From a virus: a stretch of 39,187 nt of DNA. Below, one piece after another: positions 1 through 39,187 of this stretch. The notes beneath the pieces are model-generated. The model had not been told where the DNA came from. It worked only from the letters and a program-made list of their open reading frames with translations, and searched no databases. The stretch lies in the UHGV virus genome UHGV-0864147. One strand, 5' to 3'. A program made the translations under genes and the position numbers. How positions within the stretch are numbered: position 1 is the stretch's first letter; the number at the start of each line of letters is the position of its first letter.

Positions 1-435
1 TTGGCTAAAAAAGATGTTACATACGACAAAGTTAAGACTGGCGCGGAAAAAGACATCCAAGAGATGAAAGAAGAGATTATTCGATCAAAGAATAGTATGG
101 GGGAATTGACTGCTGAGTTGAAAGCTAAAGATGACGAATTGAGATCCGCCAGTGCTCAGTTAGCAGCTCTAAATCATTCATTAAAAGAGATATCGGAAAC
201 TCTTGGAAGAATGAATGAGGCATATAAGACCCTCCAAAATGATTTCGACGAATACAAACTCAAATACCCTGAAAAATCTCAAATAAAAAGCCTTGCACTT
301 GGCAACGGCCAAACAATTAGCAACTTTTTGGAGCAACACAACTTATCCGGATTAAAATCTGGTAAGCCAAACGTTTTTAATAACTTTGGTGTTCTATCTG
401 GATTATCAGGTTTCGAGGATAAAAATAAAGACTAA
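1..435 (+). CDS. C-terminal part of AT-rich moron ORF (predicted coiled-coil); likely continues from 38804..39187 if the genome is circular
   Basis: Open frame from window base 1 with stop at 433-435; heptad-like charged sequence; low GC relative to neighbours; frame is continuous with ORF at window end. Confidence 0.4.
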   Translation: MAKKDVTYDKVKTGAEKDIQEMKEEIIRSKNSMGELTAELKAKDDELRSASAQLAALNHSLKEISETLGRMNEAYKTLQNDFDEYKLKYPEKSQIKSLALGNGQTISNFLEQHNLSGLKSGKPNVFNNFGVLSGLSGFEDKNKD

Positions 436-1907
436 GCATATGGATCGTACTCGGTAAGCGCCTTGCCTTGCTGGTTCTGCTGCCCGGGAAGTCGCAGGCG
501 CTTTGACACCGGGAAAGCAAACGTCAGCAGTAGCGCATCGCCTTTACCAGGCGAACGCCCAAGCCGCTCCTTGATATCTTCCTTCGGTTCGATAACGATT
601 TTACCGTCCACTCGAACTTTGTACTCTGCCGCCGACAGATCGTCCGCTGTTTCCTGGTCATCCAGCATCCCGCCCAGCCTCAGCCATGTCTTGCATGAGT
701 TGAACATCTCCCCACGCTTGTTGAGCATCTGCGGGTCAGTAGACGCGCCACCGAACGGAACAAGTTGCCATGTACGACCCCAGCCGTCACCGATTGACTT
801 CAAACCGGTTCCGTAACCGAAGTCGATGAACACCGCGTCAGCCTGATACTGGTCTTCAAAGTCAGCGATACGCTTCGCCATAATCAGATCGTCGGTAGTC
901 TTGTTGCCAGTCCACAGCACCTTACTGTGTAGCCCCTGCCGCAGGTATATCACCGCGTCATCAACGCCTGAATATGCCGGGTCAACACCGATTATCACCG
1001 GAGCATGCGCCACCTGCGCAGCGGTTACCACCCGTTTCATTGCCTCATCAGTAAGACCGGTAGGGATAAACTGCAATTCAGATGCATCAGGGAATATGCC
1101 GCGCACACGGATTTTAACGAAGTCGCTGTCTTCCCCGTAGTCATCAACCCATTTCTGCAACTGCTGTTTGTTAGTACCTTCCACCGTCCGGCTGTCAATC
1201 TGCGCAGTTTTCCAGCGGTGTTTGTATTTGCGGAAACATTCGCGAAAACGCCCGGTATTACGTGTAGGGTTTCCGAACGCCACCCAGATAATCTCAGTGT
1301 CTTCGTCCGTAAGCGCACCCTCAGCAACTTCCCACACCAGATCCGCAATGTTCGACGCTTCATCGAATACCACGATGATGCGTTTACGCTCGTTGTGTAG
1401 TCCGGCGAATGCCTCAGTGTTGTGCTCAGACCAGGGGATTGCGTCAGCTCGCCACCGCTTGTCGTGCCCAGGATCATTGCTGTACATCGCAGTAGCGGTA
1501 CAGGTAAACCAGTCTTTCGTGATAGCAAGGTTCGACCACTTGATAATTTCCGGCCAGGTCTTCGTTCGTAGCTGGTTGTCGGTGTTGGCGGTCACCACGA
1601 CCTTACAATCCTCGCAAGTGGACATGCCCCAGTTGATCAGCATTGAGATGAATGCGGATTTACCAATACCGTGACCAGAAGCGCGTGCCAGCATAAGCGG
1701 CTGATAGCGCGTCTCTGGATTCTGCAGGTGATCACGTATCTCTCGGAACGCATCGGCCTGCCACTGACGTGGACCGGTAGCATGTGCCAGTTCAGTCCCC
1801 TCTTCCCCCCAAGGGAACGCATAGAGGGCATAGCCAAGCGGATCGTGAGTGAACCCTGCAATATCTTCGATTAACTGCTCTTCAGGAGATAACGCTGCAT
1901 CTGTCAC
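432..1907 (-). CDS. terL: terminase large subunit
   Basis: 491 aa; Walker A-like GHGIGKS, acidic VVFDEAS motif; immediately downstream of small subunit gene with 4-bp overlap. Confidence 0.85.
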   Translation of the reverse strand: MTDAALSPEEQLIEDIAGFTHDPLGYALYAFPWGEEGTELAHATGPRQWQADAFREIRDHLQNPETRYQPLMLARASGHGIGKSAFISMLINWGMSTCEDCKVVVTANTDNQLRTKTWPEIIKWSNLAITKDWFTCTATAMYSNDPGHDKRWRADAIPWSEHNTEAFAGLHNERKRIIVVFDEASNIADLVWEVAEGALTDEDTEIIWVAFGNPTRNTGRFRECFRKYKHRWKTAQIDSRTVEGTNKQQLQKWVDDYGEDSDFVKIRVRGIFPDASELQFIPTGLTDEAMKRVVTAAQVAHAPVIIGVDPAYSGVDDAVIYLRQGLHSKVLWTGNKTTDDLIMAKRIADFEDQYQADAVFIDFGYGTGLKSIGDGWGRTWQLVPFGGASTDPQMLNKRGEMFNSCKTWLRLGGMLDDQETADDLSAAEYKVRVDGKIVIEPKEDIKERLGRSPGKGDALLLTFAFPVSKRLRLPGQQNQQGKALTEYDPYA

Positions 1908-2536
1908 TGATTACCATCCTGACGTTCTTTGAGTCGCTTCCTGGCTGCCGCTATGCGATCAGCAATTGTCACATTCACATTAACATCCAGGCGCTCTTTG
2001 AACGCGTTAACGTCGACGTGCTTACCGATGAGCTCGAGGTTTTTCACCTTGTCGGGCCATTTCACCTTCTTCAGGATATGCTCGACATCCTCAACAGAGA
2101 GATCCGCCTCGCCATTCTCTTTTTGCAGAGAAGCCTGGGTCGTCTTGATGGTAGCGATATCCATAGCACTGAGAGAGGTACGCCAGACCTTCGGCCATTC
2201 AGCGATCGGCTTCATCCCGCCGTCATCGTTCAGGATATCCAGCACGTCCATCTGGTCGATTTCCACCAGGCGCAGCAGGACATAATCAGCACTGACGCGC
2301 AGGCGCTTGTTGCGCTCCTCCATCAGCTCGGCAATCCGTTTTTGAATGCGTTCATCGCGCATCATGACACTGGCTTTAACTGCCGCTGTATTTGGAGAGA
2401 ATCCTGCGTTAATCGCTGCCTGAGTCTGGTTTTCAGGCGTTTTGATGTATGACTGGCAATAAGCCTCCTGCATTGCTGTTAGTGGCTTAAATTGCGTTGA
2501 TTTGCGTTTATAGGTTTTAGGTTCAGCAGGCATCAT
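1904..2536 (-). CDS. terS: terminase small subunit
   Basis: Translation contains AINAGFSPNTAAVKAS typical of small terminase DNA-binding domain; track ORF starts at TTG 2614, ATG at 2534-2536 preferred (GGTGG upstream). Confidence 0.65.
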   Translation of the reverse strand: MMPAEPKTYKRKSTQFKPLTAMQEAYCQSYIKTPENQTQAAINAGFSPNTAAVKASVMMRDERIQKRIAELMEERNKRLRVSADYVLLRLVEIDQMDVLDILNDDGGMKPIAEWPKVWRTSLSAMDIATIKTTQASLQKENGEADLSVEDVEHILKKVKWPDKVKNLELIGKHVDVNAFKERLDVNVNVTIADRIAAARKRLKERQDGNQ

Positions 2537-2568
2537 AACCACCGTGGTAATAGTTACCGTTGTGGTAA
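2536..2568. promoter_or_regulatory. tandem TTACC-N5-GGTAA-type sites in terS leader
   Basis: Sites 2536-2550 (TAACC/GGTAA) and 2554-2568 (perfect). Confidence 0.4.
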
Positions 2569-2578
2569 TAGTACCATG

Positions 2579-2605
2579 CAAAATAAAGCCGCCATAGTTG
2601 GCGGC
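2579..2605 (-). terminator. intrinsic terminator-like hairpin upstream of terS
   Basis: GCCGCC AACTAT GGCGGC followed by TTTATTTTG on minus strand. Confidence 0.5.
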
Positions 2606-2646
2606 AGTATTCAAAACCCATCAAATTCATCATGCATAATCTACTC

Positions 2647-2658
2647 GTGACATGTCAC
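2647..2658. repeat. 12-bp perfect palindrome GTGACATGTCAC (copy 1)
   Basis: Identical to copy at 21599-21610; overlaps a minus-strand stop codon. Confidence 0.6.
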
Positions 2659-3002
2659 ACTATTAATTTCGTTTCATGCCAGCCTTTAGTCACCCAGCAT
2701 TGCGAGTCACCATTACACGGGCATGAATTAACTGGAACTCTCTCGCCGCACTTACCGCAACGTTTTCTGCTGATCGATTTTATACGCCCGCGCACACGTG
2801 CATCATCCTGGCGGATCAGCAGCGCGATGTACTCGGCCATTTCATAGGGATCGCGACCAGGGCGCCGGGCGGCGCAGTTCCGCGCCAGCATTTCCTGCTC
2901 CTGCTTATCCAGCACCAGTTCAATTTTGCGCTCACCGGCGGCGGACTGCCGAGCGCGCTGCGCGGCTTTGCGTTCTGCGGGGGATTTAGCCACGAATCGC
3001 AC
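2655..3002 (-). CDS. hypothetical Cys-rich protein (CGKCG...CPCNG zinc-ribbon-like C-terminus), candidate late-gene regulator
   Basis: 115 aa ORF directly upstream of terminator plus terS; GTG start overlapping stop of upstream small ORF. Confidence 0.4.
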   Translation of the reverse strand: MRFVAKSPAERKAAQRARQSAAGERKIELVLDKQEQEMLARNCAARRPGRDPYEMAEYIALLIRQDDARVRGRIKSISRKRCGKCGERVPVNSCPCNGDSQCWVTKGWHETKLIV

Positions 3003-3108
3003 TCCACGCCAGATTGATTAATGACTCCCAGGTAATATAAACCCGGATACCAGCAGCCAGGCCGAAACCAATCACCATGGCATAAAGCAGAGCGTTGCAC
3101 TTGTTCAT
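2986..3108 (-). CDS. small hydrophobic peptide (40 aa)
   Basis: Not in ORF track; ATG at 3106-3108 preceded by GGAGGTGAAG; translation MNKCNALLYAMVIGFGLAAGIRVYITWESLINLAWSAIRG. Confidence 0.3.
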   Translation of the reverse strand: MNKCNALLYAMVIGFGLAAGIRVYITWESLINLAWSAIRG

Positions 3109-3947
3109 CACTTCACCTCCTGCGGCGGTTCTGGTAGCGGCATCCAGTGAGTTACGTCATCCAAGATATTTCCTGATAAATACGTGAAAGCTCTATATTT
3201 TTTGTAATCAATTGGATTTACAACCCAGTTCCAATATGCGGCCACGATTTCACCTTGACTAAATGCCAGTAACATTTTGGTGTCTTCCGGCATTCGCTCA
3301 CTACAGCTTATCCAACCATCCGGAGTTACCGGATAGTTGCCATTCACAAGGTCAGCTCGAACATATAGTGTGTCATCATGGTGCTGATTGTGGCTGCACC
3401 ACGTTAATTCGCTTAACTCGCCATCTTCTGGCCATACTCCAGCTGTTTGCAGCCAGATATGGGCTGGCGCATCTTGGCAAGGTGTATTAACTGGCAACTT
3501 GTAAGTTTGGCTTACAGGTTCAGCACCATGAAGCATGGCGTCGCTCCGCTCTATGCCATCCAGCGCGATTCGCAGTGCCTGAATTGTGGTAGAGCTATCG
3601 TTTGGGGCTATTCCATATCGCTCGAATACAGCTAAATGGTTGCGCATAATCTCAGGCGTAAGCTCTTTGTAAGCATAAGCAAGAGGCTCTGATGCATTAT
3701 CCGGCACAACCGACGCAGGCGCGGCAGCATAAACAGGAATAACGTCCGCTTGCTCTTTATTGCTTTCATCCGTTAAAGCCCAGAATAATTTCCCGGCCGG
3801 ATGTTTGAAAATATAAGCAACTGGTTCTGCTTCCAGCGATGCCAGTGCAATTTCATAAGCACGGCGCTCAATATTGTCTCGAACGTCCAAGCTGCCTATG
3901 CGCTCTTTGATTTCTTTAATCAGTTCTTTGTCGGTAAAAGTGGTCAT
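3108..3947 (-). CDS. hypothetical protein with DUF551-like C-terminus (WMPLPEPP)
   Basis: ATG at 3945-3947 preceded by AAGGAG; track gives longer 3108..3989 version. Confidence 0.5.
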   Translation of the reverse strand: MTTFTDKELIKEIKERIGSLDVRDNIERRAYEIALASLEAEPVAYIFKHPAGKLFWALTDESNKEQADVIPVYAAAPASVVPDNASEPLAYAYKELTPEIMRNHLAVFERYGIAPNDSSTTIQALRIALDGIERSDAMLHGAEPVSQTYKLPVNTPCQDAPAHIWLQTAGVWPEDGELSELTWCSHNQHHDDTLYVRADLVNGNYPVTPDGWISCSERMPEDTKMLLAFSQGEIVAAYWNWVVNPIDYKKYRAFTYLSGNILDDVTHWMPLPEPPQEVK

Positions 3948-3948
3948 C

Positions 3949-4506
3949 TCACTCTCCTTTGATGCGAATGCCAGCGGCGCGGGAATCATTCCATCGCTTT
4001 ACTTCTTCACGAATTACGTCAATGCATTCTTTCGAATCCATTAGGTAATCTTCATCAAAAAGACGTTCCTGTTCGTTTTCTATCGCAACAATGATTGCTT
4101 CAACTAATTTTTGTGCCTGAGAATCACTTTCTAACTCTGCTATGCGCTTACTCCCATCCGAGATAACACCTTCGTAATACTCACGCTGCTCGTTAAGTTT
4201 TGATTTTGTCTCCTCAAGCTCTACACGCAGCTTCCCTACCGTTAGCGCAATATCCTCGTTCTCCTGGTCGCGGCGTTTGATGTATTGCTGGTTCCTTTCC
4301 CGTTCATCCAGTAGTGCCAGCACGGTTTCTGGTCCGGCCAGAAATTTGAAGGCGTTGAGCGCATCAATATCCACACCGTAATCTTTAAGTTCTTGTTCAC
4401 TTAACAAATCATCATCAACTGGCAACATTAACAGGCGTTCCATTGCCGGAATTGCACGCTCTGCCGCCTCACGCAGTGCCTGATAGTCAATTGTCATTCT
4501 CGCCAT
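3949..4506 (-). CDS. Ead/Ea22-like coiled-coil protein
   Basis: 185 aa, acidic coiled-coil, N-terminus MARMTIDYQALREAAE resembles Ead/Ea22 family of lambdoid phages (recalled, unverified). Confidence 0.45.
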   Translation of the reverse strand: MARMTIDYQALREAAERAIPAMERLLMLPVDDDLLSEQELKDYGVDIDALNAFKFLAGPETVLALLDERERNQQYIKRRDQENEDIALTVGKLRVELEETKSKLNEQREYYEGVISDGSKRIAELESDSQAQKLVEAIIVAIENEQERLFDEDYLMDSKECIDVIREEVKRWNDSRAAGIRIKGE

Positions 4507-5138
4507 CCTTCACAGTTGTAATCACTACAGCCTTCAAAATCATATGGGCTGTACTGCCAGGTTATTTTTCCGCAATGCGGACAATTCCAACGCACCTTCC
4601 CGCTTCGCGACTTCTTTCTTCTGTTCTGCTCTTTCAACCAGTCAGGCATGACCAAACCTGCGCCCTGAACCATTGTTCTGCGGTTAAAGTTATTGATATT
4701 GAACGTCAGACGCTTGGCTGCATCAGCAATGGAAAATGGCAACCAAACTATTCCTGGTTCGTTTTTGTTGGCGACGCTAAAGATGGTCGCTTTACTGAAG
4801 TCATCTGTTGGCAATCCACCGTTTTGAAGCCAGTAAACATCGTTGCCGTTCCAGCTACCTTTTTTGTAGGCCACATACGCAGTGCAATCTGACTCAATCA
4901 GGCTTTCTGTAGGGATGTACTGGCAATCAACGTGCCACACTGCCATTGCATCCACGCTATCAGCGCAAACAGGCTGATCGATATCTCGCCCACAATTCCA
5001 GGCTTTTTGGGCTTCTTCCAGCGTGTAAACATGAGCGCGATCGATATCAGAACTGTAACCATTACCGTTATGGCAATGGAATGAAGCGTTATTGCCCACA
5101 GTTTCACGCGAGCACATCATGTAAAAACGGTTAGTCAC
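4494..5138 (-). CDS. hypothetical Cys-rich protein
   Basis: 214 aa ORF in operon context; multiple Cys/His clusters (CPHCG, CEGW). Confidence 0.45.
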   Translation of the reverse strand: MTNRFYMMCSRETVGNNASFHCHNGNGYSSDIDRAHVYTLEEAQKAWNCGRDIDQPVCADSVDAMAVWHVDCQYIPTESLIESDCTAYVAYKKGSWNGNDVYWLQNGGLPTDDFSKATIFSVANKNEPGIVWLPFSIADAAKRLTFNINNFNRRTMVQGAGLVMPDWLKEQNRRKKSRSGKVRWNCPHCGKITWQYSPYDFEGCSDYNCEGWRE

Positions 5139-5602
5139 TGGTTGCCTCCTTTACGAAGCTGGGCGACGAACTCGTTAAGTGATATGTAGCAATCTCCAAA
5201 TGTTAACGAACCGCTCGACCGCATATGCTCCATAGCCATATCCACGCCCTGCGCCCGTACTTCAGCCAGGAAAGCGTCGGTGGCTGGGGTGTCAACACGG
5301 ATGCTGTCGCGCAAGATGAAAAATGCATTGAGCATTCCAGTCTCTGGCACTTCATCCTGATGCTTCTCATACGCATCAAGAGCCTTCATCATCTCATGTC
5401 CGAATGGTTGAGGGTGCGCAGACTTCAGCCCCGCACTCTCCGCTGCCAGCGCATTAGCACGCACCAGTTGCACTTCCAGTTGCGTTGCCAAATCGCTGAG
5501 CAGCTTTGCCACACTACGCATATCAACGGCACCACATTCAGCTTTCAGTTCCGAAGCCATCTCATGCCCGGCGGAAACTAACCCTTTGATATTACTTTCC
5601 AT
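5135..5602 (-). CDS. hypothetical protein
   Basis: 155 aa ORF, 4-bp overlap with downstream gene. Confidence 0.45.
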   Translation of the reverse strand: MESNIKGLVSAGHEMASELKAECGAVDMRSVAKLLSDLATQLEVQLVRANALAAESAGLKSAHPQPFGHEMMKALDAYEKHQDEVPETGMLNAFFILRDSIRVDTPATDAFLAEVRAQGVDMAMEHMRSSGSLTFGDCYISLNEFVAQLRKGGNQ

Positions 5603-5663
5603 CTTTACCCTCGCTTATCCACATAACTTATTGATTACATTGATAACTAAAAAGATCGTCGAT

Positions 5664-6011
5664 TCAGAACTCTTCGATGTTCCAGCCGCCACCTGCTTTC
5701 TTTGGTTTAACCGTTACCCCGATGATTCGGAACGGATACTGATCTGCGGCTACTTTGGTTTTCACCCTGGCGTCGTCGGTCCAGAATCCCCCTTTCACTT
5801 CGTGCAGTTCCATCTCTCCGGTGGCGAGCATCACAGCGAAATCGGGCGTATAGAACGTGTTGTCAGCTAACCGCAGCTTAATACCCTCGAATCGATACCA
5901 GGCGATTTCCCCTGCACGTTTACGCTGCTCAAGGTGCTGGCAATACGCAGATTCTGTTTTGTTCATCTGGCCTGTTTTGAGTCGACCAAGAGCCTGTATC
6001 TGTTTTCTCAT
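5664..6011 (-). CDS. hypothetical protein (DUF1064-like, recalled)
   Basis: 115 aa; start codon 4 bp from TTACC-N5-GGTAA site whose half-site supplies the SD. Confidence 0.45.
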   Translation of the reverse strand: MRKQIQALGRLKTGQMNKTESAYCQHLEQRKRAGEIAWYRFEGIKLRLADNTFYTPDFAVMLATGEMELHEVKGGFWTDDARVKTKVAADQYPFRIIGVTVKPKKAGGGWNIEEF

Positions 6012-6014
6012 GAT

Positions 6015-6091
6015 TTACCTCTAAGGTAATTAAAAACCACATAAGACACGAAATCAATAGATTTTAGAATATTTTATTACCCAACAGGTAA
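6015..6091. promoter_or_regulatory. two TTACC-N5-GGTAA sites (6015-6029, 6077-6091)
   Basis: Perfect inverted repeats in intergenic gap inside replication operon. Confidence 0.45.
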
Positions 6092-6128
6092 TTATCAAGA
6101 CGTAAAAAAATGCGCTATCGCGCTGGTA

Positions 6129-6929
6129 TTACTTGATAAATCCTGCCGCCTTTCCCCGCCTGTATTCCTCCATCAGCCACTGCGCCGGTGTTATTCCCCC
6201 AAGGGTGGCGGCGTTAGGCATGCACCCGAAACTTCGCCCTGGTGGATGGTAAACGTCTCTCCCTGTGTCCGGAGGTGTACTCATGGGCTCTCGCTTTGCC
6301 TGTATGCTGATCACCGGATCGGGTATCTGCTGTCCGGAAGCTACCTTTTTCGCCCAATCATCGAGCAGCCTGCGCGCGTGTTTCTCAACCTCAATCTCGC
6401 TAAGCTGGCGCTGATACATTGCACGGCGGGTATCACATACGACCCAGTACATAACCGGATGTCGCCACGGGAATCTTTCGGGACCACCAGGATATAAACT
6501 TTTTTCCTTGCTGTACCGGTGAAACTCCGCCATCACATCGTCAATGGTGACGCCAAGAACCATCTTGCTGTCTTTACACCACTTGATGAATTGCCCTGGC
6601 GACGGCCAGAACGGAGACTCACTGGCGCGGGCGTGGCGCATACCAGCAGAAACCTGTTCACGGGTTCGGATCCCCCCTTCGGCAAACGCAGCAATCCACT
6701 GCTGTTTTGCAGCAACTTCCTGCTCTGGCGTCTTCAGGTTGGTTACCACTGCCGCCGGAAACAGTTGTTTCAGCTGTTTGAAAAGGGCATCAACAAGCCT
6801 CTCTGCTGACATGTTCACCACGTTGTCATTGTTGGTGTACTGATGCTCATAACCTGACATGCGAGAAAGGGCTTCTCCGTCACGGTTTTGTATCGCGGTA
6901 AAAACGTTGTTCACAAGAAATCCTCCCAT
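6129..6929 (-). CDS. replication protein P-like (DnaB helicase loader)
   Basis: Segment QQWIAAFAEGGIRTREQVSAGMRHARASESPFWPSPGQFIKWCK closely parallels lambda P. Confidence 0.75.
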   Translation of the reverse strand: MGGFLVNNVFTAIQNRDGEALSRMSGYEHQYTNNDNVVNMSAERLVDALFKQLKQLFPAAVVTNLKTPEQEVAAKQQWIAAFAEGGIRTREQVSAGMRHARASESPFWPSPGQFIKWCKDSKMVLGVTIDDVMAEFHRYSKEKSLYPGGPERFPWRHPVMYWVVCDTRRAMYQRQLSEIEVEKHARRLLDDWAKKVASGQQIPDPVISIQAKREPMSTPPDTGRDVYHPPGRSFGCMPNAATLGGITPAQWLMEEYRRGKAAGFIK

Positions 6930-7726
6930 GCTTCAGGGCTGTTCCAGTGCGGAACGTTGTTATCAGGTAATGTTGATTGCTTCTGTCTGCTAATCTGCAG
7001 CCGCCTTGCCAGCTTCTGCTCCCACTGTGCCTGATGGTATGCCTTACCCTCAGCCATCCAGTAAATTCTGAACTCTGCAAGTTCCTGTGCCGTTGGCAGA
7101 CTGTCCAGGTAGATCCCCTGCAATGAGCTTTTCCGAAGAAAGTCATCTGATGGCTGCCATTGTTCATGCATGACAAATTTGCCTAATTGCCCTGGCCCAC
7201 CAGGAGGAACAAAGTTATTCATCACGGCGTTGTTTGCGCCGGGGTCATGATGCACAGAATCCCCGTTTTTTGTCCTGCTCTCCCTCTCTTGGTTAAATGA
7301 CTGGTTATATGACTGGTTCTGGATCCCGTTTTTGGGATCATTCAACATCCCGTTTTTGGGATCATTCAACATCCCGTTTTTGGGTATATTCCCGTTTTCG
7401 GTAACATTACCGTTTTCGGGTTCATTGCCCCCCTCTCGGTTGCCTTTAATGTTCCCGTTTTTGGTTATATTAAGAGAGAAAACCCGCACTCTTTTTGTCG
7501 CTCCCTTTCTCTCTCCGGTATCTGAAATAAGCCCCATTTTCATGAGCGATATAAGCCCGGCCTGCACGGTTTTTTTATTCAGGCAAGTGTCTTTAACGAG
7601 GCGTTCTATGCTGGGGTAGCAGAGGTTATATTCATCGGCTCTGTCAGCCATCGAGAGCAGTATGAGCTTTAATGATGAGCTACCTGGATCTGTCTCCCAG
7701 GCCCAATCTGTTGCATGTCTGCTCAT
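6911..7726 (-). CDS. replication initiator (O-like, N-terminal winged HTH) with internal Asn/Gly-rich repeat
   Basis: N-terminal HTH-like region, repeated NGN/KNGMLNDP peptide encoded by tandem DNA repeats, gene overlaps P-like gene. Confidence 0.65.
   Translation of the reverse strand: MSRHATDWAWETDPGSSSLKLILLSMADRADEYNLCYPSIERLVKDTCLNKKTVQAGLISLMKMGLISDTGERKGATKRVRVFSLNITKNGNIKGNREGGNEPENGNVTENGNIPKNGMLNDPKNGMLNDPKNGIQNQSYNQSFNQERESRTKNGDSVHHDPGANNAVMNNFVPPGGPGQLGKFVMHEQWQPSDDFLRKSSLQGIYLDSLPTAQELAEFRIYWMAEGKAYHQAQWEQKLARRLQISRQKQSTLPDNNVPHWNSPEAWEDFL
7325..7474. repeat. iteron-like tandem repeats (putative ori) inside O-like gene
   Basis: Exact 24-bp tandem duplication at 7325-7348 and 7349-7372 plus four further CCCGTTTTYGG copies. 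Confidence 0.5.
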
Positions 7727-7741
7727 GATTAATCTCCGCTA

Positions 7742-8005
7742 TCAGCTTGAATGTTGTGGGGAGGAATTAATCATGATCTGCTTAATCTCAGCCCTGATGC
7801 GACGGTTTGATTCCATGGTGCACTCAACACAGTGTCCGTTGTAAACCCAACGTTCACTGTCATGTCCGTGCTTACATGGTTTTCCGGTGTAGTAGCGTTT
7901 AAGTCCGCGCTTTGCGGCATCAATACGTGTAATGATTTCCATGGTAAGCCCTGTTATTAGTATTGGGATTACGGTCATTTTGTGCTGACACAAAAAAAAG
8001 ATCAA
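7742..8005 (-). CDS. hypothetical small Cys/His-rich protein at cII-equivalent position
   Basis: 87 aa ORF downstream of Cro-like gene and terminator; CKHGH...CVEC motif. Confidence 0.35.
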   Translation of the reverse strand: MIFFLCQHKMTVIPILITGLTMEIITRIDAAKRGLKRYYTGKPCKHGHDSERWVYNGHCVECTMESNRRIRAEIKQIMINSSPQHSS

Positions 8006-8022
8006 CCAGATTTGGTTTTTTA

Positions 8023-8037
8023 TTACCTTTGAGGTGC
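8023..8037. promoter_or_regulatory. degenerate TTACC-N5-GGTGC site
   Basis: Between terminator and cII-position gene. Confidence 0.3.
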
Positions 8038-8044
8038 GAATAGA

Positions 8045-8071
8045 TATGAAAAGACCGCCGGGTGGCGGTCT
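8045..8071 (-). terminator. tR1-like terminator after Cro-like gene
   Basis: AGACCGCC ACCC GGCGGTCT followed by TTTTCATA on minus strand. Confidence 0.55.
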
Positions 8072-8092
8072 ACAGAGGGTTGTGGCTGGATA

Positions 8093-8323
8093 TCATGAGT
8101 AGAAGAAGTATGCCAGTTCTGCTTTTGAGCGCAGCCATTGTCTTGTTTTACAGGCTTTAAAAAGCCCATTCATCAATACTTTACCTGGCATTTTGCGCTT
8201 ACCTGTTAAGTGAGTCTGGATATAGTGACTCGTCGTTCCGGCTTCCTGTGCGAAGGCTTCACGCTCATCCGGAGTAAGTGCAAGCCAGTGCTTTTTGAAA
8301 TCGAAATGTCCGTTATCGCTCAT
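8093..8323 (-). CDS. Cro-like HTH regulator
   Basis: 76 aa, divergent from repressor gene across operator cluster, followed by terminator. Confidence 0.5.
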   Translation of the reverse strand: MSDNGHFDFKKHWLALTPDEREAFAQEAGTTSHYIQTHLTGKRKMPGKVLMNGLFKACKTRQWLRSKAELAYFFYS

Positions 8324-8348
8324 AGCTATTGCCTGATATTTATTTCAG

Positions 8349-8377
8349 ATAATAAATATTCACCCATAAGGTAACAA
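8349..8377 (-). promoter_or_regulatory. PR-like promoter for Cro-like gene
   Basis: Minus-strand -35 TTGTTA and -10 TATTAT with 17-bp spacer, overlapped by operator site. Confidence 0.4.
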
Positions 8378-8422
8378 AAATCAAGGATAGTTACCTATGG
8401 GGTGCATTTACCTGTTGGGTAA
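8360..8422. promoter_or_regulatory. OR-like operator cluster (three TTACC-N5-GGTAA-type sites at 8360-8374, 8391-8405, 8408-8422)
   Basis: Between divergent repressor and Cro-like genes; one perfect and two degenerate inverted repeats. Confidence 0.55.
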
Positions 8423-8477
8423 TATTGCTTTAAATTGAATCATCTACTGATTCATATACGAGGCGATTTTCCAGAAA

Positions 8478-9062
8478 ATGAAAAGTATCCAGGACGTCCG
8501 CAGGCAAAATCTCAACGACTTGATCGACCGTGAATTCAATGGTGTTCAGACGCGGATGGCAGAAAAACTTGGAACTCAGGCAAATCTGGTAAACCGCTGG
8601 GCTCTTGGCAAGAAGGTTATCGGCGACCAGGTTGCGCGAAAAATTGAAGCTGCCGCCAATAAACCCCGTAACTGGCTTGATATCGATCGCTCGCTTTCTC
8701 AGGAAGGTTTTCAGCCTGTCGGCCCAAGCGACATTGGTCAGCTGGCGGCTCACAACCTGGAACGCTGGATGAGCGAAAGCCGCGACCTTTCAACACAGGG
8801 AAAACTTCACCGCGCATCCGGCGTCGCCCAGGTGACAATCAGCCGCCTGTTAAACAATGAGGTCAGCGTTTCCATTTCCACCCTGGAGAATGTTGCATCC
8901 GCATTCGGGCGTCACGGCTATGAATTACTGATTCACCCGCACGACCCTGCGACCATCAACTATGACCGCTCGCGCTACGCATTGTTACCCGAAACCGAGA
9001 AAGCAAAGATCGAAAGTTACATTGAATTTGTCATCAACCAGAACGAAAAAAACAAACAATAA
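8478..9062 (+). CDS. prophage repressor, two HTH domains, no S24 peptidase domain
   Basis: 194 aa; two XRE-like HTH segments; located at cI position; followed by strong terminator. Confidence 0.55.
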   Translation: MKSIQDVRRQNLNDLIDREFNGVQTRMAEKLGTQANLVNRWALGKKVIGDQVARKIEAAANKPRNWLDIDRSLSQEGFQPVGPSDIGQLAAHNLERWMSESRDLSTQGKLHRASGVAQVTISRLLNNEVSVSISTLENVASAFGRHGYELLIHPHDPATINYDRSRYALLPETEKAKIESYIEFVINQNEKNKQ

Positions 9063-9083
9063 AATCATATTTTTCAGTAAGTA

Positions 9084-9108
9084 AGCCGCCTTCTGGCGGC
9101 TTTTTTAT
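9084..9108 (+). terminator. intrinsic terminator after repressor gene
   Basis: AGCCGCC TTCT GGCGGCT followed by TTTTTTATT. Confidence 0.75.
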
Positions 9109-9119
9109 TGTCTACACAA

Positions 9120-9196
9120 TTACCTTAAGGGTAATTTTTTTAACTCATATCTATTGACACCAAACCAAATACGCATAATCATTACCTCAACGGTAA
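9120..9196. promoter_or_regulatory. OL-like operator pair (9120-9134 and 9182-9196) flanking a TTGACA -35 element (9154-9159)
   Basis: Two perfect TTACC-N5-GGTAA sites; -35 consensus hexamer; -10 assignment uncertain. Confidence 0.5.
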
Positions 9197-9215
9197 CAGA
9201 CCGAGGTAACAAGTT

Positions 9216-9368
9216 ATGCAGTGGAAAATCATCAACGGTTGGTACTGCGTTACTGCATGCGGATTCATGAGCTGGAAGTTCCGCACCTTACAGGAAGGCA
9301 TTAAGTGGGCTTTCGTCAGCAAAGAAGCTCGCGATGTGGCCAACGATAACGAGATATGGGAGGGCTGA
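9216..9368 (+). CDS. small hypothetical protein (50 aa)
   Basis: Not in track; ATG 9216 with GAGGT 8 nt upstream; first gene after PL-like promoter. Confidence 0.3.
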   Translation: MQWKIINGWYCVTACGFMSWKFRTLQEGIKWAFVSKEARDVANDNEIWEG

Positions 9369-9370
9369 TA

Positions 9371-9670
9371 ATGAACGTTAATCAGCAGAAAAATCTTCAA
9401 AAAATCATGCTGGCATTCGACAAGGACTACCGCCTGTCAGAACAGCTATATGACCGACAAGTCGAACTGATTGAGAGTATCCGGCTTCATCAACTGGCCT
9501 CAACTTTTGACGTTGTAACAGGCAAAGGCGTTCGTCAGGAAGTGCTGGAGGCCGCTAAAGACAGCCCTGAGTTCGAAGAACTAATGGATGCCTACCGGCG
9601 AGAGGCAATGGCAATTATCGCCCGCTGGGATCTGGCGGATCAGCTTGATGGACAGAAGGACGCGGCATGA
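9371..9670 (+). CDS. hypothetical protein
   Basis: ATG at 9371 (MNVNQQ...); ATGA overlap with exonuclease start. Confidence 0.45.
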   Translation: MNVNQQKNLQKIMLAFDKDYRLSEQLYDRQVELIESIRLHQLASTFDVVTGKGVRQEVLEAAKDSPEFEELMDAYRREAMAIIARWDLADQLDGQKDAA

Positions 9671-10488
9671 AACCGGGAATTTATTTCGGCATCAGCAACG
9701 AAGACTACCACGCCGGTGACGGCGTGAGTAAGTCGCAACTTGACATGGTTGCCAAGAATCCGGCGCTTCTTAAATGGGTTCAGGCAGCACCAGAAGACGA
9801 AGAGAAAAAGTCTGAACTGGATATGGGAACCGCATTGCACTGTCTGCTTCTGGAACCTGGAGAATTCGACAAACGCTTCATCGTTTCACCGAAATTCGAT
9901 CGTCGGACAAAACAAGGTAAAGCTGACGAAGAAGCATTTCTTCGTGATGTGGCGGATATGGGTATTACGGTACTTGATGTCGAGCAGTGGCGAAAACTGG
10001 AGCTGATGCGTGATAGCACAATGGCTCACCCGGCTGCACGCTGGATGTTGGAAGCACCTGGTTACTGCGAAGCGTCAATGTACTGGAACGATGAAGAGAC
10101 GGGTGAGTTGTGCCGAATTCGTCCAGACAAATGGCTGAACGAGCACAACGTGATCGTCGACGTGAAAAAGGTTGCAGATATGGACCGTTTTGCACGCCAC
10201 ATCGAGGAATTCCGCTACCACGTGCAGGACGCAATGTACCGCGAAGGCGCAATGAGGGTTACTGGTCAGCCGCATGGTTTTTTCTTTCTTGCCGTGAGCG
10301 AAAGCATTGATTGTGGTCGGTATCCGGTACGCGTGTTCGAGCTGGATGCGCAGGATGTCGATGCCGGGCACGCTCTGTTCCGCCGGGATCTGAATACCTA
10401 TCACGAATGCCGCATCAATGATGAATGGGGCGGTGTGGAAATCATTAAACGCCCTGAGTGGGCACGCAAACAGGATATGTACATATGA
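9667..10488 (+). CDS. exonuclease (PD-(D/E)XK family, RecE/YqaJ-like)
   Basis: 273 aa with acidic/lysine catalytic-like motifs (DVKK), translationally coupled to RecT. Confidence 0.7.
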   Translation: MKPGIYFGISNEDYHAGDGVSKSQLDMVAKNPALLKWVQAAPEDEEKKSELDMGTALHCLLLEPGEFDKRFIVSPKFDRRTKQGKADEEAFLRDVADMGITVLDVEQWRKLELMRDSTMAHPAARWMLEAPGYCEASMYWNDEETGELCRIRPDKWLNEHNVIVDVKKVADMDRFARHIEEFRYHVQDAMYREGAMRVTGQPHGFFFLAVSESIDCGRYPVRVFELDAQDVDAGHALFRRDLNTYHECRINDEWGGVEIIKRPEWARKQDMYI

Positions 10489-11426
10489 GCAACGACATCG
10501 CAAACATCAACGCACCAGTAGACACAGCAATCGCTGGAACTGCTGCAACTATTTTCAGCCCAGACGGCTTGAACCAACTGATGAAATTCGCCGAGGTAAT
10601 GGCGCAAAGCCGCGTAACGGTACCGGCGCACCTCGCCGGGAAACCAGCTGATTGCATGGCCGTGGCAATGCAGGCTGCGCAGTGGGGAATGAACCCGTTT
10701 GCCGTGGCTCAGAAAACCCATGTTGTGAACGGCACGCTAGGTTATGAAGCCCAATTAGTAAACGCAGTTATCTCAACGATGTCGCCAACAAAAGATCGCA
10801 TCAACTACGAGTGGTTCGGGCCGTGGGAACGCGTGATCGGTAAGTTTGTTGAGAAAACATCCAAAAACGGCAATCCATATATTGCACCAGGCTGGACTCT
10901 AAAAGACGAAGAAGGCTGCGGTGTTCGCGTATGGGCAACCATGAAGGGCGAGGATCAACCTCGAGTGCTTGAGTTAATGCTATCTCAAGCACAGGTAAGA
11001 AACTCCACACTTTGGGCCAGTGATCCGAAACAACAACTCGCATACCTTGCGACAAAACGCTGGTCTCGCTTGCACTGTCCTGACGTAATCATGGGCGTCT
11101 ACACACCAGACGAATTACAGGAAACGGCACCGCGCGTTGAGCGAGACATTACTCCGCAAACGACCACTGCTGCGGGAATGAACAGTCTGATCAACGCTAA
11201 ACAAGTGAAAAAGCCTGATGAGCAAACGCGTAAAGCGGATAGCCGTGATCCAGAAGAAATGCTGATGGCCTTTACCAGCGCAGCGATGAATTACAGCACT
11301 GTCTCCGAACTGGATAAAGCTTACAAATACATTGCACAAAAACTTTCAGATGATGACGAACTGCTGGCAAAAGCCACCGACGTTTACAGCGTTCGTCGGG
11401 AAGAATTAAACGAAACATCTATGTAA
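10485..11426 (+). CDS. recT: RecT-family single-strand annealing protein
   Basis: Start at ATG overlapping exonuclease stop; sequence resembles RecT family. Confidence 0.8.
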   Translation: MSNDIANINAPVDTAIAGTAATIFSPDGLNQLMKFAEVMAQSRVTVPAHLAGKPADCMAVAMQAAQWGMNPFAVAQKTHVVNGTLGYEAQLVNAVISTMSPTKDRINYEWFGPWERVIGKFVEKTSKNGNPYIAPGWTLKDEEGCGVRVWATMKGEDQPRVLELMLSQAQVRNSTLWASDPKQQLAYLATKRWSRLHCPDVIMGVYTPDELQETAPRVERDITPQTTTAAGMNSLINAKQVKKPDEQTRKADSRDPEEMLMAFTSAAMNYSTVSELDKAYKYIAQKLSDDDELLAKATDVYSVRREELNETSM

Positions 11427-11475
11427 CCACCACCGCGGCGCCACGCGCGCCGCACTGCAACCAAGAGAGGTATTT

Positions 11476-11724
11476 ATGAAAGGTGCATTAGGTAAGAAGG
11501 AACTCCTGGCGGTGGTGCCACTGTCATGGAGCACTATCGACCGCATGGAGCGCGCAGGGGAATTTCCTAAACGCTGGTATATCACTGACAAACGCTGCGC
11601 ATGGAACCGTGATGAAGTTGAGCGTTGGCTTGATGAACGTCAGGCAGCAAGCCCGGCAGAGTTCCAGGGTAAAAAGCCTCCTGTTCAGCAACGTGTATAT
11701 CGTCCTGTGAGCAACGCTGCATGA
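11476..11724 (+). CDS. AlpA-family regulator / excisionase-like
   Basis: 82 aa, LSWSTIDRMERAGEFP motif typical of AlpA/Xis HTH. Confidence 0.6.
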   Translation: MKGALGKKELLAVVPLSWSTIDRMERAGEFPKRWYITDKRCAWNRDEVERWLDERQAASPAEFQGKKPPVQQRVYRPVSNAA

Positions 11725-11833
11725 GTGTGCTGCTAAGGCACTGGAGCAAATGGTCAGGATGGTACTTATTCCTGGCCTCTGTTTCAGCATGGCTTTATCT
11801 GCTGGCATTAATTTTCAGAGAGGGTTGGATTAA

Positions 11834-12133
11834 GTGAGAAAGTTAAGCCGACTTGAAAAATATCACATGAACAAGGTTTCAATGCGCAGTCCGTCAAAGA
11901 TTGTCGCCGTTACTCCTGCGGCGATAGAGTTCGAAAAACGCGCAATTGAAAGAGAGAAAAAAGGACAGTTCCGCATTGCCGCTCACCTTTGGCTTAAGTG
12001 TATGGATGTTGCTTCTGGTGATGTTGAGCGTGCAAGGATCGCGGTTCGCAGGGACCAATGTATCACAAAAGGTAACGGCCTTCGCCGTGGCGACTATAGC
12101 GGCATAGGATGTTGCGGGGTGGTTTATGACTAA
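11834..12133 (+). CDS. hypothetical small regulator (PerC/ANR-like motif, tentative)
   Basis: 99 aa; motif RAIEREKKGQFRIAAHLWLKCM; start codon uncertain (GTG at 11834 or later ATG). Confidence 0.3.
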   Translation: MRKLSRLEKYHMNKVSMRSPSKIVAVTPAAIEFEKRAIEREKKGQFRIAAHLWLKCMDVASGDVERARIAVRRDQCITKGNGLRRGDYSGIGCCGVVYD

Positions 12134-12776
12134 GAAATACACGCTAATCTATGCAGATCCACCCTGGGTATACCGGGACAAAGCCGCAGATGGTAATCGC
12201 GGTGCCGGTTTTAAATATCCGGTTATGAGTGTGCTGGATATCTGCCGCCTTCCTGTGTGGGATTTGGCCGATGAAAACTGTCTGTTGGCCATGTGGTGGG
12301 TGCCAACACAACCACTCGAAGCACTAAAAGTTGTTGAAGCCTGGGGATTCCGTCTGATGACCATGAAGGGTTTCACGTGGATAAAATGTGGTAGTCGACA
12401 ACCAGATAAACTGGTTATGGGTATGGGACACATGACTCGCGCCAATAGTGAAGATTGCCTGTTTGCGGTAAAGGGAAAATTACCTACGCGCATTAATGCA
12501 GGGATCGTTCAGTCATTTACCGCACCGCGGCTTGAACATTCAAGAAAACCAGATGTCGTTCGTGAAAAACTTGTGCAATTGTTAGGCGATGTTTCTCGCA
12601 TTGAACTGTTCGCCCGCCAGTCGTCTCATGGCTTCGATGTTTGGGGTAATCAGTGCGAAGACCCGGCAGTGCAACTACATCCTGGATACGCGTTGGATAT
12701 TGGCGGATTAACAAATGCATTCAGCAATGCTCCGCTGTCACCAACAGACAACCAGGGGCGGGAGCGTGCAGCATGA
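12126..12776 (+). CDS. MT-A70 family N6-adenine DNA methyltransferase
   Basis: DPPW catalytic motif near N-terminus (LIYADPPWVY). Confidence 0.8.
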   Translation: MTKKYTLIYADPPWVYRDKAADGNRGAGFKYPVMSVLDICRLPVWDLADENCLLAMWWVPTQPLEALKVVEAWGFRLMTMKGFTWIKCGSRQPDKLVMGMGHMTRANSEDCLFAVKGKLPTRINAGIVQSFTAPRLEHSRKPDVVREKLVQLLGDVSRIELFARQSSHGFDVWGNQCEDPAVQLHPGYALDIGGLTNAFSNAPLSPTDNQGRERAA

Positions 12777-12967
12777 ACAGGGCATCACCAGCAGATTTAA
12801 GGAAATGCCTTGAAACTGCAAACATGCTTGCACACAGCGGGATCAGGTTTGTTCCAGTTCCAGCTGTCACTGATGCTGAATTTGCAACACTGTCAGCAAT
12901 ATTCGCAGATAAAATTGAATCACTGGCAGCAGAAGCCGAGATGGAAGAAAATCAGCAGAATAATTAA
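12773..12967 (+). CDS. hypothetical small protein (64 aa)
   Basis: ATGA overlap with methyltransferase stop; converges on integrase with 3-bp gap. Confidence 0.35.
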   Translation: MNRASPADLRKCLETANMLAHSGIRFVPVPAVTDAEFATLSAIFADKIESLAAEAEMEENQQNN

Positions 12968-12970
12968 ACG

Positions 12971-14221
12971 TTATTCCCCCGCCATCCACTTCTCAAACTT
13001 CGACGGGGAGAACGGAATCAGATCCGTATGCTCCCCGTTAATCCAGGAATCAATCATATCGGCCCACTGCTGCAACATGTAGGCGCGCTGTCTGGCGTAT
13101 TCCGCTTTGTTATATACGGCGCGCACACCTTTCTGCTCATGTGCCAGAGCCTTTTCAATCCAGTCTGAAGGATAACCAGCCTCATGCAACAACGTACTGG
13201 CTGTACGGCGCATATCGTGTACGGTGAAGCCCTGAATATGCTCACCATCTTCATTTATTATTTTCACCGTTCTGTCGATCAGAGAGTTCAGCGCGGCATT
13301 AGATAATGGCTTCCGGAAATTGTAACGACCAGGAACCAGATATTCACTTCCACCAGCGCACATCTGCAACCCAACCAATATATCCTGTGCCTGTTTAGGC
13401 AGGTAAATAACGTGCGCCCGGCTTCCCTTCATGCGGTCTGAAGGAATTGTCCATGTCCATTTTTTAAAATCTATTTCATCCCACGTTGCATTGGTGAATT
13501 CGCCTTTACGAACCATAGTGATAAGCACCAGCTTTAAAGCCATTTTCATAGTGCCCATAGCACCAATGGCATCCAGCGTGCGGAAGAACAGGCCAATTTC
13601 TTCTGGTGTCAGTGTTCGCTCTCGTGGTTTAAATATGGCGATAGACGAAGGTTTAATGTCAGCCGCAGGATTAAACAAACCATGACCACGGTCATTGGCG
13701 TGACGGTATACGCTGCTGATGATCTCCCTGGCCTGTACTGCTGTTGCCCGACCACCGCGTTCGACAATCCGGTCACACAAATCACGAACCATCGATGTGG
13801 TAATTTCAGCCATCATTTTGTTGCCAAGAACCGGAAGTATGTCACGGTCGATCACCGCCTGCTTCATTGCGCGGGTACTGTCAGCCAGGATGACGTGTTT
13901 CATATAACTGTCGGTATGTACCGCAAACGTCTCGGCACCACGAATCTTTTTGATACCGTCACGTTTAGCCGCAGCCGGTGACTGGCCTGCTTTAAGCAGC
14001 TTCTTTGCAGCAATCAGTTCTTCTCGCGCTTCTGCCAGGCTGATACCGTCACGCCCATACTGCCCGATTACCAGTGTTTCGCGGCGACCGTTGATACGGT
14101 AGTCATAGCGAAACGAGACCGTGCCTGACGTAAGCACAGCTACATACAGCCCGTCACGGTCGGAGACCTTGTACAGTTTGTCCTGCGGCTTGAGGTTTTT
14201 TAATTTTGTATCGGTAAGCAC
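12971..14221 (-). CDS. int: tyrosine integrase
   Basis: 416 aa; conserved C-terminal tyrosine-recombinase residues (R...HDMRRT...Y) recognisable; GTG start. Confidence 0.85.
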   Translation of the reverse strand: MLTDTKLKNLKPQDKLYKVSDRDGLYVAVLTSGTVSFRYDYRINGRRETLVIGQYGRDGISLAEAREELIAAKKLLKAGQSPAAAKRDGIKKIRGAETFAVHTDSYMKHVILADSTRAMKQAVIDRDILPVLGNKMMAEITTSMVRDLCDRIVERGGRATAVQAREIISSVYRHANDRGHGLFNPAADIKPSSIAIFKPRERTLTPEEIGLFFRTLDAIGAMGTMKMALKLVLITMVRKGEFTNATWDEIDFKKWTWTIPSDRMKGSRAHVIYLPKQAQDILVGLQMCAGGSEYLVPGRYNFRKPLSNAALNSLIDRTVKIINEDGEHIQGFTVHDMRRTASTLLHEAGYPSDWIEKALAHEQKGVRAVYNKAEYARQRAYMLQQWADMIDSWINGEHTDLIPFSPSKFEKWMAGE

Positions 14222-14263
14222 AATTCACCCATATAGAAACCATTTTCATGACGGTATGAGAGT

Positions 14264-14278
14264 ATACCTTTAAGGTAA
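14264..14278. promoter_or_regulatory. ATACC-N5-GGTAA site upstream of integrase
   Basis: Near-perfect copy about 45 bp upstream of int start. Confidence 0.4.
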
Positions 14279-14327
14279 TACCGTCACCTGTACCGCCGAA
14301 AAATATGGTGTAGAGTGAATAGAAATG

Positions 14328-14365
14328 AATACATAAAAACAAAAACCCTCTGCAAAAACAGAGGG
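14328..14365 (-). terminator. terminator after lysis cassette
   Basis: CCCTCTG CAAAAA CAGAGGG with U-tract on minus strand. Confidence 0.7.
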
Positions 14366-14515
14366 TTGAGTTAGCATCTGAATAGGAATGATTTGCTATG
14401 AGTTAGCTGTTAATCATTCCCACTCAATTATTTACGGATACCATAACCAATTGATTGATAACAACTTTCTGCAACATGATTTTTACCGTACCGTTTTATA
14501 TACCGTCACCGGAAA

Positions 14516-15013
14516 TCAGTGCCACGATTTTTGCTTCTTCAGTGAATCGTATTGCTGTTCGCAGGATTCTCCTGCAATCCGATACTTTTCAGCCTCAGCT
14601 GCTGTTGCGTTGTAAACTCGATTGCTTTCTTCAAGCATGTCGGCGAGCACACCGATGACCTTGCTGGCTGGCGTGCCAGTGGGGAAAGATCCGGTATAGT
14701 GTTCGGCGAGTCGCTTGGTTTTGTCAAGCTCGGCGCGCAGGCTGTCAGCAGCGGCATTAGCATGCTCAGCATCAACACGCGCCACATCGATACGGGATTG
14801 TGCTTCACGTTCAATTTGTGTTTTCTCCTGATCACGTTGTGACCTGGCCTTATCATCAGCCTGTTTCTGATCTTCCTGTGCCTGCGCATACCCGGCATCG
14901 TACTGGCGGCTGCCGTGCATATTCCAGGCAACCACTCCGACGATGAACAGAGCAGCAAGCATCAACACGATAAGCAACTGTTTCCAGTATGCTTTTACGA
15001 ATGCCCAGATCAT
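14516..15013 (-). CDS. i-spanin (Rz-like)
   Basis: N-terminal TM helix then coiled-coil periplasmic domain; follows endolysin with 4-bp overlap. Confidence 0.6.
14539..14772 (-). CDS. o-spanin (Rz1-like lipoprotein) embedded in Rz
   Basis: Alternate frame inside Rz; [12 protein letters not shown] lipobox followed by Pro-rich sequence. Confidence 0.5.
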   Translation of the reverse strand: MLSMLMPLLTACAPSLTKPSDSPNTIPDLSPLARQPARSSVCSPTCLKKAIEFTTQQQLRLKSIGLQENPANSNTIH

Positions 15014-15639
15014 ACCGCCAGCACATTACTGGCAGTGATGTACCGCGCTCTCCGGTCGTCGATGCCGTTCCTGCCACCATTGATAATCAAAGTTACACGA
15101 GCAATATCGCCGGTATACTTCATGCAACCTTTGCTGGAGAAGAACCACGCCGCGCTACGAGCCGCATATTCGTCCTGCGCTAACAGTTCAGGATTCTCCA
15201 GCAGGTCCACTTTCAGGCCGTTTCCGCAGTCACGATAGTTATTCAAACCGGTAATCTGGATAAGTCCACGGCCTCGGTAATTCCAGCCGTCACCAGGGGA
15301 ATTGTTCCCCATGCGTTTGCTGTACACCAGATTGGCGATCGCTCGCTGGCGCTCGAGTGGCAATGGTGGTTCACCAGCACGGCGACCCAGTGCATTAGCC
15401 TGCCCCTGAGTGAGACGCCCAGCCCGAACGAAGTTAGCCAGACCGCTGACACTGTAGTTGAAATTCTCCTGCAATCTGGTGAAGCCCACAGATTCATGCC
15501 CGACCTGAGCAATAAACATTGCCTGATCCTCTGCTTTGCTGATACCAAACTCTTTCATCGCAGAAGTTATATGCGAGAACCAGCGAGCGGCCAGCGCCTC
15601 TCTAATACCAGCAGCTCGCTGGAATTGTTTAATCTCCAT
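15010..15639 (-). CDS. endolysin, glycoside hydrolase family 19-like
   Basis: Motifs FIAQVGHES and GRGLIQITG typical of GH19 chitinase-like lysozymes. Confidence 0.8.
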
Positions 15640-15937
15640 GTTTAGACCTCGTTATTTTGAAAATCTGAACGACGTTACCGCGCGTTTTAATAACCGCAGC
15701 AAGCATGACAGCGTTGATAATGACCTCAGATAAATCCACAGCCATTGGCGTGCGTAACCAGATTGCATAAACGACACGAACAGGAATACTGGCCGCAGCA
15801 ACAATCAGGAAATAAGCAATCCACCCACCCCATCTTCGGTGTTGAGATCCGTTACGCTGGAAAGTGACAACGCGAATTGCTATGCCAGTACAAATAACTG
15901 CATTGGTGATAAGTAAAAACAGGTCATGCGTTACCAT
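15629..15937 (-). CDS. holin-like membrane protein
   Basis: 102 aa with 3 predicted TM segments, immediately upstream of endolysin. Confidence 0.45.
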
Positions 15938-16328
15938 CGTCTTTTCTCCCCGGAATTAACTCGCGTGGATTATCGGAACGGTGATAGAGCCAGATACCAA
16001 TTCGCACTGCGACAATTGCTGATACGAATGCGCCAGCAGAGAAAACAATCCCTTTCTCGAACGAGTCCTGCGTGATGGTAGGGATCAGGCTGGCTATGCC
16101 GATAAGAATTGATGCTGCTGGTTTGTAAAAAAGAAGGCCGCAGAGAAAGCTGAGCATCGACAAGAATACGCGACGACGAATTGGATACTCTACCGCAGAG
16201 GTAACAAAAATTACCGCACCAGCAAGAGCACCGAGCGCCACCTCTGGCGGAACACCTACGATAACCGCAGCAAGAGAGCTCACACTAAGCCATTGATTTA
16301 AAGACTCAGTTGTTATGTTAACCGACAT
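15924..16328 (-). CDS. holin-like membrane protein
   Basis: About 134 aa, multiple TM segments; overlaps downstream membrane protein gene. Confidence 0.45.
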   Translation of the reverse strand: MSVNITTESLNQWLSVSSLAAVIVGVPPEVALGALAGAVIFVTSAVEYPIRRRVFLSMLSFLCGLLFYKPAASILIGIASLIPTITQDSFEKGIVFSAGAFVSAIVAVRIGIWLYHRSDNPRELIPGRKDDGNA

Positions 16329-16503
16329 AGCACACACCATTTTTTTTGTACATATCGAACCTCTTCACTTACAGGTCACCAAACACAATAAACCATATAT
16401 GTTTAACCATCAGATATTCTGAAATAACTATCAATTCATTGGTTTTTGATGACAATATTCATAAACAACCATAAATGTAAGGATGTTTATTAGTTGCCAA
16501 AAT

Positions 16504-19110
16504 TTATTTCCTGCAAACTCCAGATGATGTTAATCCATCAAAAATAACCTGCACTCTGGCAATAACAACATCAACTCCAGAAGTCGTTTCACTTGCATAA
16601 CCAAGTTTTATTTTAGATACAATATCCTGAGTAAGTTCAGATATTTCAGTTTCTGCAATGTTACCAGAGGCCATGTGATTATCGTATGCCATAGAATGAA
16701 TTCCATTATTGACATCGATTGAACTAGTATGTTTGTGAAAAATAGATGGGTTTACCTGAAACGAATTTGAACCGATAAGATCAGAAGATACTCCATTCAT
16801 CACTGCAGTACAGCGTGGAATATTATTATCGGTTATTGTCATATGCAGACGGTTACCAGTTAACCCCTCACCAAGTGTGACATAATACGCCAATTCTCCA
16901 CCTGCATATTGTTTCCCCTCAACAATAACAGTAATCCCTCTTAATTTCTGATTAGCTAGCAAAAACTTATTACTGTCTATATAGCATTTATTTGCGGAAC
17001 CAAAAACAGCCCCTTCTAAAATATCTGATGAATAGGAATAAATAAGGTCACCTGAAACAAAGGAAAGAATATCAGATACGTTTCCTTTTTTAGATAAGTT
17101 GGGAGAATAGCTATTAACTATTTCATATTGTCCTGTGATAAAATCAAGGTAAACGCCATCAGTTTTCATCTCTTTAAAGAAAATGCTATTAAAGCATCCA
17201 TCAAGAACCGGTGGATATATTCTAGAGCTTGCATAAGCTGTTGGGTGATTCTTATTATTACCACTACCAGGCGAATAAACATCTTCGTTAGTCATTGACT
17301 TTTTAAGCTTAACAGGAATCATCGGCTGCATATCAATTTTGCAGTTCCCTGAACCACCGATGCGAGGATAAAATAAACCACCAAACCTTACAATATTACT
17401 ACTGAATAGTATTTCGTTATCGTTAAGTGTTATCTCAACGAAGTTTCCAATAAGTTTAAATTCAACTGAAAACAAACCAAGTGGAGCAGATAATTTAACA
17501 ATATTGCGCATAAAAACACCTACAGTCCCTGTTGATGCAGTATAGTGTGTGGTTTCAAAGGCAGAGCCTGTATATTTCAAGTTAATGAAATTATTATGGT
17601 ATGAAGACAATTGGAATTGAATCCCAGAACTAAGGATTTCAATATCTACAAATTGAATCCTTACGGAGTAAGAATATGATAAATCTTCATATTCATAAGG
17701 CAATGTAACATCTTTTGAAATAGTTGCCCTCACATAATTACCAGAAACCACATCAACCCCATCACGTACTGCATTAAAGTAACGATTAAAATCAATAAGC
17801 CCAGCGCCAACATACTGCGCATATGAACGAGTCCATCCTGCCATTGCGTTTCGTCCATTCTGAGCTTCTAAACTGCTAAATTCAGAGTCACTTGTGGTAC
17901 TTGATGGGAGGATATTTGTACAAAAAACAATTTCAGGCATTGAAGTAATATCATTCAGTTCAGCCATCAATTTAAAAAAAGTTTTCTGCGGGAAGTTACC
18001 AACATCCCAACCATCTCCGTCATTCATGCCAAAAGCAATAATAACAACATCAGGGTTAATATCACGAATGTAATCAATCCAGCGTCTGTTCGTGTCTGAA
18101 TACCATGGGTACTGTGAGTTATAAGAAGTAATTGCTGGTGTATCTTTTCCAAGGTCATAGTACCTCATTCCACCAATTGCTCTGTTAAATAAAGTAGAAC
18201 TTGGGAATTTCTCTTGCAAAACTCTCTTAAGATGAGCGGCAAAAATGCTTGATCGATCCACTGTGCTTATATTATATGGGGCACTTAAGCTGTCACCAAC
18301 TAACACTATTTTTGAGTTAGGCCTTGATAATCTCTCAAGTGTTTTAGATGTGACTAAACTGCAGGAATTAATGAACTGAGTACTATTTAGCGTCTGTTCA
18401 AGTGTATCACCAAATCTGGTACCAACGTATGATGATCCGTTGACACTTGCTAGCTTAAGGCATAAATCAGCAGTATCTGTAATTGAAAAAATAGGAACAG
18501 GACGTCCTAAACTGTCATACCCCTGAATTGAGTTTGCCCTAGAAGATGCTGATGCCATTTCGCTTACTATCTCAGGGAAGCGGAGTGTTTTAGATATGTT
18601 GCTGTTAATAACTCCTTTGATAGATGAGTCTGTATATTTCTTCGTGGAAGCGTCCTGAGGAAATAATGGATCATCAAGGTTACGAATACGATTGCCGAGT
18701 GCATCGTAGTAAGTGGCACTAAATGATGGTTTACGAAGAGCCAGCCGAGCCATGCTTTTGACTAACTGGATCAGCATCGTTAGCTTATCAAAAGCATCCT
18801 CATGCACTTCCGCAAAGAACTTACCCTGATTGCGCAGATCAGTTTCCTGTGTAACCGGTAGCTCTCGTGATATAGAAATCTTATAGCCATTGGCCAACGC
18901 CTTCGACAATATTACATTTCCACCATTGTATCCTCCGGCCCCGGTAACTATATAATCAGTATCAAGAGTCAGTACGGTGATATTTTCATGAATATCAACA
19001 ACCTGCACAATCAAATCAGATTTATTGAAAACCCTAAAGGCATACGGAAACGATGTCGTAACGCCGTTACCGGTGTATTCGTTGTGGTCAACTTCGGTTG
19101 AGACCGTCAT
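16504..19110 (-). CDS. tailspike: T7 gp17-like N-terminal adaptor domain plus SGNH/GDSL hydrolase domain
   Basis: 868 aa; N-terminus YTGNGVTTSFPY pattern; internal VLVGDSLSA (block I) and FGMNDG (block III) SGNH motifs; AT-rich. Confidence 0.75.
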   Translation of the reverse strand: MTVSTEVDHNEYTGNGVTTSFPYAFRVFNKSDLIVQVVDIHENITVLTLDTDYIVTGAGGYNGGNVILSKALANGYKISISRELPVTQETDLRNQGKFFAEVHEDAFDKLTMLIQLVKSMARLALRKPSFSATYYDALGNRIRNLDDPLFPQDASTKKYTDSSIKGVINSNISKTLRFPEIVSEMASASSRANSIQGYDSLGRPVPIFSITDTADLCLKLASVNGSSYVGTRFGDTLEQTLNSTQFINSCSLVTSKTLERLSRPNSKIVLVGDSLSAPYNISTVDRSSIFAAHLKRVLQEKFPSSTLFNRAIGGMRYYDLGKDTPAITSYNSQYPWYSDTNRRWIDYIRDINPDVVIIAFGMNDGDGWDVGNFPQKTFFKLMAELNDITSMPEIVFCTNILPSSTTSDSEFSSLEAQNGRNAMAGWTRSYAQYVGAGLIDFNRYFNAVRDGVDVVSGNYVRATISKDVTLPYEYEDLSYSYSVRIQFVDIEILSSGIQFQLSSYHNNFINLKYTGSAFETTHYTASTGTVGVFMRNIVKLSAPLGLFSVEFKLIGNFVEITLNDNEILFSSNIVRFGGLFYPRIGGSGNCKIDMQPMIPVKLKKSMTNEDVYSPGSGNNKNHPTAYASSRIYPPVLDGCFNSIFFKEMKTDGVYLDFITGQYEIVNSYSPNLSKKGNVSDILSFVSGDLIYSYSSDILEGAVFGSANKCYIDSNKFLLANQKLRGITVIVEGKQYAGGELAYYVTLGEGLTGNRLHMTITDNNIPRCTAVMNGVSSDLIGSNSFQVNPSIFHKHTSSIDVNNGIHSMAYDNHMASGNIAETEISELTQDIVSKIKLGYASETTSGVDVVIARVQVIFDGLTSSGVCRK

Positions 19111-19214
19111 GTTAAATCTCCAGATAGTCGCAGCACCCGTTGCGCCGCATATCTGGTTATTCTATTACCTGAAAAACCATATATGTATAGAAAGACTATA
19201 AATACCAATAGATA

Positions 19215-19229
19215 TTACCTTTATGGTAA
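19215..19229. promoter_or_regulatory. TTACC-N5-GGTAA site upstream of LexA box
   Basis: Perfect arms; 38 bp upstream of LexA box. Confidence 0.45.
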
Positions 19230-19266
19230 TTTGCAAAACGTGCTGGATAGCAAACAAATTATTTGA

Positions 19267-19286
19267 TACTGTATAAATATACAGTT
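19267..19286 (+). promoter_or_regulatory. LexA (SOS) box
   Basis: TACTGTATAAATATACAGTT, i.e. CTGT-N8-ACAG with AT-rich spacer, 2 mismatches to the 20-mer consensus; 20 bp upstream of ATG 19306. Confidence 0.7.
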
Positions 19287-19305
19287 ATTGCATGGAGAAG
19301 ATAAG

Positions 19306-19563
19306 ATGCAGCGGTATCACTATCCACTGGAAGACGGATTTACCGAAAGGATTCACACGCCGGGAGGCGTCAGGTCACTGGTGGAGGGATCGCACTTGAT
19401 GAAATTACTCCGGGATCTCGATAAGGATGGATTTAATGTCGATGGCCCACTTGCCGAACTGACTGCACTGATTAACTACGTCACCAGCTCACAGATGTCT
19501 ATGCGGGATCTGCAAACACATCTCGACTATTGTGCCGAACAATTACGAAAACAAACCAGATAA
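19306..19563 (+). CDS. small protein paralogous to antirepressor C-terminal domain; LexA-regulated
   Basis: ATG 19306 with GGAG upstream; about 45 percent identity to Ant C-terminus by eye; LexA box upstream. Confidence 0.5.
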   Translation: MQRYHYPLEDGFTERIHTPGGVRSLVEGSHLMKLLRDLDKDGFNVDGPLAELTALINYVTSSQMSMRDLQTHLDYCAEQLRKQTR

Positions 19564-19566
19564 GGT

Positions 19567-19609
19567 TTGCAATTACCAAGTGGAGTGCTTATATTTACCT
19601 TTGAGGTAA
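19567..19609 (+). promoter_or_regulatory. promoter-like element (-35 TTGCAA, -10 TATATT) with TTACC-N5-GGTAA site 19595-19609
   Basis: 17-bp spacer; perfect operator-like repeat overlapping -10/+1. Confidence 0.4.
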
Positions 19610-19877
19610 ATTTACATCGCACTCCTCTTGTGCCATAGTAATCGGGCACTGGCAAAATCCAGTGCCGGGATTGGTCTCCCGGATTACTACAGAGGCACAT
19701 ATGCCGCATAAGCGGTTTTTTTTATGTGTAAAGCGCACCTATTCTATGGTGGGCTGTGTGGGGGCACCGAAAGGTGCGCCGGGTTCCTTTGTAGCCGGTA
19801 AGACCAACTCTGCACAGTTCACCACCATCTGATTGGTCTCAGCGGTGGTGATTAACCTAACTACAAAGGTGATCGCC
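19610..19877 (+). ncRNA. structured leader / candidate regulatory RNA upstream of ant
   Basis: Hairpins at 19646-19665, 19665-19682, 19704-19715 plus U8, 19764-19777 (GAAA loop), 19819-19851; CCTTTGTAG (19786-19794) complementary to ant SD region (19861-19869). Confidence 0.3.
19704..19723 (+). terminator. weak terminator/attenuator in ant leader
   Basis: CCGC ATAA GCGG followed by eight T. Confidence 0.35.
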
Positions 19878-20570
19878 ATGAATACCAAACCTTCCATCTT
19901 TTCCTTTGAGTCATCCTGCCAGATCCGTATGTTCATGATTGACGGAGAACCTTGGTTTGTCACCAAAGATGTGTGCAATGCTTTGAATATTGATGTTACA
20001 CAAGCGAGAAAACTTGATAAAAAAGGCTGGAACAAAAAGGGGCTGTATTCAATACAGACCCCTGGTGGAATACAAGAACTATCCATCGTTTCAGAATCAG
20101 GTCTCTACATCCTTATTCTGCGTTGCAAAGAGGCAATGACTGAGGGAACGAGAGCATTCAGATTTCTTGAATGGGTTACAGGCGAGGTTCTTCCTCAGAT
20201 CCGCCGCACCGGAAGTTACATTAAAAACTCGCTACCGCAGGAAGAACGCATAAAGATGGTTGCCGACCAGGTAGCCAACGCCACGGCGTCAGCAGTAATG
20301 CAGGCGATGAAGATAGAGAACAAAACCTACAACGCCCCGCTGAAGCCCGGCTACCGCAGCCTGATTCATTCCCCGTCTGGTGTTCTCGGCCTGACGGAGA
20401 ACTCACTGCTGATGAATCTGCTGAACCAGTTACAGGAAGACGGGCACGACGTATCGGGCGCGGCGGCGGAGCTGACCACCATGTTCTGCTACATCGTCGG
20501 TGTGAGCAAATGCCTGCGTGATATCCAGACGCACGCGGAGTACATCAACGACAAGGCTGGGTTCTTCTGA
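19878..20570 (+). CDS. ant: antirepressor (Bro-N N-terminal domain)
   Basis: FSFESSCQIRMFMIDGEPWFVTKDVCNALNI and GLYILILRC / VLPQIRRTGSY Bro-N signatures. Confidence 0.8.
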   Translation: MNTKPSIFSFESSCQIRMFMIDGEPWFVTKDVCNALNIDVTQARKLDKKGWNKKGLYSIQTPGGIQELSIVSESGLYILILRCKEAMTEGTRAFRFLEWVTGEVLPQIRRTGSYIKNSLPQEERIKMVADQVANATASAVMQAMKIENKTYNAPLKPGYRSLIHSPSGVLGLTENSLLMNLLNQLQEDGHDVSGAAAELTTMFCYIVGVSKCLRDIQTHAEYINDKAGFF

Positions 20571-20635
20571 CGGGCGGCGGCACAGGGATGTGCCTTTAAA
20601 TAATTCTGTACAGATTGCAGGTGAATAGCTTACTA

Positions 20636-20650
20636 TTACCTCACGGGTGA
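20636..20650. promoter_or_regulatory. TTACC-N5-GGTGA site upstream of moron
   Basis: 9/10 arm match. Confidence 0.35.
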
Positions 20651-20739
20651 TCCATAGCGATTAGGCACCGATACAGGAGGAGCCCACATGAGAAAATTTG
20701 ACGAGTACGAAGGCGTTTAACATTCGGATAGTTTAATGA

Positions 20740-20761
20740 CGGGGCCATTAGGCCCCGTTTT
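20740..20761 (+). terminator. terminator/attenuator after 10-codon mini-ORF
   Basis: CGGGGCC ATTA GGCCCCG followed by TTTT. Confidence 0.5.
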
Positions 20762-20779
20762 CATGTCTGGAGACAGTTT

Positions 20780-21319
20780 GTGTTAAGTGAAGAAATGCAA
20801 TTTGCCATGGCTGTGGCTCAAATCGTAAGTGCAGTCGCGGTTTCGCTTGGCTTGTTCATAGCTATCGCTACTATTATTTATAATGTAAATACAGCGAGAA
20901 AAGTACACACTTCAGTATTCCTTGGTGAAAGCAGGTTTGATGTAGATTATAAGAAAGGCCTATCTACTATGCGCCGCATTCACGAATCGAACAAATCATT
21001 CCGCTCTTATATGTATCCAAGCAATGGGCAGGCTGATCTTACGGATGAAGAAAAGACAGAGAAGAGAGAAATAATTTACTGTCTAGGTTTCTACGAACGC
21101 ATGGCTGTGAGCGTGAAGCGGAAAACTTATGATGAGACCATGATTAAGGAAGTATTTTACAGCTCCGTTGTAAATAACTATCAGATTGCGCTACCTCTTA
21201 TACAAGCCATTAGAGAAAAAGAAAACATAAACACATATTTTAAAGAATATGAATGGTTGGCCACACGATGGAAGGATTGCCCATTGAAGGATAAATCCCC
21301 GTGGTACAAGTTTTGGTAA
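20780..21319 (+). CDS. AT-rich moron: single-pass membrane protein of unknown function
   Basis: 179 aa; N-terminal TM helix; own promoter-like region and terminators on both sides. Confidence 0.5.
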   Translation: MLSEEMQFAMAVAQIVSAVAVSLGLFIAIATIIYNVNTARKVHTSVFLGESRFDVDYKKGLSTMRRIHESNKSFRSYMYPSNGQADLTDEEKTEKREIIYCLGFYERMAVSVKRKTYDETMIKEVFYSSVVNNYQIALPLIQAIREKENINTYFKEYEWLATRWKDCPLKDKSPWYKFW

Positions 21320-21413
21320 GCCAGCGCTGCGGGCTTTTTTTGTGGACGAAACAAAAGTCAGTGATACACTCATTGACGCCACATTGAGGTGGCTTATAGA
21401 TGGAAATTTCACA

Positions 21414-21575
21414 ATGAAAAAAGCATTTGCTGCACTGTTCGTTTTGTTGTCTCTGGTAGCTTCAACTCAGGCTTTTGCCGGTCGTTGTCAGCACGACAGC
21501 GATACTGCCGCTGACGGCTCCCGCTGCGGTGGGCGTTCTGCGGATTCCCGCCCGGGTGGCGGTGGCATTCGTTAA
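21414..21575 (+). CDS. small secreted peptide (signal peptide MKKAFAALFVLLSLVASTQAFA)
   Basis: 53 aa from ATG 21414; classic signal peptide; Gly/Asp-rich mature region. Confidence 0.35.
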   Translation: MKKAFAALFVLLSLVASTQAFAGRCQHDSDTAADGSRCGGRSADSRPGGGGIR

Positions 21576-21580
21576 AAACA

Positions 21581-21598
21581 AGGCCGCGAAAGCGGCCT
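21581..21598 (-). terminator. terminator after small membrane protein gene
   Basis: AGGCCGC GAAA GCGGCCT; U-tract on minus strand. Confidence 0.5.
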
Positions 21599-21610
21599 GT
21601 GACATGTCAC
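21599..21610. repeat. 12-bp perfect palindrome GTGACATGTCAC (copy 2)
   Basis: Identical to copy at 2647-2658; overlaps a minus-strand stop codon and abuts terminator hairpin. Confidence 0.6.
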
Positions 21611-21903
21611 GTCCCTTTTCTGAATGATAGCCATTCGAAAAATGATGACATTCCACCGCAGACAACAGCAAAGATGATCCCACCAAAGAAGAGAATGCCA
21701 GCCTGCCACCACTCCCACCGCCATACATCCACAGCGCCAACCATACCAACAATCGCTCCAACAAATGGAATATAGCTCACGATGAAAGCAATGGGGGCTG
21801 CAATTATCCAGTGCAATCCCCACCATGATTCAAGCCCAGCCATAATTGCTGCCAACTGAAAAAGACCAACGACGATATAAACAATGAATCCTATAGCTTG
21901 CAT
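21607..21903 (-). CDS. small integral membrane protein
   Basis: 98 aa, 3 hydrophobic segments, AGGTGG upstream of ATG. Confidence 0.45.
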   Translation of the reverse strand: MQAIGFIVYIVVGLFQLAAIMAGLESWWGLHWIIAAPIAFIVSYIPFVGAIVGMVGAVDVWRWEWWQAGILFFGGIIFAVVCGGMSSFFEWLSFRKGT

Positions 21904-21915
21904 GTAGCCACCTAT

Positions 21916-22089
21916 TTACCCAGTAAAAATCAGAGGCCTCCCCTCAATAAGGCTTGCAACAAGAACTATTCCCTGCACAACAAAGATGAACCAGCAAATA
22001 GCTTGAGTCTGAGGGTTAAGAAAATATTTGTAGCGGTCAATAAATAACAACCCACCAAAAATTATCACACTCAAAATAATTAAAAACAC
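21916..22089 (-). CDS. small membrane peptide (57 aa, GTG start)
   Basis: Not in track; AAGGAAG before GTG; hydrophobic translation FLIILSVIIFGGLLF... Confidence 0.3.
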   Translation of the reverse strand: MFLIILSVIIFGGLLFIDRYKYFLNPQTQAICWFIFVVQGIVLVASLIEGRPLIFTG

Positions 22090-22098
22090 AACACTTCC

Positions 22099-24573
22099 TT
22101 ATTGCGGAGTGACATCCTGAGGTCGCCACCAGTATGTCTGGTTAAACTCTTTCTTCGAACGTTGCTCCATTTTACGCAAATAACCTGGTGAAAAATACTC
22201 CTGCATCTGGTTAAAGATCATGTGATCGAGAGCCGCCTTTAAGTACCAGAGATTCGCACCTGGCATCAGACCTTTCCCCAGCTTGACCAGATCACCACCA
22301 GTCTGCTCATTCTTCCCTTCCACAGCATTTAACGGTATGCCCTGAGCAATCTTCACTACGTCATCAACCAGACCAGCTACCGGGCCAAGCATCGACGCCA
22401 GCGCGCCGCTTCCGTACCTAGTGTGATCTGACAATAAAAAGTCACCGTAAAGGCCAAGACCACCACCTTTCAGTAGAGCACCAAGCCAAAATTTAGCAGC
22501 ATCTTCTCCTGTCATCTCACGAGGATTACGACCAGACGCAAGGTCGTTAAGTTGCTGCGACAAAGCGCCAAGAATGGTCGTACTGGCAATAAACGTCGCA
22601 ATATATGCCGCACGCCCACCAGCAGACGGCATACCCATAGCGCGTGACCAGTGACGCATAACCACCGAGATAGGGAACGATTTAAACAGGAAAACACTTC
22701 TCGTTAATTCACCTTTCCATGTTCCACGCTGAATACCAGAACCGGTTATCAGTTGCTCACGTGCTCCCGGTGTAATAACAGCCATATCAACTTCTTCAGT
22801 TACGGCACCGAGCAGTTTACGCATTGCCTCAAATTTCACGCGTTCAGGCTCACCAAGATGTTTAACTGCTGAATCAGGGATACGCATAATGCTTTCCGGT
22901 GTCAGCATCGTATTATTACCGTTCCCCCAGTCCTCCTGTTGCGCCAGCTTCCATACGCTCCAGTCTGTGTCAGTAATTCCTTTGCTTTTCAGGATACGAA
23001 AATCAGAGTCATCGAGGCTACGAAGGTCTGGTGTCCGTGACACTACTTCTCCCAGGCTTCCCATCATGGTTACGCCATAGGCGCGCTTGTGCGCATCTGA
23101 CCATGCTGTAAGCCCACTGGCACGCATTACCGCCGTTGCCGCCCAGCGAGACACTGACGGCCCCATATTATCCATCGCCCAGCGGTTAACGCTGCCAAGT
23201 AGAGATTCCATCGCCAGACCAGCGCGGCGCGCCCGCGCAAGTTCTGTACGGTTCGTTGGGTCCATAGCTTCAAGCTGGTTGCGGAATAACTGGTTCATTG
23301 GAAGGTTGGTAACCTTCGCAGACAGATACATGGTTCCAAGATCAGAGAACGATGACAGCAACGCGGATCCGAGTCTGCTGGCAACCAGCCAGTTGCGGAT
23401 ATTGTCAGACCATCGCGCGATGTGCGGATTTGCTACAGGCTGTGTCTTTCCGGAAATAAAGTTGTACAGATTCTCTGTGTTGTTCGCCAGCCGCTCGACT
23501 TTACCGGTTTTACTCGGGTTAGCTGTTGCCGTTTCTGCCTTCACCTGATCAAGAAGAGAGCGGAAAACATGATCTGGGTTTGGGCCATATGTTTCCACCA
23601 GTGCAATATCTTTACTGATACCTTCCAGGTGACCGACCATGATTTCCCATAGAGAGCGATCGCCATAAAGTTGCTGATATTGCAGATAGGAATCTGCATC
23701 TTTGAAATGTATCTGTCGTGATGCATTACCACGGTTAGCACGTGCGCCGGAAATTCGCATTCCGGTATCAGTAAGCTTATTCAGCCCACCAGTAGCGATC
23801 GTGTTATAAGCCTCTCCAAGAAATGCAGACAACTCGGCATCGTTCATCAGTTGTCCATCGGCTCGGATATAATATTTGCGATCCAGCTTACCTATAACAT
23901 CGCTAACCCACTTATCCTTTGATACCGCCCCAACCTTTTCCATAGAATGATGTTGAGGGATCCCCCAGTTTTCGAGATAGCCAATGTCCCCGCCAGCATC
24001 ATTAAACCGGCGGCGCAGTAGATCTGTCACTTCTCTCCACGCCTTAGCACCTTTTCTTGCTTTAGCATTGCCAGTATTTTGTCCTCGCATTTCATATACC
24101 AGGTCACGCACGCCAGCTTCATCTTCAAACAGGCCAAAAAAGCGAGGATCAACTGCTTCAAATGCCTCCTGCAATTGACTCAATGCATAATCACGAGTGG
24201 CTTTTGTTCTGGACTCAACAGAGAGGAAATTCGATTTACCGTCTGCATTAAAAGCAATAGTACGGTTAAGAGCGCCAAGTTTCCCATCAGCCCCTTGATA
24301 GCTATTGATAAATTTATCCAATCTCTGACGTGCGGCTATAGTGAGGGCCACACGACGTTTCTTTAATGCCGCTTCTCGCTGTAATTCTTCAGATGCCAAT
24401 TGTGCTGCTCGATATAGCCGCTCTGATTCGGAAAGTTGTCTCCACGACATCGGGTCATCACGAGCAATGGAGCGCATATTTCGATAAATGCGGTCTTCAA
24501 TGTTCTGTATTTCTCGCGCCGTTAACGTGCGCTGCGCCGCCTGCTGAACCGCTTGTATACATTCCTGTCTCAT
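22099..24573 (-). CDS. large virion protein (internal/ejection protein candidate)
   Basis: 824 aa in structural operon. Confidence 0.5.
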   Translation of the reverse strand: MRQECIQAVQQAAQRTLTAREIQNIEDRIYRNMRSIARDDPMSWRQLSESERLYRAAQLASEELQREAALKKRRVALTIAARQRLDKFINSYQGADGKLGALNRTIAFNADGKSNFLSVESRTKATRDYALSQLQEAFEAVDPRFFGLFEDEAGVRDLVYEMRGQNTGNAKARKGAKAWREVTDLLRRRFNDAGGDIGYLENWGIPQHHSMEKVGAVSKDKWVSDVIGKLDRKYYIRADGQLMNDAELSAFLGEAYNTIATGGLNKLTDTGMRISGARANRGNASRQIHFKDADSYLQYQQLYGDRSLWEIMVGHLEGISKDIALVETYGPNPDHVFRSLLDQVKAETATANPSKTGKVERLANNTENLYNFISGKTQPVANPHIARWSDNIRNWLVASRLGSALLSSFSDLGTMYLSAKVTNLPMNQLFRNQLEAMDPTNRTELARARRAGLAMESLLGSVNRWAMDNMGPSVSRWAATAVMRASGLTAWSDAHKRAYGVTMMGSLGEVVSRTPDLRSLDDSDFRILKSKGITDTDWSVWKLAQQEDWGNGNNTMLTPESIMRIPDSAVKHLGEPERVKFEAMRKLLGAVTEEVDMAVITPGAREQLITGSGIQRGTWKGELTRSVFLFKSFPISVVMRHWSRAMGMPSAGGRAAYIATFIASTTILGALSQQLNDLASGRNPREMTGEDAAKFWLGALLKGGGLGLYGDFLLSDHTRYGSGALASMLGPVAGLVDDVVKIAQGIPLNAVEGKNEQTGGDLVKLGKGLMPGANLWYLKAALDHMIFNQMQEYFSPGYLRKMEQRSKKEFNQTYWWRPQDVTPQ

Positions 24574-24578
24574 TTAAT

Positions 24579-26381
24579 TTAACCTCTCAAGAAACACGCC
24601 ACAGCGACATCAAACAGGCTGGAATCCTGTATTGCCTGCTCACTTTCCATGTTCGCTTCATCCAGTACTTCACGCGCACTGCGCGATTGTGGATTACCAT
24701 CATCATCCAGCACGGTGATTATCATGTCAGGTGATTCAAGCAGCGAGTCTTCAGCTATGCGCAGATCAATATCTCCTGCCGGATCTGCCATCATCTTTTG
24801 TTCTGCCTGTTGCAATATCTTACCGGGCTCAAAAGGAGCTACTTCGTCTGGCGTCCTGACCTCTGCTGTTTTATAGAATGAAACAGCCTGAGCATTAAGT
24901 TCACTTTCAGCCTGCTGTCTCCGTGCCAGTTCTGCTCGAGCTTCAAAAAACTGACCGCCAGGCTCATGCGGTGCCAACACGTTACGGGAAAATTCCAGGC
25001 GTTCTTGTGCCTGCCGGATTCGTTGGTCAATATCGCGAAGTCTGGCCTGTTTATCTGATCGAGCACGAGATAAAGCCTTACCGCTACCGGTTGGCTCTTC
25101 TGCAAGAATTTGTGCGCGCTGTTCAGTGAGATTTTCAATAATTCGTTGGCTATTAGCGATTTCAGACTGGTAAACCTGTCTATCGCCACGCGACAAAAGC
25201 TGCGCGGCCTGTTCTTCAAGCAACCGATTTTCTATAGCGCGCGCCGTTACTCCATCATCTACAGATGACAGAGCCTCATTAACTGCCTGAGACAGCAGAC
25301 TCTTGCGCCCAGGAATTTCACTGAAAGATGCAGACTCAACAATGCTGGCAACGTCTACAGGTCTCCCCTGGCTAACATCAGACATGGCTTTTCGCAGAGC
25401 CTGAATGTGCGAATTACGCGAAAGCACGTTGATCGGAACGCCGGGAGCAATATCAATTTCAGCATGATGAGCGGCATTCGCCGCCAGTGCAGCATCAATA
25501 TCAACTGGTGAAAAATTTGGTGCGCTTGTAGACTCGCCGCGAGAGTTAATAAATCTGCCGACACCACCAAACGCCACCCCAAGAACAGCATCAATAGCAA
25601 TTGCCTGTCGATCCAACACATCATACTGGTTAGCCATTTCGCTATAGCCACCATCACGAAGCGTTTTTGCAGTAAGCCCACGCTGTGCCATACCGAACGC
25701 AATATTTGTACCTGCGGCATAGGCAATATCTGGCGTTGCACGTACTGCTGTTGCTGCGGCGCGTCGCACTGAACTTTCACCCGTCCGCGCAAGCTGAGCC
25801 GCCACACCTTCCGCCAGCGCACCACCAGCACGTAACCCGAGGCTCATAGGGATCAGTGTTCCGGCACCAGCAGTAATACCCTGCACTAATCCCGCTTCCT
25901 GCGCCGTCCTGAAATCAACACCCTGTGCTGTCAGCCGTTCAAACTCAGAAAAACCCTGTAGAGAAGTTACCGCCGCAGCACCTCCGACCGGACCACCGAG
26001 CGTTGTACCGACAACAGCCTGCCCGCCCATATCGAACAACCCATAAAGGACCTGCCCGGCTGTTCCGGTTGTCGCGGCATCAGGCGTCAGCCGCTTAACC
26101 TGCTGCTCTGCTAGTTTTCTCTGCTCAGCAATGTATGAAACTGAAGTGTCATTGAGCGAGGTGTTTTCGTTAACAAGCTGAGCAATCGGGGATACGATTT
26201 TATCCATCCCTGCCCATAGCAACTGATCTGGCTTTGCCACCAGCCCGGAGTACAAACCAGACAATGCCGCTCCTACAGCATTGTCGAAAAAACCAACATC
26301 GCTGTTAAAGCCAGCTGGATTTGATGCTGCTTCGTCAAGCTGCTGATTCTGGTTTACTGGATTAAGGCCAAAGTAACTCAT
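24579..26381 (-). CDS. virion protein (Ala/Gly-rich, internal protein candidate)
   Basis: 600 aa in structural operon, coupled to neighbours. Confidence 0.5.
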   Translation of the reverse strand: MSYFGLNPVNQNQQLDEAASNPAGFNSDVGFFDNAVGAALSGLYSGLVAKPDQLLWAGMDKIVSPIAQLVNENTSLNDTSVSYIAEQRKLAEQQVKRLTPDAATTGTAGQVLYGLFDMGGQAVVGTTLGGPVGGAAAVTSLQGFSEFERLTAQGVDFRTAQEAGLVQGITAGAGTLIPMSLGLRAGGALAEGVAAQLARTGESSVRRAAATAVRATPDIAYAAGTNIAFGMAQRGLTAKTLRDGGYSEMANQYDVLDRQAIAIDAVLGVAFGGVGRFINSRGESTSAPNFSPVDIDAALAANAAHHAEIDIAPGVPINVLSRNSHIQALRKAMSDVSQGRPVDVASIVESASFSEIPGRKSLLSQAVNEALSSVDDGVTARAIENRLLEEQAAQLLSRGDRQVYQSEIANSQRIIENLTEQRAQILAEEPTGSGKALSRARSDKQARLRDIDQRIRQAQERLEFSRNVLAPHEPGGQFFEARAELARRQQAESELNAQAVSFYKTAEVRTPDEVAPFEPGKILQQAEQKMMADPAGDIDLRIAEDSLLESPDMIITVLDDDGNPQSRSAREVLDEANMESEQAIQDSSLFDVAVACFLRG

Positions 26382-28891
26382 TGCGGAATATCTCCGGAGA
26401 ATCTCTGACGCTTCTGTGTCAGATCAAGAACAACAGGAGAACCATCATCTTTCAGCAGATAACCAGTACCAAGTTTCACCAGGTACTGACTATCGCCGTA
26501 ACTTTGCAAACCATACTGACCAGGCGGTGTTTTTATCCCGGTGCCGACAACTTGTTCATTCCAAGCCTGATTAACCTGCTTATCGAATTGCTCTGCAGAC
26601 ATTCCCCACGGCAAAAGAACATTCCCCATTCCGTTATAGTCATGCACGCCACCTGTAGCTACGTTAACAGCCTGTTTCCAGATATCATTGTCAATTTCGC
26701 CTGATACCACGCCTTTTTTCGCCATCACACCAGCGTAATAGTCCTTTGCGATCTCGTATGCCATTGATGCCCCCTGAGCATCACCAGCAAATGCATCCTT
26801 CACCATGTCAGAAAACTCAAGGCGAAGATCAGCATCTTTAGGCATCGGAATACCTTTCGCGTCATCAGTACCTTTACGAGCCGCCGCGCCAGCAAGAATT
26901 GTCTGCGCAGCGGTTTCAGGAGACACGGAAACATCCGGATTAAACCAGTTTTTTTCTGCCAAAATACCACCAGGCTTGTCCATCAGTATCCCGGCAACGG
27001 CAGCAGATGGAGCGTTGGCACTGATCTGCTGTAGTGCTGACATATACACCTGCCCACCACCAGTGCTCTGCCTGATGGTATCGAGATATGCTGCCTGTTG
27101 GGAAACGGGCGCATCACGAAAGAAAACACCGATCTGATTGGCCTCGTCTTTGGAAAAGAACGTCAGTGGAGTGCCATATGACTTAGCAAGGTCACTGACC
27201 TGAGCAGCACGCAAGGCAACGCTCTGTCCAAAGTTATCCTTATTGCTCATGTCGATAGGCTTTGCCTGTCCGGCGGCAAGAGAGAACTGTACAGGATCAG
27301 CCTGTCTCTGCTTTATCACCTGACTTGCAGCCGACACAACGTTGTCATAAAGAGCGGCTCGTGCCGCATAACCCTCCCCTGTCTCACCAGTATCCGGGCG
27401 TAATTGCTCAACATATGCTGTAATGCTGCTTGTCGGCATGTTGCGGAAAGAGCCTATATACTGTCCGGCGATTTGCGTATTTCTGAACTCGGTATATCGC
27501 AGGTTTCCTTCTCTGACTCCATAAGCTGCAATAAAATCAGCCTCACCAGGTGGGTTAGGAAATTCAACGCCACGCATATACGCAGCTGTCGCATCGCGAA
27601 CCTGGCTGTCAATCATCGTTTTATATTCAGCCTGCTGCTGCCGACGCAGTTGATCCGCCTGTCGCATAAAACTTGCCTGCGCCTCAGGAGATGCCGCATC
27701 GAATGCTGCATTACCGGTATAGCGTTTGGTGTTGGTTGGAATTGTTGATAAACCAAGTGCTGCACTGACACCAGCAGTTAACTGCTGATCACTGTATGGC
27801 TGGCTACCGTTCTCATGATGGATAATGGCTGCACAAAGCGCCTTCAGGGTATCAGGATTAGATGCATCGAGAGGCTCATCAGCAGAAACGCCAAGTTGTT
27901 CGCACACTGCTTTGATATACGACATAGTGTCATTTTTATCAGTAGGCGGTGCCCAGCGATTAATTATCTCGCTGACGGTATCAATACCCTGCCTCTGATA
28001 CGACATCAGGTTCCGCCCTAATGCACGAATCCCGTGTTCAGGTGTTTCGAATTTAGCAAATCGACCATCATCACCGGTCTGGCCTACCCACGGATTGGTT
28101 TTGCTGTATTCGAGATTTCCTGGGTTATTGTTGCGTATGCCACGGGCACGCTCGGAAGAATCACTATCTGCTACAGCACGGCGAGCTCCAGCAGCAGTAT
28201 CACTTAACTCGCCATTACTTTGGATGAATGCGGTCGCATTGTTTGCCGACCACTGGGACAATGCTGCATCAGCAACCTTCTCTTTAAACTCGATTTTCTT
28301 GGCCTGGATTTGCTCGTCGCTCCAGCCATGCGCAATGCCGTAATCCTCAATTTGCTGGAAAGTTTGCTTATTAGCCAATACGTATGCGGCGTTGTCGCCA
28401 TACAATGCTGCGGCATTTTTACCATTGTTCAGCAGCGTCGCCTGAAACTGGCCTTCTTCGTAGGCATTTATTTGCCATATCTCGTGCCGCCCGGCCTGCG
28501 TAGTGAACTGAATGCGCTGCTGCTGCGCCTGCTGCATGAAAGCATTACGAGCCTGTTCATCCGGCAGCGACATAGCCAGTTGCTCGACCTGGGCATCAAA
28601 CTGCTGCGTATACTCCTGACCTTTTCCAATAGCATTTTTCCCTTTCAGGTTAAGCAAACCTGTTTCAGGGTTATTCAGCAGATCGCTGCTTATCTGACTG
28701 AGGTTAAGGGATGCCTCCTGTGCCAGAGCGATATTGGCACGCTGTTTTGCCTGACCAAAAACATCAATTGCCTCTGTCCCTGCCCGAACAAAAGCATCAC
28801 CAATACCTTGCTGAGAAAACGTCTGCAAGCCTGCTGACTGAACTCCACGACTCTCAACCTGACGTCCGGATACTGTTGGTACGACTGGCAT
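26378..28891 (-). CDS. large virion protein (internal/ejection protein candidate)
   Basis: Start ATG 28889-28891 overlapping upstream stop; about 837 aa. Confidence 0.5.
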   Translation of the reverse strand: MPVVPTVSGRQVESRGVQSAGLQTFSQQGIGDAFVRAGTEAIDVFGQAKQRANIALAQEASLNLSQISSDLLNNPETGLLNLKGKNAIGKGQEYTQQFDAQVEQLAMSLPDEQARNAFMQQAQQQRIQFTTQAGRHEIWQINAYEEGQFQATLLNNGKNAAALYGDNAAYVLANKQTFQQIEDYGIAHGWSDEQIQAKKIEFKEKVADAALSQWSANNATAFIQSNGELSDTAAGARRAVADSDSSERARGIRNNNPGNLEYSKTNPWVGQTGDDGRFAKFETPEHGIRALGRNLMSYQRQGIDTVSEIINRWAPPTDKNDTMSYIKAVCEQLGVSADEPLDASNPDTLKALCAAIIHHENGSQPYSDQQLTAGVSAALGLSTIPTNTKRYTGNAAFDAASPEAQASFMRQADQLRRQQQAEYKTMIDSQVRDATAAYMRGVEFPNPPGEADFIAAYGVREGNLRYTEFRNTQIAGQYIGSFRNMPTSSITAYVEQLRPDTGETGEGYAARAALYDNVVSAASQVIKQRQADPVQFSLAAGQAKPIDMSNKDNFGQSVALRAAQVSDLAKSYGTPLTFFSKDEANQIGVFFRDAPVSQQAAYLDTIRQSTGGGQVYMSALQQISANAPSAAVAGILMDKPGGILAEKNWFNPDVSVSPETAAQTILAGAAARKGTDDAKGIPMPKDADLRLEFSDMVKDAFAGDAQGASMAYEIAKDYYAGVMAKKGVVSGEIDNDIWKQAVNVATGGVHDYNGMGNVLLPWGMSAEQFDKQVNQAWNEQVVGTGIKTPPGQYGLQSYGDSQYLVKLGTGYLLKDDGSPVVLDLTQKRQRFSGDIPQ

Positions 28892-29436
28892 TATAATCCT
28901 CCGGGTAATCTGGTTCCTGCTGCTGCCCCGATTGGCGCAGGAGTGCTTTGAGTAAACGGACTCCACGTCCCACCAAACATCTGGTACGCACCGTATGCCT
29001 TCAGAGGCGCAGTGAGCAATGTTGTTGCTGCTCCCACATTCCCCTGTTTACGGGCTGAACTGGCTTCTGCTTTATAGTTGGCAGCCTGAACCTGATAACC
29101 GTAAGCCTCGCGTTGCGCGTTATTCACCGTCGTCAGCGAATCAAGAGTACCAAACTGGGCAGTGTCGCCAAATATATCCAGCGCGTTACCTGTAGATAAA
29201 TCAGCGCCGGTAGCCCCCATTGTCGCCGCCTGTGTACCAAGCCGCTGTCGGGTCTCTCTGCGCCGTTGCTCAGCTTCAGCGTTACCTCTGTTTATTGCAT
29301 CATTTGCCTGAGCTGTGGCTATATCTGCGTTCGCTTCTGCAACCTTCGAGGCATACTTTCCCTGTTGGTACTGGGTGTATGCCTGAATGCCACTCATGGC
29401 GAGCATTGCGCCACCAGCAATAACCGGATCGCACAT
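28891..29436 (-). CDS. virion protein
   Basis: 181 aa, Ala/Gln-rich, in structural operon. Confidence 0.45.
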   Translation of the reverse strand: MCDPVIAGGAMLAMSGIQAYTQYQQGKYASKVAEANADIATAQANDAINRGNAEAEQRRRETRQRLGTQAATMGATGADLSTGNALDIFGDTAQFGTLDSLTTVNNAQREAYGYQVQAANYKAEASSARKQGNVGAATTLLTAPLKAYGAYQMFGGTWSPFTQSTPAPIGAAAGTRLPGGL

Positions 29437-29900
29437 TATTTTCTCTCCATGTGAAATCTGTGGAAATTAAGACCAAGAGCACCATAAGGCGCGGCTTCTT
29501 CAAGCCTGAATCCAAGCCAGTGCAGCCATGCTTTGGCAACATGGTTTCGCTCGTCGACATAGTTTTCCAGGCGCGGATAAACTGCCAGCATCTGCTGCAA
29601 TACAGGGCGGCAGTGGCGAAGAAATGTCTTCTGATATTTTTCGATACGGCTGGTTCCGACCAGCCATGGCGTACCATTGCCACCGATCATTGACGCCGGA
29701 GATACGCCAAACATGGTTACCAGTTCTCCGTTCGCGAACCCTGACCAGGCCATAGTCGCAGTGCGAAGACCAACACGCAGCGCATCTTCGGTAGTCATCA
29801 GCGATACCGCATACAGTTCGTCAATATCAGCCTGACGAACATCCGGCAAAATCATCTGAAGATGCTCTTTGGTGGCGGGAATAATTCGAACATCGATCAT
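29436..29900 (-). CDS. virion-module protein
   Basis: 154 aa, ATGA coupling both sides. Confidence 0.45.
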   Translation of the reverse strand: MIDVRIIPATKEHLQMILPDVRQADIDELYAVSLMTTEDALRVGLRTATMAWSGFANGELVTMFGVSPASMIGGNGTPWLVGTSRIEKYQKTFLRHCRPVLQQMLAVYPRLENYVDERNHVAKAWLHWLGFRLEEAAPYGALGLNFHRFHMERK

Positions 29901-32371
29901 CAGAATCCCCCAACAGTAAGACGAGGAATAACGGCAAGAACAGACAGCGGCAACGGATCGAGCTGACGAATTTTTACACGTCCGTTTTTGCCCCAGTTAC
30001 TGTCCAGTTTCACTTCTACTTTTCCGGTAGCGTCATCAACAGGATCATCGTAGAACTCGAATTCACGCTGTGGATATTCGTACCATTTACCGCCGGGCGT
30101 AGTCGCCCAGATGCCGCGACTGGCATTCACAACAAGAGTAACGGACGGGATCACCTGTTTTTTGTCCAGCAGCGTTTCCTGTCCGTTAATGTTGATATCC
30201 AGTGTTTCGAATTCAGCAGTTATTGGCAGGCCGATGTGCACAACAGCCCCAGGTGATTCCAGCGTGACGGCACCTCCGGAAACCACTTTCTGTGGTTCCA
30301 CGTTCGCATCAGAGAGAATGTTTACGGTCTGGCCTTCAAGATGAGACAGGCCTCCAAATGTCCGGCGCGCCATCTGCCAGTTCGTGGTAGCCACATTCCT
30401 GAGGGATGGCGGGACGTTCCTGTTAGCACGAACCACTACAGCGGTATTGCTGGTTACAGAAATGATGTCGCAACGTAATTCTTTTGACACTTCATCGCCA
30501 GTATCAGGATCAGTTCCGGTATAAGGGAACTGTAGTTGAGCACCGACATCACTACTGGTGAAGTACGCACCACCAGAAACACTGATTGTATATTCCGCGC
30601 GGTAATCCCATTCGCCAGAACCACCAGTGATGATCATCGTTCTGTCAGACGTATTTCTTCCATCATAGCTAAGGCCAGAATCAACAAAGAAAGCATCTTC
30701 ATCGCTGGTAAATAAACGGCTGGACAGTCGCTCGATGTATCTCACTGTTTGCCCGTTAACGGTTCGGTTAACGACGAAATACACCGCATCTTCATTGCCT
30801 TCGCTGATACTGCATGTGCTTTCATATTTTCCGGTACTGGATTGTGGTGCCCATGCAAAAACCTGCTGATCACGCAAATAGGTCATCACCAGTAATTTAC
30901 CGTCATCACGAATGCAGAATGCGCTGGAGTAAGGAACAATCGAGAAGCACCAGTCAACAATGCTGTGCTTCTGAAAAAGATGATTGGCAAGGATGGTCAG
31001 GTCGTTCCCCTGATAGCCGTCAACATCGAATGAGTAGGCCAGATCACGGACAACACTGCCTTTCTCTTGGACGAACAGAGCAATATTCGCTACGGCAATT
31101 GGTGGGACATTACTCGAGCCATTTGATCCCTGAGAGCTGAATGCAAATGATGATGGGGTTAACACTTTGTTCTGGTCGCCGGTGATGACGTACTCACCTC
31201 CGGAAGTCAGCGCCACCAGAGAACCAACATCAATCAGGTGACGGATCTCATTAACCTGATGCCCGGCATAGGTGTAGATAATTCTGTCGTCATCCTGCGT
31301 AGGATTGCTTTTGCCAAAATCCTTATAATCCCCGGTACGGCTGGCCCAGATAGTCTGAGGGAACGCAGTCGATGCGGCGAAGTAAAGACGTTGTTGATAA
31401 TAAACAACAGTGCCAGGATAACCATTAACACTGTTCCAGGCATATTTAGCCCATTTATAGCTGGCATTATCCTCGCCCACGACCTGCGAAGGGATATAGG
31501 AAATCACCTCGGCAGTTGCAGTAGTTCCATTTGCAGCAGTGATACGGGCAATGCCAAAACCACTGTGCAGATATTCCCACTCAATGCCAGTATCATCATC
31601 ACCGGATCCGCCCCAGCCATCCCATGATGTGCCTTCTGTATGCGAAGGGCGCAAAGTACCTGTTTTGCCTGCTGTAACGGCGCGATAGTAGTTACTGTCT
31701 GCACGGCGAATATCGCCAATCGACGTACTCTTACTGGTTTCCCATACCGGCACAGAATCCACTGCAGGCTGTTCCAGATAGAACAATTTGCCTGCCTGCT
31801 CCGCGCCAAAAATAGAGGCGCTTGCCGTTAACGTAATTGTCCCGGTGCTGGCGCTGGCATAAACCGTCACTGACTCATCAATATTGATATCTTCAAATGG
31901 CCCGTTCTTCGTTACCACATCAACCAGTTGCCAGTTGTCATGCGCATAGCGGCGCAGCTCTTTCGGCGGGTATGCCGGGTGAACCAGCGTAAGCACGTCG
32001 GCGCTTTGCGTGAATTTAATTCGGAACAGATCGGCTTCAGTATATGGCGTGGCAATTTCATAAATAACATTGCTGCTGTTCAGCACCAACGCACCATCTT
32101 TGATAACGCGCATGTACTGGTGTCCGAACTCCAGAGCATAGGTCTGAACCGTCGAGAACTGGAACGGGATCAGGCGGCATTTCCGATTTGGGTATTTGGC
32201 GGCACCGACAAAACGCGTACCAGGTCGATTCTCAACGCCGCCATACTGCCGCACGATAAAGTTATCGCACTTGCGCAATGCCACCTGGTACTTCGCCATG
32301 TCGATACGACCGTACAACGACGGTCCAATCTCACCACCGGCAAAGCTGGGCTGGATCCAACTGATAGCCAT
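29900..32371 (-). CDS. large tail/virion structural protein
   Basis: 823 aa; position and size comparable to podovirus tail tube protein. Confidence 0.5.
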   Translation of the reverse strand: MAISWIQPSFAGGEIGPSLYGRIDMAKYQVALRKCDNFIVRQYGGVENRPGTRFVGAAKYPNRKCRLIPFQFSTVQTYALEFGHQYMRVIKDGALVLNSSNVIYEIATPYTEADLFRIKFTQSADVLTLVHPAYPPKELRRYAHDNWQLVDVVTKNGPFEDINIDESVTVYASASTGTITLTASASIFGAEQAGKLFYLEQPAVDSVPVWETSKSTSIGDIRRADSNYYRAVTAGKTGTLRPSHTEGTSWDGWGGSGDDDTGIEWEYLHSGFGIARITAANGTTATAEVISYIPSQVVGEDNASYKWAKYAWNSVNGYPGTVVYYQQRLYFAASTAFPQTIWASRTGDYKDFGKSNPTQDDDRIIYTYAGHQVNEIRHLIDVGSLVALTSGGEYVITGDQNKVLTPSSFAFSSQGSNGSSNVPPIAVANIALFVQEKGSVVRDLAYSFDVDGYQGNDLTILANHLFQKHSIVDWCFSIVPYSSAFCIRDDGKLLVMTYLRDQQVFAWAPQSSTGKYESTCSISEGNEDAVYFVVNRTVNGQTVRYIERLSSRLFTSDEDAFFVDSGLSYDGRNTSDRTMIITGGSGEWDYRAEYTISVSGGAYFTSSDVGAQLQFPYTGTDPDTGDEVSKELRCDIISVTSNTAVVVRANRNVPPSLRNVATTNWQMARRTFGGLSHLEGQTVNILSDANVEPQKVVSGGAVTLESPGAVVHIGLPITAEFETLDININGQETLLDKKQVIPSVTLVVNASRGIWATTPGGKWYEYPQREFEFYDDPVDDATGKVEVKLDSNWGKNGRVKIRQLDPLPLSVLAVIPRLTVGGF

Positions 32372-32979
32372 CAGGACAACCTCGCAATGGTAAACTCGTC
32401 AACCGGTGGCTGTGGTTCCTGTGATTCATTCTGGCTATGCGAGCCAGCACTAAGAATCACGCGATTGTACATATTGAGGGCAAACGTACCGAGGTCTGCA
32501 TTCCCAGTCAGCGCCATGTTAATAGCTGCCGCAAGACGCCAGGCCAACGCCTCCATAAAAATGGCATCAAACATGTTCACATCTGAAACGCGAGAGACAT
32601 ACTTGAGCCATGCCTGAGGCTGGTCTGTGTAGATCAACTTTCCTGTTCCGTTGGTGTCTGCACCAACTTCGTACTGAACGCGCATTGATGCTGTTGGATT
32701 GCGTACACCAGGAAGCATAATTTCAGTAATGCGCAGACAATCTGACGGGTACTGGTACGCATATTCCCAGTCAGGCGGTGGATTGCTCGTATCTGCAAGC
32801 GCCACGCGTTTGGTAGCAAAGTTCCAGTCAAAATCAGAAAGCACAGCATCACGGCAGGCCTCAAAGTGCAGCGAACATTCCCCCGCTTCCTTGCTGGCTT
32901 CCGTCAGGCTGTTAATGCTGCGGCTGTTGCCAATATTGGACAGCGCACGATTGCAGATCTCTACTACAGAGGCCATCAC
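32371..32979 (-). CDS. structural protein
   Basis: 202 aa in structural operon. Confidence 0.45.
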   Translation of the reverse strand: MMASVVEICNRALSNIGNSRSINSLTEASKEAGECSLHFEACRDAVLSDFDWNFATKRVALADTSNPPPDWEYAYQYPSDCLRITEIMLPGVRNPTASMRVQYEVGADTNGTGKLIYTDQPQAWLKYVSRVSDVNMFDAIFMEALAWRLAAAINMALTGNADLGTFALNMYNRVILSAGSHSQNESQEPQPPVDEFTIARLS

Positions 32980-33305
32980 TCACCTCCGTTACCGTACAGA
33001 GTTTCAGCCGCTGATTTTTCTACATCCCCGGAAACAGGAGCGATCGCCATATCAGTGATCTGCAGATCGGCGCTGCGATTAACGCCATCGTCAGTTTCTC
33101 TGGCAGACAGGCCTCGAATAACAGCCTTTGCAGTTATCATCACTTCTGTTCCGACGCCCTGAGGTTGCGCCTTCAGCTTATTCAATGTGTCGTTATTCAG
33201 CGTGATGCACAGCCCCCACGGGTATTCATCGCGAGTTCTGGTTTCTCCGCTCTCATCCTGGTAGCTGTCAGTGCCGGTTTTGAGGTTTACGAGTTCCATA
33301 TACAC
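32976..33305 (-). CDS. structural-module protein
   Basis: 109 aa. Confidence 0.4.
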   Translation of the reverse strand: MYMELVNLKTGTDSYQDESGETRTRDEYPWGLCITLNNDTLNKLKAQPQGVGTEVMITAKAVIRGLSARETDDGVNRSADLQITDMAIAPVSGDVEKSAAETLYGNGGE

Positions 33306-33349
33306 TCCTGCAATAAAGGGGCCGAAGCCCCTTGTCTCATCCGCGAGGC

Positions 33350-33694
33350 TTACACGCCCAGTTCTTTACGCTTATCTGCGATCTTCTCGCGGAGCGTTTC
33401 TGCTTTGGCGTTATGGTGTGGCTTCTCGTTAAAGAGCAATTCGTACTCTTCACGGAGCTTATCCAGTTCACCATCATCTGACACATCGTTGATGATTTTG
33501 GTGCTGGTTGCTGCCATAGACACCTTTCCTGCTACCTTTGCTTTTGCCTGTCTGGCTGCATCGTTAACAGGTTCCAGTGCGCTACCAGGCTCACCTTCGT
33601 ATTCGATTTCTGCCCCCTCCTGCCACAGTGTGTTATGGATATGAGAGAGGCGCAGAACGCGGTATCTTGGTTTCTCACCTGACATCGATATCAC
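33350..33694 (-). CDS. structural-module protein
   Basis: 114 aa. Confidence 0.4.
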   Translation of the reverse strand: MISMSGEKPRYRVLRLSHIHNTLWQEGAEIEYEGEPGSALEPVNDAARQAKAKVAGKVSMAATSTKIINDVSDDGELDKLREEYELLFNEKPHHNAKAETLREKIADKRKELGV

Positions 33695-33695
33695 C

Positions 33696-34133
33696 TTAAC
33701 CAGTTACTTTTGAGCGGATCGGGTACGGTGTATTGGCATCAACATCCAGACTGATACCCGCAGTGAATTTGCCGGCCGTTAGTGGGCCAGTTGCGACGGA
33801 GTAGTTAACACGCAGATATCGCTGAACACCGGCAGGCACCTTTGCAGAAACAACTCGTTTACCTGCTTTCAGGGTAGCCTTTGCCAGTTCGCCACTATCA
33901 TAAATAGTGGACCATGAGCTGTTATTCTCACTCGTCTGCAACTGGATGTTTACAGTTGCCTCACCACTTGCCGTGGCGGCTTCGTTAACCAGCGCCCAAA
34001 ACTCAAGCGGGTAACCCACGCCGATATCGCGACGATTTCCATCAATTGGACCGAGATCGATTACGTCAGTAGAAGCCGCGGTATTCGTAACCGCCTGAGC
34101 TTCGGAGAACATCAACAGTTTGTCGGTGATCAT
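33696..34133 (-). CDS. capsid-associated protein (decoration candidate)
   Basis: 145 aa immediately after major capsid gene. Confidence 0.4.
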   Translation of the reverse strand: MITDKLLMFSEAQAVTNTAASTDVIDLGPIDGNRRDIGVGYPLEFWALVNEAATASGEATVNIQLQTSENNSSWSTIYDSGELAKATLKAGKRVVSAKVPAGVQRYLRVNYSVATGPLTAGKFTAGISLDVDANTPYPIRSKVTG

Positions 34134-34184
34134 CTTCTTTCTCCATTAGTGGGTCTGTTACGACCAACAGGTTAATAACAGGCG

Positions 34185-35177
34185 TTACACCACGCGGGCT
34201 TCTGTTTCCAGAAGCGCATCAGTTTCACGGATTGGTACACCACGGAATGAAGTCCACCACTCGCCTTCAGTCTCTTTTACGCTGATAGCCAGAGATGTTT
34301 TCTCCAGAGACTGCAGATCAAGAGCCTGGCCTACAGTGCGGTTCATGTAGAACACCGGGCGTCCCATGCCACGGTTTGGAATGCGATGCAGTGCTTTAAC
34401 CATCAACTTCGCAATATTTGCGGCAGAGGAAGGTTCTGAAAGATTGCTGACATCGATGTTTGCAATGCGAACAACATAACGCCAGTCACGCAGAGCAAGT
34501 CCGTTGTCCCATTTGTAATGGGTACGGTAGCCTTCGTACTTGCCGCCATTAACATCTTCCAGTGTCACCTGGCCTTTATCTTCCATCTGGATGCCAGCCT
34601 TCTGCCCTTTCGGGAAGATGCCATGCACGGTGTTTTCGCCCCACACCACTAACCAGATTGAGGTGTTATCTGTACCCGTGCCACCAGCATCAATGATGTT
34701 CTGAGCATTACCCGCAGACAGGCTGGAATAGCGGGAGGACAGTCCCATAAACTGCTGAGGGTTAACGCTGGAATCACCATAAAACAACGTCTGCGCCATC
34801 TGCTGATTCATCGCTTCAATAAATGCGCGGTCTTCAGACAGGCGGAATTCGGCGGTATTACCGTTCAGATCAGCCAGTGACTTATCGACTTCAGCATAGG
34901 TTTCCAGCATTCCAACGGAATCGGTGACCTGCACTGTGGTTGATTTGCTTGGCTGTACGCCATAGTTCAGCAAACGCCAGGTGGCCGAAGGTAAACCAGA
35001 ACGAATGGTGGTTCGGTGTCCGGTAGGAAGGTTCCCTTCGACAAAAGGCATATCCTGAAGGATCGGGTTAGTTTGACCGAGAAGCTCGATAATCTTATCG
35101 ACTTTCCCGTTTGGATCGACGCGCTTACCCCAGTCAGCCAGCGTTAGCGCAGTTAAGCCTTTAACAGACATTGTCAT
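34185..35177 (-). CDS. major capsid protein
   Basis: 330 aa directly after scaffold gene; size and position typical. Confidence 0.7.
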   Translation of the reverse strand: MTMSVKGLTALTLADWGKRVDPNGKVDKIIELLGQTNPILQDMPFVEGNLPTGHRTTIRSGLPSATWRLLNYGVQPSKSTTVQVTDSVGMLETYAEVDKSLADLNGNTAEFRLSEDRAFIEAMNQQMAQTLFYGDSSVNPQQFMGLSSRYSSLSAGNAQNIIDAGGTGTDNTSIWLVVWGENTVHGIFPKGQKAGIQMEDKGQVTLEDVNGGKYEGYRTHYKWDNGLALRDWRYVVRIANIDVSNLSEPSSAANIAKLMVKALHRIPNRGMGRPVFYMNRTVGQALDLQSLEKTSLAISVKETEGEWWTSFRGVPIRETDALLETEARVV

Positions 35178-35185
35178 TTCCTCTC

Positions 35186-35887
35186 TTATTTGCCATAGAG
35201 CACTTCGGCCGCACTACGCTGGCCTTCATTACCACCGGTGACCATGCCATCTTCAGACATCGCCTTTCCGATTTTCACGAACGTTTTGACCAGATCAGGG
35301 TGATTACCCAGCCCGGTGGTGTTCAGATATTCTTTGAGCTCAGGTGTCCCGAACTGGTCAAGCGCACGCTGTGCGGCGCTAAGGTTAGAAATCAACTTGT
35401 CGCCACCGATTTCTTTGTCAGCTTTTACATCCGCAGCCCACTGCTCGGTTGTTTTCTGCCAGGCTTCTGCCTGGCGCTGCTGAACACCTGCCAGAATCTT
35501 CGGATAAGCATCAACCAGCTTTTGCGCTTGCTCGTTGGTCAGGTTAAGTTCTCGCGCCACAGGCTCGAATTCCTTCAACGCTTCTGTATCCAGCTCTACG
35601 CCTTCGGCAGCCTGAAACTCGTACTTCTCAGGCGCACCCTCTGGTTTATTACCGTCCTTTTTTTCATCCTGCTTATCGTTTTCAGGCTTTTTGTCATCAG
35701 CAGGTTTATCGCCATCAGCAACAGGTTGTGGCTTATCACCTTCCTGTTGTGATGGATCACCAACTGGAGCAGGGTTATCACCTGCAGGCGCTGACGGTTC
35801 TGACGCAGCCGGAGCTGCTCCACCATCGACTGGTTGCTCATTGCAAAGACGGCGATACAGCAAACGCTCAAATAAATTCATGATCAC
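35186..35887 (-). CDS. scaffolding protein
   Basis: 233 aa, highly acidic Pro/Asp/Lys-rich low-complexity N-half with helical C-half, between portal and capsid. Confidence 0.6.
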   Translation of the reverse strand: MIMNLFERLLYRRLCNEQPVDGGAAPAASEPSAPAGDNPAPVGDPSQQEGDKPQPVADGDKPADDKKPENDKQDEKKDGNKPEGAPEKYEFQAAEGVELDTEALKEFEPVARELNLTNEQAQKLVDAYPKILAGVQQRQAEAWQKTTEQWAADVKADKEIGGDKLISNLSAAQRALDQFGTPELKEYLNTTGLGNHPDLVKTFVKIGKAMSEDGMVTGGNEGQRSAAEVLYGK

Positions 35888-36180
35888 TCCTGTTCACTGG
35901 CCTCTTTGGCCATCTTCAAATACTGTTCAGGGCAATGCGCCATAACGCGCTGAAACAGTTCCAGCGCCAGATTGCGTTGCCCCTCATTAAACGCCATTGC
36001 CATAGCGTCCATCGGTGAGATAGCGGAAAACACACGGCCTTTCTCCAGCACCGACCAGACAACGCGACGCCCCTGTTCACTGCTCATGACAAAGCGAATG
36101 TCATCAATTTCACGCTGCGCCATGTCACGTTGCTTACGGGCGTTTTCTTCTTTCAGTTGATCGTCTTCGTAATCTGTCAT
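35884..36180 (-). CDS. hypothetical protein
   Basis: 98 aa, coupled to portal and scaffold genes. Confidence 0.4.
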   Translation of the reverse strand: MTDYEDDQLKEENARKQRDMAQREIDDIRFVMSSEQGRRVVWSVLEKGRVFSAISPMDAMAMAFNEGQRNLALELFQRVMAHCPEQYLKMAKEASEQE

Positions 36181-37856
36181 TGTGATTGCCCACCCTGACC
36201 ACTAACTGCATTCGCCATAGCTGACAACACACTCGGATCCGAAGTTTTAGCTTCGCTTAGCGTCTTGGCACCCTGTGCCGCAGCCATCCCCATCGCCATC
36301 ATTTGTTGCTGCTGTTGCTGCTGTGCCCGTTGCTGGCGAGCCTGCTCAACCTGTTCCTGCGGAACAATGACGGTTGGAGACACTCCAGACATATCAGCGA
36401 ATGCATCGATTGCCTGATCAACGTTGAGTTTGTCGAGAGCTTCTGGTTTCGCTTGCGCAAGTTGACCAATGAAGTTGACCGTAGACGCCAGACTGGACAG
36501 GCCGATAGACTTCTGCGCCTGAGCCATGACGGAAATGTATTCGACCTTCAGGGGCATACCTTCCATCGCGTCAGGCGGGGGCGGCAGCATGTTTTTACGC
36601 ACCATCATCGAGAAAGAGCGGTCAATGAGAGGATTAAGACATTCGTCGTTCAGACGCTCCAGAACCGGCCCCAACATCAGAAGTTTTTCTTCTTTCATTT
36701 CGATCACCGCTTCAACAGGCATCGAGCGGGTATTGATGTTCTGCAACATCATGAACAGATCGACAAAGTAGGCGCTGTTAATGATTTGACGAGTGTCCTG
36801 AATGTCTGCCACCAAATCTGCTGTACTGGGGTTAACCAGATAAGCAGGCCTGAAGCCATCCTGACCAGTAATCTGATCGATATACGTGATGTCGCCAGGA
36901 AGAAGGGAGGCGCGCTGATTCTTGAGGGAAATCGGAGCAACCATCGGCGGATTGGTGGCTTTATCAATCAACTGCGACTTGCGCTTCTGGAGAAGCTGCA
37001 ATGCCTTAACAGGTCCAAGCGCCAGCATACCCGGGCATGATGATCCATAAACATCTTCGCCGTTAACTTCCCAGCGCGGAGCCATAATTGGAAACTCATC
37101 GAATCCGGACTCACGCAACAACCTGTCGTTATCGCCACCAACCTCGTAATAAACCGATTTGAATGGCTTGTTCTTGCTATCCAGCTTCGATGTATCGCGG
37201 TCAATGTTCGGGTAAACCGAATGCATCACTTCAATCCGCTTCTCGTAGGTGCCGCTTTCCCACATGCTTTTTACGGATTCGCTGACGTTATTTAGTCCGA
37301 ACTCCTGAACAAGCTGACGAACAGTCATAGAGAACTTGCGAAAACAGGTGTCCACACTGCCACGAGGTGAGTTAGCCAGGTAGTAACTTCCTATCGGGAA
37401 TGGCATTGTACGAATGATGTCCTCGTCATCCTCCAGCACCGCCATTGCGCCAGTGCTGTATGTGCCGAGGCTTCCGTATAACTGCGGCAGCGACTGATAG
37501 AGATTCGACTTATTGAACATATCGTTCATGCGGTTCTGCACCGCCTCAAGCCACAACTTAACAGGGCCATAATCCATCATTTCAGGATCTGGCGTAGCCA
37601 GGCGAAACCACGGACGCGCGGGGCTTGTGATGCCTGACATCATGCCGCTGGCGAGAGTGCGCGCCGCCATAGTCCCGGTCGAATCAATAATGCGTGTATT
37701 GCGTCGATCGTTACGGTTGACCTCAGAAGTCAGAAAGCGGGAACCACGCGGGTTGATGTAATCACTCAACTCGCGCCAGTGCGGCTCGAACGACTGACGC
37801 TCGCTTTCAAGTTGTGCGAACTGTTTGTTCAATCGCTCTTTAGTTGTTTCCGCCAT
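36177..37856 (-). CDS. portal (head-to-tail connector) protein
   Basis: 559 aa, first large gene of structural operon, Gln-rich C-terminal tail. Confidence 0.75.
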   Translation of the reverse strand: MAETTKERLNKQFAQLESERQSFEPHWRELSDYINPRGSRFLTSEVNRNDRRNTRIIDSTGTMAARTLASGMMSGITSPARPWFRLATPDPEMMDYGPVKLWLEAVQNRMNDMFNKSNLYQSLPQLYGSLGTYSTGAMAVLEDDEDIIRTMPFPIGSYYLANSPRGSVDTCFRKFSMTVRQLVQEFGLNNVSESVKSMWESGTYEKRIEVMHSVYPNIDRDTSKLDSKNKPFKSVYYEVGGDNDRLLRESGFDEFPIMAPRWEVNGEDVYGSSCPGMLALGPVKALQLLQKRKSQLIDKATNPPMVAPISLKNQRASLLPGDITYIDQITGQDGFRPAYLVNPSTADLVADIQDTRQIINSAYFVDLFMMLQNINTRSMPVEAVIEMKEEKLLMLGPVLERLNDECLNPLIDRSFSMMVRKNMLPPPPDAMEGMPLKVEYISVMAQAQKSIGLSSLASTVNFIGQLAQAKPEALDKLNVDQAIDAFADMSGVSPTVIVPQEQVEQARQQRAQQQQQQQMMAMGMAAAQGAKTLSEAKTSDPSVLSAMANAVSGQGGQSQ

Positions 37857-37870
37857 TTCAATGACTCCGG

Positions 37871-38077
37871 TTACTGACCAAGCAGCGTTTTACCGCTGGT
37901 ATTAGCGGTTGATGTGTCGCCCTGAGAACCGGTAAGCAGCGTAGAACTACGACCAGCAGCAGCGCGACGGCGACGTGTTTCTTCGTCGCGGGCATCAACA
38001 ACGGCGGCATCCTGCTCCTGTGGTGCTGCCTGAACTTCTGGTGTTGCAGGCACTGATGGTGAGCTACCCATGCACAT
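37871..38077 (-). CDS. hypothetical small protein
   Basis: 68 aa, GGAG 10 nt upstream of ATG; alternative overlapping frame 37858..38097 less likely. Confidence 0.3.
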   Translation of the reverse strand: MCMGSSPSVPATPEVQAAPQEQDAAVVDARDEETRRRRAAAGRSSTLLTGSQGDTSTANTSGKTLLGQ

Positions 38078-38145
38078 ATCAATGACTCCGTACGCAATTA
38101 AATTATTACCAATTTAACCACATATGATTTATTTATCGTAGAAGG

Positions 38146-38182
38146 TTGACATTTAACGCGTGAATTATTACCTTTCAGGTAA
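38146..38182 (+). promoter_or_regulatory. TTGACA -35-like hexamer with TTACC-N5-GGTAA site 38168-38182
   Basis: Perfect operator-like repeat 17 bp downstream of consensus -35 hexamer; on same strand as tRNA. Confidence 0.4.
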
Positions 38183-38504
38183 CCAAAGAGCTCATTCTGG
38201 TTACTAACCTGACTGGCTTGTCGTTAAATTAAACAGGTGGAGTGAGCTTTTATTTTGAGCAGTACGGCGTATGGCACATGCGCCGATAGCGGTCTGGATA
38301 CGTTTAAGGGGCACCCTCCCTTGCTCGGGCAAACGAACCAGGTAGCCGGAATGTGCAAGTCGAGCGGTTTTATTCCGCGCACGGGGATTCACCATCCCGG
38401 CGATTCGGTGTGACGCCTCGGAAGAGACGAGGGTACAACGATGAGAGCATTTATGGAGCCGCGACAAAGTGTGGCGCCTTAACAGGCTAAGTGCTCTCAG
38501 CGTT

Positions 38505-38581
38505 GTGGCATTAGCTCAGTTGGACAGAGCAACCGCCTTCTAAGCGGTTGGTCGCAGGTTCGAATCCTGCATGCCACGCCA
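38505..38581 (+). tRNA. tRNA-Arg (anticodon UCU)
   Basis: 77 nt cloverleaf: acceptor GTGGCAT/ATGCCAC, D-arm GCTC..GAGC, anticodon stem ACCGC/GCGGT with loop CTTCTAA, T-arm GCAGG TTCGAAT CCTGC, encoded CCA. Confidence 0.85.
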
Positions 38582-38623
38582 GAATCACGCCTAAGGACCG
38601 TGATGCCAGAAGTTCCAGGTGCT

Positions 38624-38665
38624 TGGCGGTGATGGTTTCCCTTGAAGGACTATCACCGCCCTTTT
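38624..38665 (+). terminator. terminator downstream of tRNA
   Basis: GGCGGTGAT 18-nt loop ATCACCGCC followed by CTTTTT. Confidence 0.55.
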
Positions 38666-38744
38666 TACAGCAGGACGCCATTGCGATGACTTCATGCTGT
38701 AAACCCGTACAGCCACGGAAGGCATAACTCATTGCTTCCAGTTC

Positions 38745-38768
38745 GCCCGGTTCGCCGGGCATTTTTTT
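38745..38768 (+). terminator. intrinsic terminator
   Basis: GCCCGG TTCG CCGGGC followed by ATTTTTTT. Confidence 0.7.
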
Positions 38769-38784
38769 GCTTGATGACCGCAAA

Positions 38785-38802
38785 TTACCTTAAAGGTATA
38801 AT
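38785..38802. promoter_or_regulatory. TTACC-N5-GGTAT site overlapping TATAAT hexamer and SD of moron ORF
   Basis: 9/10 arm match; AAGGT within site sits 6 nt before ATG 38804. Confidence 0.4.
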
Positions 38803-38803
38803 C

Positions 38804-39187
38804 ATGAAAAACTTCAAGGTAATTAGCATGTTTGAATCGTTTAAAGAGCTGTTTTTATCTACTGCCAATACTGCCGTGAATCGAGCCAAAAACCCTGTGC
38901 TTGGTGCTTTTGTTATGTCCTGGTGCGCCTTCAACTGGAAATCAATTCTTTATCTATTTTTTAGCAAATCAAACATAATAGATAAAATTTCATATATCTC
39001 AGATAACAGCACATGGAAAACTGTTATGTTTTATCCATGCTTATCTGTAATTGCTATCTGCTGCCTATTACCATGGGTAAACAATATCATTAACGTATGG
39101 CAAGCAAAGCCTCTTGATAATAATCACTCAATCGAAAATCACCTGAAGGCAAGAAAAATCCAGCGTGAAACCAGACTGCAGAGGTTA
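38804..39187 (+). CDS. N-terminal part of AT-rich moron ORF (two predicted TM helices), open to window end
   Basis: ATG 38804 with AAGGT SD; 128 codons without stop to base 39187; in frame with ORF at 1..435. Confidence 0.4.
   Translation, partial: MKNFKVISMFESFKELFLSTANTAVNRAKNPVLGAFVMSWCAFNWKSILYLFFSKSNIIDKISYISDNSTWKTVMFYPCLSVIAICCLLPWVNNIINVWQAKPLDNNHSIENHLKARKIQRETRLQRL

Follow-up and report, generated by a model that had tools for sequence, protein, structure and literature searches.

The LexA/Ant/Rep antirepression switch of the Salmonella phage SPC32H is reportedly the work of Kim and Ryu in 2013 and of Kim et al. in 2016 (PDB 5D50, 5D4Z). The immI region of phages P1 and P7 is said, in work attributed to Citron and Schuster in 1990 and to Heinrich et al. 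in 1995, to consist of the c4 antisense RNA, icd and ant, with a C1-controlled operator, Op51. In the SPC32H literature, Rep is described as tetrameric, having two DNA-binding units, and a tetrameric Ant is reported to bind two dimers of Rep and to break the Rep tetramer (PMC9638917); a review credits the LexA-controlled Ant to Kim and Ryu 2013 (PMC7380047). The isrK–orf45 (STnc1160)–anrP region of Gifsy-1 of Salmonella is a further system, with a mechanism that experiments have addressed (Hershko-Shalev et al. 2016, PMC4825925). Other antirepressors under LexA control include Tum of coliphage 186, GfoA/GfhA of Gifsy-1/-3 and Tum of Fels-2 (Lemire et al. 2011, PMC3121763), as well as AntC of N15. 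Both mitomycin C and a DNA-damaging microcin induce Uetakevirus prophages.

Here, we analyze a locus in a stretch of 39,187 nucleotides (the window) from a temperate phage of the phiV10/epsilon15 type (Uetakevirus). The original prediction had viewed positions 19200-20570 as one LexA-controlled module whose effector was a Bro-N antirepressor, preceded by an incidental small ORF. We consider it likely that the segment instead comprises two antirepressor transcription units that act on one shared, non-cleavable repressor, and not a single LexA operon. The parts, their orthology and their RNA pairings are established by sequence and homology. They make the locus an ordinary member of known systems, since its small gene copies the ant of SPC32H and its Bro-N unit has an antisense RNA of the P1 type. 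The region containing the two antirepressor genes, which we call ant1 and ant2, was found in 542 of 5,426 complete E. coli genomes, and in about 280 complete genomes ant1 and the second unit are contiguous, as they are in the window.

The presumed target of both antirepressors is encoded on the plus strand at 8478-9062. This protein, Rep, is an orthologue of SPC32H Rep, to which it aligns across aa 1-190 (PDB 5D50_A, E 4e-42) with approximately 50% identity, and its C-terminal domain aligns with that of the SPC32H protein (5D4Z). Pfam assigns HTH_3 to aa 106-147, aa 21-61 at the N-terminal end give a weaker HTH-like match, and Pfam returned no Peptidase_S24 at E<=0.01; the predicted architecture of two HTH domains and no S24 domain was thus borne out. 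Self-cleaving repressors of the lambda CI/LexA type, in contrast, have a C-terminal S24 peptidase domain.

The first of the two genes, ant1, corresponds exactly to the small ORF of the original prediction (19306-19563, plus strand), with its ATG at 19306, its TAA at 19563 and a GGAG at 19294-19297. Its 85-aa product matches PDB 5D50_E over aa 2-84 (E 3.5e-46) and is 87% identical to the product of the gene annotated “ant” in KC911856 (SPC32H; also SPC32N). Other matches to Ant1 were limited to phrog_450, phrog_15539 and phrog_1760; Pfam and NCBIfam returned no family for it. By homology, then, this small ORF is the LexA-controlled antirepressor and the putative effector of the switch.

The LexA box that had been predicted upstream of this gene is indeed located at 19267-19286, where TACTGTATAAATATACAGTT agrees with the consensus TACTGTATATATATACAGTA at 18 of 20 positions, and 19 nt separate it from the ant1 ATG. 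Scoring with a LexA position weight matrix, a check that the original prediction had proposed, was done with a matrix trained on 20 LexA sites of E. coli. The box scored 27.45 bits, which is more than any of the 20 reference sites (the best of them 26.4), and it is unique in the window, where the next-best site reached 10.7 bits; the maximum over 500 shuffles was 20.2. The motif CTGT-N8-ACAG occurs three times in the window against 0.41 expected, and only the copy at 19267-19286 has an A/T spacer; those at 34155 and 38697, with G/C-rich spacers and matrix scores of at most 10.7 bits, were rejected as LexA sites. In alignments of the related phages, the box falls in the same columns as that of SPC32H upstream of ant, and CTGT-N8-ACAG is retained in five of the six relatives aligned; a Klebsiella phage has ATGT in place of CTGT. 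SPC32N, which we take to be the reported constitutive-Ant mutant of SPC32H, differs from the latter at a single place in the 218 nt aligned, an ACAG>AAAG change inside the box, at the base that corresponds to 19282 of the window. On sequence grounds, we therefore regard 19267-19286 as a genuine, orthologously conserved LexA box that LexA would be expected to bind in the window phage.

The core promoter of ant1 is less distinct. A consensus scan of the plus strand from 19200 to 19300 gave no match of at least 9/12, and the candidates picked out manually (TTGCAA-17-ACAAAT, TTGATA-17-TATTGC and TAGCAA-18-TATAAA) were unconvincing and not uniformly conserved. Our best guess, TGGATA at 19244-19249 followed by a 17-nt spacer and TACTGT at 19267-19272, is likewise neither convincing nor uniformly conserved. 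We envisage the first unit (19214-19563) as an orthologue, in a phage of E. coli, of the SPC32H switch. In the lysogen, LexA would occupy 19267-19286, overlapping an ant1 promoter whose exact −10 position we infer; DNA damage would remove LexA and allow Ant1 to be produced; and Ant1, by orthology, should bind Rep and strip the tetramer from TTACC-N5-GGTAA operators scattered throughout the genome. That SOS induction proceeds by way of a LexA-derepressed antirepressor, as the original prediction had proposed, holds in so far as SPC32H, a close relative, reportedly induces in this way, and the route is supported by the GenBank “ant” annotation, the Rep–Ant structure (PDB 5D50), the SPC32H/SPC32N difference in the box and the review cited above (PMC7380047). 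The identification of the Bro-N gene as the antirepressor in question is not supported.

One such operator, predicted from an exact motif and a conserved offset, lies at 19214-19230 (aTTACC-N5-GGTAAt, of which TTACCTTTATGGTAA occupies 19215-19229), as had been predicted, between ant1 and the divergent tailspike gene. The window contains nine exact and seven one-mismatch copies of TTACC-N5-GGTAA against 0.85 expected. This particular copy may place ant1 under the dual control of LexA and Rep, as the original prediction suggested. It could instead serve a leftward promoter for the tailspike and lysis genes, or act as an anchor for looping, and leave ant1 under LexA alone; we would give this reading a little less than an even chance. 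The operator is at least 14 bp upstream of any plausible ant1 −35, and the tailspike gene would need a promoter of its own in the 195-bp gap that separates it from ant1, since a plus-strand insert cuts it off from the late operon. There is an invariant TAGAAT on the minus strand of this gap (19164 to 19159). A search for a leftward tailspike promoter found only the weak TACATA-17-TAGAAT. Furthermore, the epsilon15 record annotates the equivalent site as a “repressor” protein_bind on the tailspike side, together with an IHF site, ahead of the tailspike gene. A constraint from the side of ant is suggested, however, by the offset between operator and LexA box, which stays at 54 nt in the six relatives whose box motif is exact and is near-identical in the Klebsiella phage. 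A tetrameric Rep with two DNA-binding units could, moreover, bridge the operator at 19215 and a second one at 19595 and so enclose ant1.

This second operator belongs to the other unit (19567-20570). Both genes lie on one strand, and the 314 bp between them, which the original prediction had passed over, accommodate the operator, promoter-like sites, an isrK-family RNA with its terminator and a C4 antisense RNA. The promoter scan gave two plus-strand sites that would flank the operator: Pa (TTGCAA-17-TATATT, 19567-19595) and Pb (TTTACA-17-CATAGT with an upstream TG, 19611-19639). The operator itself, TTACCTTTGAGGTAA at 19595-19609, is predicted from an exact match to the motif and is present in all the relatives that carry the Bro-N module. 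The −10 of Pa abuts and overlaps it, and the TTGnnn and TATnaT of Pa are retained in five relatives, including those with an upstream insertion. Transcription is predicted to start near 19602 from Pa and near 19646 from Pb, the latter being position 1 of the isrK model, and the block TGCCATAGT at Pb does not vary among six phages. EC.W1-9 and TL-2011b carry an insertion of about 1 kb, with genes on the opposite strand, between ant1 and ant2, and the module there nevertheless keeps the operator, Pb and a Pa-like promoter whose −35 sequence has diverged. Rep bound at 19595-19609 could repress these promoters or, in the case of Pb, even activate.

Downstream of Pb, an IsrK-like leader RNA was identified at 19646-19722 on the plus strand (Rfam RF01394, 74.7 bits against a gathering score of 50); a match to RF03163 (c4-a1b1) that overlaps it scored 39.9 bits, under the gathering score of 46.7. 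The terminator scan placed the intrinsic terminator of IsrK at 19703-19723 (plus strand). It is followed by a full-length C4 antisense RNA at 19742-19829, also on the plus strand (RF01695, positions 1-87 of the model, 78.6 bits against a gathering score of 45), in which the tRNA-like 3′ sequence CACCACCA is found at 19820-19827; this sequence is the one feature seen that bears on a possible release of C4 from a longer transcript by RNase P, as in P1/P7. C4 contains two antisense elements, CCTTTGTAG at 19786-19794 and AGACCAA at 19801-19807. By direct complementarity, their downstream targets on the same strand (19833-19869) are CTACAAAGG (19861-19869), which is complementary to CCTTTGTAG and covers the Shine-Dalgarno sequence of ant2, 8 nt upstream of the start codon, and TTGGTCT (19833-19839), which is complementary to AGACCAA. 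The IsrK leader holds upstream copies of both targets, TTGGTCT at 19671-19677 and CTACAGAGG at 19687-19695. The sole ORF in the interval, 28 codons at 19746-19832 within C4, stops 45 nt short of the ant2 start codon, and no icd-like ORF translationally coupled to ant2 was found between C4 and that gene.

The pairings are reinforced by their pattern of divergence. Six aligned phages fall into two C4 specificity types, between which GC<>CG and AT<>GC swaps and a coordinated 1-nt deletion alter the two antisense elements in concert with the two copies of their targets; the compensatory changes in the targets are of the phiV10, ZX5 and TL-2011b type, the phiV10 type having ACGCCAA in place of AGACCAA, and a seventh relative, the Klebsiella phage, follows the same pattern of co-variation. 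Duplexes of C4 with its cognate targets exceed the cross duplexes in stability by 6-9 kcal/mol, and in the predicted minimum-energy fold of 19646-19900 the IsrK target copies are paired with the C4 loops (z −4.2). We would expect most transcripts of the second unit to end at the IsrK terminator and the read-through RNA to include both C4 and ant2. C4 would then pair through its two elements upstream of ant2, one of the sites being the Shine-Dalgarno sequence, and so block translation. Since both target sites recur in the leader, IsrK could in its turn sequester C4, in cis or in trans.

The gene that would be regulated in this way, ant2, is the Bro-N ORF at 19878-20570 (plus strand), as originally listed; it combines a Bro-N domain at aa 16-106 (PF02498, E 1.6e-13, 51.5 bits against a gathering score of 25.6) with an Ant-like C-terminal domain at aa 149-225. 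The latter matches 5D50_E (E 4.9e-14) and is 43% identical to Ant1, and by sequence the C-terminal half of Ant2 is a paralogue of the small Ant. It keeps the motifs common to all the Ant1 orthologues (Y-x2-P, IH(T/S)P-x-GV and S-x-LM), and QTH is also retained wherever the Ant-like domain is intact. ORF4 of ZX5 is 80% identical to Ant2 overall, with an identical C-terminal half, and its overexpression lowered the number of lysogens about 1000-fold and reduced the repressor transcript. Ant2 most likely inactivates Rep too, presumably by binding it in the window phage as well.

The contrary view, which strikes us as unlikely, is that Ant2 is not an antirepressor of its own Rep, that its Ant-like domain serves for oligomerisation alone, and that the Bro-N protein has some other target, such as the repressors of co-resident prophages, host or foreign DNA, or superinfecting phages. 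The arguments for it are drawn from the distribution of the module. The Salmonella relatives (SPC32H, epsilon15) have the LexA box and the small ant without the Bro-N module, and the phiV10 ant2 is frameshifted, with the loss of most of its Ant-like domain, so the second unit must be dispensable. The module has been shuffled among phages, with a third copy of the Ant-like domain in TL-2011b, and many unrelated temperate phages, whose repressors are unrelated too, harbour isrK-C4-Bro-N cassettes. Nor has a function been defined for the Bro-N domain. PADLOC returned nothing for Ant2 or for the neighbouring proteins (DUF4760 and two others), and NCBIfam nothing for Ant2 or DUF4760. Against this view stand the conservation of the Ant1-orthologue motifs in the C-terminal domain, the location of a Rep operator on the ant2 promoter, and the effect of ZX5 ORF4 on both prophage counts and repressor transcript.

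There remains the arrangement proposed in the original prediction, a single LexA-controlled operon whose SOS-induced antirepressor would be the Bro-N protein, with the small ORF as an accessory. The shared strand of the two genes and the 314 bp between them speak for it, and so does the terminator scan, which found no terminator between the ant1 stop and 19703 in the window phage, so that transcripts from the LexA promoter should enter the second unit. The Bro-N protein of the relatives is, moreover, annotated as an anti-repressor, with the ZX5 overexpression in support of such an activity. We nonetheless find this arrangement very improbable. It is the small ORF that is orthologous to the characterised Ant of SPC32H and is itself the LexA-controlled antirepressor. 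SPC32H and epsilon15 retain box and small ant in the complete absence of a Bro-N gene. Between the two genes of the window lie a promoter region with its operator, an intrinsic terminator and a C4 RNA directed against the ant2 ribosome-binding site, and in EC.W1-9 and TL-2011b they are separated by the inserted opposite-strand DNA. As for the notion that the LexA-like palindrome matches by chance or is a relic without function, palindromes do arise randomly and the window has two other CTGT-N8-ACAG matches, but a score far above the shuffle maximum, a position conserved across the aligned relatives and a broken half-site in the presumed constitutive-Ant mutant SPC32N effectively refute it.

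Two units need not mean two independent responses. LexA would govern Ant2 only indirectly, either because Ant1 would inactivate Rep and so derepress Pa and Pb, or because transcripts from the ant1 promoter would read on into the second unit. The two units might even form an SOS-triggered, two-stage latch coupled via RNA and protein, a possibility that we advance tentatively and with the balance of probability against it. The cleavage of LexA would lead to Ant1 and hence to the freeing of the Rep operators, including that at Pa/Pb; and the ant1 mRNA, which lacks a dedicated terminator in the window phage and in the roughly 280 E. coli genomes with the contiguous arrangement, would be expected to stop at that of IsrK and so carry a mimic of the C4 target in its 3′ UTR. 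If such a latch existed, SOS would directly supply a C4 sponge and license the translation of Ant2, and Ant2, which shares the presumed Rep-binding domain of Ant1, would make induction irreversible. The two C4 specificity types would then amount to a second, RNA-based layer of immunity among otherwise homoimmune uetakeviruses.

Whatever the fate of the latch, the two-unit organization has consequences for annotation. The LexA-responsive gene of the phiV10-type prophages of E. coli is the 85-aa ORF labelled “hypothetical protein,” and the Bro-N gene, which usually bears the label “anti-repressor,” is wired differently; the isrK and C4 RNAs are absent from the annotation in the records of the relatives. 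The locus also represents a compact and widespread arrangement in which a single repressor is opposed by two paralogous antirepressors, one under the control of the LexA protein and the other under that of an antisense RNA. It thus allows one to ask how immI modules of the P1 type plug into unrelated immunity systems, and what the role of IsrK is relative to that of C4.

Compared with the described systems, the first unit is closest to the switch of SPC32H, a phage of the same genus. The two share an orthologous small Ant (87% identity), an orthologous two-domain Rep without S24, a LexA box in the same alignment columns with TTACC-N5-GGTAA 54 nt upstream, and the same place beside the tailspike gene. 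They differ in that the Rep of the window is only about 50% identical, and that in SPC32H a terminator comes right after ant with no second unit, whereas ant1 of the window runs into the IsrK/C4/Bro-N-Ant module. The likeness of Ant1 to Tum, GfoA/GfhA and AntC, each a small protein that is expressed from a promoter shut by LexA and inactivates a non-cleavable repressor, is one of analogy and not of family membership, as no sequence relationship to them was detected in Pfam, NCBIfam or PHROG.

The second unit resembles immI of P1/P7 in its C4-family RNA (RF01695), its antirepressor cargo and the repressor operator at its promoter; in the two antisense elements matched to a downstream pair of sites that covers the ribosome-binding site; in a second target pair (a1/b1) upstream of C4; and in specificity variants with co-varying changes, as between P1 and P7. 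It departs from immI in that C4 targets the Shine-Dalgarno sequence of the antirepressor itself, with no coupled icd, that the upstream copy of the targets forms part of a terminated sRNA of the IsrK type, and that the cargo is a Bro-N/Ant-domain fusion set against a repressor of the SPC32H type and not C1. Gifsy-1 likewise places an isrK-family RNA, ending in a leaky terminator, ahead of its antirepressor gene; a structured RNA complementary to IsrK follows, which is processed in Gifsy-1 and presumably in the window phage, and translation of the antirepressor would in both cases depend on how these RNAs interact. The short IsrK of Gifsy-1 reportedly activates translation of the read-through mRNA in trans; in the window, complementarity and the cis pairing of the predicted fold are what is seen of this. 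The repressor of Gifsy-1, a lambdoid siphophage, is however a different one, no Rep-type operator has been reported there, and anrP is translationally coupled to orf45, whereas the ORF inside the C4 of the window stops 45 nt before ant2. No new principle is called for, since an experimentally studied precedent exists for each half: the locus is a union of two known systems, the LexA/Ant/Rep switch of SPC32H and a module of the P1 immI/Gifsy-1 isrK type.

The LexA box TACTGTATAAATATACAGTT (19267-19286) matches the consensus at 18 of 20 positions. Its score of 27.45 bits against a position weight matrix (approximate, built from 20 E. coli SOS boxes of the literature) exceeds those of all 20 training sites, that of the runner-up within the window (10.7 bits) and the maximum over 500 shuffles (20.2 bits). 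The near-consensus box of the original prediction was confirmed, and all the other elements that it named were found where it had placed them. The window contains three CTGT-N8-ACAG matches (0.41 expected), of which the one at 19267-19286 alone has an A/T-rich spacer.

The antirepressor that this box serves is the small gene that follows it. The 85-aa product of ant1 (19306-19563, plus strand) is homologous to the "Anti-repressor protein" in PDB 5D50, chain E (E 3.5e-46), and is 87% identical to the product of the gene labelled ant in Salmonella phages SPC32H and SPC32N; the Salmonella phages epsilon15 and SPN1S are also matched. Among the E. coli records listed, RefSeq labels this small Ant just "hypothetical protein". 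When the intergenic region of seven phages is aligned, the window and SPC32H boxes share columns, and SPC32H differs from SPC32N in the aligned stretch solely by ACAG>AAAG in the right half-site. The operator-to-box offset is a constant 54 nt in six relatives with the exact box motif; in Klebsiella phage ST512-KPC3phi13.3 the spacing is nearly the same and the box differs at one position (ATGT for CTGT). In 2013 Kim and Ryu reportedly found that Rep is uncleaved during SOS and that LexA represses Ant; SPC32N is said to be SPC32H with a single base change in the LexA site, which renders Ant constitutive. The shared columns and the single difference support this account. From the Ant homology, the box alignment and the constant offset, therefore, sequence comparison identifies the small ORF rather than the Bro-N gene as a LexA-controlled antirepressor of a kind already known for this phage group. 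The proposal of a LexA-derepressed antirepressor consequently survives as the SPC32H mechanism, with its effector reassigned from the Bro-N gene to ant1. The review PMC7380047 links LexA self-cleavage to antirepressor synthesis and cites Kim and Ryu 2013 among its cases. The Klebsiella phage Ant1 (2495-2752 of its locus sequence, L006) has the Ant2-type motif DGHDVSGAAAEL in place of DGFNVDGPLAEL, which suggests recombination between the two paralogues.

The repressor Rep (8478-9062) matches chain A of the same structure, "Repressor" (E 4e-42). As predicted, no S24 peptidase domain was found in the ORF, which has an HTH_3 match (aa 106-147) and, nearer the N-terminus, a weaker HTH-like one. 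According to PMC9638917, which cites the structural work, the SPC32H Ant tetramer binds two Rep dimers and so breaks up the DNA-binding Rep tetramer. The operator motif TTACC-N5-GGTAA has nine exact and seven one-mismatch copies in the window (0.85 expected; 17-bp consensus aTTACCttwaaGGTAAt), which are mainly intergenic and extend across the whole genome (2536-2568, 6015-6091, 8360-8422, 9120-9196, 38168-38182 and others), a scatter that recalls the dispersed C1 operators of P1. Several are paired (2536/2554, 6015/6077, 8360/8408 and 9120/9182, two of the pairs flanking rep) with centre-to-centre distances of 18 bp, 48 bp and, twice, 62 bp, an arrangement consistent with a repressor tetramer that has two DNA-binding units. 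In the GenBank record of epsilon15, sites of this kind are already annotated as bound by the "repressor"; one of them lies upstream of gp19, its ant. A tRNA-Arg gene (anticodon TCT; 38505-38581, plus strand) lies near two operator-like sites (38168 and 38785).

The upstream operator (19215-19229), from which dual control of ant1 by LexA and Rep had been suggested, is conserved, but it lies farther upstream than any plausible ant1 -35. This 195-bp gap also has to accommodate the promoter from which the tailspike and lysis genes are transcribed leftward, and contains an invariant minus-strand TAGAAT (19164-19159). The surrounding block ATTCTATTACC...AAACC.TATATG (19159-19190) is invariant in seven phages; its minus strand reads TACATA-17-TAGAAT, a single GGTAAT half-site lies directly against the -10, and the block is a candidate for this promoter. 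The operator may serve the ant1 promoter, the leftward promoter or both, or may loop to the operator at 19595.

Window positions 19100-20700 are 98% identical to Escherichia phage EC.W1-9 and 91-95% identical to phiV10, TL-2011b, ZX5 and related E. coli podophages (genus Uetakevirus). The segment is flanked by a tailspike gene (16504-19110, minus strand) and the gene of an 824-aa virion protein (22099-24573), as in phiV10 and epsilon15. The region is carried by 542 of 5,426 complete E. coli genomes, with ant1, isrK and C4 contiguous in 281.

Between the two ORFs lie elements absent from the original prediction: an isrK-family RNA (19646-19722; Rfam 74.7 bits, gathering score 50), overlapped by a below-threshold match to "a1, b1 targets of C4" and ending in a hairpin and T-run (19703-19723); a C4 antisense RNA (19742-19829; 78.6 bits, gathering score 45); and two promoter-like sites, Pa (TTGCAA-17-TATATT, 19567-19595) and Pb (TTTACA-17-CATAGT with a TG, 19611-19639), separated by a second exact operator (19595-19609). 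The predicted Pb start (~19646) is position 1 of the isrK model. In EC.W1-9 and TL-2011b, an insert of about 1 kb with genes on the opposite strand immediately follows the ant1 stop codon (1965-3017 of L011 and 1965-2819 of L010, respectively), yet both keep the operator, Pb and a Pa-like promoter with a diverged -35 hexamer; the promoter block therefore belongs to the Bro-N unit. At the EC.W1-9 junction some 16 bp of the ant1 3' end are duplicated, and several listed E. coli genome matches end at the insertion point (query position 364, window 19563). In SPC32H and epsilon15, ant is followed by a terminator, and the whole Bro-N unit is missing.

Just downstream of C4 lie the complements of its two elements: TTGGTCT (19833-19839) for AGACCAA (19801-19807), and CTACAAAGG (19861-19869) for CCTTTGTAG (19786-19794, hairpin loop), CTACAAAGG spanning the AAGG Shine-Dalgarno 8 nt upstream of the ant2 ATG (19878); a second target copy lies in the IsrK leader (TTGGTCT, 19671-19677; CTACAGAGG, 19687-19695). 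Six aligned phages fall into two versions: AGACCAA/TTGGTCT with CCTTTGTAG/CTACA(A/G)AGG in the window, EC.W1-9 and Tyrion, and ACGCCAA/TTGGCGT with CCTTT-TAG/CTA-AAAGG in phiV10, ZX5 and TL-2011b; the Klebsiella phage, aligned separately, has the window's version. In every genome two substitutions and a one-base deletion are linked across C4 and both target copies, and cognate duplexes are predicted to be 6-9 kcal/mol more stable than cross-type ones. When the read-through RNA (19646-19900) is folded to minimum energy (z -4.2), the IsrK target copies pair in cis with the C4 loops. A 28-codon ORF (19746-19832), whose start codon is the conserved AUG of the C4 5' end, is contained entirely in the C4 RNA; its equivalents are the ZX5 "ash family protein", VT2-Sakai "orf34" and Gifsy-1 orf45. 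That it is coding here is doubtful, because the RNA structure explains its conservation.

The Bro-N gene ant2 (19878-20570) encodes a Bro-N domain (aa 16-106) followed by a second, C-terminal domain (aa 149-225) with similarity to SPC32H Ant (E 4.9e-14) and 43% identity to Ant1. All Ant1 orthologues and Ant2 C-domains have Y-x2-P, G, IH-x-P-x-GV and S-x-LM in common; QTH is common to them too, save for the truncated copy of phiV10. Ant2 and the ZX5 "ORF4 anti-repressor" share 80% identity overall and have identical C-terminal halves; for ORF4, overexpression reduced the prophage count from ~10^9 to 10^6 and lowered the repressor transcript, in a study in which the small Ant, the LexA box and the RNAs went unrecognised (PMC9782041). 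In phiV10 the Bro-N gene gp23 (L002, 3071-3750) is frameshifted inside the Ant-like domain (...SLLMNRTTGMMYQARRRS*) and followed by an annotated 29-codon ORF. This reference phage of the species may have no functional Ant2, and its frameshift implies that unit 2 is dispensable. TL-2011b has a third Ant-like C-terminal domain (L010, 4960-5212, minus strand; 97% identical to window 20341-20593) at the end of another gene, which has the opposite orientation; it seems that the domain is exchanged among N-terminal partners. Downstream of ant2 come a one-mismatch operator (20636-20650), a strong Shine-Dalgarno with a 10-codon mini-ORF (MRKFDEYEGV, 20688-20720), a GC hairpin with TTTT (20740-20761) and a DUF4760 gene (20780-21319); 20636-20762 resembles the leader-peptide or attenuator layout of an accessory gene, and PADLOC gave no match.

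With orthology, positions and pairings established at the sequence level, we infer the binding events, promoter use and Ant2-Rep interaction as follows. Unit 1 (LexA box and ant1) would be the SOS trigger: LexA would leave, Ant1 would be made and Rep would come off its operators. Unit 2 would be restrained in three layers, by Rep at the Pa/Pb operator, by termination at the IsrK terminator and by C4 occluding the ant2 ribosome-binding site, with IsrK as a putative competing target. LexA would then be linked to Ant2 solely indirectly, through Rep inactivation; because no terminator was found between ant1 and 19703, read-through from the ant1 promoter may be an additional route in this phage.

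The architecture of unit 2 is that of the P1/P7 immI region and of the Gifsy-1 isrK-STnc1160-anrP locus. In Gifsy-1, the read-through mRNA is translated upon activation by short IsrK, and the isrK promoter is needed for a processed RNA that is complementary to IsrK (PMC4825925). At least 237 phage records, among them those of Stx phages and APSE, contain the isrK-C4-Bro-N arrangement, and the APSE-7 record annotates a' and b' regions. Both the LexA-Ant-Rep switch (SPC32H) and the C4/IsrK-controlled antirepressor (P1, Gifsy-1) were already known; this locus belongs to both, and what is noteworthy is that two paralogous antirepressors face one repressor.

Follow-up and report, generated by a model that had tools for sequence, protein, structure and literature searches.

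The window analysed here, a stretch of 39,187 nucleotides, is a phiV10/epsilon15-like temperate podophage (Uetakevirus). Its antirepressor locus consists of a small gene, ant, and a gene encoding a larger Bro-N protein located 315 bp downstream, with two RNA elements and several putative control sites around and between them. The features of this locus and the repressor gene rep are the following:

8478–9062, + strand: rep, encoding a 194-aa HTH repressor with homology to SPC32H Rep, the presumed target of both antirepressors
19215–19229, no strand assigned: palindrome TTACCTTTATGGTAA of the TTACC-N5-GGTAA family, a candidate Rep operator upstream of the ant promoter
19267–19286, + strand: LexA (SOS) box TACTGTATAAATATACAGTT, with an exact CTGT-N8-ACAG core at 19269–19284, 21 bp before the ATG
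19306–19563, + strand: ant, encoding an 85-aa stand-alone antirepressor, ortholog of SPC32H Ant (87% identity, 5D50_E, phrog_450)
19595–19609, no strand assigned: palindrome TTACCTTTGAGGTAA of the TTACC-N5-GGTAA family, abutting the promoter-like site before isrK
19611–19639, + strand: sigma-70-like promoter (TTTACA-17-CATAGT with TG), a consensus match only, ending 7 nt before the isrK match and so placed that transcripts would begin at isrK
19646–19722, + strand: isrK-type sRNA (RF01394, full length, 74.7 bits against a gathering score of 50)
19742–19829, + strand: C4-type antisense RNA (RF01695, full length, 78.6 bits against a gathering score of 45)
19861–19869, + strand: putative C4-loop target CTACAAAGG, complementary to the C4 loop and overlapping the Bro-N Shine-Dalgarno AAGGTG
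19878–20570, + strand: gene for the Bro-N::Ant-like antirepressor, 230 aa from ATG 19878 (Bro-N PF02498, phrog_130, ZX5 ORF4)
20322–20543, + strand: Ant-like C-terminal domain of the Bro-N protein (residues 149–222), a paralog of the small ORF (BLASTP, 5D50_E)

The ant gene adjoins the tailspike gene in divergent orientation, in the same position as in SPC32H. The tailspike (16504–19110, − strand) features a conserved epsilon15-type N-terminus and, in its translation, a 'VLVGDSLS' stretch that recalls SGNH/GDSL esterases and would be consistent with an O-antigen deacetylase. Two cargo genes, encoding a DUF4760 protein (phrog_2284, 20780–21319, + strand) and a 98-aa membrane protein (phrog_3075, 21607–21903, − strand), lie between the Bro-N gene and the gene for an 824-aa protein (22099–24573) whose counterpart in phiV10 carries the annotation 'virion structural protein'; SPC32H has neither cargo gene at this position. 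PADLOC returned no defence match among the ORFs scanned, including the DUF4760 gene. A tRNA gene is found at 38505–38578 (+ strand; Rfam RF00005, 73.3 bits), and the SPC32H genome also has a tRNA-Arg.

The ant reading frame starts with ATG 19306, 8 nt behind a Shine-Dalgarno GGAG at 19294–19297, and ends with the stop codon TAA at 19561–19563, giving a product of 85 aa instead of the 86 aa named in the original prediction. By tblastn against phage genomes this product was found to be 87% identical to the annotated 'ant: anti-repressor protein' of SPC32H and SPC32N, while a PDB sequence search returned a single match, chain E of 5D50 ('Anti-repressor protein'), with E=3.5e-46 over residues 2–84. 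The 35 phage records with tblastn matches to the small ORF are all epsilon15/phiV10-like podophages (Uetakevirus), whose hosts are Escherichia, Salmonella, Enterobacter and Klebsiella. The small ORF showed neither a Bro-N domain nor any Pfam family at gathering score. Its dN/dS is approximately 0.06 against both SPC32H and Tyrion at dS values above 1, which argues for a translated and constrained gene. Judged by its sequence, the small ORF is no unknown protein; it is the E. coli-phage version of Ant from Salmonella phage SPC32H, a known antirepressor of similar length (86 aa). SPC32H Ant is described to be produced after LexA self-cleavage and to inhibit the lytic repressor via protein–protein interaction (Kim & Ryu 2013, J Virol 87:11775, as cited in PMC7380047), and it is said to form a tetramer, with the structure of the Rep–Ant complex available as 5D50 (Kim et al. 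2016, PNAS 113:E2480, as summarised in PMC9638917).

In phiV10, TL-2011b and ZX5 the small ant is still labelled 'hypothetical protein'. In Enterobacter phage Tyrion it is annotated from an internal methionine (165-nt CDS); the full 86-aa ORF at 994–1254 of the extracted Tyrion locus (L006) starts behind a LexA box at 955–973. Matches to the ant locus are present in 542 of 5426 complete E. coli RefSeq genomes (about 10%). The annotation of the gene that follows the small ant varies in E. coli between BRO-N, 'phage antirepressor Ant' and AntA/AntB. In the 12 E. coli records listed, the feature beside this Bro-N/Ant/AntA gene is labelled 'hypothetical protein' and presumably represents the small ant.

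Upstream of ant, the sequence TACTGTATAAATATACAGT at 19267–19285 contains the LexA core CTGT-N8-ACAG, and the complete box matches the E. coli consensus TACTGTATATATATACAGTA at 18 of 20 positions. This core occurs three times in the window, with an AT-rich spacer only in the copy in front of ant. The extended motif TACTGT-N8-ACAGT is present upstream of the small gene in six loci (L001–L006) and occurs once each in SPC32H, phiV10, TL-2011b, ZX5 and Tyrion; the Klebsiella relative carries a one-mismatch version. Although the surrounding spacer has diverged, the box is kept in SPC32H and phiV10. A sigma-70 promoter scan gave no −35/−10 pair at the ant promoter under the thresholds used. With a near-consensus box that is conserved upstream of orthologous genes, the LexA control originally proposed for the small ORF very likely holds.

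The resident Rep aligns with SPC32H Rep over its full length (42% identity, E=2e-53) and matches 5D50_A (4e-42) as well as 5D4Z_A (4e-20), while its Pfam matches comprise HTH families only, with no S24 peptidase domain. Within the phage collection, all 35 records that contain the Ant domain also have a Rep homolog, and 35 of the 36 records with a full-length Rep have Ant. The window thereby shares with SPC32H not only the orthologous ant with its divergent tailspike neighbour, but also the LexA box before it and a non-cleavable Rep homolog in the genome. Of the alternatives offered in the original prediction, the first, by which the LexA-controlled free domain acts as the antirepressor in its own right, is supported by the SPC32H Ant orthology, the 5D50_E match and the presence of this Rep homolog. 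The window phage differs from SPC32H in being phiV10-type with E. coli as host, in the moderate identity of its Rep, and in an isrK–C4–Bro-N::Ant-like cassette that its locus has gained and SPC32H does not possess. The divergence from SPC32H is discordant, as Ant is 87% identical and Rep only 42%, so that binding of the window Ant to the window Rep is an extrapolation. This discordance suggests recognition of a conserved Rep surface, a broad cross-reactivity of Ant as observed for Gifsy antirepressors, or a modular exchange of tailspike and ant.

The palindrome TTACC-N5-GGTAA occurs, with at most one mismatch, at 16 sites in the window against 0.85 expected, with the following starts of the 15-mers:

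2536, 2554, 5062, 6015, 6077, 8360, 8408, 9120
9182, 14264, 16190, 19215, 19595, 20636, 38168, 38785

Two of them, at 8360 and 8408, are found immediately before rep in the divergent interval, one site precedes each antirepressor unit, and two pairs, 6015/6077 and 9120/9182, are spaced exactly 62 bp apart. SPC32H has 18 such sites, including three between rep and the next gene and two 62-bp pairs, and the palindrome upstream of ant is kept in SPC32H (at 20013), in phiV10 and in the Klebsiella prophage. We infer that TTACC-N5-GGTAA is a candidate operator of Rep. If so, ant would be under the control of Rep as well as LexA, which would result in positive feedback on induction.

The larger protein encoded downstream of ant matches the Bro-N family PF02498 over residues 16–106 (1.6e-13) and phrog_130, 'anti-repressor Ant'; an in-frame TTG at 19833 would lengthen it to 245 aa. 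A pairwise BLASTP alignment of the small product with this protein yielded 32 identities over 74 positions (43%) without gaps at E=8e-17, covering residues 149–222 of the Bro-N protein, and contains the strings LMKLLRDLDKDGFNVDGPLAELT/LMNLLNQLQEDGHDVSGAAAELT and MRDLQTH/LRDIQTH on which the by-eye comparison had been based. A profile check with phrog_450 (88 positions) gave matches for both proteins, at 1.2e-47 for the small and 3.1e-37 for the Bro-N protein, and the PDB chain 5D50_E is likewise matched by both (3.5e-46 and 4.9e-14, respectively). Given this identity and E-value and the common phrog_450 match, the paralogy predicted by eye, at approximately 45% over the last ~70 residues, was correct and goes far beyond chance. 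Members of the fused subfamily are 37–42% identical to the small Ant, and the fused Ant-like domain is under purifying selection with dN/dS values of 0.06–0.31. A Rep-binding domain common to two antirepressors under different inputs is apparently undescribed in the accessible literature and represents a modest addition.

The predicted layout of the Bro-N protein is a Bro-N domain, a largely helical linker modelled at low confidence, and the Ant-like domain. Its AlphaFold model has a mean pLDDT of 61, with values of 54–68 in the C-terminal domain. Foldseek with this model placed 5D50_H at rank 9 (E=0.08, TM 0.75 normalised to the target, 38% identity), which is weakly supportive considering the low-confidence model.

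Between ant and the Bro-N gene, the isrK-type sRNA ends in an intrinsic terminator with a stem at 19703–19716 followed by a T run, while no terminator was found between the ant stop codon and isrK. The C4 loop CCUUUGUAG (19786–19794) can form nine consecutive Watson–Crick pairs with CUACAAAGG (19861–19869), and isrK itself carries a near-copy of this C4 target at 19687–19695, CTACAGAGG (CUACAGAGG). In isrK/C4 modules such as Gifsy-1 isrK-orf45-anrP and P1 immI, a short upstream ORF (orf45 or icd) is translationally coupled to the antirepressor gene. The window has an ORF at 19662–19832 (43 aa if started at ATG 19701), the end of which lies 45 nt ahead of ATG 19878 and directly abuts the in-frame TTG at 19833. 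Both RNAs are found in the same place in phiV10, TL-2011b, ZX5, Tyrion and the Klebsiella prophage, and they are absent from SPC32H. With matching sequences in 224 phage records, the isrK/C4 module is a widespread one.

This neighbouring riboregulated module is of a known type. As in isrK-orf45-anrP of Gifsy-1 and c4-icd-ant of the P1/P7 immI regions, a C4-type RNA is followed by an antirepressor gene with a complementary ribosome-binding site, and the C4 region of the window is the equivalent of the 'orf45' region in Gifsy-1 and of c4 in P1. In Gifsy-1, an isrK with a leaky terminator precedes the C4-type RNA, the same order as in the window, and read-through of this terminator results in an isrK-orf45-anrP mRNA that is not translated until IsrK has acted on it in trans (PMC4825925, Hershko-Shalev et al. 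2016). The encoded proteins differ, since Gifsy-1 AnrP is of the ORF6N type and has no similarity to the window Bro-N protein. Gifsy-1 also possesses a separate small LexA-controlled antirepressor, GfoA, and the Gifsy antirepressors cross-react (PMC3121763). We took the ORF after the Gifsy-1 dinI homolog as the presumed GfoA, its identity being deduced from the operon order given in PMC3121763. Neither AnrP nor the small Ant of the window resembles it, and the window small Ant gave no alignment with it at E<=100. A general rule by which a LexA-controlled small antirepressor would be a free copy of the tail of an RNA-controlled antirepressor was considered and rejected, as presumed GfoA and AnrP of Gifsy-1 align only at E=8.2; the antirepressors of Gifsy-1 have no detectable common domain, unlike the pair in the window.

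With its own promoter-like site, an isrK with a terminator and a C4 antisense RNA in front of it, the Bro-N gene is not simply LexA-controlled. A reading in which the downstream Bro-N 'Ant' is the principal antirepressor and is under LexA is not supported by this arrangement, nor by the Salmonella relatives, which lack a Bro-N gene and need only the small Ant for induction.

The function of the Bro-N protein can be approached through phage vB_EcoP_ZX5, whose ORF4 is 80% identical to it. The last ~110 residues of the two proteins are the same except for N150S, while the N-terminal Bro-N part is only ~70% identical, revealing a mosaic. The ZX5 Rep is 100% identical to the window Rep, and a small ant and isrK/C4 are likewise located upstream. 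Overexpression of GST-tagged ZX5 ORF4 was described to reduce lysogens 1000-fold from 1e9 to 1e6 PFU/mL and repressor transcripts by 75% (PMC9782041); the article mentions neither the small ant, which is annotated as hypothetical in ZX5, nor SPC32H or the common domain. In the phiV10 reference genome (NC_007804, positions 3727–4406 of locus L002) the Bro-N gene is frameshifted inside the Ant-like domain after '...SLLMN', and its annotation is split into a 194-aa protein and a 29-aa ORF, whereas the window copy is intact. The frameshift indicates that the large protein is dispensable, at least for phiV10.

On these grounds we consider it likely, with a probability of roughly 80%, that ant encodes an SOS-triggered antirepressor of the non-cleavable Rep and that the Bro-N::Ant-like protein is a second, IsrK/C4-gated antirepressor of the same Rep. 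One could also imagine that the small protein is a modulator, the second alternative of the original prediction, and that it forms mixed oligomers with the Ant-like tail, whereby SOS-made Ant would switch the Bro-N antirepressor on or off or direct it to another target, and would not act on Rep by itself. The common domain with its 43% identity would allow for this, as would the tetrameric state described for the SPC32H ortholog in the summary of PMC9638917 and the arrangement of the two adjacent genes in the same orientation with no terminator from the ant stop to isrK. However, the fused copy is missing from SPC32H, epsilon15 and ten further Salmonella phage records that possess the small Ant, and in Salmonella phages Ant alone is reported, in the summaries cited above, to inactivate Rep. 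As the fused copy of phiV10 is moreover frameshifted and the conservation of an oligomer interface is uncertain at 43% identity, we regard a purely modulatory role as distinctly unlikely.

It is somewhat easier to conceive, yet still unlikely, that only the small Ant handles the resident Rep, while the Bro-N protein is aimed at the Reps of co-resident or superinfecting epsilon15-like prophages, in a cross-talk or anti-immunity function as known from P22 Ant and Gifsy. The two subfamilies are clearly diverged at 37–42% identity, the regulatory context is immI-like, the phiV10 gene is annotated 'putative anti-immunity protein', and cross-reacting antirepressors are documented for Gifsy phages (PMC3121763). 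On the other hand, ZX5 ORF4 acted on ZX5 itself, the Rep of which is identical to that of the window, and the divergence of the fused domain roughly parallels that of the resident Rep, with 77% versus 78% identity for Tyrion and 52% versus 45% for Klebsiella. The view of the Bro-N::Ant-like protein as a second route to the same Rep is supported by homology, co-occurrence and the ZX5 overexpression data.

The Ant-like domain belongs to a small family that is covered by no Pfam or NCBIfam model; a HMMER search with a 13-sequence profile against 1.84 billion representatives retrieved only 64 clusters at E<=1e-3. The named homologs in the other searches are all enterobacterial, except for one 978-bp contig labelled Staphylococcus aureus. 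In fused proteins the domain is always C-terminal, with Bro-N, AntA, Phage_pRha and ORF6N as partners. A further arrangement is found in TL-2011b, where gp42 (NC_019445, positions 5952–7136 of locus L004) consists of P22_AR_N, its sole Pfam match, followed by an Ant-like C-terminus with 43% identity to the small Ant. An arc-like gene and a sar antisense RNA detected by Rfam lie in front of the gp42 gene, so that TL-2011b has three Ant-like copies under three kinds of control. The module resembles the P22 immI region (arc-ant-sar) in its arc-like gene, sar RNA and P22_AR_N protein and can be described as immI-type with a swapped C-terminal domain; the window has no such third module. A 95-aa 'stand-alone' member of the fused subfamily from Raoultella (P0130, the one checked) was rejected as a free copy, as its reading frame extends upstream through what is left of a truncated Bro-N domain, and isrK/C4 are missing.

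The variety of partners fits the domain shuffling that Iyer, Koonin and Aravind reportedly described in 2002 for Bro-N, KilA-N, Rha and ORF6N proteins, with the addition that the C-terminal module has a crystallised, repressor-bound homolog in this case. The same variety bears on the idea that the Ant-like tail is a mere oligomerisation module of a DNA-binding Bro-N regulator that is no antirepressor of Rep. The N-terminal part of the model resembles, with weak E-values, a Ski/Dachshund domain, the N-domain of CpGV Orf22 and Mbp1, which may point to DNA binding, and the function of the Bro-N domain is described as unsettled (PMC9782041). Still, the tail is attached to five unrelated antirepressor-type N-domains (Bro-N, AntA, Rha, ORF6N and P22_AR_N), occurs in the phage collection only in genomes with a Rep homolog, and ZX5 ORF4 overexpression shifted the phage away from lysogeny, which together make this idea very improbable.

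Taken together, our preferred model of two antirepressors acting on one repressor would operate as follows. Lysogeny would be held by the non-cleavable HTH repressor Rep, while LexA would occupy the near-consensus box over the ant promoter. DNA damage would remove LexA and allow production of the 85-aa Ant, which, by homology to its SPC32H counterpart, would tetramerise, bind Rep dimers and break up the DNA-binding Rep tetramer, leading to prophage induction. This sequence of events, from LexA cleavage via Ant to the broken Rep tetramer and induction, is well supported by orthology. The Bro-N protein would serve as the second antirepressor, with the Ant-type domain as a C-terminal 'warhead' behind Bro-N. 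Pairing of the C4 loop with the Bro-N Shine-Dalgarno would keep this second route to Rep gated by IsrK and C4, a mechanism that we transfer to the window locus by analogy to Gifsy-1 and P1. We infer that both Ant and the Bro-N protein bind the window Rep, whereby two proteins with one repressor-binding domain would feed two different signals into one Rep switch.

As a more speculative extension, which we consider possible rather than probable, the Ant fold may be a portable Rep-specific 'warhead' that epsilon15-like phages use two or three times, namely as a free protein controlled by LexA, fused to Bro-N or AntA in genes governed by IsrK/C4, and, in TL-2011b, fused to P22_AR_N with Arc/Sar as controllers. 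As there is no terminator between ant and isrK, transcripts made from ant during the SOS response may include IsrK, and such RNA may then unlock Bro-N translation in a feed-forward manner, while the different copies may also co-assemble as mixed tetramers. If this were true, one repressor would integrate several independent signals.

The findings do not overturn the present understanding and are mostly known biology. Their practical use lies in correcting the widespread annotation of the small ant as 'hypothetical protein', as this gene is the likely SOS trigger of the prophages that match the locus in about one tenth of the complete E. coli genomes. They also provide a handle on the role of the variable C-terminal parts in Bro-N, AntA, Rha, ORF6N and P22-type 'antirepressors'. 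As the C-terminal part is homologous to a domain with a repressor-bound crystal structure, specificity, residing in the C-terminal part, and the generic function of the N-terminal part would become experimentally separable.

Follow-up and report, generated by a model that had tools for sequence, protein, structure and literature searches.

The leader of ant in this prophage contains two phage RNAs known from earlier work, IsrK and C4 antisense RNA, laid out as in phage P1, and is a fresh but ordinary instance of a known antirepressor control system. We consider it quite probable that it represents an RNA immunity module of the P1 immI type in the genome of an epsilon15/phiV10-like (Uetakevirus) Escherichia coli phage. 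The window that we analysed is a 39,187-nt stretch of DNA, virus genome UHGV-0864147. The order on the locus is a promoter with a putative repressor operator, box a1, box b1, a terminator, C4 (with box b' in a hairpin loop and box a' in the 3' junction), box a2, box b2 over the Shine-Dalgarno (SD) sequence, and the regulated gene (Table 1). Family membership, box complementarity, box covariation and the location of b2 over the SD were all observed directly.

Table 1. Features of the ant leader and its surroundings, with positions in the window
Feature	Position	Strand	Description
LexA box	19269-84		CTGT-N8-ACAG match, 5' of ORF85
ORF85, small antirepressor	19306-19563	+	Directly upstream of the leader
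Promoter-like site	19567-19595	+	TTGCAA-17-TATATT; consensus scan only, 9/12 matches
Palindrome	19594-19610	.	TTTACCTTTGAGGTAAA, core TTACC-N5-GGTAA 19595-19609; candidate prophage-repressor operator
isrK promoter	19611-19639	+	TTTACA-17-(TG)CATAGT; from scan, predicted start G19646
IsrK small RNA	19646-19723	+	Rfam RF01394, model span 19646-19722
Box a1	19671-19677	+	UUGGUCU; loop of IsrK hairpin 2, complementary to a'
Box b1	19687-19695	+	CUACAGAGG; IsrK linker, complementary to b' with one G-U pair
C4 antisense RNA	19742-19829	+	Rfam RF01695 span
Upstream ORF, 28 codons	19746-19832	+	Starts at conserved AUGG of C4 5' arm; Gifsy-1 orf45 counterpart; Pfam Phage_ASH frame
Box b'	19786-19794	+	CCUUUGUAG; in the 12-nt loop of C4 hairpin 2, same loop as P1 b'
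Box a'	19801-19807	+	AGACCAA; single-stranded 3' junction of C4
Box a2	19833-19839	+	UUGGUCU; target of a', begins 7 nt past predicted C4 3' end, P1 a2 position
Segment	19844-19851	+	GGUGGUGA; two possible pairings, C4 3' arm or SD-AUG spacer
Box b2	19861-19869	+	CUACAAAGG; target of b', includes ant SD AAGG 19866-69
ant, 230 aa	19878-20570	+	Regulated gene; BRO-N residues 16-106, C-terminal domain 149-222

The leader matches the IsrK and C4 families

A preliminary description, made from the letters of the sequence, had singled out positions 19564-19877 as a highly structured leader, and the sequences that it quoted were all found at their coordinates. The 301 nt from 19600 to 19900 fold with -115.7 kcal/mol, as compared with -88.8 ± 5.8 kcal/mol for dinucleotide shuffles (z = -4.6), none of 100 shuffles being as good, and all six boxes fall within stretches predicted to be single-stranded. 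The U8-terminated stem of that description was recovered as GCCGC-AUAA-GCGGU (19703-16), followed by T8 (19716-23). It had also suggested a riboregulator of antirepressor translation resembling P1 c4, to be sought with the Rfam C4 and IsrK covariance models; both families scored above gathering, and the proposal is borne out by the P1 architecture of the boxes and by covarying pairings in homologous phages.

The isrK model (RF01394) matched with 74.7 bits, against a gathering score of 50 (E around 1e-14). IsrK comprises hairpin 1 (19646-65), hairpin 2 (19666-81), a single-stranded linker and the intrinsic terminator with its U8 tract, which a signal scan also found independently of Rfam. Compensatory changes occur in six of the seven pairs of helix 1 and in 3/5 of those of helix 2. 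IsrK lies directly 5' of C4 and of an antirepressor-type gene, all on one strand, an arrangement common to Gifsy-1, phiV10, APSE-7 and five IMG/VR loci. The c4-a1b1 model (RF03163) scored 39.9 bits at 19633-85 (E 1e-8), below its gathering score of 46.7; the a1 and b1 boxes themselves are present and covary, and the position of a1 corresponds to that annotated for P1.

The C4 model (RF01695) matched over its full length (model positions 1-87) with 78.6 bits, against a gathering score of 45 (E around 1e-14). Within clan CL00128, only C4 was retained for 19742-19829 and, besides the sub-threshold c4-a1b1 match, no other member was listed down to E = 1. Mature C4 is predicted to span 19748-19826 (79 nt), judging from where the homologous P1 C4 (77 nt) is annotated to begin and end. 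The fold is a long outer stem around two hairpins, the outer stem being 91% paired with 10/17 pairs altered on both sides. Compensatory changes affect three of the five pairs of hairpin 1, whereas the collecting pattern prescribed hairpin 2, which is therefore uninformative for covariation.

The preliminary description had also seen two alternative pairings for GGTGCGC (19773-79), and only one of them stood. The pairing of GGCACC (19763-68) with GGTGC is C4 hairpin 1 and covaries (helix 5), but GCGCACC (19733-39), the other proposed partner, is unconserved. It is absent even in phiV10, which has GTCACAT in that position of the alignment, so that this second pairing is probably due to chance.

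C4 boxes covary with their targets

The two boxes of C4 are fully complementary to their targets in the ant leader (a':a2, 7/7; b':b2, 9/9). The b':b2 pairing is the exact 9-nt complementarity between CCTTTGTAG (19786-94) and CTACAAAGG (19861-69, the ant SD region) noticed beforehand. A lone 9-nt complement in ~310 nt is not rare, with ~0.2 expected by our rough estimate, and the significance of this one comes from the comparative data below rather than from the single match. Box a' corresponds to CUGUCAA in P1 and to Gifsy-1 positions 158-164, which contain the derepressing mutations C159U and C162U (PMC4825925).

Analysis of compensatory changes in related phages, which had been put forward as a check, showed that the a boxes and the internal helices covary, and that the b' loops match their own SD-proximal boxes. 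Pairing of a' was 90.4% with a2 and, over 35 loci, 90.6% with a1, with 5/7 pairs altered on both sides in either case; with the partner slid by 1-3 columns, only 24-50% remained paired. The internal helices of C4 and IsrK were 89% paired, with 27 of 45 pairs altered on both sides and none of 500 shuffles as good, although the locus-collecting pattern had fixed both inner hairpin stems, which give little independent information.

Because the register between loop and SD box shifts by up to 3 nt between types (alignment A1), b':b2 was assessed by a register-free comparison of own and cross-locus partners rather than by counting in fixed columns. The 28 distinct C4 loops, from related viral contigs, differ on average at 6.9 of 12 positions; locus L083, for one, has a loop/SD-box type (GCAUACGGA) that differs from the present one. 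The mean run of complementarity was 8.46 nt between a b' loop and its own SD-proximal box, as compared with 4.38 nt for the boxes of other loci, and a Watson-Crick match of at least 8 nt linked loop and own box in 24/28 loci but was found in only 3 of 756 cross-locus pairs. In most of the 31 types the target of the own loop ends 8-11 nt before the ATG, the same position as b2 before P1 icd. Likewise, a b1-like match to the own loop lies 14-18 nt (mostly 15-16) past the start of a1 in most types, with mean runs of 8.6 nt within and 6.3 nt across loci. The near-identity of a1/b1 and a2/b2 means that covariation cannot rank these pairings, nor separate a decoy from a second target.

The GGUGGUGA segment could pair in two ways. 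With the 3' arm of C4 (19819-26) it would place a2 in a hairpin loop, and this helix is 89.2% paired with 4/8 pairs altered on both sides. The alternative helix, between GGUGGUGAU and the SD-AUG spacer (19870-79), would enclose b2 in a loop; it can be drawn in many loci, but own (7.5) and cross-locus (7.1) values do not differ, and we retain it as a possible option. The two box duplexes have modest energies, -10.8 and -8.0 kcal/mol. Minimum free energy co-folding of C4 gave 0.0 kcal/mol with the ant leader and -1.8 kcal/mol with IsrK, no better than with shuffled targets; since loop-loop contacts lie outside the program's model, this outcome is uninformative either way.

The C4 region as a reading frame

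A model shown genetically for Gifsy-1 isrK-orf45-anrP (PMC4825925) would, if it applied here, make the C4 region mainly mRNA: IsrK in trans would unmask the start of the upstream ORF (19746), and translation of this ORF would switch on ant by coupling. In its favour, orf45 begins at the conserved AUGG of the C4 5' arm, 31/35 loci have no stop in this frame across C4, and Pfam Phage_ASH matches at threshold (26.4 bits, cut-off 26). However, the stop of the present ORF, at 19830-32, leaves 46 nt to the ant ATG, in contrast to the AUGA overlap of orf45 and anrP in Gifsy-1. Across types, the stop lies anywhere from 36 nt before to 84 nt after the end of C4 and the ORF has 14-54 codons or is open, while P1, APSE-7, L116 and L184 contain stops inside C4 in this frame. 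Furthermore, variation is even over codon positions (18/19/19), leaving no codon-position signature, no SD precedes 19746 and, by homology with the 5' end of P1 C4, processing would cut inside the AUG. The A of this AUG (A19746) lies outside the outer stem of C4. Despite the threshold-level Phage_ASH match, we rejected a protein-coding C4 region on the lack of a codon-position signature and the stops in some members, including P1; the upstream ORF is probably not a conserved coding feature, and control of ant through its translation is unlikely.

It is extremely improbable that chance alone put these hairpins and complementarities into an ordinary untranslated leader, or that the region encodes a small 'Ash family' protein. 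One 9-nt complement in ~310 nt would not by itself be improbable, and public records annotate an 'Ash family protein' across the region; yet two curated covariance models match at E around 1e-14, the folding z-score is -4.6 and compensatory changes occur within and between the RNAs, with no signature of codons. As far as computation reaches, the comparative data already refute this reading.

Operator, promoters and regulated gene

The palindrome at 19594-19610 is likely the operator of the prophage repressor, whose binding is suggested by sequence. An HTH_3 protein encoded at 8478-9062 is a candidate to bind it. The TTACC-N5-GGTAA motif occurs 16 times in the window, as compared with 0.85 expected, and the palindrome adjoins the -35 of the isrK promoter, which it also precedes in the alignment in phiV10, L102, L114, L180 and L184. 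A further site, at 19215-29, has the position of the 'repressor' binding site annotated in the epsilon15 record just upstream of gp19, the ORF85 homologue. In P1, the analogue of the palindrome is Oc4.

The A (19635) and T (19639) of the isrK -10 are invariant across 35 aligned loci, including P1 and Gifsy-1, and the Gifsy-1 +1 of Hershko-Shalev et al., checked against their mutant numbering, aligns with 19646. The start region of the other promoter-like site (19567-19595) is covered by the palindrome, and the number of promoter-like sites in the leader region is not above chance, as judged from shuffles.

The parallel that had been drawn with P22 sar fared less well, as signals for an opposite-strand transcript do not stand out. 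The sole minus-strand promoter-like site (19963-19935) is a 9/12 match, site counts are not above those of shuffles, and there is no minus-strand terminator between this site and 19539; we rejected a sar-like RNA. P22 sar controls translation of an antirepressor through an RNA that pairs over its ribosome-binding site, as the present system would by analogy, but sar is an opposite-strand transcript across the ant start, whereas both RNAs here lie on the ant strand.

The product of ant matches Pfam Bro-N with 51.5 bits, and its C-terminal domain is homologous to the SPC32H-type small antirepressor (43% identity to ORF85 by BLASTP, E 8e-17). ORF85 is itself 87% identical to the phage SPC32H gene annotated 'ant: anti-repressor protein', and the phiV10 homologue of ant is annotated 'putative anti-immunity protein'. 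No icd-like ORF lies between b2 and ant, b2 being located 8 nt before the ant ATG (19878). Regulated genes of the related loci encode BRO-N, Rha or ORF6N proteins, or small proteins like P1 Icd in size and position. In PADLOC, neither ant nor ORF85 nor the DUF4760 neighbour matched a defence system.

Proposed mechanism

Most likely, by analogy with P1 and Gifsy-1, processed C4 masks the ant ribosome-binding site and the a1/b1 decoys of IsrK compete for C4. Transcription would begin at ~19646, from the conserved promoter adjoining the repressor operator; the majority of transcripts would end at the U8 terminator, giving a 77-nt IsrK RNA, and those that read through would contain C4 and ant. C4 (~19748-19826), with its long stem and two hairpins, would be excised from this precursor and pair through its single-stranded boxes with the ant leader, a' with a2 and b' with b2. 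Pairing over the SD would prevent ribosome binding, and the BRO-N antirepressor would not be made; the block would operate both in cis and on an incoming phage having the same boxes. IsrK would bind C4 through its copies of the target boxes, a1 in a hairpin loop and b1 in the linker, so that separate, abundant IsrK would be a decoy that titrates C4 and allows ant to be translated, whereas in the unprocessed precursor the same a1/b1 pairing would lock IsrK to C4. C4 processing, the block to translation, the sense in which IsrK acts and the occupancy of the operator are carried over from work on P1 and Gifsy-1, and would hold here by analogy. In P1, C4 (~77 nt) is reportedly released from a longer transcript by RNase P (Hartmann and colleagues, 1995), and it represses the synthesis of Ant in trans.

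By our alignment, the published Gifsy-1 changes G28A and G31A (PMC4825925) lie in a1, and C159U and C162U lie in a'. The a' mutations raised basal anrP translation more than 100-fold, and IsrK supplied in trans activated it 139-fold, whereas a1 mutants of IsrK were inactive in trans (PMC4825925). The a1 mutations in cis raised, rather than lowered, basal translation (PMC4825925), an effect that a pure decoy model does not predict. In lysogens, transcription of IsrK and of STnc1160, the C4 homologue, was high in each of 17 conditions (PMC7067206). Hfq binding is another trait by which the IsrK family is characterised, and one that would hold here by analogy.

Attenuation, as with the P4 CI RNA, would assign a1/b1 another role: C4 made earlier would pair with nascent a1/b1 and alter termination at the IsrK terminator (19703-23), so that a1/b1 would be a feedback target setting read-through into C4 and ant, not a decoy, and a2/b2 pairing would add Rho-dependent polarity. 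Boxes a1/b1 do lie 8-32 nt upstream of the terminator stem, C4 and P4 CI share Rfam clan CL00128, and Biere, Citron and Schuster reportedly described in 1992 a transcriptional control that follows translational repression by P1 c4. In Gifsy-1, IsrK in trans raised a transcriptional fusion 8-fold, and Hershko-Shalev et al. raised this possibility for STnc1160 (PMC4825925). Nevertheless, the location of b2 on the SD in most of the 31 types suggests that translation is primarily targeted; constitutive STnc1160 did not lower the IsrK effect in Gifsy-1 (PMC4825925); and eight module types carry, between terminator and C4, an insert bearing a TATAAT-like -10, so that C4 there does not necessarily depend on read-through. 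We hold attenuation to be very unlikely.

We advance a wider reading tentatively, with confidence slightly short of even. IsrK and P1 c4 would be one system, in which IsrK is a free-standing version of the P1 'a1b1' segment and a dedicated anti-antisense decoy for C4; Gifsy-1 'orf45' and the Pfam/PGAP 'Ash family protein' calls would in fact report the gene for C4 RNA; C159U and C162U would derepress by disrupting a':a2; and the module would be a second, RNA-gated route of prophage induction, whose output shares an antirepressor domain with the LexA-gated small Ant next door. Reviews still treat IsrK and P1 c4 as separate systems.

Comparison with known systems

The immI region of P1/P7 (c4, icd, ant1/ant2; Citron and Schuster 1990) likewise has an RNA that Rfam assigns to C4. 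Features marked in the P1 record are Oc4, two promoters, a1, b1, c4, a2, b2 and icd, in the same order as here, with gaps of 7 nt (here 9) from a1 to b1, 22 nt (here 21) from a2 to b2 and 10 nt (here 8) from b2 to the ATG. The likeness extends to b' in a loop, a' in the junction, b2 over the SD, a repressor operator at the promoter and an antirepressor as output. The P1 operon is icd-ant, with translation of ant coupled to icd, whereas the present locus is without icd and b2 covers the antirepressor's own SD; a small first gene like P1 Icd in size and position is present in other collected loci. The antirepressors also differ (BRO-N with an SPC32H-Ant-like domain here, Ant1/Ant2 in P1), the a1/b1 segment scores here as full IsrK but falls below the Rfam gathering score in P1, and the boxes have other sequences and hence another specificity.

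Gifsy-1 of Salmonella (Hershko-Shalev et al. 2016, PMC4825925) has isrK, C4 and an antirepressor-type gene on one strand, as here; its published mutations fall in the a1 and a' boxes and, by analogy, C4 would depend in both on read-through of the IsrK terminator. AnrP is, however, an ORF6N protein, in contrast to BRO-N here, and the antQ neighbour of Gifsy-1 is absent. Its authors took the Gifsy-1 region for an ORF, and their comparison was to P4 CI rather than P1 c4 (PMC4825925).

The APSE phages of Hamiltonella (Rouil et al. 2020, PMC7313666; LR794147) contain the same trio of isrK, C4 and BRO-N, and their antisense boxes match the BRO gene's untranslated region. They differ in host clade and phage type (Sendosyvirus), and LR794147 swaps the a' and b' labels relative to P1. 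The P4 CI RNA with seqA/seqC (CL00128) is a processed antisense RNA flanked on both sides by target copies, as C4 would be here by analogy, but the best model for the present locus is C4, not CI, and P4 CI works on replication genes, where it causes transcription to terminate prematurely instead of masking an SD (PMC4825925).

Significance

In phiV10-like phages and matching E. coli genomes, this region is unannotated, hypothetical or called 'Ash family', and its proper label is isrK and C4; a match is present in 542/5426 complete E. coli genomes, roughly 10%. The basic picture of how such modules work is unchanged by our results, which suggest that the Gifsy-1 data can be re-read in P1 terms. 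The six-box design is common to P1, Gifsy-1, APSE, Stx phages and the present podoviruses, and the at least 28 loop specificities in our sample are the signature of an RNA-based immunity code. In the present phage, one repressor appears to receive two inputs, a LexA-gated small antirepressor and an RNA-gated BRO-N fusion with a homologous domain.

Two known RNA families in the ant leader

An Rfam scan covering the whole window, with curated thresholds, gave three hits; two of them, isrK and C4, lie inside the leader and score above their gathering scores (see the table of features). These are the families to which the preliminary description, proposing a riboregulator before ant, had pointed. 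A more permissive Rfam scan added a match to RF03163, 'a1, b1 targets of C4 antisense RNA', which overlaps the 5' half of isrK (39.9 bits, under the gathering score of 46.7; E 1e-8). Both the C4 and the c4-a1b1 family go back to Weinberg et al. 2010 (PMC2864571); C4 is the immunity repressor c4 found in phages P1 and P7. In Rfam searches, the isrK and C4 pair was also present in phiV10, APSE-7, Gifsy-1 and five IMG/VR loci, and P1 matched C4 plus c4-a1b1. The locus belongs to both the isrK and the C4 RNA families; the leader feature is real and its initial interpretation correct.

Features of the ant leader and of neighbouring DNA, in window positions
Feature	Position	Sequence	Remark
LexA box	19269-84	CTGTATAAATATACAG	perfect CTGT-N8-ACAG
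ORF85	19306-19563
isrK promoter	19611-39	TTTACA-17-CATAGT
RF03163 match	19633-85
isrK (RF01394)	19646-19722		74.7 bits, gathering score 50
a1	19671-77	UUGGUCU	loop, IsrK hairpin 2
b1	19687-95	CUACAGAGG	IsrK linker
terminator-like stem	19703-16
T run	19716-23	eight T's
C4 antisense RNA (RF01695)	19742-19829		78.6 bits, gathering score 45
b'	19786-94	CCUUUGUAG	loop, C4 hairpin 2
a'	19801-07	AGACCAA	3' junction of C4
a2	19833-39	UUGGUCU	directly 3' of C4
b2	19861-69	CUACAAAGG	covers ant SD
DUF4760 gene	20780-21319

The boxes follow the plan of phage P1

Six boxes were recognized, mutually complementary and all in predicted single-stranded stretches. The P1 record lists Oc4, a site for the C1 repressor, followed in order by two promoters, a1 (7 nt), b1 (8 nt), the 77-nt C4, a2, b2, icd and ant1/ant2; inspection of the P1 sequence assigns b' to the hairpin 2 loop of C4, a' to the single-stranded 3' junction and b2 to the icd SD, which it covers. 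The window shares this plan, with gaps of 9 nt between a1 and b1 (7 nt in P1), 21 nt between a2 and b2 (22 nt) and 8 nt between b2 and the ATG (10 nt). From homology with the annotated P1 ends, the mature C4 would span 19748-19826.

All sequences quoted in the preliminary description, including the stem followed by eight T's, were located where it had placed them. Its 9-nt complement to the SD region is exact, covering the AAGG 8 nt before the ant ATG (19878), and since the box plan matches that of P1 it corresponds to b':b2; its GGCACC/GGTGC pairing is C4 hairpin 1. The suggested likeness to P1 c4 and P22 sar was borne out for the P1-type box plan, and a sar-like RNA on the opposite strand was rejected.

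Translational coupling to an upstream ORF, as in Gifsy-1, would be an alternative means of control. However, the ORF starting at 19746 stops at 19830-32, 46 nt short of ant, whereas in Gifsy-1 the two frames overlap at ATGA. Additionally, the position of the stop varies across types, lying inside C4 in P1 and three others, and variation is even over codon positions (18/19/19), all of which speaks against coupling. An ORF over C4 (19662-19832) matched Pfam PF10554, 'Phage_ASH', with 26.4 bits (cut-off 26), and the isrK/C4 region is labelled 'Ash family protein' in public records for phage vB_EcoP_ZX5 and Hafnia phage yong2. This match and these labels are most probably due to conservation at the RNA level, and the Phage_ASH family may in part represent the C4 RNA gene in translated form.

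Boxes covary over many specificities

An exact-pattern scan of IMG/VR, with the two inner hairpin stems fixed and the 12-nt loop free, identified 120 stretches. Among 151 pattern matches with enough flank (fetched loci and the window), 126 had the C4 outer stem, comprising 31 loop-plus-junction types and 28 distinct loops, which differ from one another at a mean of 6.9 of their 12 positions. The longest Watson-Crick match of a loop to its own downstream 80 nt averaged 8.46 nt and reached at least 8 nt in 24/28, as compared with a mean of 4.38 nt, and at least 8 nt in only 3 of 756 pairs, for the downstream regions of other loci. For most of the 31 types, the loop-matched box finishes 8-11 nt upstream of the ATG; a further match to the loop, 14-18 nt (mostly 15-16) past the start of a1, is present upstream in most types.

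We then aligned 35 loci (the window, phiV10, APSE-7, Gifsy-1, P1 and 30 IMG/VR types). The internal helices of the Rfam IsrK and C4 models were paired in 89% of cells, with 27 of 45 pairs changed on both sides; none of 500 shuffles was as good, and slid partners gave 38-44%. Likewise, 90% of cells were paired for a':a2 (slid partners, 24-50%) and 91% for a1:a' (25-47%), with 5/7 pairs changed on both sides in each case. Compensatory changes across related phages, which the preliminary description had named as a check, thus occur in the internal helices and in both box pairings, and the boxes covary over many specificities. The leader is also highly structured, as first described: positions 19600-19900 fold at -115.7 kcal/mol, against -88.8 ± 5.8 for shuffled sequences (z = -4.6). 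On this value and the helix covariation, a chance origin of the structure was rejected.

The C4 3' arm (19819-26) can also pair with GGUGGUGA at 19844-51 in a conserved alternative hairpin with a2 in its loop (19819-51; 89% paired, 4/8 pairs changed on both sides). Pairing of GGUGGUGA with the SD-AUG spacer (19844-19879) is possible, with no covariation signal. In eight types (L096, L100, L109, L133, L170, L179, L185 and L198), an insert of approximately 40 nt follows the IsrK terminator, ahead of C4 (columns 190-230 of the 35-locus alignment, A1). Because most of these inserts hold a TATAAT-like hexamer, C4 may have its own promoter in these types rather than depend on read-through.

Promoter, probable operator and proposed mechanism

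The A and T of the isrK promoter -10 are invariant in 35/35 aligned loci. Adjoining its -35 is the palindrome TTTACCTTTGAGGTAAA, the probable counterpart of P1 Oc4. Copies of its core, TTACC-N5-GGTAA, number 16 in the window where 0.85 would be expected; most are intergenic, and the sites include 2554, 6015, 6077, 8408, 9120, 9182, 19215, 19595 and 38168; pairs of sites border an HTH_3 repressor-like gene (8478-9062). In the epsilon15 record a 'repressor' binding site, at the position of window copy 19215-29, is annotated immediately before gp19 (homologous to ORF85).

By analogy with P1 and Gifsy-1, transcripts from 19646 would mostly stop at the U8 terminator, producing IsrK, and C4 would be processed from those that read through. 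C4 bound to a2/b2 would block ribosome binding to ant in cis and in trans, thereby conferring specificity-dependent immunity, and IsrK would relieve the block by capturing the same C4 boxes with a1/b1.

We mapped the published Gifsy-1 mutations (L203, 34076-34330, minus strand): G28 and G31 belong to a1, C159 and C162 to a', and A107 to the conserved AUG of the C4 5' arm. Basal translation of anrP, at 4 units, rose to 484-926 units when a' was mutated; supplied in trans, IsrK activated 139-fold, and IsrK a1 mutants showed neither trans activity nor binding (PMC4825925). IsrK and the C4 homologue STnc1160 are abundant in lysogens in 17/17 conditions tested (PMC7067206). With positions mapped in this way, the Gifsy-1 genetics fit the proposed mechanism. 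The increase in basal expression caused by a1 mutations in cis is at odds with a pure decoy model (PMC4825925). P4 CI-like attenuation at the IsrK terminator, through pairing of C4 with a1/b1, is possible as an added layer. The Gifsy-1 C4 loop is also complementary to AUCACCGG, just upstream of the anrP SD; the Gifsy-1 paper does not discuss whether STnc1160 pairs with the leader of anrP (PMC4825925).

Genomic context and the controlled gene

The window is an epsilon15/phiV10-like (Uetakevirus) genome. Segment 19200-20600 shows 84-87% identity to phiV10 and relatives and 99.9% to many E. coli chromosomes. Among 5426 complete genomes, 542 match it, and in 113 of these the match spans at least 80% of the segment. 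Epsilon15 (L204) lacks the isrK-C4-ant module and has a terminator directly after gp19. The module and the adjacent DUF4760 gene, which had no PADLOC match, seem to be an insertion in phiV10-like phages, because in epsilon15 gp18 alone separates that terminator from gp17, which seems to correspond to the window 824-aa ORF.

ORF85 is preceded by a LexA box and shares 87% identity with a gene of Salmonella phage SPC32H that carries an antirepressor annotation, which together point to an SOS-gated small antirepressor; in the prophage, this appears to stand directly upstream of an RNA-gated one. The ant product has a BRO-N domain, and its residues 149-222 (20322-20543) align with ORF85 over 74 aa at 43% identity (E 8e-17). 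Judged from this homology, the C4-controlled gene is a fusion of BRO-N with the antirepressor domain of its LexA-controlled neighbour. Elsewhere, the gene that follows b2 encodes BRO-N, Rha, ORF6N (Gifsy-1 AnrP), DUF6124 or a small protein similar to P1 Icd in size and position.

An 868-aa tail fibre/tailspike gene (16504-19110, minus strand) adjoins the module. Residues 271-447 of its product form a GDSL-type lipase/acylhydrolase domain, so that it may modify a receptor by deacetylation. At 38505-38581, near the window end and far from the integrase gene (12971-14221), there is a full-length tRNA-Arg with anticodon TCT.

Relation to known systems

The nearest systems are P1/P7 immI, Gifsy-1 isrK-orf45-anrP and the isrK, c4 and BRO arrangement of APSE phages, previously noted (PMC7313666; also record annotation). 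Unlike P1/P7 immI, the locus lacks icd, and unlike Gifsy-1 it lacks an orf45-type overlap; a further difference is its output, a BRO-N fusion with an SPC32H-Ant-like domain. A unified reading of IsrK and c4 derives from existing Rfam families and defines no new kind of system. It is nevertheless of some value, since a 2025 review still treats IsrK and c4 as separate systems and the Gifsy-1 paper likens its locus to P4 CI, not to P1 c4 (PMC4825925).

Follow-up and report, generated by a model that had tools for sequence, protein, structure and literature searches.

Phage tRNAs that read codons rare in the host are a known and ordinary kind of gene. The closest described counterparts of the tRNA-Arg(UCU) considered here are argN/argO/ileZ of phage 933W and trnI/trnA/trnT of phage P1, which, like it, serve codons seldom used by E. 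coli and over-represented in the phage, belong to a phage operon, and lie away from the attachment site; the argO region of 933W matches part of our tRNA at 82.5% identity. Among host genes, the counterpart is argU, which has the same anticodon and the same length of 77 nt. Two further systems bear on the RNA surrounding the tRNA. The small RNA DicF, from the dicBF locus of prophage Qin, arises from a polycistronic transcript under repressor control, either through cleavage by RNase E and RNase III or by ending at the terminator (PMC5069750, PMC10448788), and in phage HK022 putL, a processive antiterminator RNA of ~70 nt, lies just downstream of pL.

The tRNA gene analyzed here lies in a 39,187-nt stretch of phage DNA (hereafter the window, meaning the whole stretch), and its place differs from those of its counterparts: it occupies the terminase–portal region of a podovirus, whereas the 933W genes lie upstream of stx and the P1 genes inside the ban operon, and its promoter is apparently under direct repressor control rather than late or Q-dependent. 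What is new is the setting, as the gene occupies a fixed slot within a leader RNA that is conserved and pseudoknotted, occurs in many temperate enterobacterial phages, and is probably repressor-controlled; we found no description of this RNA. With moderate confidence, we interpret the locus as a functional argU-type tRNA-Arg(UCU), cargo of a phiV10-like temperate podovirus, that would be released from an early lytic, repressor-controlled precursor and supplement the decoding of AGA and AGG.

The tRNA gene and the phage that carries it

ARAGORN finds a single tRNA in the whole window, a tRNA-Arg with anticodon TCT at 38505-38581 on the plus strand. The Rfam tRNA model (RF00005; gathering score 29) matches 38505-38578 with 73.3 bits (E = 2.4e-14), yielding a full cloverleaf with every stem paired, and positions 38578-38581 hold G-CCA, that is, the discriminator G and a CCA encoded in the gene. 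The features of a bacterial elongator tRNA are all present (stems of 7/4/5/5 bp, GG in the D loop, the T loop GTTCGAATC, a score above the threshold), and the UCU anticodon is placed as in argU, in a 7-nt loop with U33 and A37 whose sequence, CUUCUAA, is that of the argU loop. The tRNA lies in a non-coding island of ~730 nt between the large terminase gene and the portal gene, with head genes at one flank on the minus strand. The portal gene (36177-37856, minus strand) and a small gp3-like gene (37871-38077, minus strand) lie on one side of it, and a low-GC accessory ORF (38804-39187, continuing at 1-435, plus strand) on the other. Thus, the preliminary description, which had placed a complete 77-nt tRNA-Arg(UCU) with encoded CCA on the plus strand between the portal region and a moron, 24 kb from the integrase, was accurate on each of these points: both programs accept the fold, and the integrase gene (12971-14221, minus strand) is 24.3 kb away. 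The phage-carried tRNA-Arg(UCU) gene is real and intact.

The sequence of argU used for comparison is found at 100% identity, annotated as tRNA-Arg, in 5425 of 5426 E. coli genomes. The phage tRNA is identical to it at 64 of 77 positions, including the entire D arm, anticodon loop, T arm, discriminator G73, and CCA. Five stem pairs, three of the acceptor stem and two of the anticodon stem, carry compensatory exchanges (10 positions), and the unpaired differences are position 20a and two bases of the variable loop. The identity elements of ArgRS are A20, C35, U/G36, and A/G73; the phage tRNA carries A20, C35, U36, and G73, the same as argU. The 78 tRNA copies in the fetched loci represent 15 variants, in which most substitutions fall in the D loop or preserve pairing, two being double compensatory changes (C5U + G69A; C30G + G42C), and four singleton variants break a pair. 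The anticodon loop is invariant in all 78 copies, as are the ArgRS identity positions save for one G73A singleton. As judged from these sequences, this is the pattern expected of a tRNA under purifying selection. Based on the shared A20, C35, U36, and G73, the host ArgRS would charge the phage tRNA, and the host would modify it as it does argU. The two differ in context, argU being a host gene and the phage tRNA being part of a predicted long non-coding phage transcript.

The comparison with argU also bears on the possibility that the tRNA insures the phage against loss of host tRNA-Arg caused by anticodon nucleases, other tRNA-targeting defences, or host shut-off. Phage tRNAs are known from recent literature to provide insurance against tRNA-targeting defences, and the 10 stem and three unpaired differences could let this one evade a nuclease that reads the stems. 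However, the anticodon loop, the usual site of both attack and escape, is identical to that of the host, no targeting system specific to tRNA-Arg(UCU) was identified here, and relatives without the tRNA infect similar hosts, so that we regard insurance as an improbable function.

The region of the tRNA is 98-99% identical to phiV10, O157 typing phages 9 and 10, phiv142-3, ZX5, and PAS61, all from the genus Uetakevirus (epsilon15-like), and also matches prophages in many E. coli chromosomes. The ends of the window join inside one ORF of 272 aa, which starts at 38804 and continues at position 1; hence the window, by its sequence, is the circularly permuted whole genome of a phiV10/epsilon15-like phage, in circular or excised form, and not a prophage with adjacent host DNA.

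Many integrases target tRNA genes, and tRNA-dependent lysogeny reportedly exists in mycobacteriophages. The gene might accordingly be an att remnant, a target for other integrating elements, or the complement of a host tRNA disrupted by integration, an explanation that we find hardly credible for this locus. The attP core has been published, the attB site being the 3' end of guaA (PMC9782041). This core, ATTGAGTGGGAATGATT, occurs once in the window, at 14412-14428 on the minus strand, where it is intact and lies ~190 bp from the integrase gene and 24 kb from the tRNA. In strain CS6L, a nearly identical prophage adjoins guaA, with the tRNA deep in its interior, and the tRNA is found at the same place in the free phage genomes phiV10, typing phages 9 and 10, phiv142-3, and ZX5. 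Homology with phiV10 stops after the second terminator of the island (T2, ending at 38768), ~190 nt past the tRNA, and not at the tRNA 3' end. The position of attP, together with related prophages beside guaA, shows that the tRNA is cargo unrelated to integration, in line with what the preliminary description had maintained. The fragment of a host att site that it had named as the alternative is ruled out by the full length of the tRNA, its identity to argU of only 64/77, the location of attP elsewhere, and integration at guaA; the latter also rules out tRNA-dependent lysogeny by replacement of a disrupted host tRNA.

The tRNA gene itself is already known. Any match to it is seen in 508 of 5426 complete E. 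coli genomes, where it is annotated in RefSeq as tRNA-Arg, and in ~500 of the 5426 the identity is at least 95% over at least 80% of the 77 nt. Among phage records, those of typing phages 9 and 10 and of phiv142-3 carry the annotation as well, and one tRNA was reported in the paper on ZX5. The phiV10 reference record (NC_007804.2) lacks the annotation, and ARAGORN detects the tRNA there; in this record a hypothetical gene, PhiV10p04, is called on the opposite strand across the tRNA and its trailer (2672-2923 of the record; 5412-5663 of our extracted locus L003), which is probably a mis-annotation.

Promoter, operators, and terminators of the island

A candidate sigma-70 promoter, read from the sequence, is situated at 38146-38182 on the plus strand and consists of TTGACA (38146-38151), a 17-nt spacer, and TACCTT (38169-38174). 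A strict promoter scan did not call this candidate (38146-38174) because of the weak -10 hexamer TACCTT; it is kept in phiV10, epsilon15, and 65FD. The promoter scan yields no further candidate between it and the tRNA, which lies ~320 nt downstream and has no promoter of its own. The transcription unit of the tRNA is likely to start at about 38181.

The -10 hexamer is overlapped by a perfect operator palindrome, TTACCTTTCAGGTAA (38168-38182). Palindromes of this class, TTACCT-N3-AGGTAA (or ATTACC-N5-GGTAAT), have 18 matches in the window with at most two mismatches vs 0.87 expected, a ~20-fold excess, and are mostly intergenic, including the regions flanking the repressor gene (ORF 8478-9062); examples are the sites at 6015, 6077, 8408, 9120, 9182, 14264, 19215, 19595, 38168, and 38785. 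They correspond to the repressor sites in the annotation of epsilon15, which read ATTACC-N5-GGTAAT; one of those is at the homologous position and three are beside the repressor gene. Such a distribution suggests that the operators form a dispersed network, as they do for C1 of phage P1. From the sequence and the epsilon15 annotation, the phage repressor may be expected to bind the operator at 38168-38182, so the tRNA would belong to a repressor-controlled early transcript that is largely silent in a stable lysogen. Since the sole upstream promoter candidate is overlapped by a repressor operator, the tRNA signal in a lysogen may be low.

Another control element of the window, located away from the island, is a tandem of isrK (19646-19722, plus strand, 74.7 bits) and a C4 antisense RNA (19742-19829, plus strand, 78.6 bits), just upstream of a BRO-family antirepressor-like ORF (19845-20570). 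By sequence, the three constitute a predicted antisense control module of the P1/P7 immI type in a podovirus.

Downstream of the tRNA, the terminator scan identifies an intrinsic terminator, T1, with a DicF-like trailer (38606-38668, plus strand), comprising single-stranded CCAGAAGUUCCAGGUGCU, a stem at 38625-38660, and a U run. It is followed by a conserved 3' segment (38664-38768, plus strand) with a hairpin at 38664-38703 and then T2, with the stem at 38745-38760 and the U run extending to 38768. In phiV10 and epsilon15, the downstream gene (p03/p50) comes directly after T2, with only a ribosome-binding site between them, and hence must be expressed by terminator read-through. A private promoter of the accessory ORF at 38774-38802 is doubtful, as the annotated ATG at 38804 is directly behind its -10 hexamer. 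An operator-like palindrome at 38785-38799 overlaps the ribosome-binding region of this ORF.

The accessory ORF (the moron of the preliminary description) encodes 272 aa at a GC content of 0.36, and its product matches PHROG 4780 over the full length across the window junction; the function of PHROG 4780 is not annotated. The N-terminal part of the protein is hydrophobic and its C-terminal part has weak PADLOC matches to long coiled-coil (SMC-like) proteins, while a Pfam search with the N-terminal 128 aa, the only part searched, gave nothing.

The leader core and its slots

Between the candidate promoter and the tRNA lies the leader core (38257-38437, plus strand), ~180 nt long, which is the one window match, with 150 bits, of R1, a covariance model built from 23 sequences. 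All its elements are on the plus strand. They include hairpins at 38265-38285, 38384-38398 (loop UUCACCA), and 38416-38432 (loop GAAGAGA), a long-range helix of GCGGUCUGG (38289-38297) with CCGGAAUGUGC (within 38341-38359), and a pseudoknot of CACC (38390-38393) with GGUG (38407-38410). Outside the window, R1 matches 56 times in other loci; in epsilon15 it recovers a fragment only, and in Qin and HK022 nothing.

In an alignment of 54 distinct sequences, the consensus fold has seven helices, with 97.8% of cells paired and nine pairs changed on both sides; the alignment was fitted to the model and hence favours the structure. The covariation score is 0.223, compared with 0.136 ± 0.005 for shuffles (none of 500 reached 0.223) and at most 0.061 when the partners are slid. 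Covariation occurs mostly in the three hairpins, the long-range helices being nearly invariant. The varying pair of the pseudoknot is C-G in 48 sequences, A-U in five, and unpaired in none; a neighbouring pair is unpaired in two. The many G-U pairs indicate that the RNA is on the plus strand, and the plus strand of the island folds better than its shuffles (z = -5.5) and than the minus strand (z = -3.9). Searches of the 430-nt upstream region from the window and 14 related loci, at gathering thresholds and also at E <= 5-10, retrieved no Rfam family, the tRNA being the only match. A protein-coding leader is unlikely: none of the three frames stays open throughout the 23 aligned members, stop codons interrupt two or more frames in most of them, and the length differences among the variable hairpins are not multiples of three.

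The distribution of the core was established by scanning viral contigs for a 22-nt motif, followed by BLAST searches, and three settings were observed. The first is the terminase–portal island of Uetakevirus; here the non-coding sequence that flanks the tRNA is also present in epsilon15 and 65FD, which have no tRNA. In the second, seen in lambdoid-type phages (cdtI, Stx2c phages, several IMG/VR prophages, and one Stenotrophomonas phage), the core belongs to the early-left operon leader that comes immediately behind a gene for a cI-like repressor. In the third, it lies between trnI and ban in the ban operon of P1 and P7. Among species-representative genomes, an exact core 19-mer is found in Kosakonia, Citrobacter, Klebsiella, Enterobacter, Phytobacter, Kluyvera, Erwinia, Buttiauxella, and others. 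The same 19-mer occurs in two metagenome-assembled genomes labelled Oscillospiraceae and Bacillota (L147 and L159), of which L159 matches the whole core (179 bits); these are probably mis-binned enterobacterial prophage DNA.

One prophage of the second type, L014, with HK022-like pL operators, carries the core just downstream of pL, the place of putL in HK022, and terminators and then early genes follow. A search of E. coli genomes with a leader of the L014 type gave few matches, none of them annotated. By analogy with this putL-like position and the terminators behind it, the arrangement suggests a processive antiterminator. The core itself shows no similarity to the put element: its profile (nhmmer) produced only a 15-nt chance match in HK022, R1 has no match there, and the two differ in size (~180 nt vs ~70 nt) and in fold. 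The setting in P1 is also different, with the core 2.4 kb from the promoter and no terminator before ban.

The core is followed by a hairpin which we denote slot 1 (38435-38506, plus strand), an inverted repeat of 19 nt (89% complementary) with arms ACAACGAUGAGAGCAUUUA and UAAGUGCUCUCAGCGUUGU and a variable loop. The arms differ among relatives yet stay complementary, e.g., GUAGCUCACU/AGUGAGCUAC in a Klebsiella phage and GAGAGUAUU/AAGUACUCUC in locus L089, and the closing arms GAGAGCAUU/AGUGCUCUC covary between lineages. The 3' arm runs into a conserved GUUGUGG, which is at the same time the start of the tRNA. In relatives without the tRNA, GUUGUGG opens a variable domain of ~55-390 nt closed by GUUGUGGUG...CACCACAAC; with CCA frequently coming next, this closing stem looks like an acceptor stem and its 3' terminus. 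In phages of the phiV10 type, precisely this slot is filled by the tRNA-Arg (GUGGCAU...AUGCCAC-G-CCA), and so it is in L063 and L065, two lambdoid-type prophages that are unrelated. Downstream of it, a conserved hairpin, AUCACG...CGUGAU (38584-38604, plus strand), follows both the tRNA and the non-tRNA domains, with varying loops.

Other tRNAs are found beside the same leader. In P1 and in one further locus (L152), tRNA-Ile2(CAU) lies immediately 5' of the core. In Phytobacter ursingii (L161, 1186-1264; L141, 2210-2288), the slot itself holds a tRNA with CCA encoded (52.8 bits), whose acceptor strand is built of UUGUGGC and whose anticodon, AAU, is unusual and differs by a single base from that of tRNA-Ile2 (CAU).

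The region behind the slot resembles the dicBF locus of Qin. In both, a GUUGUGG-closed domain and then a terminator hairpin UUGGCGGU...CCGCCCUUUUU follow in the same order on a repressor-controlled early transcript (a predicted one in the window), and the sequences align; when the window is aligned with the dicF locus of Qin and with cdtI, T1 takes the place of the DicF terminator as its positional homologue, and the tRNA stands where Qin and cdtI have the ~115-nt domain located before dicF. In the window, the terminator hairpin of the trailer (38606-38668, plus strand) reads UUGGCGGU...ACCGCCCUUUUU. The loci also differ: Qin has the ydfABC ORFs instead of the leader core, with no R1 match, and the trailer of the window fails the Rfam model of DicF (RF00039, gathering score 48 bits), which has no match in the window at E <= 5, and differs from DicF over much of the hairpin region. 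The Klebsiella phage relative scores 18 bits with this model. The likeness of the trailer to DicF is therefore one of position and terminator stem, and is otherwise loose. Our literature search found no described link between tRNA-like domains and DicF.

This organization allows a reading in which the tRNA serves mainly as RNase P-cleavable punctuation, giving defined ends to the flanking RNAs (the core and the DicF-like RNA), with decoding secondary. It draws on the acceptor-like stem GUUGUGGUG/CACCACAAC, often with CCA, around the 55-390-nt domain in the same slot of relatives, on the use of the conserved UUGUGGC as an acceptor strand by the different tRNA of Phytobacter, and on the domain of Qin and cdtI directly preceding DicF or its homologue, given that DicF is processed from a polycistronic transcript (PMC5069750, PMC10448788). 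On the other hand, the published 5' end of DicF is made by RNase E and not by RNase P (PMC5069750), and the non-tRNA slot domains give no tRNA-like signal with either Rfam or ARAGORN. Moreover, punctuation alone does not require an anticodon loop and ArgRS positions identical to those of argU and invariant in 78 copies (but for the singleton noted above). We consider punctuation unlikely to be the main function, and it would be compatible with decoding in any case.

The core-tRNA-T1 arrangement in L063 and L065, with tRNAs 92 and 90% identical to ours, points in another direction: the tRNA could be a nearly neutral hitch-hiker of little benefit, gained by leader recombination with a tRNA-bearing early-operon leader of the lambdoid type, and relatives indeed do well without it. 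A neutral passenger is difficult to reconcile with a tRNA that is identical or nearly so in hundreds of genomes and with substitutions that mostly preserve pairs, including the double compensatory ones, and we assign this scenario a small chance. Under the interpretation that we prefer, that of a functional decoding tRNA, a defined slot in a modular leader RNA recombining between lineages would explain both the acquisition of the tRNA and its absence in some close relatives.

More generally, the core and its downstream slots could represent an undescribed modular family of structured RNAs from temperate phages of the Enterobacterales (plus one Stenotrophomonas phage), located at the heads of repressor-controlled operons. 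Its members may consist of the pseudoknotted covarying core, a hairpin slot, an acceptor-stem-like slot for tRNAs (the Arg-UCU one or an Ile-like one) or other domains, and a DicF-like terminator, and may act as processive antiterminators or as processing scaffolds setting the output of the tRNA, the small RNA, and the downstream gene. We put this forward tentatively, as a possibility with somewhat less than even prospects.

Codon usage and the role of the tRNA

Codons were counted in greedily called ORF sets of the phage and of a 50-kb stretch of the E. coli chromosome taken as the host sample. AGA accounts for 6.57 per 1000 codons in the phage vs 1.19 in the host sample (5.4-fold), and AGG for 4.30 vs 0.92 (4.5-fold). 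Relative to this sample, they are the top two phage-enriched codons, with ATA being third. AGA clusters in the genes of the tail and ejection proteins (22099-32371), in that of the low-GC tailspike (16504-19110), in some early genes, and in the accessory ORF, where it accounts for four out of eight Arg codons. The low-GC (0.36-0.39), AGA-rich genes of the window are the accessory ORF, 16504-19110, and 20780-21319. No AGA is found in the heavily expressed head genes, namely those for the large terminase, portal, protease, and major capsid proteins, which suggests that the most strongly expressed phage genes do not depend on the phage-encoded tRNA.

No tRNA is present at this locus in epsilon15, SPN1S, or Tyrion; the covariance model places the leader core there (a remnant in epsilon15). 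The AGA frequencies of these three phages are 4.2, 5.4, and 7.2 per 1000 codons, respectively, compared with 6.6 here, so that in this set of four genomes with greedily called ORFs the tRNA is not associated with a higher AGA load. Since relatives lacking the tRNA have similar loads, its presence does not follow the demand for AGA decoding, and the family can do without it. Thus, of the compensation for rare AGA/AGG usage that the preliminary description had proposed, the codon enrichment in the phage relative to the host stands, whereas the similar AGA loads of relatives without the tRNA and the AGA-free head genes speak against a need for it. Supplementation of the AGA pool is plausible, though unproven, as a benefit and not a necessity for this phage family. 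Rare-codon tRNAs also accompany the same leader elsewhere, as in P1, L152, and, with the CAU-like AAU tRNA, Phytobacter.

Taking all this into account, the functional decoding tRNA that we favour would operate as follows. Transcription would start at the operator-overlapped promoter (38146-38182), mainly once the repressor is inactivated, during early lytic growth, and would yield a primary transcript of ~590 nt comprising the leader core, the slot-1 hairpin, the tRNA, the post-tRNA hairpin, the DicF-like T1, and T2, with terminator read-through feeding the downstream accessory gene. RNase P would cut the 5' end of the tRNA, and host endo- and exonucleases would trim the transcript to the encoded CCA. 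Charged by the host ArgRS, the phage tRNA would then add to the scarce host pool of tRNA-Arg4, which reads AGA and, less well, AGG, the two codons that the phage over-uses most, mainly in its tail, ejection, tailspike, early, and accessory genes.

Through the phage repressor, the tRNA is thus apparently turned on when the early lytic genes are, and the slot that holds it is prone to recombination. If the leader controls read-through or processing, the exchange and co-regulation of tRNAs, small RNAs, and accessory genes among many enterobacterial prophages would be accounted for, and the locus would be a concrete example of a tRNA that forms part of a larger regulatory RNA.

What the first reader, a model, noticed from the sequence alone, without database searches (positions are those of the whole stretch)
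38804..39187. ORF continues in frame across the window ends: circularly permuted genome and a membrane/coiled-coil moron
The ORF starting at 38804 has no stop before base 39187 and is exactly in frame with the ORF at 1..435, giving a 272-aa protein if joined: two N-terminal TM helices followed by a long charged coiled-coil. The window then behaves as a full circular or circularly permuted phage genome. This AT-rich gene sits between terL and the tRNA/portal region and is a candidate superinfection-exclusion or abortive-infection function.
Basis: partly seen in the sequence, partly recalled or inferred. Interest (0 to 1): 0.55.

Follow-up and report, generated by a model that had tools for sequence, protein, structure and literature searches.

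The report
Split prophage membrane gene, circular genome
The two ends of this sequence join into one intact gene because the window is a complete circular phage genome cut open inside that gene; the gene is a self-contained accessory cassette for an uncharacterised membrane-anchored coiled-coil protein that sits in accessory-gene slots of several kinds of temperate phage and is a reasonable, untested candidate for a phage-exclusion function.

Summary
Observation confirmed. ORF 38804..39187 joins 1..435 in frame (272 aa). The joined DNA is contiguous at up to 99.5% identity in 37 complete E. coli genomes, and window bases 39187 and 1 map to adjacent bases of a prophage. The window is a complete phiV10/epsilon15-like (Uetakevirus) genome in circular form with attP intact.

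Refinements. The conserved start is probably ATG 38828 (264 aa). The promoter-like -10 box ends at 38802, and ATG 38804 is specific to this allele group. Only the second hydrophobic helix is a strong transmembrane segment.

The gene is a low-GC (36% against 48.5%) cassette with its own promoter-like site, on the strand opposite the late genes and convergent with terL. It is absent from phiV10. It belongs to PHROG 4780 (function unknown), a large family (2464 clusters) with no Pfam, NCBIfam, PADLOC or PDB relative. The first ~160 residues are conserved under purifying selection; the C-terminal coiled coil is swapped between alleles.

Relatives occupy the same slot in distant Uetakevirus-like prophages, the nin region of lambdoid phages, the published P2 gpA-gpQ defence hotspot and an inovirus. 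An exclusion or abortive-infection role is the best guess (about 0.45) and is untested.

The parts
38828..39187 (+). 5' part of the gene: the conserved start ATG at 38828 through codon 128 of the 272-aa numbering. It encodes an amphipathic N-terminal helix, hydrophobic helix 1, a short loop, the strong TM helix 2 and the start of the stalk helix.
   Evidence: Open to the window end. Homologues start at the equivalent Met. PHROG 4780 aligns from residue 9.
1..435 (+). 3' part of the same gene: codons 129-272 plus the TAA stop at 433..435. It encodes the conserved stalk up to about residue 167 (nt 1..117), then the hypervariable coiled coil and a disordered tail (nt 118..432).
   Evidence: In frame with 38804..39187. 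Contiguous in 37 E. coli genomes. Mosaic structure. AlphaFold helix 71-216, with low-confidence stretches (pLDDT below 50) in 245-266.
38804..38827 (+). Allele-specific in-frame 8-codon extension (MKNFKVIS). RefSeq annotates it as the start, but it is probably 5' UTR.
   Evidence: In the other allele groups compared the codon at 38804 is not ATG (AGA in four of them; the 282-aa alleles share it). The -10 box ends 2 nt upstream. An AAGG at 38816..38819 lies 8 nt before ATG 38828.
38774..38802 (+). Sigma-70-like promoter: ATGACC, 17-nt spacer, TATAAT.
   Evidence: 10 of 12 consensus matches. Both hexamers and the spacing are conserved in the alleles from E. coli, Klebsiella and the lambdoid phage KO-TP1. 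Consensus match only; activity not shown.
38745..38770 (+). GC-rich hairpin plus T-run (terminator-like) directly upstream of the promoter. Similarity to phiV10-type phages ends here, at 38768.
38625..38670 (+). First terminator-like hairpin downstream of the tRNA.
38505..38581 (+). tRNA-Arg (anticodon TCT), a co-oriented neighbour. It is not part of the cassette: phiV10 has it without the gene, and several alleles lack it.
38894..38962 (+). Hydrophobic helix 1 (aa 31-53), carrying the family signature NP..GAF..SW..FNWK. Weakly hydrophobic.
39020..39100 (+). TM helix 2 (aa 73-99), strongly hydrophobic. It continues without a break into the stalk helix.
432..1907 (-). Large terminase gene, convergent with the cassette. 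The two stop codons overlap. Similarity to other Uetakevirus genomes resumes at about 430.
14412..14428 (.). attP core. This 17-nt stretch matches both prophage ends, next to the integrase at 12971..14221(-). It shows that the window is the circular (excised) form.

Best explanation
Shown:
- The window is a complete genome of a phiV10/epsilon15-like temperate podophage (Uetakevirus) in its circular form, linearised arbitrarily inside one gene.
- The two end ORFs are therefore one intact gene, most likely 38828..39187 + 1..435 (264 aa).
- It is a low-GC transcription unit on the strand opposite the late operon: an upstream hairpin terminator, its own sigma-70-like promoter, a short leader, then the CDS ending on the stop codon of terL.
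- It occupies a slot whose content varies among close relatives.

Shown by prediction: the protein has a conserved ~160-residue N-terminal module. This consists of an amphipathic helix, a hydrophobic hairpin with invariant polar and Pro/Trp positions, and a second TM helix that runs on as one roughly 145-residue helix. A C-terminal coiled coil and tail follow, and these are exchanged wholesale between alleles.

Inferred:
- The hairpin places both termini in the cytoplasm, with the coiled coil oligomerised below the inner membrane.
- The gene is expressed from the prophage.
- It acts against incoming phages. The variable cytoplasmic coiled-coil end would be the specificity or sensor part. The conserved membrane module would be the effector, either perturbing the inner membrane (abortive infection, as for lambda SieB/Rex-type proteins) or blocking genome entry at the inner membrane (superinfection exclusion, as for P22 SieA or T4 Imm).

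Confidence by part: about 0.97 that it is one gene in a circular genome, about 0.9 that it is an accessory cassette, about 0.45 that its function is anti-phage. The overall figure given (0.5) is held down by the functional part.
For: Junction and circularity:
- The joined 1488 nt are contiguous in 37 complete E. coli genomes.
- The window ends map to adjacent prophage bases, and attP is intact.
- A 41-kb circular record, pHL15EC-2, carries the same junction.

Cassette:
- Similarity to phiV10, phiv142-3 and others stops at 38768 and resumes at about 430.
- phiV10 carries a different small gene there, and phiv142-3 has only about 128 bp.
- The promoter and upstream terminator are present and conserved across alleles, including in a lambdoid phage.
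- GC is 36% against 48.5%.

Real coding gene under selection: against the 282-aa allele, aa 101-167 give dN 0.08 and dS 1.8, and aa 9-100 give dN 0.014 and dS 0.11. Residues 168 to the end are unalignable.

Structure:
- AlphaFold mean pLDDT is 85.5, with one helix 71-216.
- Kyte-Doolittle hydropathy peaks at 2.15 for TM2.
- There are 9 K+R against 4 D+E just after TM2.
- Heptad occupancy is 0.75-1.0.

Context pointing to defence or exclusion:
- Relatives, down to 26% identity, sit in the same terL|portal slot on the opposite strand.
- Relatives sit antisense in the nin region of two lambdoid Klebsiella phages.
- Relatives are the sole cargo between gpA and gpQ of two P2-like prophages. That locus is published as a hotspot of anti-phage systems (PMC9122126; PMC13586616).
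- One relative lies next to an Rhs toxin and a NERD protein, one next to ParA, and one in a Vibrio inovirus.
- The gene is patchy: its N-domain DNA is found in 62 of 5426 complete E. coli genomes, whereas 897 have a match to at least part of the 1488-nt piece (which includes the flanking tRNA/terL sequence).
Against: - There is no sequence or fold similarity to any characterised exclusion or defence protein. Pfam, NCBIfam and PADLOC give only coiled-coil noise.
- hhalign probability is 0.7% against lambda SieB and 0.3% against the AC1 2TM protein.
- PDB and BFVD fold searches give nothing below E = 0.7.
- No expression or phenotype data were found in the literature searched.
- Conserved synteny in the terL|portal slot down to 26% identity could instead mean a phage-lifecycle role.
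- Some relatives lie in ordinary chromosomal neighbourhoods.
- Helix 1 is only weakly hydrophobic, so the topology is uncertain.
- No downstream terminator was found.
- The promoter is a consensus match only.
Confidence: 0.5

Rival explanations
1. It is a lysogenic-conversion membrane protein with a host-directed role, such as envelope or membrane stress tolerance, division or shape effects, or niche fitness. It is expressed from the prophage but does not act on phages.
For: The cassette evidence is the same as for the main explanation: own promoter, opposite strand, low GC, patchy distribution. Membrane-anchored coiled-coil proteins often act as scaffolds. Morons with host-fitness roles are documented in prophage moron slots, for example neaT in a P2-like prophage (PMC3573123). 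Some relatives lie in ordinary chromosomal neighbourhoods.
Against: Wholesale swapping of the C-terminus beside a strongly conserved N-module is more typical of conflict systems than of housekeeping-like fitness factors. Occupancy of the P2 gpA-gpQ hotspot also points to a conflict system. No similarity to any known virulence or fitness factor was found.
Confidence: 0.2
2. It is an accessory gene for the phage's own cycle, for example membrane anchoring of replication or packaging, control of genome entry or of lysis timing, or antisense and transcriptional interference on the terL-portal late transcript.
For: The terL|X|portal slot is occupied by family members in Uetakevirus-like prophages as distant as 26% identity and in E. 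coli and Klebsiella lineages. The gene converges on terL with overlapping stops, and no terminator lies downstream. Its transcript would therefore run antisense into terL.
Against: It is absent from viable close relatives (phiV10, phiv142-3, typing phages 9 and 10) that share the flanks at 96-99% identity. The same family occurs in lambdoid, P2-like and filamentous phages with unrelated packaging and morphogenesis. Strong purifying selection on the protein sequence argues that the protein matters, not merely the act of transcription.
Confidence: 0.15
3. The joined ORF is an artefact: an assembly or linearisation accident, or a decaying non-functional ORF.
For: The gene is split by the window ends. 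Shorter database entries exist, such as the 163-aa P0027 and C-terminal fragments starting at an internal Met in other alleles.
Against: The junction is contiguous in 37 independent complete genomes and about 30 viral contigs. dN/dS is well below 1 in the conserved part. The family comprises 2464 clusters at 50% identity. The helical model is confident.
Confidence: 0.02

Closest known systems
Lambda / P22 SieB (superinfection exclusion B, an abortive-infection type protein; Pfam PF14163)
   Same: It is a small prophage-expressed protein with two N-terminal hydrophobic helices, followed by a basic juxtamembrane stretch and a cytoplasmic C-terminal part. It is encoded as a single gene on the strand opposite its neighbour and ends exactly at the stop of the convergent gene (lambda sieB 34482..35036 against N 35037..35438). 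This is the same layout as this gene against terL.
   Different: No detectable homology: no Pfam SieB hit at E <= 1, and hhalign probability 0.7%. SieB has no long coiled coil. The resemblance is in architecture and layout only.
P22 SieA, T4 Imm and HK97 gp15 (inner-membrane proteins that block genome entry)
   Same: They are prophage- or phage-encoded small inner-membrane proteins that act alone. The comparison rests on my own knowledge of these families.
   Different: No sequence comparison was made here beyond the library scans, which gave no hit. Those proteins lack a roughly 120-residue cytoplasmic coiled coil, and their variable or interaction surfaces are not known to be swapped in this way.
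Cargo of the P2 gpA-gpQ defence hotspot (old, tin, DUF4238, 2TM+1TM+TIR and others; Rousset et al. 2022, PMC9122126)
   Same: Distant family members are the only cargo gene at exactly this locus in two P2-like prophages. As in those systems, the cassette is replaced between otherwise near-identical phages.
   Different: It is not homologous to any PADLOC model or to the AC1 2TM protein. Its activity is untested.
PHROG 4780 (with weaker matches to PHROGs 13369 and 35327)
   Same: Full-length match: E = 3.7e-136, residues 9-272.
   Different: The PHROG has no assigned function, so membership names the family but explains nothing.

Membership tests
Complete circular-form Uetakevirus (phiV10/epsilon15-like) genome | The window ends are contiguous in independent copies. 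| tested here: met
   The 1488-nt joined piece is colinear in 37 genomes. Window bases 1 and 39187 map to adjacent prophage bases.
Complete circular-form Uetakevirus (phiV10/epsilon15-like) genome | attP is intact, so the sequence is not a prophage excerpt bounded by attL and attR. | tested here: met
   Window 14412..14428 matches both prophage ends. Window 5445..14428 runs into the guaA 3' end, and 14412.. continues at the other prophage end.
Complete circular-form Uetakevirus (phiV10/epsilon15-like) genome | Virion DNA is circularly permuted and terminally redundant (headful packaging). | not testable with these tools
   No terminal repeat is present in the window. The phiV10 record notes that its TerL resembles P1 PacB, which is only suggestive. 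Read-end analysis is needed.
Moron (autonomous accessory transcription unit in a temperate phage) | It is present in some genomes and absent from closely related ones, with sharp similarity boundaries. | tested here: met
   The boundaries lie at 38768 and about 430. phiV10 and phiv142-3 lack the gene.
Moron (autonomous accessory transcription unit in a temperate phage) | It has its own promoter and flanking terminator(s). | tested here: inconclusive
   A promoter-like site with 10 of 12 matches and an upstream hairpin terminator are conserved across alleles. No downstream terminator was found. These are consensus matches only.
Moron (autonomous accessory transcription unit in a temperate phage) | Base composition is atypical. 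| tested here: met
   36.4% GC against 48.5% for the window.
Moron (autonomous accessory transcription unit in a temperate phage) | It is expressed from the repressed prophage. | not testable with these tools
   RNA-seq or a reporter assay in a lysogen is needed.
SieB family (PF14163) | Sequence or profile similarity to SieB. | tested here: not met
   No Pfam hit at E <= 1. hhalign of the family profile against lambda SieB gives probability 0.7%.
Known anti-phage defence proteins (PADLOC-DB 2.0) | A match to a defence-protein model outside coiled-coil regions. | tested here: not met
   Only the coiled-coil parts of DndD, LmuB, JetC and PbeC match, and weakly. This holds for the query and for 137 diverse members.
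2TM component of the 2TM+1TM+TIR system of P2-like phage AC1 | Profile similarity to AC1 protein 1. | tested here: not met
   hhalign probability 0.3%. The sequence came from PMC9122126 Table S2A.
PHROG 4780 | A full-length profile match. | tested here: met
   E = 3.7e-136, residues 9-272 against profile positions 1-267 of 275.
Membrane-anchored coiled-coil protein (2 TM, N-in/C-in) | Two membrane-spanning helices. | tested here: inconclusive
   Helix 73-99 has a Kyte-Doolittle mean up to 2.15. Helix 31-53 reaches only 1.23 and has a conserved N-W-K. No dedicated TM predictor was available.
Membrane-anchored coiled-coil protein (2 TM, N-in/C-in) | A long heptad-periodic helix. | tested here: met
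   AlphaFold helix 71-216 at pLDDT about 98. a/d occupancy is 0.75-1.0. Weak hits to SMC/Rad50 coiled-coil regions agree.

The most novel reading that the evidence does not exclude
The NP..GAF..SW..NWK membrane module plus a swappable coiled coil defines a previously undescribed, widespread single-gene anti-phage family (2464 clusters at 50% identity). It is carried by at least four unrelated temperate-phage types (Uetakevirus, lambdoid, P2-like, inovirus). The exchangeable cytoplasmic coiled-coil end would set which invader is recognised, and the conserved hairpin would execute membrane-level exclusion or abortive infection.
Probability: 0.35. Interest if true: 0.7.

Novelty: new variant of a known kind. 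Interest (0 to 1): 0.42.

Why it matters
The circular-genome part is routine, but it is useful for annotation. The window is a whole Uetakevirus genome, and the two end ORFs should be merged, probably with the start at 38828.

The gene itself is the interesting part. It belongs to a large family with no assigned function that recurs in the accessory-gene slots of several temperate-phage lineages. One of those slots is a locus already shown to be a reservoir of defence systems. The family also shows the conserved-effector plus swapped-specificity pattern typical of conflict genes.

If the gene does exclude phages, it would add a compact single-gene system. It would also give a natural set of chimeric alleles for mapping specificity. 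And it would matter for predicting phage susceptibility of E. coli and Klebsiella lysogens.

Tried and rejected
- Pfam, NCBIfam and PADLOC scans of the protein and of 137 diverse relatives gave only coiled-coil noise: UPF0242, SMC, Rad50, DndD, LmuB, JetC.
- A profile search of PDB sequences gave nothing; the best hit was cytochrome b5 at E = 0.2.
- The first AlphaFold run, on 62 close homologues, was poor (pLDDT 65.8). The second, on 137 diverse sequences, was good (85.5).
- Foldseek against PDB and BFVD gave no match below E = 0.7. The afdb50 library was unavailable.
- hhalign against lambda SieB and against the AC1 2TM protein was negative.
- The shared weak UPF0242 hit between this protein and the AC1 2TM protein looked like a lead. 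It reflects helical and coiled-coil composition, not homology.
- A profile search of the N-domain in the word-indexed database returned only 8 fragments.
- Two genome-contig scans confirmed no locus. Organism names for the distant relatives are therefore missing.
- Literature searches found nothing on this protein. The terms tried were the accession numbers, PHROG 4780, phiV10 with moron, epsilon15 with exclusion, and Uetakevirus with defence.
- A Wzz-like O-antigen chain-length regulator was considered. It was dropped because both hydrophobic helices are N-terminal and the charge distribution puts the coiled coil in the cytoplasm.
- A functional link between the tRNA and the gene was considered. 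The two occur independently of each other.

Full report
**1. The observation**

The + strand frame that starts at ATG 38804 runs to the last base of the window with no stop (128 codons). Frame 1 at base 1 then runs 144 more codons to TAA at 433..435. Joined, they give 819 nt and a 272-aa protein. By my own rough estimate, a frame of about 36% GC staying open for 144 further codons by chance has a probability near 10^-4 to 10^-5.

The decisive test was external. A 1488-nt sequence built as 38400..39187 + 1..700 aligns in one ungapped piece at 98.5-99.5% identity; 39 records from 37 complete E. coli genomes cover at least 80% of it. RefSeq annotates an 819-nt CDS there, WP_000787773.1, 'hypothetical protein'. 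About 30 IMG/VR viral contigs carry the same gene uninterrupted.

**2. What the window is**

Both sides of the gene match phiV10, phiv142-3, ZX5, O157 typing phages 9 and 10 and other Uetakevirus genomes at 96-99% identity.

I compared the window with a prophage of E. coli O22:H8 strain 154, which lies between guaA and yfgI. The result was:
- The window is a circular permutation of the prophage.
- Window base 1 matches prophage position 19117 and base 39187 matches 19118.
- The 17 nt at window 14412..14428, beside the integrase (12971..14221, minus strand), match both prophage ends. This is an intact attP.

So the window is the excised, circular form of a complete roughly 39-kb genome, opened by chance inside a gene. 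It carries no terminal repeat. Whether packaged DNA is circularly permuted cannot be decided from the sequence.

**3. Anatomy of the locus**

On the + strand the order is:
- tRNA-Arg(tct), 38505..38581
- two hairpin-plus-T-run terminator-like sites, 38625..38670 and 38745..38770
- a promoter-like ATGACC-17-TATAAT, 38774..38802
- the CDS

The late genes (terS, terL, portal) are all on the minus strand. The CDS ends on the terL stop codon, and no terminator follows it.

Similarity to phiV10-type genomes stops at 38768, just after the second hairpin, and resumes at about 430. In that interval phiV10 has a different small gene (p03, noted as Sf6 gp66-like) and phiv142-3 has only about 128 bp. GC falls to 0.375 inside the gene, between flanks of 0.50-0.55.

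The upstream hairpin, both promoter hexamers with their spacing, and the leader are conserved in alleles from E. coli, from Klebsiella and from the lambdoid phage KO-TP1. The unit therefore moves together with its own control region.

**4. Start codon**

Nearly all relatives begin at the Met that corresponds to residue 9. In the other allele groups compared, the codon at the position of ATG 38804 is not ATG (AGA in four of them); the 282-aa alleles share ATG 38804. The -10 box ends two bases before 38804, so a transcript would start downstream of it. An AAGG lies 8 nt before ATG 38828. The product is therefore most likely 264 aa, from 38828.

**5. The protein**

With a diverse 137-sequence alignment, AlphaFold gives mean pLDDT 85.5. 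The predicted elements are:
- an amphipathic helix, 5-28
- helix 31-53
- a short helix, 58-68
- one uninterrupted helix, 71-216
- a short helix, 218-240
- a low-confidence (pLDDT below 50), mostly non-helical tail

Helix 73-99 is strongly hydrophobic (Kyte-Doolittle mean up to 2.15). Helix 31-53 reaches only 1.23 and contains the conserved N-W-K. The 36 residues after TM2 hold 9 K+R against 4 D+E. By the positive-inside rule, this places the stalk and coiled coil in the cytoplasm, with a 19-residue periplasmic loop. That topology is an inference. Heptad a/d occupancy is 0.75-1.0 over residues 128-216.

**6. Family**

The protein is a full-length member of PHROG 4780, function unknown. A profile of the conserved first 160 residues finds 2464 cluster representatives (50% identity clusters) at E <= 0.001 and 371 at E <= 1e-10. 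Most are 220-350 aa and start with the same module. The nearly invariant positions are R27, P31, G34, F36, W40, N44, W45, P78 and P90.

Neither the query nor 137 diverse members match any Pfam, NCBIfam or PADLOC model other than through coiled-coil composition. There is no PDB sequence hit and no PDB or BFVD fold hit.

**7. Evolutionary pattern**

Comparison with the 282-aa allele found in other Uetakevirus contigs:

| Residues | Nucleotide identity | dN | dS |
|---|---|---|---|
| 9-100 | 97% | 0.014 | 0.11 |
| 101-167 | 80% | 0.08 | 1.8 |
| 168-end | unalignable (28% aa identity) | 0.75 | not computable |

The gene is thus a mosaic of at least three segments. Its N-terminal 160 residues are under strong purifying selection and its C-terminus is replaced wholesale. 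The same pattern holds across 62 homologues: columns are invariant up to about residue 167, and there is no consensus after that.

**8. Where relatives live**

- Same slot (terL | gene | portal, opposite strand): E. coli prophages with a 246-aa allele, Klebsiella prophages, Klebsiella phage BUCT711, Escherichia phage EC.W1-9, and a metagenomic prophage whose protein is only 26% identical.
- Other phage types: antisense between the replication genes and ninB in the lambdoid Klebsiella phages KO-TP1 and ST11-VIM1phi8.2.
- P2-like prophages: the only cargo between gpA and gpQ in two of them.
- A Vibrio inovirus.
- Elsewhere: next to an Rhs toxin and a NERD protein, next to ParA, and in two ordinary-looking chromosomal neighbourhoods.

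The P2 gpA-gpQ interval is a published hotspot of anti-phage systems (PMC9122126; PMC13586616).

In complete E. coli genomes, the N-module DNA is detectable in 62 of 5426, whereas 897 have a match to at least part of the 1488-nt piece, which includes the flanking tRNA/terL sequence. The blastn search misses the more divergent alleles, so 62 is a lower bound.

**9. Interpretation**

Two points are firmly established: this is one intact gene in a circular genome, and it is an autonomous accessory cassette.

For function, the best-supported reading is a prophage-expressed inner-membrane protein that acts against other phages. The support is:
- an independent, insulated promoter on the non-late strand
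- foreign base composition
- patchy presence among near-identical phages
- spread across four unrelated temperate-phage types
- occupancy of a known defence hotspot
- a conserved membrane module joined to an exchangeable cytoplasmic end

The closest analogue in architecture and gene layout is lambda SieB, but there is no homology. I cannot separate entry exclusion from abortive infection. The cytoplasmic location of the variable part leans towards sensing something inside the cell.

The rival readings are a host-directed conversion function and a role in the phage's own cycle. The second is suggested by the deep conservation of the slot. None of these has been tested experimentally, and I found no publication on the protein.

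**10. Verdict**

Its structural interpretation (circular genome, membrane/coiled-coil moron) is supported with two corrections: the start codon and the weak first helix. Its functional suggestion remains a reasonable, better-supported but unproven hypothesis.

The split itself is ordinary. The gene family is an uncharacterised candidate worth a simple plating experiment.

Noticed in passing
window 19646..19829 (+): Rfam finds isrK (19646..19722, 74.7 bits) immediately followed by a C4 antisense RNA (19742..19829, 78.6 bits). To my knowledge this pair belongs to P1/P7-type immunity (antirepressor control). It suggests this phage has an RNA-controlled second immunity region.
   Followed up: no
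window 38505..38581 and the gene 38828..435: The co-oriented tRNA-Arg(UCU) decodes AGA. AGA supplies 4 of the 8 Arg codons in the gene, against about 10% of Arg codons in 15 long phage ORFs. However, the tRNA and the gene occur independently in relatives. The numbers are small.
   Followed up: partly
window 14412..14428; integrase 12971..14221(-): The attP core overlaps the 3' end of host guaA. Related prophages sit between guaA and yfgI.
   Followed up: partly
window 2993..5444, 16227..18765, 19556..22096, 28777..29431: These segments have little or no megablast match to the otherwise 98% identical prophage of E. coli strain 154. They are further replaceable modules. Judging by position, they include early-region genes and the tailspike and O-antigen-modification region.
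   Followed up: no
L003 (NZ_CP079771.1, pHL15EC-2) and H92 (NZ_CP079770.1): Strain HL15 has the same phage twice: in its chromosome, and as a 41,027-bp circular record deposited as a plasmid, with a frameshifted portal gene across the record origin. The 'plasmid' is most likely the excised or replicating phage genome captured by assembly.
   Followed up: no
P0188, P0190, P0191, P0253 (relatives); equivalent to window residues about 118 onward: Several database proteins are C-terminal fragments that start at an internal Met (M-I/L-Q-R-S-T-R-L-Q-R-L...) just after TM2 in other alleles, for example the BUCT711 allele. They may be gene-calling artefacts at contig ends. Alternatively they may hint at an internal start giving a soluble fragment, reminiscent of Esc within sieB. 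The window allele has no Met there.
   Followed up: no
L036, L042, L044 (IMG/VR contigs) against window 38804..435: These carry a 282-aa allele with the same 8-codon N-terminal extension and a 97% identical first 100 codons, but an unrelated C-terminal 115 residues. The apparent recombination breakpoints lie near codons 100 and 167.
   Followed up: yes
L004 (phiV10 2278..2649): In phiV10 the same slot holds a different small gene on the same strand (p03, 123 aa, noted as similar to Sf6 gene 66), plus an annotated terminator. The slot is a general accessory-gene site in this genus.
   Followed up: partly
L057 (P0200, 238 aa): One distant family member carries a precomputed GerE/LuxR-type helix-turn-helix hit in its C-terminal part. 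The N-module can therefore be fused to something other than a coiled coil.
   Followed up: no
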